Part shown: in pieces, positions 1-37,266 of the stretch
How the letters are laid out: every line of letters starts with the position of its first letter
Position numbering within the stretch: the first letter of the stretch is position 1
Source of the DNA: Spirochaetales bacterium
GTDB lineage: Bacteria; Spirochaetota; Spirochaetia; DSM-27196; SLST01
Length of the DNA: 37,266 nucleotides
NCBI GenBank assembly: GCA_019038705.1
Contig: JAHOYX010000186.1
Location: 1 to 37,266 of the forward strand
Reading direction: 5' to 3'
Made by a program: the position numbers and the translations under genes
The notes under the pieces: model-generated
What the model was told of the DNA's origin: nothing
The model's database searches: none
Seen by the model: the letters and a program-made list of their open reading frames with translations, nothing else

Positions 1-15
1 GTGAAGACGGACGAA

Positions 16-231
16 ATGCGACACGAGTTTTCTGCAATCATTGAGCGAGACCAGGAGTGGTACATTGCCTATTGCCCCGAACTCCCAGGGGCAAATGGTC
101 AAGGGGCGACCCTTGAGGAATGCAAGGACAGTCTGAAAGACGCTATCCGCTTGATCCTGGAGGACAGACTTCAAGACAGTCTTGCGGGCATGCCAGACGA
201 CGCCATCCGTGACGTAGTCGAAATCGACTGA
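16..231 (+). CDS. hicB: HicB-family antitoxin (short, no C-terminal DNA-binding domain)
   Basis: Typical HicB N-terminal fold sequence 'IIERDQEWYIAYCPELPGANGQGATLEE'; directly upstream of hicA. ATG at 16 preferred; ORF track uses GTG at 1 (window edge). Confidence 0.85.
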   Translation: MRHEFSAIIERDQEWYIAYCPELPGANGQGATLEECKDSLKDAIRLILEDRLQDSLAGMPDDAIRDVVEID

Positions 232-233
232 GT

Positions 234-419
234 GTGAAGCGCGAGATGCTTCTGCGTCATCTAAGACGGCGCGGCTGCCTACTCAAGCGAGAGGGCAGAT
301 CCCACAGCCTGTGGCTCAATCCTCAAACGGGAAGTATGGAAGCGGTGCCGCGGCATACGGAGATCTCAAATCGACTTGCACAGAAGATCTGCCGTGGCCT
401 GGGATTGCCGGCTCCATAG
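234..419 (+). CDS. hicA: HicA-family mRNA interferase toxin
   Basis: 61 aa, basic, 'REGRSHSLW...VPRH.EI....ICR.LG' HicA pattern with the catalytic His; 2 nt after the hicB stop. Confidence 0.88.
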   Translation: MKREMLLRHLRRRGCLLKREGRSHSLWLNPQTGSMEAVPRHTEISNRLAQKICRGLGLPAP

Positions 420-433
420 TTACTGCGCCATCT

Positions 434-1303
434 CTACACGAAGTCGCGGGCGCTCTTCATGAAGGACTCGTAGAGAGCGGGCGCCTCGTCAATGAACGCT
501 CTGATTCGAGAGAATCGCAGATCCAGGTATTCGTGGGCAAGCATGTTGCGGAGCCGGGTGAACTCCGCCAACTCGTCGCACACCTTCGGATCAAACGCAT
601 CCACGGCCCCCAGCGCTTCCACGGTTTCCCGGTAGGTTCGCGGCATACGTCCTCGTTTGGACGCCAGGATCGTCTTGGCTATGTCGATCGTTGCATTCAC
701 CAGGTTCTCGACCCACCGTTCCAGGTTCCGCCGGAAACTCCGGTCTCGCACGTACTCCTGCTTGCCCGCATCCTGAAACTCGCCGATGTCAGCCAATTCC
801 TCATCCAGGAAGTCCAGCGAGCGAAGGAGTCGAGTTCGATCTGTCGGTGAAAGCGATCGTGACCGGGCCTTGACCTGGGCGAAGTCTTCTGCAAATCGAT
901 CAAACTCTTCCGCGTCGTTGGTCACGGTCAGAAAGTACCGCCAGTAGAGAGCCCGATCGGCTATGACTACCGGGATGCCGTCAAAGAAGACGCTCGCCGC
1001 AAGCGCTGTGGGCGCCCGGTTGAGCACCACCAGGTCCACCTCCGCGCCGGCAATCTCCTCCACGCGCCGCCACACCGCACGCTCTCCGGGGTATTCGGTG
1101 TCCGCCTCTATCTCCAGAGTTGCACTGTGGGGCGGTGCGCCATGATCTCCTTCGGCCGGGCGGAAGTACACGGCAACATCCACGTCTGACTCATCGGTCT
1201 GGGTCTCCCTGGCCTGGGAGCCAAAGAGAAACGCCATGACAACGTCATCCCGGGTCGCGAAGTAGTCGGTAAGCTCTGCTACCAGGGCGTTCGTATCTGG
1301 CAC
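434..1303 (-). CDS. Fused MNT nucleotidyltransferase (MntA-like) + HEPN/DUF86 (HepT-like) RNase; type VII TA components in one ORF
   Basis: N-half has GS-x10-DxD (GSQARETQTDESDVD) and 'VDLVVLN'; C-half has DUF86-like 'LERWVENLVNATIDIA', 'PRTYRE' and R-x4-HxY (RNMLAHEY). Confidence 0.85.
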   Translation of the reverse strand: MPDTNALVAELTDYFATRDDVVMAFLFGSQARETQTDESDVDVAVYFRPAEGDHGAPPHSATLEIEADTEYPGERAVWRRVEEIAGAEVDLVVLNRAPTALAASVFFDGIPVVIADRALYWRYFLTVTNDAEEFDRFAEDFAQVKARSRSLSPTDRTRLLRSLDFLDEELADIGEFQDAGKQEYVRDRSFRRNLERWVENLVNATIDIAKTILASKRGRMPRTYRETVEALGAVDAFDPKVCDELAEFTRLRNMLAHEYLDLRFSRIRAFIDEAPALYESFMKSARDFV

Positions 1304-1309
1304 GCCATC

Positions 1310-1338
1310 ACGGTATACCGGAGCGGCTTCGGAGACAA
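1310..1338 (-). promoter_or_regulatory. Putative sigma70 promoter of the MNT-HEPN gene (leaderless arrangement)
   Basis: Minus strand TTGTCT-N17-TACCGT, then 6 nt to the GTG start at 1303; no Shine-Dalgarno. Confidence 0.45.
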
Positions 1339-1349
1339 GGGGTTGGTAC

Positions 1350-1376
1350 TGTCACCCATCGCCACGCTGGGTGACA
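1350..1376. repeat. 9-bp perfect inverted repeat (possible operator or hairpin) between divergent genes
   Basis: TGTCACCCA-N9-TGGGTGACA read directly from the sequence. Confidence 0.6.
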
Positions 1377-1442
1377 CCGTAGAATGTTTGGCGCAATATG
1401 CGTATTCTTGTCCCAGGCATCCCGCCACAAGAGGTGAGGCGT

Positions 1443-2483
1443 ATGAAGCGGATCGGTATTCTGTTCCTTCTCGTAGCTGTGCTCTCCGGTGCAGCATTCG
1501 CGCAGGCAGACATCTCCGGAATCGGCACCGATTTCGAGAATCTGATAGAGCAGCTGGGTGAGGACATGCTGCCTAACCTTGAGCAGTCGGCTATCTGGGG
1601 CCAGTTTCCCGGACAAGCTGCGCTACCAGACGATTCCAGGTTCTTCTTCACCATGTCCGCCGGCGCCGTTCTGGGTTTCAACGGGCTGCTGAGTTTCGTG
1701 GAACCGACCAATGCCGCGTTCGAGATTCTGAACGTCTACGAACTCGTCCAGGAGATTGTCGCGGGGAGCGAGCAGGCCGACGACCTGATAACCTTCATCC
1801 AGGGATTCTTCCCCTATCCAGTTGCCCGAAGTGCTCTTGGTTTTCGGCTCCCGGCAGGATTCGAGGCCATGGTGGATTTTGCCATCTTCCCGCAGTTTCT
1901 CGCTAACACGGCAACCAATCTGATTGACGCCGTGCCGCCATTCGAGATGAACACCCTCCATGTTGGCACTCGCGTTCGAAAGGTCCTGCTTCAGGACGCC
2001 CCGGGGGTCCCCGCAGTGTCGGTTGGCGCCGGCTACAGTTACACCGGCTTCAACCTCGCCTACGATTTTACAGGAATGCAAGGGATTTCCACAGCAATAG
2101 GCGAACTCAACTTGGCCGGAGAACTCTACCTCCGGAACCGGATCAACTCATTCGGCCTGGACCTGCAGGTCTCCAAGCAACTCGGCTTCTTCGTGCCTTT
2201 CGTTGGAATCTCACCGTACTACCAGCTTGCGGCCTTCTCGGGCGGGGTGGGAACGACCACGAACGAGTTTGATGCCTATGTCGATTTCTCGGAAACCGCT
2301 GAAGAACGCGACATCCCGTACGACGGTGATCCCCCGGCAACCACCCTGTCCGACAACGACCTGAGTTTCGTCGTTTTCGGCGGCTTCGATCTCGTGTTTG
2401 GCAATCTCGCGCTCCAGGTGCACAGCTCGTACAGCGTGGGCGAGGGATGGCCCGCCGTGACTATCGGAACTCGCTGGCAGTAG
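1443..2483 (+). CDS. Secreted hypothetical protein, probable outer-membrane beta-barrel
   Basis: RBS GAGGTGAGG before ATG 1443; signal peptide MKRIGILFLLVAVLSGAAFA|Q; amphipathic strands (VSVGAGYSY, FGLDLQVSK, VVFGGFDLVF); aromatic end 'VTIGTRWQ'. Confidence 0.6.
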   Translation: MKRIGILFLLVAVLSGAAFAQADISGIGTDFENLIEQLGEDMLPNLEQSAIWGQFPGQAALPDDSRFFFTMSAGAVLGFNGLLSFVEPTNAAFEILNVYELVQEIVAGSEQADDLITFIQGFFPYPVARSALGFRLPAGFEAMVDFAIFPQFLANTATNLIDAVPPFEMNTLHVGTRVRKVLLQDAPGVPAVSVGAGYSYTGFNLAYDFTGMQGISTAIGELNLAGELYLRNRINSFGLDLQVSKQLGFFVPFVGISPYYQLAAFSGGVGTTTNEFDAYVDFSETAEERDIPYDGDPPATTLSDNDLSFVVFGGFDLVFGNLALQVHSSYSVGEGWPAVTIGTRWQ

Positions 2484-2493
2484 CCAACGCGAC

Positions 2494-3222
2494 ATGCCTG
2501 ACGCGGTGACACTCAAATACGACGCGATCCTCATTGACGCAGACGACACCCTGTTCGATTTTCACCAGGCCGAGTACTACGCGCTGGAACGCACCCTTGC
2601 CAATCAAGGTCTGGCCGTCCAGGTCGATTCCATCATCAACGTCTTCAGGGAGATCAATGCCGTTGTCTGGCGCGAATACGAGACCGGCCAATCAACGCCG
2701 GAAGTCATCCGCACCAAGCGGTTCGTGCAGCTGCTGCAGCGTCTCGGATTGAGCACCGACCGCCGGATCGATCCTCAATCCGTGAGCGATTGTTACATAG
2801 AGCACCTGTCGGAGGCCGCGTTCCTGCTTGATGGTGCGCCTGAGCTGCTTGAACGGCTTCTCGGGACGGTGCCGTTGGTCATGCTGACCAACGGGCTCTC
2901 AAGTGTTCAGCGCCCGCGTTTCGCGAAGGCCGACGTGGGCCGCTACTTCCGCGACATCGTGATCAGCGAAGAGGTCGGCGTCCAGAAGCCGGATCCCGAA
3001 GTGTTTCGAATCGCCCTCGAACGAGCGTCCGGCGATGGGGCCGTGAGGCCGGACCGGGCCATCATGATCGGCGACAACCTCCACTCGGACATCCGGGGCG
3101 CGCTGGATGCCGGGCTCCACGCATGCTGGTTCAACCTCCGGGGTCGTTCAAACGATCATGGAGTCCAACCGACTTACACTGTGACATCGCTCGGCGAGAT
3201 CCCGCCCATCCTGGGACTCTAA
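2494..3222 (+). CDS. yjjG: HAD-superfamily hydrolase, YjjG-family pyrimidine nucleotidase
   Basis: Motif I DADDTLFDF, motif II LTNG, 'ISEEVGVQKPDP', motif IV MIGDNLHSDIRGA. Confidence 0.8.
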   Translation: MPDAVTLKYDAILIDADDTLFDFHQAEYYALERTLANQGLAVQVDSIINVFREINAVVWREYETGQSTPEVIRTKRFVQLLQRLGLSTDRRIDPQSVSDCYIEHLSEAAFLLDGAPELLERLLGTVPLVMLTNGLSSVQRPRFAKADVGRYFRDIVISEEVGVQKPDPEVFRIALERASGDGAVRPDRAIMIGDNLHSDIRGALDAGLHACWFNLRGRSNDHGVQPTYTVTSLGEIPPILGL

Positions 3223-3551
3223 ACAACCCACACAGTCTCGTCCCGCAAGACGCGGGCAAACCGTGAGTCCGCGGTCGCCAAACCGGCGCATTCCTCCTCC
3301 GTGTACACCAGAAGATCTGCGGGTACCGGTAAATGAGTTGTATCGAAAGTTGCGGAACGCCGTACAAAGGCGAGATCGTGACCGGTGACCGTGACCACTA
3401 TGTCGATATCGCTTCCGACTCCCGCGTCACCGCGGGCATACGAACCGAAGTAACCGCCGCGGACGATCTGACCGGCATATCTGATTGCCTCGTTGCTCTG
3501 AAGCTGCCCGTAGTGCTGAAACGGCGGGCCCTCCGGATGCCCGTTGGGGCT
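3219..3551 (-). pseudogene. Relic HEPN-MNT toxin-antitoxin pair: HEPN C-terminal fragment joined to an MNT nucleotidyltransferase lacking its N-terminus
   Basis: Manual translation of the startless open frame 3551->3219: SPNGHPEGPPFQHYGQLQSNEAIRYAGQIV-RGGYFGSYARGDAGVGSDIDIVV...LPVPADLLVYTEEE...RFARVLRDETVWVV*. Not in the ORF track. Confidence 0.75.
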
Positions 3552-3566
3552 TCAAGTGGCTGCTAA

Positions 3567-4991
3567 TTAGGGTCCGTCAATGTCCACCGAGGCTATGCCG
3601 GTCTCTCCGGCAATCAAGACTACGCCCGTACTGTCGTCCAGGAAGAGACCGGTCGGGGCGGTAACGATTCCCGCGTAGATAGGCAGAAGTGAGTATGGCC
3701 CACCGTCCGACGACACAATCAGGAAGTGATCAGTCAGGATTGCGTGGTAGTTTGCACCGATGGCCATGTCCTGAACGGTTCGACCGATGGACTCGGTCAC
3801 CACGTCGCTGGTTGGGATGGAGTCCAGGTCCAGGTCAGCTTTCAACACGCTGACGACACCTCTGTTGGTTCCGAGGTAGAGCTCGGTATCAACCAGTGCG
3901 AGTTCCGTGATGGTGGCCTCTTCATCATCAATCGCAACCTCGAAGAATGAGGAAGCCTCGAGAATCCCCTGCACGGTGTTGATGTTCTCGGTGAGAATTC
4001 TCTCCGGCGCCTTGAATGCGCCAAGCTTGCTCGCGAAGTATCCGTCAATCCCGCCGGTGCTGGAGTCAACCACAAGATCTGATATGGGCTGGCCGGAGAT
4101 GAAGGTGCTGAGGTCGATGTCCGCAACCCATTGCTTGGCTCCAACTTCGTTATCGTAGACGCCGCCCAGGCCACCGTCCACCTGGAACCAACCGAAGAGG
4201 TCCCCGCCGGACAGGAATGCTCCGGAGTCAAGAACCGGTGGGAAGTCTGATGGGTAATCCGTGCGAAAGCCCAGCTCCAGCGAGGTGCCGCCAAGATACG
4301 GAAGGATTCCCTTCGTCGTGTTGACCCACGGGACGCCGTACGTCGGCTCTGTAACAAGCGCCCCCATGCCCATGCCGATCGCCTCCTCGCCATCGGGCAG
4401 CGCGGCTCGCACCGTCGCGGAGAGATCGTGGGCGAGCTCAATCGCTTCACCGGCAGACGCCGTGTAGAACAGGAAATCGTCTGGAATCGTCGGTCCGCGC
4501 TGTACGTTCACGATTCCCTTGAGATTCTCACCAAACACGACCGGCACGAGGCCGAAGGGGCTGGTAACTGGGACGAGCTCCTTCAGGGTGGCCTGGCCGG
4601 CGATCACGGCAAACTGATCGCTCACCGCATAGAGCTCCGGCACGAAGATCGTCGCATCACCCCCGGCCACGGGGTCGGCCGCGTCGTTACCGAGGACCAG
4701 AATGATCTGATATCCGGGGCCCGATGGCACCGGTCCGATGGAGACTTCGTTATCCGCCTGCTCGATTTCGACGACCTTGTACGGTGTCGTCTCGCCAATC
4801 GTTACAAGCGCGATTTCGTTCAGCAGGTAGATACGGGCGATCTCCTGATCGGAGGCTTCGCCGGTACTGCTGGCATCGGGAAGCTTAATCCCGACCGATC
4901 CGACGCCGTCGTTCACGGGAACGTAACAGCCGGCGAGGAGGAGGCCGGTGATCAATGCGATTCCAAGAAGCTTGATTGTGTTCTTCATCAT
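3567..4991 (-). CDS. Hypothetical lipoprotein (about 474 aa, beta-rich)
   Basis: Lipoprotein signal MMKNTIKLLGIALITGLLLAG|C; RBS AGGAGGGG; C-terminal propeller-like strings 'LYLGTNRGV', 'YFASKLGA', 'LIAGETGI'. Confidence 0.75.
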   Translation of the reverse strand: MMKNTIKLLGIALITGLLLAGCYVPVNDGVGSVGIKLPDASSTGEASDQEIARIYLLNEIALVTIGETTPYKVVEIEQADNEVSIGPVPSGPGYQIILVLGNDAADPVAGGDATIFVPELYAVSDQFAVIAGQATLKELVPVTSPFGLVPVVFGENLKGIVNVQRGPTIPDDFLFYTASAGEAIELAHDLSATVRAALPDGEEAIGMGMGALVTEPTYGVPWVNTTKGILPYLGGTSLELGFRTDYPSDFPPVLDSGAFLSGGDLFGWFQVDGGLGGVYDNEVGAKQWVADIDLSTFISGQPISDLVVDSSTGGIDGYFASKLGAFKAPERILTENINTVQGILEASSFFEVAIDDEEATITELALVDTELYLGTNRGVVSVLKADLDLDSIPTSDVVTESIGRTVQDMAIGANYHAILTDHFLIVSSDGGPYSLLPIYAGIVTAPTGLFLDDSTGVVLIAGETGIASVDIDGP

Positions 4992-5005
4992 TTCACCCCT
5001 CCTTC

Positions 5006-5650
5006 CTACCACTTCACGGTGATGTAGCCGGAAGAGCGTGGGCCGTCATCAAAATCATCGGGCCCCCGGCCATCTCCGATATCCGCCAGTTGATTCAGTT
5101 CGTCGGCCGGGTTGCTTGGCGCACCCCCGGTCGTCACGCTGATCTGGCCCGGGTTGATGTTCCTGCCCTCGCCAAGCGCGTTCGCAAACTCAACGACGCC
5201 CTCCGTGACGGATAGTTGCCATCCGTTTGTCTCAAACCCGGTGCCGCGAACAGCAGCGGTCGAGAGGGGCCCGCGCACCCGAAAGTCCGCAGATCGACCC
5301 TCGGCCGTGCTGACAGTTGCCCGGACGCGTCCCACCGGCACAAAGACGTTGGTACTCAACGTTCCTTCGCGTTCGATCAATTCTTCCAGGGTGAGGCGTG
5401 TGAGTTGACTGATTTCCAGCACGGAGCCGTTCGCTGCCTCGCCAATTCGGATGATCGCCGAGGCGCCAAACCCGGTGGAAATGGTGGCGTTGAGAGCCAG
5501 TTGCCGGCCAACCGTCGCGGTCTGCCACCCTCCACTCCCTACTCGATACTCAACCTTGCCACTGACCTCGCGGATCATGGCGTCCTGCGCAAAAAGCGGT
5601 GACGCCACCACTGCAAGCAACAGCAGCAGCATGATTGTCGTCTTTTTCAT
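5006..5650 (-). CDS. Secreted FecR-domain protein (about 214 aa)
   Basis: Signal peptide MKKTTIMLLLLLAVVASPLFA|Q; FecR-like 'ISTGFGASAIIR', 'GRVRATV', 'FRVRGPLSTAAVRGTGF', 'LSVTEGVVEF'. Confidence 0.8.
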   Translation of the reverse strand: MKKTTIMLLLLLAVVASPLFAQDAMIREVSGKVEYRVGSGGWQTATVGRQLALNATISTGFGASAIIRIGEAANGSVLEISQLTRLTLEELIEREGTLSTNVFVPVGRVRATVSTAEGRSADFRVRGPLSTAAVRGTGFETNGWQLSVTEGVVEFANALGEGRNINPGQISVTTGGAPSNPADELNQLADIGDGRGPDDFDDGPRSSGYITVKW

Positions 5651-5690
5651 CCCTCGCCTCCCCATCTGCAGGTTTCTCGGAATCAGGGCA

Positions 5691-7094
5691 TTAGAACCGA
5701 AGCACACCCTGCAGGGTGAACTGGTAGTCAACCTTCTTATTTCCCGTGGTCATCACCGCCGCGTTTGGCAGAAAGAGCCCGCCTGCAAGTACGAAGCGGA
5801 GATCGGAGAAGGGCTGGGCCACGATCTTCAGGTCGATATCGGTACCGATATACGCCCCGTCCTCTGTCGCGTCAACCGCGCCCTCCGACACGGGACCCCC
5901 GCCCATCGATCTGAAGTACGAAACGCTGGAAAGCTCGGTCTGAAGGATATCCAGGCCGATGCCTGACAGGGGCCGTAGACTATACGATACCGCAACATGG
6001 CCTGAGTTTCCGGGTTGCAGAGTAAAAACGTCGGAATACGAGCTTGCCGAGATGGGGACAAACGATGTTGCGAGTTCGTTCGTATTCCCGTCGTAGTAGT
6101 CATTTGAATCCGCATCCCCGGTCGAAAACTGACCGCCGAGACGGATGCGTGAGTTCAGCACCTGCGGCAGGAAGTAGCTCAACTCCAGTCCGGCCAGATG
6201 ACCGAAAATCGGGGTGTATTGGTATGAACTACCCGTAATGCTGTCCGCATCTGAGCGGTAGGTGAGAGTCCGGCCCGTGTTGAGTGTGTAGTAGGTTCGA
6301 TGGAAGAATCCCTGAGTGATCCCGCCGGAGAGCATGAGCGACAGATACTGGGTGTCCATCACGCCGCCGCCACCGGTCGGGTCAAATGCGGTCTCAAACT
6401 CCGGAGTCAATTGGGCCTCCGGGCGGAGATCTTCCTGGACAACGGCGCCAAGCGTCAGGTCCTGTCCGGCCACCAGGCTGCGTGCCTGGAACTCAGCCGT
6501 CGCGATGAGTTTGGGCGGAGCAAACGGACTGTAGATCTCCGGATCGTCTTCCGGATTTGCCCCGAGTGCTTCCACGTCAAGGTTACTCATGACGATCGTG
6601 GAGGACGGTTTCTGTATCACCGCGGAGGTTGCGACCCCGGCACTGAACGATGAGGCCGTCCAGCCGATATTCAGTTTCAGGCCGTCCAGTGAATGATCAA
6701 GGACGTAGCCGGTGGAGTCGGAGAACTGCATTCGACCTATCTGGAAGCCGAGCGATCGCGCGCCGCCTGCCTCTGCCGGAAAGGCGCCTCCGAGCACCAA
6801 TCGATCCAAATCCAGCAGACCCCACTTGGTGACTGGCGGGTAGTCGTAGGTGTAGCTGCCCTGTGCATCCAGACTCCATAATCCGAACGAGTGATAGAGC
6901 CACGCCGCGATGGTTGCGCTCTGGACAGGCAGAACGACAATCGGCGTGCCGTTCCTGCCCACTGCACCTACCGGGGCCTTTGCGAGTCCGGTGGTGTTGT
7001 CCAGGTATCCGCCGACGTCCCAGGCGGAGAGCGAAACGGTGATCAGAAGCGCTATCAGGAGAAAGGCGAGCCGTTTCATCGTGATCGATTTCAT
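5691..7094 (-). CDS. Predicted outer-membrane beta-barrel protein, unknown function
   Basis: Signal peptide (MKRLAFLLIALLITVSLSA|W), alternating strands, 'YIGTDIDL' and 'LAGGLFLP' as in alginate-export-like barrels, and C-terminal Phe (LQGVLRF) matching a BamA beta-signal. Start could be 7079. Confidence 0.7.
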   Translation of the reverse strand: MKSITMKRLAFLLIALLITVSLSAWDVGGYLDNTTGLAKAPVGAVGRNGTPIVVLPVQSATIAAWLYHSFGLWSLDAQGSYTYDYPPVTKWGLLDLDRLVLGGAFPAEAGGARSLGFQIGRMQFSDSTGYVLDHSLDGLKLNIGWTASSFSAGVATSAVIQKPSSTIVMSNLDVEALGANPEDDPEIYSPFAPPKLIATAEFQARSLVAGQDLTLGAVVQEDLRPEAQLTPEFETAFDPTGGGGVMDTQYLSLMLSGGITQGFFHRTYYTLNTGRTLTYRSDADSITGSSYQYTPIFGHLAGLELSYFLPQVLNSRIRLGGQFSTGDADSNDYYDGNTNELATSFVPISASSYSDVFTLQPGNSGHVAVSYSLRPLSGIGLDILQTELSSVSYFRSMGGGPVSEGAVDATEDGAYIGTDIDLKIVAQPFSDLRFVLAGGLFLPNAAVMTTGNKKVDYQFTLQGVLRF

Positions 7095-7567
7095 CGATTC
7101 GCCCCCTGCTCCAGTCGATGTAGATCTTCAAGGAAGATGCCCGTCACGCTCAGCAGAAAACTGCCGGAAAACTGGTCGGCCGGGCCAACCCTGATTGGTG
7201 ACCAGCCGGAGTAGGTGAACTCGCGAGTGGCGTATCGCGGGCCGGGGAAGATTCGGTACATCAAGCCGCCCTTCACTTCGAAGACCTGCATGAGCAGATG
7301 CGCAAGCCGGCCAAATCCGGCCGGGTCGTCCGCGGAGATCGCAGGGTCCAGCCATCCGGCCTGAATTGCCACCTCTACGGCCTTCTGCGGGGACGAATCG
7401 TCGTTGACGAGTTCTCCGGCGGAGAGGGCCACGTAGGCGGCGGAGCCTACCGTTGCGACGTCCTGCGCGAGAATCTGATCGATTATCTCGTTGGACTGAG
7501 CCGCGGCGCCGAGCGTGACTACCAGCAGCAGTGCGAAGACTAGAACGAGCCGTCGTCGGTTGGCCAT
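7091..7567 (-). CDS. Small secreted hypothetical protein (about 158 aa), possibly SLH-like
   Basis: RBS GGAGGAG before ATG 7567; signal peptide MANRRRLVLVFALLLVVTLGAAA|Q; stop overlaps the next start (ATGA 7094-7091). Confidence 0.7.
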   Translation of the reverse strand: MANRRRLVLVFALLLVVTLGAAAQSNEIIDQILAQDVATVGSAAYVALSAGELVNDDSSPQKAVEVAIQAGWLDPAISADDPAGFGRLAHLLMQVFEVKGGLMYRIFPGPRYATREFTYSGWSPIRVGPADQFSGSFLLSVTGIFLEDLHRLEQGANR

Positions 7568-7599
7568 TGCCTTCTCCTCCCGGGCGGGATCCGATTCCG

Positions 7600-7628
7600 A
7601 ATATACTCTTATTCCACACCCCGTGCAA
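7600..7628 (-). promoter_or_regulatory. Putative sigma70 promoter of the envelope operon
   Basis: Minus strand TTGCAC-N17-TATATT upstream of the RBS of 7567. Confidence 0.6.
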
Positions 7629-7640
7629 TTATAGTAGGAT
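7612..7640 (+). promoter_or_regulatory. Putative sigma70 promoter of the CHASE2 cyclase
   Basis: TTCCAC-N17-TAGGAT (alternative -10 TATAGT at 7630); RBS GGAGGT before ATG 7662. Confidence 0.4.
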
Positions 7641-7661
7641 TGCCGACAGCGGAGGTAGGAT

Positions 7662-10400
7662 ATGCGCAAGCGTTTGGTGGAATTCCTCATTCCTGCGATA
7701 GTTCTGGCCATTTTTGCAGGCCTGAACTTCGTTCCCTTCTTCCAGACGGCTGAAAAGCGGGTCTACGACCTGTTTCTCCGCATACGGCCCGCAGTTGAAC
7801 AGCGTGACGACATACTGTTCATGGACGTGGACGACAACGCGATTGCCAACGTGGGGCTCTGGCCGTGGAGCCGCGACTACATGGCGCGAGGTCTGATCCT
7901 TCTGCGCGAGTTTGATTCCAGCTATGTCACCTTTGATATCGAGTACGTAGATCCCAGCCCGCAAGCGGTGAACGCGCGCTACCTGCAGCAGGATCTTCCC
8001 CGTGACCTTGATGCCGAGTTCAGCTTTGTCCAGGACAGCATCTATGGACTCTTTGATGCACTCGCACAGGGGCAGATCAGCATTGCGGAGGCCGGAGACT
8101 TCATAGATGATCTGTCCGTGCTCACCGAAGATGTGAAAGCCAACCTGATCACCGCCGTGACAAACGTCGTGCGGGATAATGATCAGTTCCTCGGTCAGGC
8201 GGCCGGGTTCCACGGTCTGTCCTTCTTCACCGTGAACCAGCTCCGTGAGCTGGAGCCGTTGAGCGACGCGGAGCGTGCCAAACGCGATCAACTCATTCTC
8301 TACGTTGAGGATGCGGTGAACATCGACGAGATCGATGTTGTGGACGCGTCAAAAGTCCAGACCGGCGCGGATCTCCGCCCGACGATTCAACCCGTGCTCT
8401 CGCACGCCGGCGGCGCAGGATTCCCGAACGTTGTGGTTGATGACGACGGCGTCCGGCGAAGAATCGATCTGGTGACCGAGACCAACGGAACCTACTATGC
8501 CCAGCTCGTTACTGCTCCGCTGTTGGATTGGCTGGGCCAACCGACAGTTCGGGTGGATCGCAATCAGATCACGCTGCAGGACGCCCGGCTTCCCGGCTCG
8601 CCGATAACCACCGACATCCACATCCCGCTGGCCACCGACGGCCGGATGCTCATCAACTGGCCCAAGGCCACCTTCCTGGAGAGCTTCCGTCACCTCTCCT
8701 ACTGGCGGCTGGTCTACCACTGGGAGGTTGAGGAAGAGATTGTAGATCGATTACGGGCCATGGATGAGGCAAACTTCCTCTTCTTCTACGAGGGAGGCGA
8801 CCAACTGCTTCCGCTCTATGACTTTGCCGAGAGTCTAAAAGACGACGTGCTGGCCGGCGGTGATCGCGCGCAGATTGACGATTGGCGCGAGTACCGGCAG
8901 ATTTTTTTTGAAGAAGCAGGGGCATTCCTCGCCGGCACCGCGGAGGAAGACCTGATCGCCGAGCTTGATTACGCCATCAACTCCGGCGAGCTCCAGCCCG
9001 AGGACGCGGAGACCTACCAGATCATCAAGGATGAGGCGCGAGCCATCTTTGCCGAGACGCGCGAGCGGTACGATCTGTTCATGGAGAATCGACAGGTGCT
9101 CCAGGACGAAGTGGCCGGCAGCTTCGTGATCATCGGTTGGACCGGGACGTCCACCACCGATATCGGTGTCAATCCGTTTGAGCACGAGTACATGAATGTT
9201 GGTACCCATGCGGCGGTCGTCAACACTATCCTCAACGAGAACTTCCTGGACGATCTGCCGTGGTGGATTCCGTTTGCGGGATCGGTGGTGTTCGTCTTCC
9301 TCACTACCCTGATTATTCGCCGGCTCAAGGAGAAGCCTGTGCGGTCGCTCCTCGTCGGTTTCGGCGCGCTGCTTCTCATTGCCGCCGTCGGTGTGGTGCT
9401 GTTCGTGACCACCGGCATATACATGAACATCCTCACTCCGCTGCTCTCGGTGTTTCTCACGTTCATCGTGCTGACCATTATGAACTTCTTGACCACAAAC
9501 AAGGATAAACAGTTCATTCGGAGCGCGTTCAGTCACTACCTGTCGCCAGACGTCATCAACGAGGTTCTGTCCGATCCCGCGAAGCTCGGTCTGGGAGGCG
9601 AGAGGAAGAACATCTCCGCAATTTTCACCGACGTTCAGGGCTTCTCCACCATCAGCGAGGCTATCTCACCGGAAAAGCTGGTCCACCTCCTGAACAGATA
9701 CCTCACCGAGATGTGTGACATCATCCTCGACGGCCGCGGAACCATCGACAAGTTTGAGGGTGACGCGATCATTGCCTTTTTCGGCGCCCCGGTTGAGATG
9801 GACGACCATCAGATCCAGGCCTGCCGGGCGGCAATTCAGATGAAGAAGCTGGAGGAACGGCTCAACCAGGAGTTCCTTGACGATGAGTTGTCTCCCACGC
9901 CCCTGCTCACCCGGATAGGGGTCAACAGTGGCGACATGGTCGTGGGTAACATGGGCACCGACACGCGCATGGATTACACCATGATGGGTCACAACGTGAA
10001 TCTTGCCGCTCGGCTGGAAGGTGTGAACAAGCAGTACGGTACCTGGATCCTCGTGAGCGAGCAGACCTACGATAAGACAGGCCGCGCATTTTCCGTCCGC
10101 AAGCTGGATCGCGTGCGGGTCATGGGAATTACGGAGCCCGTTCGGCTTTACGAGCTCATTGATCTGCGCGAAGAGGTGGACGGGGACCAGAATCTCATTG
10201 ATAAGCTGCGGACCTTCAACGCCGGACTCACCGCCTTCGAGGAGAAAGCGTGGGGCGAAGCCGAGAAGAACTTCGCGGTTGTCCTGAACGAATACCCCGA
10301 GGACGGGCCCGCGAAGTACTATCTGGACCGTTCGCGGAAGTTCAAGAAGACTCCACCCAGCCCGGATTGGGACGGTGTTTTCAACCTGACCAAGAAATAA
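7662..10400 (+). CDS. CHASE2-domain membrane adenylate cyclase (class III) with C-terminal TPR-like tail
   Basis: N-terminal TM; CHASE2 motifs 'GLWPWSR', 'FDIEY', 'DDDGVRRRI', 'IIGWT', 'GTHAAVVNTIL'; 3 TMs; catalytic 'FTDVQGFST', 'DKFEGD' (Lys indicates ATP), 'DYTMMGHNVNLAARLE'. Confidence 0.92.
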   Translation: MRKRLVEFLIPAIVLAIFAGLNFVPFFQTAEKRVYDLFLRIRPAVEQRDDILFMDVDDNAIANVGLWPWSRDYMARGLILLREFDSSYVTFDIEYVDPSPQAVNARYLQQDLPRDLDAEFSFVQDSIYGLFDALAQGQISIAEAGDFIDDLSVLTEDVKANLITAVTNVVRDNDQFLGQAAGFHGLSFFTVNQLRELEPLSDAERAKRDQLILYVEDAVNIDEIDVVDASKVQTGADLRPTIQPVLSHAGGAGFPNVVVDDDGVRRRIDLVTETNGTYYAQLVTAPLLDWLGQPTVRVDRNQITLQDARLPGSPITTDIHIPLATDGRMLINWPKATFLESFRHLSYWRLVYHWEVEEEIVDRLRAMDEANFLFFYEGGDQLLPLYDFAESLKDDVLAGGDRAQIDDWREYRQIFFEEAGAFLAGTAEEDLIAELDYAINSGELQPEDAETYQIIKDEARAIFAETRERYDLFMENRQVLQDEVAGSFVIIGWTGTSTTDIGVNPFEHEYMNVGTHAAVVNTILNENFLDDLPWWIPFAGSVVFVFLTTLIIRRLKEKPVRSLLVGFGALLLIAAVGVVLFVTTGIYMNILTPLLSVFLTFIVLTIMNFLTTNKDKQFIRSAFSHYLSPDVINEVLSDPAKLGLGGERKNISAIFTDVQGFSTISEAISPEKLVHLLNRYLTEMCDIILDGRGTIDKFEGDAIIAFFGAPVEMDDHQIQACRAAIQMKKLEERLNQEFLDDELSPTPLLTRIGVNSGDMVVGNMGTDTRMDYTMMGHNVNLAARLEGVNKQYGTWILVSEQTYDKTGRAFSVRKLDRVRVMGITEPVRLYELIDLREEVDGDQNLIDKLRTFNAGLTAFEEKAWGEAEKNFAVVLNEYPEDGPAKYYLDRSRKFKKTPPSPDWDGVFNLTKK

Positions 10401-10402
10401 CC

Positions 10403-10426
10403 TGGGTCGCCCTCCAGGGCGACTCA
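10403..10426 (+). terminator. GC-rich hairpin right after the cyclase stop; possible terminator or mRNA stabiliser
   Basis: TGGGTCGCCC-TCCA-GGGCGACTCA, 10-bp stem with one G-U pair; no U-tract. Confidence 0.4.
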
Positions 10427-10625
10427 ACAACAGCGGCGCCTTTCCAGGTCCTTGCGGCCGGGGGCAATTGTAGCTATCATTTCTTTCCTCGGAACTTGAT
10501 GAGTTCGTCTCTGTTTTCCTCGGCAGAATGATATGCCGCACGGTCAAGGATCGGGCAGCGGTGAACGCCACAGTCCGCGAAGAGCTCTCCGAAAGCAGAG
10601 CACAAAGAAGAACAAAGGAGACATC

Positions 10626-10997
10626 ATGAATAGGATCTTTGCTGTACCAACGGAAAACGGGAAGCTGTGTACCCATTTCGGTCACTGTGAGAGCTTTGCG
10701 ATTCTCGAAGTCGTGGATGATAGCATTACAAAAGAGAGCTATGTGGATCCACCGGTTCACCAGCCAGGCACATATCCGGCGTTTCTGGCGGAGAAGGGCG
10801 TACACACCATAATTGCGGGTGGTATGGGCGTAATGGCTCAGAATCTCTTCGCAGAAAACAAGATCGAAGTACTCATGGGAATTGACGCTGAGGATCCTGC
10901 TAAGCTGGTAGAGAAGTACCTTCAGAGCGAACTGGAAAACGGTGACAACCTCTGTGACAGTGATCACGGGCACGGAGATGGACATCATCAGCAGTAG
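10626..10997 (+). CDS. NifB/NifX-family (dinitrogenase FeMo-cofactor-like) protein with His-rich tail
   Basis: RBS AAGGAG; 'HFGHCESF', 'PPVHQPG', 'IIAGGMG', end 'NLCDSDHGHGDGHHQQ'. Confidence 0.85.
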   Translation: MNRIFAVPTENGKLCTHFGHCESFAILEVVDDSITKESYVDPPVHQPGTYPAFLAEKGVHTIIAGGMGVMAQNLFAENKIEVLMGIDAEDPAKLVEKYLQSELENGDNLCDSDHGHGDGHHQQ

Positions 10998-11006
10998 ATA
11001 TCCTTG

Positions 11007-11870
11007 ATGAAAATCGCCATAGCCAGCGGAAAGGGCGGCACGGGCAAGACGACCCTTTCAACAAACCTGGCAGCTTTCATGTCTCAGTTTGGTCAGGTAG
11101 TACTGGCTGACCTTGATGTGGAGGAACCGAACTCAGGTCTGTTTATCAACGGCGAACTGATTCATCAGGAAGACACGTACAAAATGATTCCTGAGTGGGA
11201 CAAGAGCAGATGTGAACTGTGCGGCAATTGTCAGGCGGTCTGCAATTTCAACGCGGTCTTACAGATGGGGAAGACGATAATGGTTTTTCCCCAACTCTGC
11301 CACGGCTGTTATGCCTGTTCAGAGTTGTGTCCCACCGGTTCTCTGCCCATGAAACAGAAGAAGATGGGCGAGCTCAGATCTTTCAGGGCAGACAATCTGA
11401 GTCTTGTCGAGAGCAGACTGATTGTAGGGGAGGAACAGGCTGTCCCCCTCATTCGGCAGACTATCGATTTTGTGGATACGAACTTCTCAGAAGAGGTCAC
11501 GCAGATCTTTGACGCGCCTCCGGGGACTTCCTGCCCCGTAATTGAAGCCACCAGGGACGCGGATCTTGTAGTCCTGATTACAGAACCCACACCTTTCGGC
11601 CTTCATGATCTCAAGCTTGCGGTGGAAACCATCAGGCAGCTTGAGAAGAAGTTTGTTGTAGTTGTTAACCGCCACGGGATCGGAGATGACGGGGTGGATC
11701 ACTACTGCCGAGAAGAGAATATCCGTGTCATTGCCCGTATTCCGAATGACAGGAAGATAGCCGAAACCTACTCCAGGGGAGAACTGCTCTACCCGACGAT
11801 ACCCGCGGTTCGCAGTGCTGTTGAAACCATTGCCGACTACATCGGTGAGTTCAAACGGGAGCTGAAGTAG
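11007..11870 (+). CDS. MinD/ParA-superfamily P-loop ATPase with inserted 2x[4Fe-4S] ferredoxin (COG1149)
   Basis: SGKGGTGKTT; 'DLDVEEPN'; CELCGNCQAVC and CHGCYACSELCP; 'DAPPGTSCP'; 'TEPTPFGLHDL'. Confidence 0.9.
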   Translation: MKIAIASGKGGTGKTTLSTNLAAFMSQFGQVVLADLDVEEPNSGLFINGELIHQEDTYKMIPEWDKSRCELCGNCQAVCNFNAVLQMGKTIMVFPQLCHGCYACSELCPTGSLPMKQKKMGELRSFRADNLSLVESRLIVGEEQAVPLIRQTIDFVDTNFSEEVTQIFDAPPGTSCPVIEATRDADLVVLITEPTPFGLHDLKLAVETIRQLEKKFVVVVNRHGIGDDGVDHYCREENIRVIARIPNDRKIAETYSRGELLYPTIPAVRSAVETIADYIGEFKRELK

Positions 11871-12746
11871 GTGAAAGAGATCGTAGTCATATCGGGGAAA
11901 GGCGGTACGGGAAAGACGTCAATCACGGCGGCTCTCGCGATTCTTGGTGGAAACGACGTCATCGTTGCCGACTGCGATGTGGACGCTGCAGACATGCATC
12001 TCCTGATGGAGCCGGATCTTGAGATCAGTGAAGATTTCTACAGTGGTGAGATAGCACACATAAACCAGGACTTTTGCACTCAATGTGGAAAGTGCCAGGA
12101 AGTCTGCAGATTCAATGCTATTCCGATCATTGGCGGTGAGTACACCGTGGACTCTCTGGGATGTGAAGGCTGCGGATACTGTGCAAGAGTCTGTCCGGCG
12201 GACGCCATAACAAACAGCGAACAGAATGTCGGAAAGTGGTTCATTTCCGGAATAAGGACTGGAAGCAGCATGGTCCACGCCAGCCTCAACATAGGCGCCG
12301 AGAACTCCGGCAAACTCGTAGCCCAGGTTAAGAGTGGGTCAAAAGCGCTGGCCGAAAGGCTTGGAAAGAACATGGTTCTTGTGGATGGGTCGCCAGGAAT
12401 CGGATGCCCGGTGGTCTCTTCCCTCTCGGGAGCCTCCTTTGTAGTTCTCGTCACGGAGCCAACCGTTTCGGGGTTTCATGATCTGAAGAGAGTCTATGAG
12501 CTTGTGAAGAAGTTCAGGATCGAGGCCGGCTGCATCGTGAACAAGGCAGATCTCAATACGGAGGTCCTTGATGGCATTCGTAGCTTTCTGTCGGAAGAAG
12601 ATATTGTGTTGCTGACGGAAATCCCGTATGACGAAAGATTCACCGAGGCCATGACAAACGGGAAGACCATTGTAGAGTGGGACGACAAACTGGCGGGGAT
12701 TGTTCGCGGAACCTGGGAAAGAATCCGAGAAACAGTAAGACTGTAA
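11871..12746 (+). CDS. Second COG1149 P-loop ATPase with inserted ferredoxin
   Basis: SGKGGTGKTS; 'DCDVDAADMH'; CTQCGKCQEVC and CEGCGYCARVCP; 'GAENSGKLV'; 'DGSPGIGCP'. Confidence 0.9.
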   Translation: MKEIVVISGKGGTGKTSITAALAILGGNDVIVADCDVDAADMHLLMEPDLEISEDFYSGEIAHINQDFCTQCGKCQEVCRFNAIPIIGGEYTVDSLGCEGCGYCARVCPADAITNSEQNVGKWFISGIRTGSSMVHASLNIGAENSGKLVAQVKSGSKALAERLGKNMVLVDGSPGIGCPVVSSLSGASFVVLVTEPTVSGFHDLKRVYELVKKFRIEAGCIVNKADLNTEVLDGIRSFLSEEDIVLLTEIPYDERFTEAMTNGKTIVEWDDKLAGIVRGTWERIRETVRL

Positions 12747-12758
12747 CAGGAGAGAAGA

Positions 12759-13097
12759 ATGAAAATCATCTTTACGACCAAAGGTACGGAATGGGACTCC
12801 GCAATGGATCCTCGCTTCGGAAGGACCGAGTTCTTTCTGATTTATGATGAAGGGACTGACAGCGTAGAAACTTATGACAACAGGGCAATTGAGAATGAGG
12901 CCCATGGAGCAGGGCCAAAGACTGCACAGAAGCTGGCCGAGTACGGCGCCGAAGTTCTGATTACAGGCAATGGGCCTGGTGGAAATGCCGCCGCCGTACT
13001 TCAGAGGACGGGAATCGAGATCCTGGTCGGAGCCGGCGACATGACCGTCAAAGAGGCACATGAAGCCTACAAGGCCGGCAAGCTGAAGAAAGTCTGA
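12759..13097 (+). CDS. NifB/NifX-family protein
   Basis: 'DPRFGR', 'HGAG', 'LITGNGPGGNA'; RBS AGGAG. Confidence 0.88.
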   Translation: MKIIFTTKGTEWDSAMDPRFGRTEFFLIYDEGTDSVETYDNRAIENEAHGAGPKTAQKLAEYGAEVLITGNGPGGNAAAVLQRTGIEILVGAGDMTVKEAHEAYKAGKLKKV

Positions 13098-13114
13098 CGC
13101 GTGCGCAAGCATTT

Positions 13115-13205
13115 ATGAAAAGACATGAATGCAAATGGTTTCCGGTCTGTCCGATGAAGTCCTTCTCTGCTTCCAGACGGGAAGATAGATGAAAACCTAT
13201 CTTGA
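13115..13205 (+). pseudogene. Internally deleted small Cys-rich protein
   Basis: ATG 13115 gives MKRHECKWFPVCPMKSF...; the +1 frame from 13167 gives LLPDGKIDENLS*. These resemble the two ends of a roughly 60-aa Cys-rich family I recall from such operons. Confidence 0.45.
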
Positions 13206-14049
13206 CTGCATACCCTGTTTCATGAAGCAGGCTCTGCGGGCCGGACGAATTTCGGGAATGGATGAGTCGGGCGTCAAACAACTGCTGGATGAAGTGGGCT
13301 GTATGATCAGGGACCTGCCCCTGGAGAGCACCCCGCCTGTTACCGGAGATCTGATCTACGGGAAAATCAGGCAAATGACCGGGGTCAATGATCCCTACAA
13401 TGAGATTAAGAAAGAGACTATCAGAGAGGCTCTGGAGCTCTATCCGGAATTGAAGAATATTGTCAGGAAATCCGATAACAGAATGCTCACGGCTGCAAAG
13501 ATCGCAATTGCCGGAAACGTAATTGATCTCGGAGTAGGAAATGACTTCAATATCACCAGAGATGTACACGCAATTCTGAATCAGGAGTTCGCGATACTTC
13601 ACTTTGAGGAATTTCTGGAGAGCCTCAATAAGGCGGAATCTGTTCTCTACCTTGGGGACAACGCCGGGGAATCAGTCTTCGATAAGCTTCTCATAGAAGA
13701 ACTCGGAAAGCCGGTTACGTATGTCGTACGAGACATACCAGTCATAAACGATGTGACCATGGAGGATGCTATTGATTCCGGACTTGACACCGTAGCCGAG
13801 ATAATATCTTCGGGAAGCTCTGCACCGGCGATAATACCAGGTCTGTGCAGCGACGAATTTCTAGATCGTTTTGAAAGTGCGGAAATGATTATCAGCAAGG
13901 GGCAGGGCAACTACGAAGGTCTCTCCAATGTCGAGAGGCCGATTTTCGTTCTGCTGAAGGCGAAATGCCAGGTTATTGCGAATGATCTGGGCGTCGATAC
14001 AGGCGATATCATACTGGCTACTCCGAGGGAGCTCAATCGCCACCAGTGA
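13189..14049 (+). CDS. DUF89/ARMT1-like damage-control phosphatase
   Basis: 'DCIPC', 'DPY..IK', 'IAGNVIDLG', 'GDNAGESVFD', 'INDVT', 'SKGQGNYEGL', 'LKAKC'. Confidence 0.9.
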   Translation: MKTYLDCIPCFMKQALRAGRISGMDESGVKQLLDEVGCMIRDLPLESTPPVTGDLIYGKIRQMTGVNDPYNEIKKETIREALELYPELKNIVRKSDNRMLTAAKIAIAGNVIDLGVGNDFNITRDVHAILNQEFAILHFEEFLESLNKAESVLYLGDNAGESVFDKLLIEELGKPVTYVVRDIPVINDVTMEDAIDSGLDTVAEIISSGSSAPAIIPGLCSDEFLDRFESAEMIISKGQGNYEGLSNVERPIFVLLKAKCQVIANDLGVDTGDIILATPRELNRHQ

Positions 14050-14124
14050 TGCTATCGCTTTTTGTCTTGGACTGTGTTAAGAAATCGGCAAGTCCCCGCA
14101 CATCCCACTCAGAGGGCGACACCT

Positions 14125-15786
14125 ATGATTCTGATAACCGTTCTGAACATCATTGGAAGCCTTGGACTGTTCCTCTTCGGAATGAAGATCATGAGCGACG
14201 GTATTCAGAAAGCCGCCGGACATCGATTACAGAGCGTTCTGGGGTTCATGACCGGGAACAGGTTTGCCGCGGTGGCGACCGGTGTGCTCATCACCGGACT
14301 CATCCAGTCTTCATCGGCGACGACGGTCATGGTCGTGGGGTTTGCGAACGCCGGTCTGCTCTCATTGAGGCAGGCCATCGGCGTGATCATGGGTGCGAAC
14401 ATTGGCACCACCGTTACGGGTTGGATCGTCGCCCTGTTGGGTTTCAAGTTCAGCATTGCGATTATCGTGCTTCCAGCCCTGGCTGTCGGTCTTCCGCTTC
14501 GTCTCAGCAAGAGACTCGGCAAACAGGACTGGGGCGAAGCGGTGACAGGGTTCGGCCTGCTCTTTCTCGGACTGGATCTCCTGAAGAACTCTGTCCCGGA
14601 GATACAGGGCAACGCAGAGTTCCTGCAGTTCATGGCACAACTCAACAACCTCGGCCCCCTGACCTTCATCATCTTCGTCGCGTTCGGCACCATCCTCACC
14701 ATCGTGGTCCAGTCCTCGAGCGCCGCCATGGCAATCACCCTCACAATGGCTTTCTCGGGATGGATCGATTTCTCTACCGCCGCCGCGATCGTTCTCGGCG
14801 AAAACATCGGAACCACGGCCACCGCCTTCATTGCGTCGGTAGGCACGAATATCAATGCCCGGCGCGCCTCGCGGGTCCACATGCTCTTCAATGTCTTCGG
14901 AGTTCTCTGGATAGGGATTCTTTTCAAGCCCTTCCTCGCCCTGGTGGACCTCATCGTCCCTGGAGTTCCCACGGGCGGCGCGATAACCGCCCACCTTGCG
15001 ATGTTCCACACCCTCTTCAACGTGACGAACACGGTGCTCTTCGTTGGATTTGTGAGACAGCTCGAGTCTCTGGTGAAGAAGCTCACCCGACCGAAGGCCG
15101 ATGAAGAGGAGCGAGCCTATCAACTGAAGTACATCTCAACCACGTTGCAGGACACCCCGGAGATGAACCTGATGAACGCCAAGATGGAACTGTCCAGAAT
15201 GGCAGGCATTGTACAGGAGATGTTCCGTCGCTTTCTCGAGGTGTTCAGGAACCCGGACAAGAAGATGGGCAACCAGGTGGCGGAACTCAAAGAGATGGAG
15301 GACTACACCGATCGGATGCAGGAGGACATATCGATCTTTCTTGCGCAGTGCGCCCGCGAGAGTCTCACCGAGACAAGTGCGGCGAATGTCAGTGCGATGA
15401 TCCGCATTGCCCACGAACTGGAGAACATCGGTGACGCTTGCTTCAATCTCATGGTGCTGGCGCGGAGGCGGTATGATTCAAAAATCGACTTCGATCCGTC
15501 TGCATTGGAGGATTTGAATCCCTACTCCGTGAAGGTGGCGGAGTTCATCGAGTTCATCAGGAAGCACCTGAACGAGCACCTCTCACGTGCCGAATTGGAG
15601 ACCGCCTATCTCTACGAAGACGACGTCAACAGATTCCGCACCCGCCTCAAAGACGAGGCGCAGGACCGCCTTCAGACCGGAGCCGATGTCAAGTCGGAAC
15701 TCCTGTTCATTGAGATGGTCCGCCAGATTGAACACATGGGCGACCACGCCCTGAACGTTGCGCAGGCCCTCAGGCAGATCCGGTAG
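14125..15786 (+). CDS. Na+/Pi cotransporter family protein with C-terminal PhoU domains
   Basis: Two 'QSSSA' repeats, 'GANIGTT' and 'GENIGTT', multiple TMs, PhoU-like 'ELENIGD' and 'IEHMGDHALN'. Confidence 0.92.
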   Translation: MILITVLNIIGSLGLFLFGMKIMSDGIQKAAGHRLQSVLGFMTGNRFAAVATGVLITGLIQSSSATTVMVVGFANAGLLSLRQAIGVIMGANIGTTVTGWIVALLGFKFSIAIIVLPALAVGLPLRLSKRLGKQDWGEAVTGFGLLFLGLDLLKNSVPEIQGNAEFLQFMAQLNNLGPLTFIIFVAFGTILTIVVQSSSAAMAITLTMAFSGWIDFSTAAAIVLGENIGTTATAFIASVGTNINARRASRVHMLFNVFGVLWIGILFKPFLALVDLIVPGVPTGGAITAHLAMFHTLFNVTNTVLFVGFVRQLESLVKKLTRPKADEEERAYQLKYISTTLQDTPEMNLMNAKMELSRMAGIVQEMFRRFLEVFRNPDKKMGNQVAELKEMEDYTDRMQEDISIFLAQCARESLTETSAANVSAMIRIAHELENIGDACFNLMVLARRRYDSKIDFDPSALEDLNPYSVKVAEFIEFIRKHLNEHLSRAELETAYLYEDDVNRFRTRLKDEAQDRLQTGADVKSELLFIEMVRQIEHMGDHALNVAQALRQIR

Positions 15787-15797
15787 CAGCTCGCGTA

Positions 15798-15826
15798 TTG
15801 CGTCTGAGCGACTCAACCATTACTAT
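15798..15826 (+). promoter_or_regulatory. Putative sigma70 promoter of etfB-etfA-acd
   Basis: TTGCGT-N17-TACTAT in the intergenic gap upstream of etfB. Confidence 0.5.
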
Positions 15827-15947
15827 GACGGTAATCATCCTACAGGATCTGATCAGTAGGCAGAGTGGACCAGAGCATCCAATTCCATTACCTGGACGAG
15901 CACCCGTTCCGTGTGAGGCACGGTGATTGTCTGCCGAGGAGGAGTAC

Positions 15948-16829
15948 ATGGGTCTGAACCTCATCGTATTGATAAAGCAGGTGCCGGACACCCAGAACAT
16001 CACCGGGAACGCCATGAAGGAAGATGGTACGGTGAATCGTGGGGCATTGCCGGCAATTTTCAACCCGGAGGATCTCCACGCCCTTGAAGCGGCGCTGACG
16101 ATTCGCGATTCGACGCCGGGCTCCAAAGTGCATGTCCTGACCATGGGGCCGCCCAGCGCAGTCCAGGTGCTGAAGGACTCCCTCTACCGGGGCGCGGATT
16201 TCGTGGCGTTGATCTCCGATAGACGATTTGCCGCAGCTGACACGCTTGCCACCTCGTACGCTCTGAAGTGTGCCGTTGAGAAGATTGGCAGCTACGACAT
16301 CGTGCTCTGCGGCCGCCAGGCAATTGACGGGGACACTGCGCAGGTAGGTCCGCAAACGGCGGAGAAACTCGGCATCAACCAGATTACCTGTGTTTCGCGG
16401 ATAGAAGACATTGACGTGGACAAGAGGACGATCACGGCGGTCCGATCGATTGAGGGCGGATACGAGAAGATTCGGGCAAAACTGCCTATCCTTCTGACAC
16501 TGACTGACGAGCACTACCTGCCGCGGCCGCCGTCTGCCATCAAATTGATGACCTACAAGAGTGCGTCAACCGAGATGAGCAATACCGATTTTGATGAATC
16601 GTACCTGACATCCGGGGCGGATCTGAAGGCGGAGAACACGATAAGCCTCTGGGACATCAATGCGATTGGTGCCGATCCGGAGAGCTGTGGCCTTGCCGGT
16701 TCACCGACAAAGGTGAAGACCATTGACCTGGTCGTGCTCAAGTCGGAGGACCTGAGGATGATCGAGAATACCGACGAATCGATTGGCGACATGGTGCATG
16801 AACTCATCGCCGACCACACTCTGGGATAA
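15948..16829 (+). CDS. etfB: Electron transfer flavoprotein beta subunit (FixA family)
   Basis: RBS GAGGAGG; 'KQVPD', 'NPEDLHALE', 'ADTLATS', 'CGRQAIDGDTAQVGPQ'. Confidence 0.93.
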   Translation: MGLNLIVLIKQVPDTQNITGNAMKEDGTVNRGALPAIFNPEDLHALEAALTIRDSTPGSKVHVLTMGPPSAVQVLKDSLYRGADFVALISDRRFAAADTLATSYALKCAVEKIGSYDIVLCGRQAIDGDTAQVGPQTAEKLGINQITCVSRIEDIDVDKRTITAVRSIEGGYEKIRAKLPILLTLTDEHYLPRPPSAIKLMTYKSASTEMSNTDFDESYLTSGADLKAENTISLWDINAIGADPESCGLAGSPTKVKTIDLVVLKSEDLRMIENTDESIGDMVHELIADHTLG

Positions 16830-16840
16830 AGGAGAGTCCT

Positions 16841-17854
16841 GTGGCCACAAAAAACAGCGTAATGGTATTCGTCCAACAGGATGACGGGATTATAGCCGAG
16901 GTCAGTATCGAATTGATCAGCAAGGCCCGAGACCTTGCCTCCAGGGTGAACGCCCCTGTGTCCGCGGTTCTGATGGGAAACGAGCTCCGGAAAGCGGCTG
17001 AGTCCCTGATTCCGTACGGCGTTGATCTGCTCTACACGGCGGAACACAAGGGGCTTGCACACTACACACCGGTTCCCTACACCAAAGTGCTCGTGGAGAT
17101 CATCAAGAAACACTCGCCGCAGATTGTGCTCTACGGCGCCACGACCACCGGCCGCGACATTGCACCGCGGATTGCATCGGCACTGCGAGTTGGTCTCACG
17201 GCCGACTGCACGGACCTTCAGATTGGAGACTACAAGTCAAAGGGCGCGCAGTTCCAGAACGTTCTCTACCAGATTCGCCCCGCATTTGGCGGGAACATCA
17301 TCGCGACCATTGTATCGCCGGAGAAGAAGCCGCAGATGGCAACCGTGCGAGAGGGCGTGATGAAGATGAGTTCGCCCGATCCGTCCTTCAAGGGTCAGAT
17401 CATTGCCGAGGACGTGAAGCTGGGTCCCGACGACTTCCCATCTGAGATTCTCGAGCGGGTCAAGGAAGAAAAGTCGGTGAATCTCAAGGGGGCACAGGTC
17501 ATTGTCGCCGGCGGAGTCGGCGTTGGCTCAAAGGAGAACTTTGACCTCATTCTCCAGCTTGCCCACACCCTCGGGGGTGAGGTGGGAGCGTCTCGAGCAG
17601 CCGTGGACGCCGGCTATGTGAGCAAGGATCACCAGGTGGGTCAGACCGGCACTACCGTGCGTCCGAAACTCTATATTGCGTGCGGCATATCGGGATCCGT
17701 ACAGCACCGCGCAGGAATGGACGAATCGGCCAGGATCATCGCAATTAACACAGACCCGGAAGCCCCGATCTTTCAAATCGCCAACTATGGCATTGTCGGC
17801 GATCTGAAAGAGGTGATTCCCCGCTTTATCAAAGCATTCAAGGCGAAGGTGTAA
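16841..17854 (+). CDS. etfA: Electron transfer flavoprotein alpha subunit (FixB family)
   Basis: 'GLTADCT', 'RPAFGGN', 'GASRAAVD', 'QVGQTG', 'GISGSVQH'. Confidence 0.93.
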   Translation: MATKNSVMVFVQQDDGIIAEVSIELISKARDLASRVNAPVSAVLMGNELRKAAESLIPYGVDLLYTAEHKGLAHYTPVPYTKVLVEIIKKHSPQIVLYGATTTGRDIAPRIASALRVGLTADCTDLQIGDYKSKGAQFQNVLYQIRPAFGGNIIATIVSPEKKPQMATVREGVMKMSSPDPSFKGQIIAEDVKLGPDDFPSEILERVKEEKSVNLKGAQVIVAGGVGVGSKENFDLILQLAHTLGGEVGASRAAVDAGYVSKDHQVGQTGTTVRPKLYIACGISGSVQHRAGMDESARIIAINTDPEAPIFQIANYGIVGDLKEVIPRFIKAFKAKV

Positions 17855-17865
17855 GGAGGCATCAC

Positions 17866-19575
17866 ATGGAGAACTTCTTCAGAGATAACGAAGACATTCT
17901 GTTCCACTTTGAGCATATGGATATCGATCGAATCATCCGACTGAAAGAGGACGATTTCCAGAACCCGGACAATTCCCCCTATGCGCCGCACGATCTGGAG
18001 GATGCGAAGGACTCGTACACGAAGGTTCTGGACATGATCGGTGAAATCTCCGGGGAGAACCTCGCACCTCAGGCTGCGGACATCGACAAGGAGGGGGTGC
18101 GTCTCATTGATGGTGAGGTTCGGTACGCCAAGGGGACACGCGAAGTGCTGGATATCTTCGCGAAGGCTGATCTCATGGGGTTCTGTTTTCCACGGAAATA
18201 TGGCGGACTCAATTTCCCCGCAATCATGCTTGCCATTGCGGCCGAGATGGTGGCCCGGGCGGACGCATCCTTTCTGAACTTCGGTTTGCAGCAAGACATC
18301 GGCGAGACGCTCAACAAGTTCGGCTCCGAGGAACTGAAGAGCAAGTACCTGCCGAAGCTGGCCACCGGTGAGTTTGGATCGTCAATGATCCTCACCGAGC
18401 CGGATGCGGGCAGTGACCTCCAGGCAGTTCGGTTACGAGCTCATCAGGATCCGGACGGCAAGTGGTACTTGAACGGGGTCAAGCGATTCATCACGAACGG
18501 AAATGGGACCATAGGCCTGGTTCTTGCGCGGAGTGAAGAATCCGCGCCCGGCGCCCGCGGCCTCTCCTTCTTCCTCTATGAGAGGGATGAGAAGATGGTC
18601 ATTCGTCGCCTGGAGGACAAACTCGGCATCCACGGCTCACCAACCTGCGAGCTGCAATTCAACAACGCCCGCGGGCACCTCGTGGGCGAAAGGAAGCGCG
18701 GACTCTCGCGATACACCATGTGGCTCATGAACAGCGCACGTATCGGTATTGCATCTCAGGCTATTGGCATTGCCGAGGCGGCGTACCGGGAGGCCAACAA
18801 GTACGCGGAGGAGCGGATTCAGTTTGGCGCGCCGGTGAAAGATCTGCCGCCGGTCTACGAAATCCTTACCGAGATGAAGATTTCCATTGAGGCCGCGCGA
18901 ACGTTGCTCTACGAAACCGCCCGCATTGTTGACCTCAAAGAGGGCCTGGAGCACTTGAAGGAGCACTATCCGGAGCGCGCGGATGAGGTCAAGTCCGATC
19001 TGAAGAATTACGCGCGGCTGACCAATATGTACACCCCGATGATCAAGGCGTATGCGACCGAGATGGCAAACAAAGTTGCCTACGACGCTATTCAGATCCA
19101 CGGCGGCACCGGCTTCATGCGAGATTTTGACGTTGAGCGCCACTATCGCGACGCGCGTATCACCAGCATCTACGAGGGTACTACTCAGCTGCAGGTTGTC
19201 GCCGCAATTGGCGGTCTCACCTCCGGCACCATCATCACTGCGTTGGATGAGTATGAGTCCGAAGACTTCTCCCACGCATCAGACCTGCACAACGTACTGC
19301 TTGCGGCCCGGAACAAGTTTGAGAAGGCCCTGGTGTACATCAAGGGCGTCGAGGATGCGGACCTCGTTTCCTATCACGCCAGACGCATGGTGGAGATGGC
19401 GATAGACCTGATCCAGAGCTACCTGCTCTTGCGTGATGCACGGCACTCCGAGCGAAAACTGAAGATTGCGGAGACGTTCATTGAGAAGATGAGCACTCGA
19501 ATCACGATGAACTCGGACTTCATTCACGATGGTGGATCCAGTCTGCTCAGGAATCACCGCGAGATCATCGGATAG
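17866..19575 (+). CDS. Acyl-CoA dehydrogenase (long form with C-terminal extension)
   Basis: 'LTEPDAGSDL', 'GVKRFITNG', 'KLGIHGSPT', 'QIHGG.G', 'IYEGTTQLQ' (catalytic Glu). Confidence 0.93.
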   Translation: MENFFRDNEDILFHFEHMDIDRIIRLKEDDFQNPDNSPYAPHDLEDAKDSYTKVLDMIGEISGENLAPQAADIDKEGVRLIDGEVRYAKGTREVLDIFAKADLMGFCFPRKYGGLNFPAIMLAIAAEMVARADASFLNFGLQQDIGETLNKFGSEELKSKYLPKLATGEFGSSMILTEPDAGSDLQAVRLRAHQDPDGKWYLNGVKRFITNGNGTIGLVLARSEESAPGARGLSFFLYERDEKMVIRRLEDKLGIHGSPTCELQFNNARGHLVGERKRGLSRYTMWLMNSARIGIASQAIGIAEAAYREANKYAEERIQFGAPVKDLPPVYEILTEMKISIEAARTLLYETARIVDLKEGLEHLKEHYPERADEVKSDLKNYARLTNMYTPMIKAYATEMANKVAYDAIQIHGGTGFMRDFDVERHYRDARITSIYEGTTQLQVVAAIGGLTSGTIITALDEYESEDFSHASDLHNVLLAARNKFEKALVYIKGVEDADLVSYHARRMVEMAIDLIQSYLLLRDARHSERKLKIAETFIEKMSTRITMNSDFIHDGGSSLLRNHREIIG

Positions 19576-19619
19576 ATCTCAGCGCCGACAGTTCCGGCGG
19601 CACCGTCAGGTACTCCGCA

Positions 19620-20072
19620 CTATCCTCTTCTCTTGAGACCGATCAGGTCCTCGAGGATTGTTGCTGAATCAGTGATGTATCTCACGCAATGCGTGTGAAA
19701 GAGGTCGTTGTCCATTGCCATCATCTGTCCGTCGATTTCCGAGATATCTGTTCCGAGCAACTGGGTGCAGCTGACGCTTCCGTGAAGCTTCTCAAATCGC
19801 TCGCGGAATTCCCGAAGAAGTTCCGACTTCTTCCGCGTGGCGTTCCCGGCTTCCTTCTCTTCGCGCAGCTTCTGATTCAGGGCCTTCAGCGCACCCGACA
19901 CAGCGCCGCAGACACTCATGGGTCGGCCGGTCATGGGTCCGCATGGCCTGAAAATGGTTTCCATCGACTTGTCGTCAAACTCGAAGAGATCGGCGTAGGC
20001 ACTCAGGATTGCGTGAGAGCAGTCGAACCCCTCCTCGAACTTCGCCAGTGCTGTCTTGACTCGTTCCTCCAT
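19620..20072 (-). CDS. C-GCAxxG-C-C family putative redox protein
   Basis: 'FDCSHAI', 'VCGAVSG', 'SVSC..LLG', terminal 'HCVRY'; RBS GGAGG. Confidence 0.8.
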   Translation of the reverse strand: MEERVKTALAKFEEGFDCSHAILSAYADLFEFDDKSMETIFRPCGPMTGRPMSVCGAVSGALKALNQKLREEKEAGNATRKKSELLREFRERFEKLHGSVSCTQLLGTDISEIDGQMMAMDNDLFHTHCVRYITDSATILEDLIGLKRRG

Positions 20073-20179
20073 GTTGCCTCCGCACGGGGAGTATACTCGG
20101 GATTCAGAACCCTGAGTACCTGCATCGGCGGATCGGTGTCCACAGCGGCGGCGATACCCGCCAATAGCGCAGGTTGTAG

Positions 20180-20208
20180 TTGTTGTTCTCAGGTCAGCAT
20201 GTTATGGT
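20180..20208 (+). promoter_or_regulatory. Putative sigma70 promoter of the regulator-stn operon
   Basis: TTGTTG-N17-TATGGT with extended -10 TG. Confidence 0.35.
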
Positions 20209-20348
20209 CTTATTCGAATTCATCGCTTGATCTGGTTCCCGGTGATTGAAACAAAACAGTTGGCATATCTGTCAGAGATAGAGGCGCGGTATCGTGCCGG
20301 AGAACCGATTCCTCGGGCTCACTACGAAGAAGACAAGAGGAGAAATCA

Positions 20349-21344
20349 TTGAAAGGCCGAGTGCTGATTATTGATGATGAAGCGGAAATTCGGAGAAACC
20401 TTACCGTGGGTCTGACTCAGGAAGGTTACACCGCCGTGGCCTGTCCCGACGGGGTTTCTGCCATCCATGAACTCGATCAATCCGGCGAGAAAGGGATGGG
20501 CTATGACTACCTGGTCACCGACATCTTCATGCCCGATATCGACGGCCTGAAGATTCTCAAGGTAATCAAGAACCAGTATCCTGATCTGCCCGTTCTGGTG
20601 ATAACAGGTTTCGGCGATGAGGGGACGAAGCTCACCGCCCTCTCTCAGCACAACACAGGCTATCTGGACAAGCCCTTTGAAATTGTCGACCTCGTGACAG
20701 CTCTCGAAGAGCTTTCCCCAGGGGCAACCACCGTACTAGAGCGAGAAGAACCTTCGGAACCGACGGATGAGGGGATCCGCGAGTCCTTCAGCGCCTATGT
20801 GACCATCAGGATAGACAATCCTGCGAGAAGCATGGCGATCTTCGATGAGCTCTACAATATGGAGGGAGTTCAGTCGTGTGAAGCGGTCAGAGGTGATGTC
20901 GATATCATTCTTCTGGCCCAGGCGCCTTCCCAGGAAGGCATCAAAGCGCTCTCCGATCGTGTTCAGGCCATAGAGGGGTTGAGTATCGCATCGGTCGCGG
21001 CCGTGGAGCGGCCAAAGCTCGATCGGGATGTCGATGAATTCATCAAGATCTATCAACAAGTGGTGAAGCGATCGACCCAAACGAGCCCGGGCAAACACCC
21101 GGGAACAACCAGCTATATCATTGTAGACATCGAGAAGGAAGCCATTCAGCAGATCTTCACCACGGTGTTCTTCATCGATGAAGTGATCTTCTGCGATGTG
21201 ATTGACGGTGGCACCAAGCTTGTGGGAATGATTACCGGCGTAGAGGCTCTTGGCCGAACCCCGAGGATCATCGAGAAACTCAATCACATCGACGGTGTGC
21301 GCCGCATACGGGAAGCAAAGATCATAAAGCTGCGCGAAGACTGA
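20349..21344 (+). CDS. Response regulator: REC domain + two Lrp/AsnC ligand-binding (RAM-like) domains, no HTH
   Basis: REC 'LIIDDE...VTDIFMP...ITGFG...DKPF'; AsnC-like 'AYVTIRI...EGVQSCEAVRGDVDIIL' and 'SYIIVDI...IDEVIFCDVIDG...IDGV'. Confidence 0.8.
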   Translation: MKGRVLIIDDEAEIRRNLTVGLTQEGYTAVACPDGVSAIHELDQSGEKGMGYDYLVTDIFMPDIDGLKILKVIKNQYPDLPVLVITGFGDEGTKLTALSQHNTGYLDKPFEIVDLVTALEELSPGATTVLEREEPSEPTDEGIRESFSAYVTIRIDNPARSMAIFDELYNMEGVQSCEAVRGDVDIILLAQAPSQEGIKALSDRVQAIEGLSIASVAAVERPKLDRDVDEFIKIYQQVVKRSTQTSPGKHPGTTSYIIVDIEKEAIQQIFTTVFFIDEVIFCDVIDGGTKLVGMITGVEALGRTPRIIEKLNHIDGVRRIREAKIIKLRED

Positions 21345-21369
21345 CGAACCGGGTTAGGTAGGAACCGCC

Positions 21370-21864
21370 ATGAGTGACAACTTCAGCTTCCGCCTCTGGC
21401 GTTATGAGGGAGAGCCGGGGGAATTGATTCCGCTGCTGCAGTCAGCTCAGAATCACTTCGGATACATACCGCGCCGAGCAATCAGATACATTTCAGGTGT
21501 TAGTGGTATTCCTGAATCGGACATATATGGTGTTATCACCTTCTACAGCCAGTTCCGGCTTCGCCCCACCGGCAGGTTGCTTATCAGAGCCTGTGACGGG
21601 ACCGCCTGCCATGTTACCGGTTCAAAACTGATTATCGAGACGATTGAAGATGAACTGGGCATCAGCGTGGGTGATACAACCGAAGACGGGCTTTTCACTC
21701 TCAATACGGTTGCCTGCATAGGGTGTTGTTCTCTTGCCCCGGTCATCATGGTAAATGAAGAGACTCACGGAAATCTCAGCCCCGTTTCCCTGAGAAAATT
21801 GCTGCGGAAGATCAAGCGCAGAGAAGAGCGCACAGAAATAACTGCTTCAAGCCACAGCCAATGA
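21370..21864 (+). CDS. stnA: NuoE/HydC-like [2Fe-2S] subunit (StnA-like)
   Basis: 'LIPLLQ..Q..FGYIP', 'YGVITFYSQF', CDGTAC and CIGCC. Confidence 0.85.
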   Translation: MSDNFSFRLWRYEGEPGELIPLLQSAQNHFGYIPRRAIRYISGVSGIPESDIYGVITFYSQFRLRPTGRLLIRACDGTACHVTGSKLIIETIEDELGISVGDTTEDGLFTLNTVACIGCCSLAPVIMVNEETHGNLSPVSLRKLLRKIKRREERTEITASSHSQ

Positions 21865-21949
21865 CCAGGTGCCTCAGTAACTCGAGATTGCCGCAGGCGT
21901 GGGTCGGGGTGGAGCCCTCCCTGGTTTTCAAGGAGATTGGAAGGTCCGG

Positions 21950-23731
21950 ATGAAGAAGATCGTTGTAGGAATGGGCACCTGTGGCCTGTCTGCGGGAGCA
22001 CAAGGGGTATACGACAAGCTGCGGGACCTGGCTGCCGGAGCGACAGGGGCTTGCGAACTCACGATCTCAGGCTGCATCGGGATGTGCTATTCGGAACCCA
22101 CCGTGGAGATCCGTGACAACGGCTCGAGAGTATTCTACGGCAATGTTACGCCGCAACGAGCAGAGAAAATCTTCAGGAGTCATGCTGAGGGCGATGAACT
22201 CCTCGCGGAAGACGAAATCATATATCTGGAGAAGGCCAACGGGACTGTAGGCGGAACCGAAGCGGCCTTTATGGCTCAACAGCAGCGAGTAGTCTTGAGG
22301 AACTGCGGAACGATCAACCCTGAATCTATCGAGGATTACGAGAACGCCGGCGGCTATCGGGGACTGCGCAAGGCTCTCCTTGAAATGACTTCCGAGGGAA
22401 TAATCCAGGAGATGAAGGACTCAGGATTGAGAGGGCGGGGTGGAGCCGGCTTCCCCACTGGACTGAAATGGTCCTTCACGGCGGGAAATGAAGCGGACAG
22501 GAAATACGTGGTCTGCAATGCGGATGAGGGAGATCCCGGCGCGTTCATGGACCGCTCCGTCCTGGAAGGAGACCCGCACTCGGTTATTGAGGGGATGATC
22601 ATTTGCGGCCGGGCAATCGGGTCCGACTTCGGCTACATCTACTGCAGAGCAGAATATCCGTTGGCAATTCACCGACTCAACCTGGCCATTGACGCCGCCA
22701 GAGAGAAGGGCTATCTCGGGAAGAACATCCTGGAATCCGGTTTCAACTTTGATCTGAAGATCAGGCAAGGCGCCGGAGCATTTGTCTGTGGCGAGGAAAC
22801 GGCCCTGTTCGCCTCCATCGAAGGCAAGAGAGGGATGCCGAGAATAAGGCCGCCGTTTCCTGCAGAGAAGGGACTCTGGCAGAAACCAACCAACAACAAC
22901 AATGTCGAGACCTTTGCCAACGTAGCCTGGATCATCGACAGGGGGGCGGCAGCCTACGCGTCCTTCGGGACCGAGAAGAGCAGAGGAACCAAGGTCTTCG
23001 CGCTTGCCGGGAAGATCAGCCGTGGCGGCCTGGTCGAGGTTCCCATGGGCACATCGATCAGCGATCTGGTCCTCGATATTGGCGGTGGCATAAAGAAGGG
23101 AGGCAAGTTCAAGGCGGTCCAGATGGGAGGGCCCTCCGGCGGCTGTATTCCTGCCGCGCTCGGTGATACGCCCGTCGATTTTGAGAACATACCGGCAACA
23201 GGGGCAATCATGGGTTCCGGCGGCATGGTCGTTCTGGACGAGAGTTCATGCATGGTCGAAATGGCGCGCTTCTTCCTGGAGTTCACCCAGAGTGAATCCT
23301 GCGGCAAATGCACCTTCTGCAGAATCGGTACCCTCAGGATGCTCGAGATCCTTGAACGGATCACCAACGGCGAAGGACAACCGGACGATATCGACAAGCT
23401 CGCCGTCCTGGGCGCCCAGATCAAGGAAGCCAGCCTCTGCGGCCTGGGACAAACCGCTCCCAATCCGGTCTTGACTACTCTCCGGTACTACCGGGATGAA
23501 TATCGGGCCCACATCGAGGACAAAACCTGCCCGGCGGGCGTCTGCTCTTCTCTGGTGGATTTCCACATAGATCCGGAGAAGTGCACAGGATGTGGTGTCT
23601 GTGCAAAGAACTGCCCCGTCCAGGCCATCTCCGGTGAGCCAAAGAAGGTCTACGTCATCGACAATTCGATTTGCGCGAAGTGCGATAGATGTGTGACCAG
23701 CTGCAGCTTTGATGCAGTGTACAAGCGTTGA
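21950..23731 (+). CDS. stnB: NuoF/HydB-like FMN/NADH-binding bifurcating subunit (StnB-like)
   Basis: N-terminal thioredoxin-like Fe-S domain; 'GRGGAGFPTG', 'NADEGDPGAFMDR', 'GAFVCGEET', 'GGPSGG', 'SCGKCTFC', two C-terminal [4Fe-4S] motifs. Confidence 0.88.
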   Translation: MKKIVVGMGTCGLSAGAQGVYDKLRDLAAGATGACELTISGCIGMCYSEPTVEIRDNGSRVFYGNVTPQRAEKIFRSHAEGDELLAEDEIIYLEKANGTVGGTEAAFMAQQQRVVLRNCGTINPESIEDYENAGGYRGLRKALLEMTSEGIIQEMKDSGLRGRGGAGFPTGLKWSFTAGNEADRKYVVCNADEGDPGAFMDRSVLEGDPHSVIEGMIICGRAIGSDFGYIYCRAEYPLAIHRLNLAIDAAREKGYLGKNILESGFNFDLKIRQGAGAFVCGEETALFASIEGKRGMPRIRPPFPAEKGLWQKPTNNNNVETFANVAWIIDRGAAAYASFGTEKSRGTKVFALAGKISRGGLVEVPMGTSISDLVLDIGGGIKKGGKFKAVQMGGPSGGCIPAALGDTPVDFENIPATGAIMGSGGMVVLDESSCMVEMARFFLEFTQSESCGKCTFCRIGTLRMLEILERITNGEGQPDDIDKLAVLGAQIKEASLCGLGQTAPNPVLTTLRYYRDEYRAHIEDKTCPAGVCSSLVDFHIDPEKCTGCGVCAKNCPVQAISGEPKKVYVIDNSICAKCDRCVTSCSFDAVYKR

Positions 23732-23742
23732 GGAGTAATGGG

Positions 23743-26700
23743 ATGGAACGCATCAAGGTCAAGATCAACGGACGGGAGTTCGAGGCCGATCCGGGAAAGA
23801 CCATCCTGGATGTCGTCCGGGACAACGAAATTGACGACATTCCGACCCTCTGTCACTCGCCCGAGCTTGATCCGTACGGGTCATGCTTTCTCTGCGTTGT
23901 CGAGGTGGAAGGACGAAACAACCTCGTGCCCGCCTGCTCCACCAGGCTCACACCGGGCATGGAAGTGCAAACGCGCAACGACCGAGTCATCGCCAGCCGT
24001 AAGACCGCGCTTGAGCTGCTCCTGTCAAACCATTATGCCGATTGTCTGGCCCCTTGCACGCTGGGCTGCCCGGCGGGCGTAGACGCCCAGGGCTATATTG
24101 CGCTCTCCGCCATGGGGCTTCATCGCGAGGCCGTGGATCTCATTCGTGAGAGGAATCCTCTGCCGGCCGTATGCGGCAGGATCTGTGTTCGCAAGTGCGA
24201 GCTTCTCTGTCGTCGTAATGATATCGATGAGCCGGTCGGTATCAACGCGATCAAACGATTTATCACGGATCTTCCCGGCATCTACGACGACGAACCGGAA
24301 TGTGCCCCGCCGAGGGAAAAATCGGTGGGCATTGTAGGCGCCGGTCCTGCCGGTCTCACCGCCGCCTGGTTCCTGGGACGCAACGGGTACAAGACGGTTA
24401 TCTATGAGGCCATGGACAAGTCGGGCGGCATGCTTCGATACGGCATCCCTGCCTACAGGCTGACAGACGCTGTGCTGGACCGGGAAGTTGATTACATCTG
24501 CAAAGCCGATGTCGAGATCAGGTATGGAGTCAGAGTCGGTCAGGATATCCCGCTGCAGACCCTCCGAGCAAACCACGACGCCGTGTTCCTGGCGGCGGGC
24601 GCCTGGGCCGGCAAAGCCATGATGGTGGAAGGGGAGTTTGAAACAGATGGCGTGGTCGGCGGGATTGAATTCCTCAGGGAGAAGACGGATGATCCTCAGC
24701 CGCTCACCGGAACCATTACGGTCATCGGCGGCGGGAACACGGCAGTGGATGCTGCCAGAACTGCCTGGCGGCTGGGCGCCGACAAAGTAATCGTGCTCTA
24801 CAGACGAACAAAGAACGAAATGCCTGCCGACGAGATGGAAATAGCGGCCTGTCTGGAGGAAGGCATCGAGATCATGGAGCTGGCTGCTCCTGTGGGCATC
24901 ATAGCGGAAGGCGGCCGGCTCACGGCCCTGCGATGCACCAGGATGAAGCTTGGAAGTCCGGATTCATCCGGCCGCCGCCGACCCATTGCACTTGAAGGCT
25001 CCGAGTTCGATCTTCCCTGCCGGACGGCGGTGGTAGCCATTGGCCAGGCTCCCGCTCTGGATGGCCTGACCTCCACAGCCGCAGGAGAGCTGGGACTGAG
25101 CCGCTGGAACACCATTGAGGTCGACTCGGACACGATGAACACCAATATCGATGGGCTTTTCGCCGGAGGTGACGCAGCCGATGACGGCCCCACCGTCGTA
25201 ATTGACGCAATCAGGGATGGACGGAAGGCTGCCGGGGCTATTCACGCCCGGTTTGGCGATGACCGGCTTCAACCCGGTTCTTTTGCGGTAGCCAAAGACT
25301 TCTGGGTGAAGCCGGGCGCCACCGAACTGGGAGAAATAACGGAGAGCCCCCGGCATGAGGTCCACACGATCAGCGTGGAGGATCGCGAGGGCAGCTTTGC
25401 CGAGGTAGCCTCGGGATTCGAGTATGAGGATAACGTTCACGAGACCGGCAGGTGCCTCTCCTGTGGGTGCGTCAAGTACGAAGATTGCCCACTGCGCCTC
25501 TATGCGGAAGAGTACGAAGTGGACATGGATCGCCACAAGGGGCATGTGAGAAAACACAAGGTGGATGACCGCCATCCGTACCTGCTCTATGACCCGAACA
25601 AGTGTGTTTTGTGTGGCCGGTGCATCCGGACCTGTGCTCGGGTGCTGCCCATCCCTGCGCTTGGGTTGATCGGCCGGGGGATCAAGACGGAAATGCGCCC
25701 GGCCATGAACGATCCTCTGGCAGAAACCAGTTGCATCAGCTGCGGTAACTGCATCGATGCCTGTCCCACGGGCGCTCTCACCTCCAAGTACGCATTTCCC
25801 GGCCGCGCTTCCTTGAGCACCAGCGACGTGGACACCTACTGCGGGTTCTGTTCCCTGGGCTGTCCCATTACAGTGAAGCGGTTTGGAGACAATCGGTACC
25901 ACATCAGCTCGGGTGGTGGCCCGGGCGCATATCTGTGCCGATACGGAAGATTCGACACCGAGCTGTTCATCAAGCAGAAGAGGATCGTGAATCCCGTGGT
26001 GCGTTCAGGCAGTCAGTACCGTGAGGTAGGTTTTGAAGAGGCGTATGGCACGATTGTCGACGCAATGAAAGAAGCTGCGGAAACCCATGGGGCTGAAAGC
26101 GTGGCTGTCTTTGCCTCCCCGGAGCTGACCAATGAGGAACTCTACCTGGCCGGTCGGATTGCCAGAGAGGGATTGAAAACCAACAACATAGGTTCCTTTT
26201 CTGTCCTCTCAAGCGGGAAAGCACCCGGCGTCCTGGATCCCTTCTTTGGCTTCACGGCTTCCACCGCTGACCGGACTGCTCTGGCCGACGCTGATCTGAT
26301 TGTCTGCAGCAACACCAGTCTGGAATCGGATCATCTGATCCTCTCCGTCGACGTGAACGCGGCAGTGAGAACGGGAACGAAGCTCATTGTCGCCAATTCC
26401 ACGCTCACCGCAAACGACAGTTTCTTCGCCTCTCTGGCCATGGATCCAATGAGGGGAAGTGGCTCCGCCCTGTGGAACGGCGTGCTCCAGATGCTGCTGG
26501 ATTCCGATCGCTTCAAAGGTGTGGAAGACCTGCCGGGGGGGAGCGAGTTTCTGGACACCCGAGATTTCACCTCAGAGCGCGTTTCAGAGCTCACGGGGGT
26601 CAGCGCAGAGAACATTGGTCAGGCGGCAGAACTGCTCGGCGAAGCGCAGAGGGTAGTCTTCATTCATAGTCCTGACAGAGTTCAGGATCAGGCGCCGGGA

Positions 26701-27435
26701 GACATGGAGACTCTGGCCAACCTCATGGTGCTTCTTCGTGCTTTCGGTGCTCGGGCGGATTTGTTGCTTCCGCAAATGATATCCAACAGCGCCGCCATGG
26801 AAATAGTGGGGGCGGATCCTGGATATCTCCCCGGCAGGACGGCCTCGCCGGTGGGTCTTTCCGGAGCCAGGGATCATGAGCAGCTCCGGGGTCTTCTGGA
26901 CGATGGAAGAATCAAAGCGGCTCTCATTATCGGTGAGGATCCTCTCCGCCACGAGCGCACCGCATCCTACTTTCAAAACACAGAATTTCTGGCCGCGATG
27001 GACTGGACCAGCACGGAAACTACCCGATACGCCCACGTCGTGCTTCCCGGATCTACCTTCCTGGAGACGGACGGCACCCGGTGCAATTTCGAGGGCAGGG
27101 TCCTGGAATATGCCAAAGCCGTTGAGCCGCCTTCCGGTGTCTCCGGAACGGAAGCCCTGGTGGGGCTCGCCCGGCACTTCGGGATCAAGACAGGCCGCGG
27201 CTCAGCGCAGGGGTTGAGCGGCGAAATTGGCGGGATCGTCCGCAATGAATTGGGGGATCTTGTGCGTTATTACTGGAATACCGGTCAGCAGCGGGCATGG
27301 GGAGTAAATGGGCGGTTGGCGCCTGTAGACCTGCATGTCCGTGCCGGCACGATGCCGTTGGCGATGACCCATTTTGAGCGTCACAAGAAAGAGATCCGTA
27401 ACGTGGGGACGAGCAGGTTCAAGGTCCAGCACTGA
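23743..27435 (+). CDS. stnC: Large subunit: [2Fe-2S] + GltD-like FAD/NADPH domain + [4Fe-4S] relay + cofactor-less molybdopterin-oxidoreductase (NuoG/FdhF-like) domain (StnC-like)
   Basis: 'LCH...SCFLC...PAC'; 'DCLAPCTLGCP'; 'CGRICVRKCE'; GAGPAG; 'GGGNTAVD'; 'YRRT'; 'CVLCGRCIRTC'; 'CISCGNCIDACP'; 'CGFCSLGC...LC'. No Cys/Sec at the FDH catalytic position (NNIGSFSVLSS). Confidence 0.8.
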   Translation: MERIKVKINGREFEADPGKTILDVVRDNEIDDIPTLCHSPELDPYGSCFLCVVEVEGRNNLVPACSTRLTPGMEVQTRNDRVIASRKTALELLLSNHYADCLAPCTLGCPAGVDAQGYIALSAMGLHREAVDLIRERNPLPAVCGRICVRKCELLCRRNDIDEPVGINAIKRFITDLPGIYDDEPECAPPREKSVGIVGAGPAGLTAAWFLGRNGYKTVIYEAMDKSGGMLRYGIPAYRLTDAVLDREVDYICKADVEIRYGVRVGQDIPLQTLRANHDAVFLAAGAWAGKAMMVEGEFETDGVVGGIEFLREKTDDPQPLTGTITVIGGGNTAVDAARTAWRLGADKVIVLYRRTKNEMPADEMEIAACLEEGIEIMELAAPVGIIAEGGRLTALRCTRMKLGSPDSSGRRRPIALEGSEFDLPCRTAVVAIGQAPALDGLTSTAAGELGLSRWNTIEVDSDTMNTNIDGLFAGGDAADDGPTVVIDAIRDGRKAAGAIHARFGDDRLQPGSFAVAKDFWVKPGATELGEITESPRHEVHTISVEDREGSFAEVASGFEYEDNVHETGRCLSCGCVKYEDCPLRLYAEEYEVDMDRHKGHVRKHKVDDRHPYLLYDPNKCVLCGRCIRTCARVLPIPALGLIGRGIKTEMRPAMNDPLAETSCISCGNCIDACPTGALTSKYAFPGRASLSTSDVDTYCGFCSLGCPITVKRFGDNRYHISSGGGPGAYLCRYGRFDTELFIKQKRIVNPVVRSGSQYREVGFEEAYGTIVDAMKEAAETHGAESVAVFASPELTNEELYLAGRIAREGLKTNNIGSFSVLSSGKAPGVLDPFFGFTASTADRTALADADLIVCSNTSLESDHLILSVDVNAAVRTGTKLIVANSTLTANDSFFASLAMDPMRGSGSALWNGVLQMLLDSDRFKGVEDLPGGSEFLDTRDFTSERVSELTGVSAENIGQAAELLGEAQRVVFIHSPDRVQDQAPGDMETLANLMVLLRAFGARADLLLPQMISNSAAMEIVGADPGYLPGRTASPVGLSGARDHEQLRGLLDDGRIKAALIIGEDPLRHERTASYFQNTEFLAAMDWTSTETTRYAHVVLPGSTFLETDGTRCNFEGRVLEYAKAVEPPSGVSGTEALVGLARHFGIKTGRGSAQGLSGEIGGIVRNELGDLVRYYWNTGQQRAWGVNGRLAPVDLHVRAGTMPLAMTHFERHKKEIRNVGTSRFKVQH

Positions 27436-29354
27436 TGGTCAAGCTTGAAGACCTTTACGCCTTCATTGAGAAGAACTTCGATTTCCTCCTCGTAGTGGAT
27501 ATGAACGAGAAGATCATTCATGCCAACCAGTCCCTTGTCCGGGAGTGTGCTCCAGAAGAGATCCAGCTGGAAGGCAAATTACTGAAGGATGTGCTTACCG
27601 ATTCCTCTCTGAACACCTTCGCTTCCGCCATGGGCAATGCCAGGGAAGGAAGCAGAGGAATCGCTGTCTATTCCCCAATAGCAAAGATATCCTGTTCCCT
27701 GCCCCTGAAGGCCTCCTACAGTGACACCCTCAGAGGAGGCGTCTACCTCTTCTTCGGGCTTCACAGGGATGATTTCAGCAATGTCTCCGATTGGAAACGG
27801 AAGCAGAGAATCAGAGAACTCACCTGTCTCTACTCGGTGGCGGAGTGGATTGAACGTGCCGATACGGTCAGGGAGTTCTTTATCCAGCTTCCCGACTATA
27901 TCAACTCCGGCATGTGCTATCCGGATGCGGCGGTTTGCTACTCCGTGTATCAGGGCATGACATACGGCCAGAAGCCCTCCAGTTGTCTGAGCGTGGAGCT
28001 TACGGTGAGCAGACAGGTCTGCGGCGAGATTCTGGTAGGGTACATGAACGATGACTATGAATTTCTGCCGGAAGAGCAAAAAATGCTCAATGAAATCGGC
28101 CGAATGATCGGTCTTGCCCTTGAAAAGAAAGCCCTGTCTCAGCGTCTGAAGGATCTGGAGGAGGAAATTGAAGTCCGGACCAAAGATCTGGACGAACAGA
28201 ACCGCAAACTGAATATCGTCGACTCCAATTTGGTTATGGTGAACAAAGGTTGGGAGGAATCCAAGACATACCTGGAAGCCATATTCCAGACCATACCGGA
28301 TGATGTGGCCCTGATCGACCGAAATCGTCGGTTGATGATGACCAACCGTCAGGAGGCAGAGCCGGGAACCAAGTGTCACCGAGCCTTCTTTGACCGGGAT
28401 GTTCCCTGTCAGGACTGTCGTCTCAAGAGGATCATAGCCGATAAGGCTCCGCTTACCCTCACCATAAAGCACAATGACAAATACCTTCAGGTCTACGCAA
28501 TGCCAATCTACAACCAGAACCACGAGGTGGATGCTATCATCGAGTTCTTCCGGGATGTGACCCTGGAAATGACCTATGAACAGCAGATCCAGCAGGCCGA
28601 CAAGATGGCATCCTTGGGTCAGCTCGTCAGTGGTGTTGGCCATGAGATCAATAATCCCAATCAGTTCATCCAGGGTAACATAAGAATCCTGAAGCAGGCC
28701 CTGGATGATATGCTGCCAATCGTAGAGGAATACCACAAAGATCATCCGGACTTGACCATTGCCCGATTGAAGTACGATTTCTTTCGCGAGCACATCATGA
28801 CCCTGGTCGATGACATGGCTCGCGGCTCCGAGCGAATAAAGGGGATCGTGAAGGCGCTGCGCAGCTTCACTCAGCGCAATGAAGGCCTTCTCGTTGATAC
28901 TATCGAGGTGAATACCATCATCGAAGCCAGTGTCCGGCTCGTCCACGATGAGGTGCATAAGCGGGCCGATATCGATCTGGACCTGGCCGAGAATCTCCAC
29001 ACATTTGCCGGCAACTCCCAGAAGATAGAACAGGTTTTGATCAATTTGATCCTCAACGCCGGCCAGGCCATGCCGGACGACAGGAGAGGCAGGATCACGA
29101 TCAGGACCAGCAAGGTTCGCCCTGATGCGATTCTCATAGAGATCCAGGACAACGGGCGGGGGATGAGTGAGCAGACAGCAAAACAGATATTTGATCCCTT
29201 CTTCACCACGAAGCGCAACATGGGAGGTACGGGACTGGGGCTTCCAATCGCGTTCAAAATTATCGAGGAGCACCGCGGCAGCATATCCGTAGACAGTAGA
29301 CTGGGAGTAGGAACGACTTTCTCAATCAGGATTCCTGCTCCATCCGGCAGTTGA
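27435..29354 (+). CDS. Cytoplasmic PAS-domain sensor histidine kinase
   Basis: No TM seen; PAS-like and GAF-like regions; H-box 'GVGHEINNP', N-box 'QVLINLILNA', 'QDNGRGM', 'FDPFFTTK', 'GTGLGL'. Start overlaps the stnC stop. Confidence 0.92.
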   Translation: MVKLEDLYAFIEKNFDFLLVVDMNEKIIHANQSLVRECAPEEIQLEGKLLKDVLTDSSLNTFASAMGNAREGSRGIAVYSPIAKISCSLPLKASYSDTLRGGVYLFFGLHRDDFSNVSDWKRKQRIRELTCLYSVAEWIERADTVREFFIQLPDYINSGMCYPDAAVCYSVYQGMTYGQKPSSCLSVELTVSRQVCGEILVGYMNDDYEFLPEEQKMLNEIGRMIGLALEKKALSQRLKDLEEEIEVRTKDLDEQNRKLNIVDSNLVMVNKGWEESKTYLEAIFQTIPDDVALIDRNRRLMMTNRQEAEPGTKCHRAFFDRDVPCQDCRLKRIIADKAPLTLTIKHNDKYLQVYAMPIYNQNHEVDAIIEFFRDVTLEMTYEQQIQQADKMASLGQLVSGVGHEINNPNQFIQGNIRILKQALDDMLPIVEEYHKDHPDLTIARLKYDFFREHIMTLVDDMARGSERIKGIVKALRSFTQRNEGLLVDTIEVNTIIEASVRLVHDEVHKRADIDLDLAENLHTFAGNSQKIEQVLINLILNAGQAMPDDRRGRITIRTSKVRPDAILIEIQDNGRGMSEQTAKQIFDPFFTTKRNMGGTGLGLPIAFKIIEEHRGSISVDSRLGVGTTFSIRIPAPSGS

Positions 29355-29375
29355 AATGGCAAGGCCAACGAACCC

Positions 29376-30551
29376 ATGAGAAAGATACTGATCATCGACG
29401 ATGACGTTGCGGTAACCAACTATCTCAGGGTCTTCCTCATGCAGAATGAGCTCTCTGATTCCACCGTGGTTAACGATTCGCGGGAAGTTTCAGGGCTTCT
29501 GTCCACGGAAACGTTCGACGTCATCCTTCTGGATATGGACATGCCTCAGGTCGGCGGCCTGGATATCCTGGAGGAACTCCGTGAAAGGAAGATCGACACA
29601 CCCGTGGTCGTGCTGACCGGTGTCAATGATGTAGCGCTCGCCGTGAAGGCCGTGAAACTGGGAGCCTTCGATTACCTCATCAAGCCGGTTGATGACGAGT
29701 ACCTGTTGGAGGTACTCAACAATGCAATTGCCCAGGGCGCGCTCCATCAAACCATCGATCGGCTACCAGGTTATCTGAAACGGGAAGAGCTCATCCACAA
29801 AGAAGCCTTTGTTGAGTTTCCGACCCAGGATCCGAGAATGATCAGATTGCTTCATCAGGCGGAAAGCATCGCTTCCAGTGATCTGAATCTCAGCATCTGG
29901 GGCGAATTGGGAATTGGCAGGCTGGATCTGGCCCGGGCAATCCACAGGATCAGCCCGCGGAGGAAGGGGCCGTTTGTCGTGGTGGATGCTTCTGCCCACA
30001 AGCCGGAAGATCTGGTCTCGCTGTTCTTCGGGCAGGCCCAGGACTGGAGTGGCAGGCGGGAGGAGCGCCAGGGTTTTCTCGAGGAAGCATCTGGAGGGAC
30101 CCTGTTCCTTGAGAACATTGACGCATTTCCGCTTCCAGCTCAGGCAAGACTCAACAAAGTGATTCAGACAGGTGAATACTACACGGAGAGTTCCACGCAG
30201 ATCAGAAGGATAGATGTGCGTTTTATCACCGCTCTCCTCCATGATCCGGCTATCTACGCGAAGGAAGCCAATCTCTCCAGTGATCTGTTCCATCATCTGA
30301 CGATCAATTCCATCCATATCCCACCCCTTCGGGAGCGGGCGGAGGACATTCCTCTCCTGGTCCAGTATTTCCTCGGAAAGGAACTGAAGAAAACGGGAGA
30401 CACCATAACAGATCTGGATCCTGGATTCATTGAGCGTCTGAAGAAGCATGACTTCCCCGAGAATGTGCAAGAGCTTCGTACTATCGTTGCAGAGGCGGCC
30501 GGCGGCAACCTATTCAGGGATGGCTTTGCTCACGGCCTGAAAGACGAATGA
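29376..30551 (+). CDS. NtrC-like response regulator with degenerate sigma54-activator AAA+ domain and no HTH
   Basis: Intact REC; AAA+ scaffold ('LARAIH', 'GGTLFL', 'PPLRER') but Walker A/B and GAFTGA are substituted; ends at 391 aa. Confidence 0.85.
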   Translation: MRKILIIDDDVAVTNYLRVFLMQNELSDSTVVNDSREVSGLLSTETFDVILLDMDMPQVGGLDILEELRERKIDTPVVVLTGVNDVALAVKAVKLGAFDYLIKPVDDEYLLEVLNNAIAQGALHQTIDRLPGYLKREELIHKEAFVEFPTQDPRMIRLLHQAESIASSDLNLSIWGELGIGRLDLARAIHRISPRRKGPFVVVDASAHKPEDLVSLFFGQAQDWSGRREERQGFLEEASGGTLFLENIDAFPLPAQARLNKVIQTGEYYTESSTQIRRIDVRFITALLHDPAIYAKEANLSSDLFHHLTINSIHIPPLRERAEDIPLLVQYFLGKELKKTGDTITDLDPGFIERLKKHDFPENVQELRTIVAEAAGGNLFRDGFAHGLKDE

Positions 30552-30582
30552 AGCCTGGGAATACGCAATCTCAGCATCCTCG

Positions 30583-31086
30583 TCACATGTTGCTGACAGC
30601 CGCATGGTATTTGATGGTGCCGTGCTTCCCGCTGAGGGCCCCGGGCTGGAGTTCCATAGCCATGAACACCTCTTCGGGAACCTGGTATTGAGAATCGATC
30701 CCGAATCGAGACGAAGGTGAGAAACCAAAACGCGGGTAGTATCCCGGGTGTCCCAGCACAATGATTGCGGCCAAGCCCAGATGCCGGCACTGATCAAGGC
30801 CGGCGCCCACCAGTGCCGAGCCGACGCCGTTCCTCTGGTGCTCCGGCGCCACCGCCAGGGGACCGAGCCCCATCACCCGGAGATCCGGATGCCCCGAGAG
30901 AGAAACAGGCGAAAACATGATGTGACCGACAACCTTCCCATTATCCTCGGCGACGAGCGAGACAACCGGCTGTGCCTGTTCCCGGAGGGCGTCAACGAGC
31001 TGCGCCTCGGCCGGTGTTTCGAAGGCAGACGCGTTTACAGCGTACACTGCGGCCTGATCGCTTTCTTCTTCGGCTCGAATCAGCAT
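30583..31086 (-). CDS. GNAT N-acetyltransferase (YhbS-like)
   Basis: RBS GGAGG before ATG 31086; 'VVGHIMFS', 'LGPLAVAPEHQRNGVGSAL', 'VLGHPGYYPRFGF'. Confidence 0.9.
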   Translation of the reverse strand: MLIRAEEESDQAAVYAVNASAFETPAEAQLVDALREQAQPVVSLVAEDNGKVVGHIMFSPVSLSGHPDLRVMGLGPLAVAPEHQRNGVGSALVGAGLDQCRHLGLAAIIVLGHPGYYPRFGFSPSSRFGIDSQYQVPEEVFMAMELQPGALSGKHGTIKYHAAVSNM

Positions 31087-31123
31087 GTTGCCTCCTGCGA
31101 CGTTGCTCGGAGATACTCCATCG

Positions 31124-31831
31124 TCATATGTCGCCGAAGAAGGTTTCCCGGATGAACCCATGATCCGGCACCGCCCTGCGTTTGAGCTCTGACAGCATCA
31201 GGCGGTGATTGTACTCCACCGGCAGGATCCTGAAATCGACTTCATGCCCGACCGGGGCGTCAATGATCATGATGCTCGGACCACCGATATGATGGAGGCC
31301 GGCACTGCCGGGGTTGATGAAGCAGGGGTGTTTCTCACGATCTATCAATGTCCGGTGTGTGTGACCGAAGGCCATAATCTCATACTCGGTGCCGAACACC
31401 CGTTCCAGGGACGGTCGCCCGAGATCGATGTGAGAATCCGCGACCCGGTCGTCCGAAAGGTAGTAGTGTTCGCAGCGGACCCGGGAGTCTCCCGTGGACA
31501 GATCCAATCTGTGCGGGAGTTGCGCAATGAACTCTACCTCGGCCGCCGAGAGCTGCTCGTGAGTCCACAGGTAGTGTTCCCGTTCCCCCTGGCCCATCCG
31601 TTGCTCCAGCGTGGTGCTGAAACCAAGGACCAGGTCGTCCTCATGGTTGCCGGCAGTGGACCGGATGTCGTGATCGCGCAGGAACTGTACCGTCTCCGCG
31701 GGGAATGGACCAATCGCAATGGCGTCGCCCAGGTGCACGATGATGTCACACCCTTCAGAGATGAGCTTCTCGAACGCGGCCTCGAGAGCGGGAAGATTCG
31801 CGTGGATGTCCGACAACAGTCCTATTCGCAT
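31124..31831 (-). CDS. Metallophosphoesterase (calcineurin-like, YfcE/MJ0912-type)
   Basis: 'SDIHAN', 'LGDAI', 'GNHE', 'GHTH', 'NPGS'. Confidence 0.88.
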   Translation of the reverse strand: MRIGLLSDIHANLPALEAAFEKLISEGCDIIVHLGDAIAIGPFPAETVQFLRDHDIRSTAGNHEDDLVLGFSTTLEQRMGQGEREHYLWTHEQLSAAEVEFIAQLPHRLDLSTGDSRVRCEHYYLSDDRVADSHIDLGRPSLERVFGTEYEIMAFGHTHRTLIDREKHPCFINPGSAGLHHIGGPSIMIIDAPVGHEVDFRILPVEYNHRLMLSELKRRAVPDHGFIRETFFGDI

Positions 31832-31896
31832 GGGCTTGCACCCAGACTTTGACACCGCGTCATCGTGCGCGTCAACCACACCCCGCTGACTTTACC

Positions 31897-31927
31897 GCAG
31901 GTTCAATGCGGGCCGTATTGAACCTGC
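31897..31927. repeat. 11-bp perfect inverted repeat between divergent genes
   Basis: GCAGGTTCAAT-N9-ATTGAACCTGC, ending 1 nt before the lysA -35 box. Confidence 0.7.
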
Positions 31928-31928
31928 A

Positions 31929-31958
31929 TTGACTCCGTCGCGGCCCAATCGCTACTCT
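31929..31958 (+). promoter_or_regulatory. Putative sigma70 promoter of lysA (leaderless)
   Basis: TTGACT-N18-TACTCT, 7 nt before ATG 31966; no Shine-Dalgarno. Confidence 0.55.
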
Positions 31959-31965
31959 TCGCCCT

Positions 31966-33213
31966 ATGACCGAGAAGCACGTTCCGTTTGACAGGGATCT
32001 CGTCGAGCGGCTCTCCGAGCAGTACCCGACGCCGTTCCACATCTATGACGAAGCGGGCATCCGGGCGACGGCGCGCGCCATGAAGGCGGCGTTTGACTGG
32101 GTGCCTGGCGGCTTCAAGAACTACTTCGCCGTCAAGGCATTGCCGAATCCTTCCGTGATGGCAATCCTCACCGAGGAAGGCATGGGGTTTGACTGTTCGT
32201 CCCTGGCGGAATTGGCCCTGGCGGAGTATCTGAAGACTCCGGGCGATGACATCATGTTCACCTCTAATGACACTCCGGTTGAGGAGTTTGCCCGGGCCGT
32301 GGACCTTGGGGCAATCGTCAACCTTGACGACTACCGGCACATCGATTTTCTGCACGACCACCTCGGCCTGCCTGTGCGGGTGTGCATGCGTTACAATCCA
32401 GGCTCGCTGAAGGGTGGCAACGTCATCATCGGCAAGCCGGAAGAGGCCAAGTATGGATTCACCCGCGAGCAGATCGTGGCCGGGTACCGGCGAGCGCAGG
32501 AACTCGGGGCCCGCGAGTTCGGACTGCACGCGATGGTCGCGAGCAATGAGCTCAACCCCGACTACTTCGTGGAGACCGGGAAGATTCTCTTTGAACTCGC
32601 GGTTGAGGTACTCGAGAAGACCGGACTGCGAGTCTCGTTCATCAACCTCGGAGGGGGCGTTGGGATCCCGTACAGACCGGATCAGGATGCGGTGGACCTG
32701 CGGCGCGTATCGGAGGGCCTGCGGGAGCTCTACGACACGGTTTTGAAACCGGCGGGGCTGGACCCGGTGAGAATCTTCATGGAGAACGGGCGTGTCGTCA
32801 CCGGCCCACATGGCTACCTCGTGTCACGAGTGCGTCACATCAAGGAGACCTACAAACACTACGTAGGGCTTGATGCCAGCATGGCCAATCTCATGCGGCC
32901 GGGGGTGTACGGCGCCTACCACCACATATCGGTGCTCGGGAAAGAGAACGAGCCGGCCACGGAGACCTGCGATGTTACCGGGAGCCTGTGCGAGAACAAT
33001 GACAAGTTCGCGATTGACAGGCAACTACCGCGCATGGAACCTGGGGATCTGGTTGTGATTCACGACACCGGCGCGCACGGCCACTCAATGGGATTCAACT
33101 ACAACGGCAAACTGCGAAGTGCCGAGTTGCTTCTCCGGGTCGATGGCTCGGTGCGGCTCATCCGCCGGGCGGAAACCTTGCACGACTACTTCGCTACCCT
33201 GGATCTCGCCTAA
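31966..33213 (+). CDS. lysA: Diaminopimelate decarboxylase
   Basis: 'TPFHIYD', PLP lysine 'YFAVKA', 'INLGGG', 'MENGR', 'GSLCENND', 'GAHGHSMGFNYN'. Confidence 0.92.
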   Translation: MTEKHVPFDRDLVERLSEQYPTPFHIYDEAGIRATARAMKAAFDWVPGGFKNYFAVKALPNPSVMAILTEEGMGFDCSSLAELALAEYLKTPGDDIMFTSNDTPVEEFARAVDLGAIVNLDDYRHIDFLHDHLGLPVRVCMRYNPGSLKGGNVIIGKPEEAKYGFTREQIVAGYRRAQELGAREFGLHAMVASNELNPDYFVETGKILFELAVEVLEKTGLRVSFINLGGGVGIPYRPDQDAVDLRRVSEGLRELYDTVLKPAGLDPVRIFMENGRVVTGPHGYLVSRVRHIKETYKHYVGLDASMANLMRPGVYGAYHHISVLGKENEPATETCDVTGSLCENNDKFAIDRQLPRMEPGDLVVIHDTGAHGHSMGFNYNGKLRSAELLLRVDGSVRLIRRAETLHDYFATLDLA

Positions 33214-33746
33214 CTTGCGTATCTCAACCGGTTTCGCTTGAGCAGGTTTCCGAACACGTTACACAGCTTCCGCTGTACATCGGACTCGTGATCGCAGGTG
33301 ATTATCTCCCTGCGAAACATTTCATTCCTGACCATGCCCACCAGTGTCGACAGAATATGCAGGTAGTCCACTTCCTGGTCGGGGTGATTGGCAACAATGA
33401 AGATCAGGTGCACCGGCTCGCCGTCAACGGCATCAAAATCGATTCCGGCCCGAGAAACACCCAGGGCGATCCTTGGAGACAAGATCTGGTCGGTGCGCCC
33501 GTGGGCGACGGCGACACCATGCCCGAAACCGGTTGATTGAAGGCGTTCCCGTTCAACCACCTTCTCGGCGAACGCGCCTGAGTCCAGGCCGGAATGCTCT
33601 GTGAAGGTTCGCGCCCGGGAAACGATCTCGCGGATTGCGTCGAATTTTTCTGTGCTTTTGAGTTCCCAGATCACACTACCGGGATCGAAGTACGCCACGG
33701 ATGCAAGTCCAATTCTGCCTTTTTTGGTCGTTTTTAACCGCCGCAC
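33210..33746 (-). CDS. Stand-alone PTS EIIA domain protein (PtsN/fructose-mannitol EIIA family)
   Basis: 'ERERLQSTGFGHGVAVAHGR' with phospho-His, 'GIDFDAVDGEPVHLIF'. Start uncertain. Confidence 0.85.
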   Translation of the reverse strand: MRRLKTTKKGRIGLASVAYFDPGSVIWELKSTEKFDAIREIVSRARTFTEHSGLDSGAFAEKVVERERLQSTGFGHGVAVAHGRTDQILSPRIALGVSRAGIDFDAVDGEPVHLIFIVANHPDQEVDYLHILSTLVGMVRNEMFRREIITCDHESDVQRKLCNVFGNLLKRNRLRYAS

Positions 33747-33894
33747 CGCGACGATGGAAAAAATATATCAAATAGACTCCAATTATGCCATACCCGTTAT
33801 CCGCGAACATGCGCAGGGGCATTCTTGCCTGCATCAGCACCTTTGATGAACATCCATGTGCGTTTGCACTGAATTTGCTATGCTGCCCACCATC

Positions 33895-36800
33895 ATGCGG
33901 GTTCACGTCACCTCCGGGGCCGGCATCATTGACGGCCGGCAGATTGCAGTCGCCGACAGCGTGCGGTCAGCCGGACATTCAATCCGCGGTGCGTCGATTG
34001 TGGACGTCTACATCGTGGATGGGGCGCCGGATCTTTCCGAGGAAGCAGCGGAGCGGTTCTTCAGCGATCAGGTTGCGCAGCAGGTGGTGGTCTCAGACGG
34101 ACCGTTCTACGGACAGCCATGGTCGGTGCTCATCGAGGTGGCCTGCCGTCCCGGCGTGGCCGACCCCGTGGCGTCCACCATCCGCGACTCGCTCTCGACG
34201 GAGTTTGGCACCCTCCCTGAGATGGCGGTGGTGCAGACGGCGCGACAGATCCTGCTGGACCTGGGCGGGGCACCATCCGAGACGCGACCGGCTGCCGCCG
34301 CACGCGATATCGCACTTCTCTTCCACAATCCGCTGATCCAGCAGGCAACCGTGATCAGTCGCCCGGAGTGGGATGCCGGGGTGCGCCCTCCCGAGCGTTA
34401 TCCCGTCATCGCGGGCCATTCGATTCCGCCGGTGGAGCGGATTGATGTGGCGCAATTGAGCGACGACGATCTCGAGGCCCTTTCGAGGGAGCGCCTTCTG
34501 GCGCTTGATCTCCGGGAAATGCGGGCGATCCGCGACTATTACGGCGATCCCGAGGTTCGTGCCGGGCGGGAGGTTGCCACCCTCGGCCCCGCTGCAACCG
34601 ATGTTGAGCTGGAGATGATCGCCCAGACCTGGAGCGAGCACTGCAAACACAAGATCTTCGCAGCCCGCATCACCTACACCGAAGAAGGCCGGCAACCGGA
34701 GGTGATCGACAGCCTGTTCAAGACCTACATCCGTGACACGACCAGTCGAGTCGCGCCTGATCACTCCTTCGTGAAGAGCGTGTTTGACGACAACGCAGGC
34801 GTGGTCGCCTTTGATGACGAGACATTGCTCTGTTTCAAAGCGGAGACGCACAACAGCCCTTCCGCCCTTGATCCCTACGGAGGTGCGATAACCGGTATTG
34901 TCGGTGTGAATCGTGACATCCTCGGGACCGGAAAGGGCGCTCGTCCGATCTTCAACACCGATGTGCTCTGCTTCGGGTATCCCGATACTCCGAGCGATGA
35001 ATTGCCCGATGGGCTTCTCCATCCACGTGTGGTTCTCGACGGTGTTCACCGGGGGATCGTCGACGGCGGCAATCAGAGCGGTATCCCGGTTGCGGCCGGG
35101 GCCTTCCTCTTTGACGACAGCTATGTCGGGAAGCCGCTGGTGTTCTGCGGCACAGGCGGGATCCTTCCCGCCTCAATCAATGGCGAACCGTCCTGGATCA
35201 AACACGTTCGGCCGGGAGATCTCGCCGTCATGATCGGTGGCCGAATCGGCAAGGACGGGATTCATGGTGCAACGTTCAGTTCGCTCGGACTGGATGAGAA
35301 CTCGCCAACGTCTGCCGTTCAGATTGGCGAACCCATCACCCAACGGAAGATGGCAGATTTTCTGCTGGAAGCGAGGGACGCCGGCCTGTACACAGGCATC
35401 ACGGACAACGGTGCGGGAGGTCTGTCCAGCTCGCTCGGTGAGATGGCCCGGGAGTCGGGCGGGATAGAAATCGATCTGGATGCCTGCCCCTTGAAGTACG
35501 GCGGGCTTGCTGCCTGGGAAATCCTTGTCTCCGAGAGCCAGGAGCGAATGAGCCTCGCCGTAGACCCGGCGACCGTCGATTGGCTTCTGGCCCTTGCCGC
35601 GCGCCGGGGAGTAGAGGCGACCGTCGTCGGGAGGTTCACCAAAGACCGACGGATCCGCCTGACTCACGAAGGCACCGTGGTTGGCGAGATCGATCTGGAC
35701 TTCCTTCACGAAGGGCTGCCGCAGATGGAGTTGCAGGCGACCTGGCCGGACCGCGACGCCCCCCGCGCGCCCATCGCCGGCGATCCGGCATCCCCCGATG
35801 CCGTCAAGAGCGCACTCCTCGCCCTCCTTGCCGACCCGAATATCGCCGGCAAGGAGCACCTGGTCAGACAGTACGACCACGAGGTGCAGGGTGGCTCGAT
35901 AGTGAAACCGATGTGCGGTCTTCATGCCGACGGACCAACCGACGGTGCGGTCCTGAAGCCCCGGTATGACTCGTGGCGAGGCATCACCGTCACTCACGGC
36001 ATCAACCCGCGCTACGGGGACGTGGACACCTACCACATGGCCGCGGCCTCGGTGGATGAGGCTGTCCGCGCGCATGTTGCCCTCGGCGGAGACCCGGAGC
36101 AGATGGCTGCGCTGGACAATTTCTGCTGGCCCGATCCGGTCCTCTCCGACTCCACCCCCGACGGCCCCTTCAAGCTCGCACAGCTTGTCCGTGCGTGCCG
36201 GGGTCTTGCCGATGCGTGCGTAGCGTACGGGCTGCCACTCATCTCCGGCAAGGATTCCATGAAGAACGACTCATACCTCGGTGGGCGCAAAGTTTCCATC
36301 CGACCAACCCTTCTCGTCAGCCTCATGGGCATCGTGCCGGACGTTCGCCGAGCCGTCACCTCAAACTTCAAGACCCCCGGTGATCGGGTTCTCCTGATTG
36401 GGACCGGGTTGCCGGCACTCGGAGGCTCCGCCTACGAGCGATACGTGGGGCACGAGCTCGGTGATTGCCCGCACACCAATCTCACAGCCAACCCCCGGCT
36501 CTACCGGGCAGTCCACACGGCCACGTCCGAGGGTCTGTTCACCTCCCTCCACGACGTCTCCGACGGCGGGCCTGCCGCCGCCCTGGCTGAGGCGGCCATC
36601 GGCGGTCGGCTGGGCGCACGGATCATCCTCCCCACCGACGCGACGACGGCGGCCGACGCCGTGACCGCGCTGTTCGGGGAACGCACCGGCACCTTCATCG
36701 CCACCTGTTCGCCCGAGGACCTCCACGCGGTGAAGGCAACCGACAGCCTTGTCATCGCTGATATCGGTGAGGTTACAGGGGAACTGCTGCTTCAGGTGAC

Positions 36801-37266
36801 GGCCGGGGGTACGGCCGGTGAGACGACGGTCACGTGGTCGCTCGATGAGCTGATCGGGGCGTGGCAGGGTTTGCGTACGATGCTCGGAGCCGATCCGCGA
36901 CGATCTGAAGCAGCGCAGCCCAAGGCGGCTCTGAAGGCGAAGCGAAGGGCCGACTCACCCGGGCAGGTTCCGGCCGGACAACCGCGACCGGGCAGGCCGA
37001 CCGCACTCCTCCTCACCGGATACGGCATCAATGCGAATCTCGAGTTGGCGGAGGCGTTCCGTGCCGCCGGGGCGAATGTACGGCAGATCCATCTCAACGA
37101 TCTCCTGGTGGAGCCGGGCCGGCTGGAGTCGGCGCGGATCTTTGCACTTCCCGGCGGATTCTCCTACGGCGATCATGTGGGGAGCGGGTTGATGCTGGCC
37201 CATCGTTTACGAGGACTGCAGACACCGTTGAATGCGTTTCGCGATTCGGGTGGACTGATTCTGGGC
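33895..37266 (+). CDS. purL: Phosphoribosylformylglycinamidine synthase, PurL fused to a PurQ glutaminase domain (truncated by window end)
   Basis: Not in the ORF track (no stop in window). Manual frame-1 translation: 'PGVADPV', 'NPLIQ', 'QTWSEHCKHKIF', 'KAETHNSP', 'TDNGAGG', 'SESQERM', 'QYDHEV', 'DNFCW', 'ISGKDS', 'HDVSDGG', then PurQ 'TGYGINAN...PGGFSYGDH'. Confidence 0.93.
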   Translation, partial: MRVHVTSGAGIIDGRQIAVADSVRSAGHSIRGASIVDVYIVDGAPDLSEEAAERFFSDQVAQQVVVSDGPFYGQPWSVLIEVACRPGVADPVASTIRDSLSTEFGTLPEMAVVQTARQILLDLGGAPSETRPAAAARDIALLFHNPLIQQATVISRPEWDAGVRPPERYPVIAGHSIPPVERIDVAQLSDDDLEALSRERLLALDLREMRAIRDYYGDPEVRAGREVATLGPAATDVELEMIAQTWSEHCKHKIFAARITYTEEGRQPEVIDSLFKTYIRDTTSRVAPDHSFVKSVFDDNAGVVAFDDETLLCFKAETHNSPSALDPYGGAITGIVGVNRDILGTGKGARPIFNTDVLCFGYPDTPSDELPDGLLHPRVVLDGVHRGIVDGGNQSGIPVAAGAFLFDDSYVGKPLVFCGTGGILPASINGEPSWIKHVRPGDLAVMIGGRIGKDGIHGATFSSLGLDENSPTSAVQIGEPITQRKMADFLLEARDAGLYTGITDNGAGGLSSSLGEMARESGGIEIDLDACPLKYGGLAAWEILVSESQERMSLAVDPATVDWLLALAARRGVEATVVGRFTKDRRIRLTHEGTVVGEIDLDFLHEGLPQMELQATWPDRDAPRAPIAGDPASPDAVKSALLALLADPNIAGKEHLVRQYDHEVQGGSIVKPMCGLHADGPTDGAVLKPRYDSWRGITVTHGINPRYGDVDTYHMAAASVDEAVRAHVALGGDPEQMAALDNFCWPDPVLSDSTPDGPFKLAQLVRACRGLADACVAYGLPLISGKDSMKNDSYLGGRKVSIRPTLLVSLMGIVPDVRRAVTSNFKTPGDRVLLIGTGLPALGGSAYERYVGHELGDCPHTNLTANPRLYRAVHTATSEGLFTSLHDVSDGGPAAALAEAAIGGRLGARIILPTDATTAADAVTALFGERTGTFIATCSPEDLHAVKATDSLVIADIGEVTGELLLQVTAGGTAGETTVTWSLDELIGAWQGLRTMLGADPRRSEAAQPKAALKAKRRADSPGQVPAGQPRPGRPTALLLTGYGINANLELAEAFRAAGANVRQIHLNDLLVEPGRLESARIFALPGGFSYGDHVGSGLMLAHRLRGLQTPLNAFRDSGGLILG

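Follow-up and report, generated by a model that had tools for sequence, protein, structure and literature searches.

A conserved spirochaete envelope gene module encoded with a CHASE2 adenylate cyclase, a candidate trans-envelope sensor

Clusters that combine FecR-domain and CHASE2 proteins have been published from Burkholderia (PMC5192318), Campylobacterota (PMC9239204) and Sinorhizobium meliloti (PMC5498481), and a preliminary description of the locus studied here as undescribed was therefore too strong. In S. meliloti the outer-membrane receptor NsrA is reported to be needed by the cyclases CyaK and CyaD1/D2 for the perception of an external signal (PMC7529298, PMC13001267). SMc02177, a stand-alone FecR gene next to cyaD1, is reportedly a cAMP/Clr target which is induced through CyaD1/D2/K and is dispensable for signal perception (PMC5498481); a FecR gene that adjoins a CHASE2 cyclase may therefore lie on the output side. 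[quoted passage not shown] The Burkholderia “BiofilmReg” operon is described as encoding a response regulator, a protein with LysM and FecR domains, a CHASE2 histidine kinase and DUF4136 (PMC5192318).

We analysed a stretch of 37,266 nucleotides from a Spirochaetales bacterium (contig JAHOYX010000186.1), hereafter the window, in which four minus-strand genes (A to D) are transcribed divergently from a plus-strand CHASE2 adenylate cyclase gene (E; Table 1). A and B overlap by 4 nt (ATGA), the gaps between B and C and between C and D are 40 nt and 14 nt, and 94 nt separate A from E. The ORF listing and translations match the five-gene arrangement and spacings of the preliminary description exactly, but the coordinates given there for the whole cluster, 3567..10400, leave out a sixth co-conserved gene, U, and are thus too narrow. 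The N-terminal signals were read by eye from the translations: those of A, B and C are basic-hydrophobic and end AAQ/SNE, LSA/WD and FAQ/DA respectively, and D has the lipobox LLAGC (LLAG-C), so that all four minus-strand genes do carry the export signals attributed to them. The longest ORF for U starts at 1398, and the protein has a signal-peptide-like N-terminus and ends in TIGTRWQ. Pfam gave nothing for the window's own A, B or D, and U had no match in the local Pfam copy. Among 24 further ORFs of the window Pfam found no ECF sigma factor or TonB-dependent receptor, in agreement with the earlier observation. From the layout of the genes, the folds of their products, natural domain fusions, and the conserved linkage and co-occurrence across genomes reported below, we read the six genes, with about even confidence, as a conserved spirochaete envelope module which is most likely a trans-envelope sensor.

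Table 1 Positions of the six genes and the divergent control region within the window
Feature	Positions	Strand	Length or content	Basis
U, secreted OMP-like protein	1443-2483	+	346 aa from ATG at 1443	
D, lipoprotein	3567-4991	-	474 aa	ORF listing and translation
C, FecR-domain protein	5006-5650	-	214 aa	ORF listing and translation
B, barrel	5691-7094	-	467 aa	ORF listing and translation
A, small secreted protein	7091-7567	-	158 aa	ORF listing and translation
Divergent control region, A-E spacer	7568-7661		Palindrome, conserved block, RBS of E	
E, CHASE2 adenylate cyclase	7662-10400	+	912 aa	ORF listing and translation

Pfam identified CHASE2 in E (2e−28, above the cut-off, in two stretches split by an insertion) together with Guanylate_cyc (1.3e−19). 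With the four transmembrane segments read by eye from the translation (hydrophobic segments at approximately 8–28 and 528–607), the order of the protein is a first transmembrane segment, a periplasmic CHASE2 domain of approximately 490 aa including the insertion, three transmembrane segments and a class III catalytic domain, after which the protein ends in a short helical tail. Pseudomonas aeruginosa CyaB (3r5g) could be aligned with the catalytic domain (E = 3e−38), and the stretches FxDxxGF, DKFxGD and RMDYTxxGxxVNLAxRLE are conserved between the two. We take these stretches to hold the metal, adenine and transition-state residues, and adenine specificity is likewise presumed. Judged by its sequence E looks catalytically competent, and its product would be cAMP rather than cGMP.

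The identification of C as a FecR-domain protein was upheld by a Pfam match above the cut-off (8e−7). The FecR domain directly follows a cleavable-looking signal peptide, and C also has a long, acidic and glycine-rich, disordered-looking linker (alignment of 26 orthologues) and a C-terminal amphipathic strand, SGYITVKW, which was found to be conserved in a survey of the tails. As in the FecA-FecR-FecI system, a FecR-family periplasmic domain would belong to a pathway starting at an outer-membrane barrel. Unlike that system, C has a signal peptide in place of the cytoplasmic anti-sigma domain and transmembrane helix of FecR, the window is without an ECF sigma factor or TonB-dependent transducer, and the output would be a cyclic nucleotide.

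We compared the locus to NsrA, taking as NsrA, by its position and length, the ORF of 1219 aa that immediately precedes cyaK on pSymB. This ORF has a FecR domain at 85–179, TPRs at 397–606 (Pfam) and a C-terminal barrel, and the FecR part of its N-terminus aligned with C (hhalign 95.6%, E = 1.3e−8). A comparison of the ORF to the B alignment detected no homology of its barrel with B (hhalign probability 0.3%), the barrel part of NsrA matched no Pfam or PDB family, and Pfam found no TPR in A to D. A search for longer proteins with a fused B-type barrel found none, which is weak evidence. The two systems share a CHASE2 class III cyclase of the inner membrane whose gene adjoins those for an outer-membrane barrel and a FecR domain, but NsrA combines FecR, TPR and barrel in a single chain whereas the spirochaete FecR domain and barrel are separate genes with no TPR, and nothing corresponding to A, D or U was seen in the part of the rhizobial locus that we examined. 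Since NsrA holds FecR, TPR and barrel in one chain, the locus is best read as a split and rebuilt NsrA/CHASE2-cyclase relay and not as a wholly new system. The earlier idea of a split NsrA fits in that the FecR part aligns with C; it is not supported by the barrels, between which no sequence relation was detectable, or by the missing TPR.

The Campylobacterota cluster shares the pairing of a CHASE2 cyclase with a FecR-domain envelope protein, but its phosphodiesterase and TPR genes are without equivalents in the spirochaete cluster, and A, the AlgE-like barrel, the propeller lipoprotein and U are absent from its main-text description (PMC9239204). BiofilmReg likewise has a secreted FecR-domain protein beside a CHASE2 receptor and includes a wall-binding element; its output is a histidine kinase rather than a cyclase, LysM is found on the FecR protein itself, and no barrel is described in the account of the operon (PMC5192318).

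The lipobox of D and its AlphaFold2 model (pLDDT 84.0, pTM 0.84), which has an N-terminal beta-sandwich followed by a beta-propeller, agree with its assignment as a lipoprotein. Foldseek matched the model to generic propellers, PorZ (5m11), the periplasmic domain of BT4673 (3ott), the leptospiral Lp49 (3bws) and BamB in 8pz2. D orthologues come after C in the bacterium's own family and in some other families, D-like lipoproteins lie between C and E at five loci (HMM E = 2e−9 to 2e−6), and other lineages have different lipoproteins at this position. U homologues adjoin the cluster in 13 order-level loci (HMM scan), and in other classes they immediately precede A, in the same orientation, at those same five loci and at one more. 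As a lead only, the feature neighbours of U in the ESM Atlas were clusters of Lsa36/DUF6588 spirochaete outer-membrane proteins (score 0.98).

It had been predicted that the four genes would co-occur with CHASE2 proteins elsewhere, and this was borne out, as A, B and C are kept together across the Spirochaetota, often with E nearby. Within the order, 38 of 41 genomes have a B homologue. Of the 40 stretches fetched around these B matches (the order-level loci), 28 contained A, B and C and 28 contained an E orthologue, which in 26 of those 28 sits 59–243 nt from the block. Across the phylum, A-family matches were found in 37 of 151 sampled genomes; A, B and C occurred together in 24 of the 32 loci around A matches, with variable gene order, and E lay within the fetched stretch in 18 of the 32. 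Several lineages have A-B-C far from E, as in genome G105 where they are at 1.35 Mb and 2.46 Mb respectively, but all five genomes with unlinked A-B-C had an E-type CHASE2 ORF (877–954 aa) elsewhere. A CHASE2 match (E ≤ 1e−10) was found in 37/37 A-positive vs 20/114 A-negative sampled genomes, in a comparison which counts related genomes separately, so that the observations are not independent. Partial sets also exist: B-C pairs and lone B paralogues without A or E (three loci), no more than a weak A-like match and no E (locus L063), and A adjoining E with B and C absent within 14.5 kb (L126).

The spacer between A and E is itself conserved, with a mean column identity of 74% over 13 orthologous loci, while the flanking proteins are approximately 50–58% identical. 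In addition to the RBS of E, it contains a conserved palindrome at approximately 7597–7616 (GAATAT-ACTC-TTATTC), the half-sites of which covary among the 13 spacers, and a conserved block, TGCAATTATAGTAGGAT, at 7624–7640. A simple scan of the spacer found no sigma-70 promoter and Rfam gave no match. As the arrangement recurs in relatives and the 94-nt spacer is conserved, we do not attribute it to chance.

These data could also be explained, with lower probability, if the envelope operon were an output, either controlled by the cAMP that E produces or co-regulated with E via the shared divergent promoter; it would remodel the cell surface while CHASE2 senses something else. C, D and U would then be surface or adhesin-type proteins. 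C resembles the leptospiral adhesin-named family Lsa33 (NCBIfam, 8.7e−9, far below that family's cut-off) and U may resemble Lsa36, the spacer palindrome would suit a transcription factor, and A-B-C is unlinked from E in some lineages. The palindrome seems unlike the CRP site, which argues against this explanation, and regulation alone would leave the pairing of A with an E-type CHASE2 cyclase in 37/37 genomes unexplained. The precedents from S. meliloti point in both directions: SMc02177 is reportedly induced via CyaD1/D2/K and Clr and dispensable for perception (PMC5498481), whereas NsrA, a barrel protein with the same FecR domain, is reportedly needed as a component that acts upstream of these CHASE2 cyclases (PMC7529298). 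We consider an output role to be unlikely overall.

The AlphaFold2 model of B (pLDDT 93.9, pTM 0.88) is an 18-strand AlgE-like outer-membrane beta-barrel, and the C-terminus of the protein reads GVLRF. AlgE chains occupied Foldseek ranks 1–13 for this model (E = 1.6e−21 to 1.2e−19, TM 0.62–0.67; best match E = 1.6e−21, TM 0.65), so that model and search agree with the proposal of an outer-membrane-type barrel. A PDB profile search with B found the OmpM1 barrel at 5e−6, and Pfam Alginate_exp was found in 7 of 31 B-family members (best E = 3.3e−6).

This resemblance raises a further explanation, that B serves as an AlgE-like pore for the export of a polymer, with C, D and A as its periplasmic and lipoprotein accessories, and that what CHASE2 senses is either the exported material or the state of the export machinery. 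Besides AlgE being the top structural match and the Alginate_exp matches in the family, the acidic, disordered-looking linker of C would fit this, as would genome G040, in which a paralogous B-C(-D) set directly follows AlgX-like, AlgF-like and two lipase-like genes. In this locus, as in that of AlgE with AlgK and AlgX, the barrel gene is accompanied by genes for a lipoprotein and for periplasmic partners. However, the window has no polymerase, glycosyltransferase or acetyltransferase genes, and no alginate synthesis genes, next to the cluster, and 18 ORFs scanned over approximately 22 kb upstream of the paralogous barrel gene in G040 showed neither an Alg8/Alg44-type domain nor any other domain of a polymerase or glycosyltransferase. 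The window's own B reaches no Pfam family, Alginate_exp included, D is a propeller and not a TPR protein as in the AlgE system, and the 18-strand barrel fold is common to many porins. We regard export as doubtful, and as somewhat less probable than an output role.

A is small, helical and secreted. Its RYA.RE motif (PGPRYATRE in the window) is invariant in an alignment of 27 orthologues, and its family has 1446 cluster representatives at E ≤ 1e−3. In P0192 (578 aa) and P0319 (541 aa; hhalign 100% and 99.7% respectively) the A domain is naturally fused to a barrel of the B type, without a second signal peptide, and P0248 and P0285 are natural fusions of A to an OmpA-family (peptidoglycan-binding) domain. 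From these sequences A is most likely a periplasmic adaptor of the barrel B. The order of periplasmic domain and then barrel in the fused proteins, and the presence of A on OmpA-family domains, recall OmpM/OmpA-type tethers. Among named structures, SLH-domain clusters came closest to the model of A in the ESM Atlas (TM 0.59–0.65), a further point in common with such tethers, but A and B are separate proteins in the window and Pfam SLH matched 0/27 A-family members at E ≤ 10 and nothing in the bacterium's own genome (64% complete). The suggestion that A ties the complex to the wall is favoured indirectly by both kinds of fusion.

That these are ordinary outer-membrane proteins which merely lie beside a cyclase is very improbable because of the conservation data: linkage is lost in some lineages, but many families and several classes retain the arrangement even though the order of the genes has been shuffled, CHASE2 accompanies A in 37/37 genomes and the spacer is conserved.

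We therefore return to a trans-envelope sensor, in which the envelope gene set is probably the input of the CHASE2 sensor domain; here we infer every physical contact, the direction of the signal (input and not output) and the cue. B would be the AlgE-like barrel in the outer membrane and A its periplasmic adaptor domain, which some relatives fuse to the barrel and others to an OmpA-type wall-binding domain. C would be held in the periplasm by its flexible linker and C-terminal beta-strand, and the propeller lipoprotein D and the outer-membrane protein U may provide the sensing surface or influence its form. An alteration of the outer membrane or wall would be relayed to the FecR domain of C and then to the periplasmic CHASE2 domain of E, and E would in turn alter the synthesis of cAMP, which may be read by the many cNMP-binding proteins of this genome (11 cNMP_binding matches).

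We found that U-A-B-C-D-E is a real and conserved module of six genes. The 37,266-bp contig which carries it, and which is the whole of the window, comes from a metagenome-assembled genome that is 64% complete; by the source names given to close homologues it belongs to Spirochaetota. The positions and spacings which the preliminary description had given for five of these genes, encoding a small secreted protein (A), an AlgE-like barrel (B), a FecR protein (C), a lipoprotein (D) and a CHASE2 class III cyclase (E), agreed exactly with our ORF listing and translations. Its account of the export signals also held when the translations were read by eye, the N-termini of A, B and C being signal-peptide-like and D having a lipobox. 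[quoted passage not shown]

Genes of the six-gene module in the window
Gene	Position	Strand	Spacing, basis or remark
A	7091-7567	-	ORF listing, translation
B	5691-7094	-	ATGA overlap with A
C	5006-5650	-	40-nt gap after B
D	3567-4991	-	14-nt gap after C
E	7662-10400	+	94-nt divergent spacer to A
U	1443-2483	+	346 aa, secreted, outer-membrane-protein-like; beyond the coordinates of the preliminary description

Two other parts of the window also stood out. A single 289-aa ORF at 434-1303 (-) joins a nucleotidyltransferase (Polbeta/NTP_transf_2) to a HepT-like RNase domain and looks like a fused MNT-HepT toxin-antitoxin-type pair. At 21370-27435 (+), NuoE-like and NuoF-like genes are followed by that of a 1235-aa protein with 2Fe-2S, GltD-like flavin, 4Fe-4S and molybdopterin-oxidoreductase domains; these genes look like a large soluble redox complex and adjoin a PAS histidine kinase and a sigma-54 activator.

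Homologues of B were present in 38 of the 41 genomes sampled from the order. Up to 19 kb was fetched around 40 B matches, including second copies, and searched by tblastn and then with orthologue HMMs. A, B and C were found together at 28 of these 40 loci and an E orthologue at 28/40, in 26 cases 59-243 nt from the block and mostly divergent from A. At least five of the 12 loci without E stop ~1 kb or less from the block, on the flank expected to hold E. Loci lacking E include L047 (a B-C set with neither A nor E), L063 (B-C with a weak A-like match) and L064 and L065 (lone B paralogues).

Across the phylum Spirochaetota, A served as the marker and was found in 37 of 151 sampled genomes (22 of 88 genera), almost always in single copy. 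A, B and C occurred together at 24 of 32 phylum-level loci, in the orders A-B-C, C-A-B and A-C-B, and the fetched stretch contained an E-type cyclase at 18 of the 32. Whole-genome searches of five genomes with an unlinked A-B-C found an E-type CHASE2 ORF (877-954 aa) elsewhere in each. A profile built from the CHASE2 region of E gave matches with an E value ≤ 1e−10 in 57 of the 151 genomes; when the lists were compared by hand, these were all 37 A-positive genomes and 20 of the 114 A-negative genomes, most of the latter being weak matches to other CHASE2 types. This co-occurrence is strong but not statistical support, as the counts are inflated by relatedness. The company which A-B-C keep with a CHASE2 cyclase recurs outside this contig, and chance adjacency of envelope genes and a cyclase is rejected on the conservation data. 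At one locus (L126, genome G087 contig C17, 4982-8009) an E-type cyclase lies 137 nt after an A homologue on the same strand, with B and C undetected in 14.5 kb.

Scanning with HMMs, we found that homologues of U are co-conserved with the cluster in relatives. Within its own family U faces D, the two being convergent and separated by a gene for a HAD hydrolase, in other families U is the direct neighbour of D or E, and in other classes it leads a co-directional row U-A-B-C-D-E. The Atlas neighbours of U are Lsa36/DUF6588 clusters, which we regard as a lead only. The HAD-family hydrolase gene (2494-3222, + strand) has the same place in those own-family loci which reach so far and is probably a passenger.

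The model of B, based on 31 orthologues, is an 18-strand beta-barrel (pLDDT 93.9) with the alginate pore AlgE as its best structural match (E = 1.6e−21, TM 0.65), followed by other 16-18-strand porins. Pfam Alginate_exp touches 7 of the 31 B-family members, the B of the window not being one of them, and the B-family profile matches the OmpM1 barrel (5e−6). No fused B-type protein above 827 aa was found, which is weak evidence. A is a small protein in which the motif RYA.RE is invariant among orthologues (PGPRYATRE in the window) and which matched nothing by sequence in Pfam or the PDB. The nearest named structural neighbours of its Atlas model are SLH-domain clusters (TM 0.59-0.65), and Pfam SLH matched 0 of 27 A-family members. 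An exhaustive profile search placed 1446 cluster representatives in the A family at E ≤ 1e−3. Neither this family nor the B barrel family has a model in the copy of Pfam searched, and all the source names seen were "hypothetical protein".

We looked for longer A-family proteins among the best 150 of the 1446 representatives. P0192 (578 aa) and P0319 (541 aa) consist of A, a short linker and a B-type barrel (hhalign 100% and 99.7%) which starts at the mature end of the barrel protein and lacks a signal peptide of its own, while in P0248 and P0285 A is followed by an OmpA-family peptidoglycan-binding domain. Together these fusions indicate that A acts with B on the periplasmic side, and those with OmpA that some organisms connect this adaptor to the wall. 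The suggestion in the preliminary description that the small protein may anchor the complex to peptidoglycan gains indirect support from these sequences, which belong to other organisms. In a further representative, P0205 (347 aa), A may be joined to a small barrel, for which the OMP_b-brl match is weak (0.009).

The orthologue alignment of C shows a conserved strand (..SGYITVKW) at the C-terminus, joined to the FecR domain by an acidic and glycine-rich linker that differs in length between orthologues. Most orthologues in the phylum have a terminal strand of this kind, with hydrophobic residues at alternating positions and with an aromatic residue. Another type of tail, ..DP(E/Q)(K/R)L, replaces this amphipathic strand at L115, L116, L120, L124, L131, L133 and L134, and corresponds to loci where C does not come after B (order A-C-B, or A-C with B weak or undetected). 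In its model (pLDDT 84) the lipoprotein D has a beta-sandwich at the N-terminus and also a beta-propeller, with generic propellers as structural matches: PorZ, a Bacteroides sensor ectodomain, leptospiral Lp49 and BamB. D-like lipoproteins lie between C and E at five loci of other families (L114, L117, L119, L121 and L137) and a different lipoprotein takes the position of D in other lineages, so the lipoprotein is a recurrent, exchangeable member.

In E, one N-terminal helix leads into a periplasmic CHASE2 region of ~490 residues, interrupted by an insertion; three more helices come next, and then a catalytic domain which aligns over its full length with P. aeruginosa CyaB (E value 3e−38), the catalytic stretches being conserved. 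Its motifs suggest an adenylate and not a guanylate cyclase. Eleven matches to the cNMP-binding domain in the genome are candidate readers of the signal. The genome has a second CHASE2 cyclase (736 aa, CHASE2 without the insertion; locus L001, G000 contig C86, 107-3274), preceded by a small ORF and a lipoprotein with HExxH (AHEISHVENRH, M48-peptidase-like by eye); no FecR gene was seen on this 3.7-kb contig.

The 94-nt spacer between A and E has 74% column identity across 13 loci. It contains a palindrome, GAATAT-ACTC-TTATTC (~7597-7616), which is CCAATAT-N4-ATATTGG in most relatives and whose halves co-vary. The conserved block TGCAATTATAGTAGGAT comes after it. We consider 7597-7640 a candidate operator and promoter; a promoter and terminator consensus scan and Rfam, run over 3000-11000, returned nothing in the spacer.

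A classical Fec-type system is rejected, there being no sigma factor, TonB-dependent transducer or anti-sigma part among the ORFs scanned in the window. FecR genes beside CHASE2 receptors are already in print. CHASE2 is found widely as a sensor domain, and PMC5192318 still calls its signals unknown; for Burkholderia and P. aeruginosa the same paper describes a LysM and FecR protein encoded next to a CHASE2 histidine kinase. In Sinorhizobium meliloti the FecR gene SMc02177 adjoins cyaD1, as stated in PMC5498481 and seen in the locus itself; the same paper makes it a target of cAMP/Clr which is dispensable for perception. In PMC7529298 and PMC13001267 NsrA is given as the outer-membrane receptor required by CyaK and CyaD1/D2. 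Directly upstream of cyaK on pSymB we found a 1219-aa ORF, taken to be NsrA by position and length only, in which FecR and TPR regions precede a C-terminal part that matched no family. By hhalign, C aligns with the FecR part of this ORF (95.6%). No alignment to B was found for the barrel part, which also gave nothing usable against Pfam and the PDB. The earlier idea of a split NsrA therefore stands in that the module would work like one and shares an alignable FecR part, but not as membership of the family by barrel or architecture. For the spirochaete version no paper was found in the literature searched, whose coverage leaves out most subscription journals and supplements.

The best-supported reading is that A and B, together with C, D and U, would form an outer-envelope complex which reports through the FecR domain of C to CHASE2, this input setting cAMP synthesis by E. 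An input role is favoured by the precedent of NsrA and by the fact that the co-occurrence is specific to one type of CHASE2. Against taking it for granted are SMc02177, as a dispensable cAMP/Clr target, the loss of linkage in some lineages and the B-C sets with no cyclase nearby. One of these last sets keeps alive an export role for the barrel: at L047 (G040 contig C28, 3033-10971) a paralogous B-C(-D) set directly follows AlgX-like, AlgF-like and two secretory-lipase-like genes, and no polymerase genes were present among the 18 ORFs scanned upstream (~22 kb).

The relay from envelope to cyclase could be taken further, to a joint reading which we think rather improbable, in which the CHASE2 ligand would be the FecR domain of C, carried on a B-A-D-U complex acting as a mechanical or integrity sensor of the outer envelope that leads to cAMP. 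The flexible linker and terminal strand of C would dock in or on the barrel, and the complex would span the outer membrane and wall, with A wired to peptidoglycan in relatives. A complex prediction for the CHASE2 periplasmic part (30-520) and mature C (23-214) scored 0.01 with a mark of 0.32, was run without controls and counts neither way. If this were true, a protein and not a small molecule would be the long-sought ligand of this CHASE2 class, and the module would add a third type of signalling across the envelope to the TonB/ECF-sigma and Rcs-type systems.

To our knowledge, NsrA with the rhizobial cyclases is the only worked CHASE2 example; it comes from one symbiont, and NsrA is a single fused chain. 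The module studied here offers parts which can be separated and tested one by one (pore, adaptor, FecR relay, lipoprotein and cyclase), with natural domain fusions which tell which of them belong together, and is kept across a whole phylum which includes cultivable species. Its main interest lies in the use of these parts and fusions for working out what CHASE2 senses, and it opens a route to how an outer-membrane event reaches a cyclic-nucleotide cyclase.
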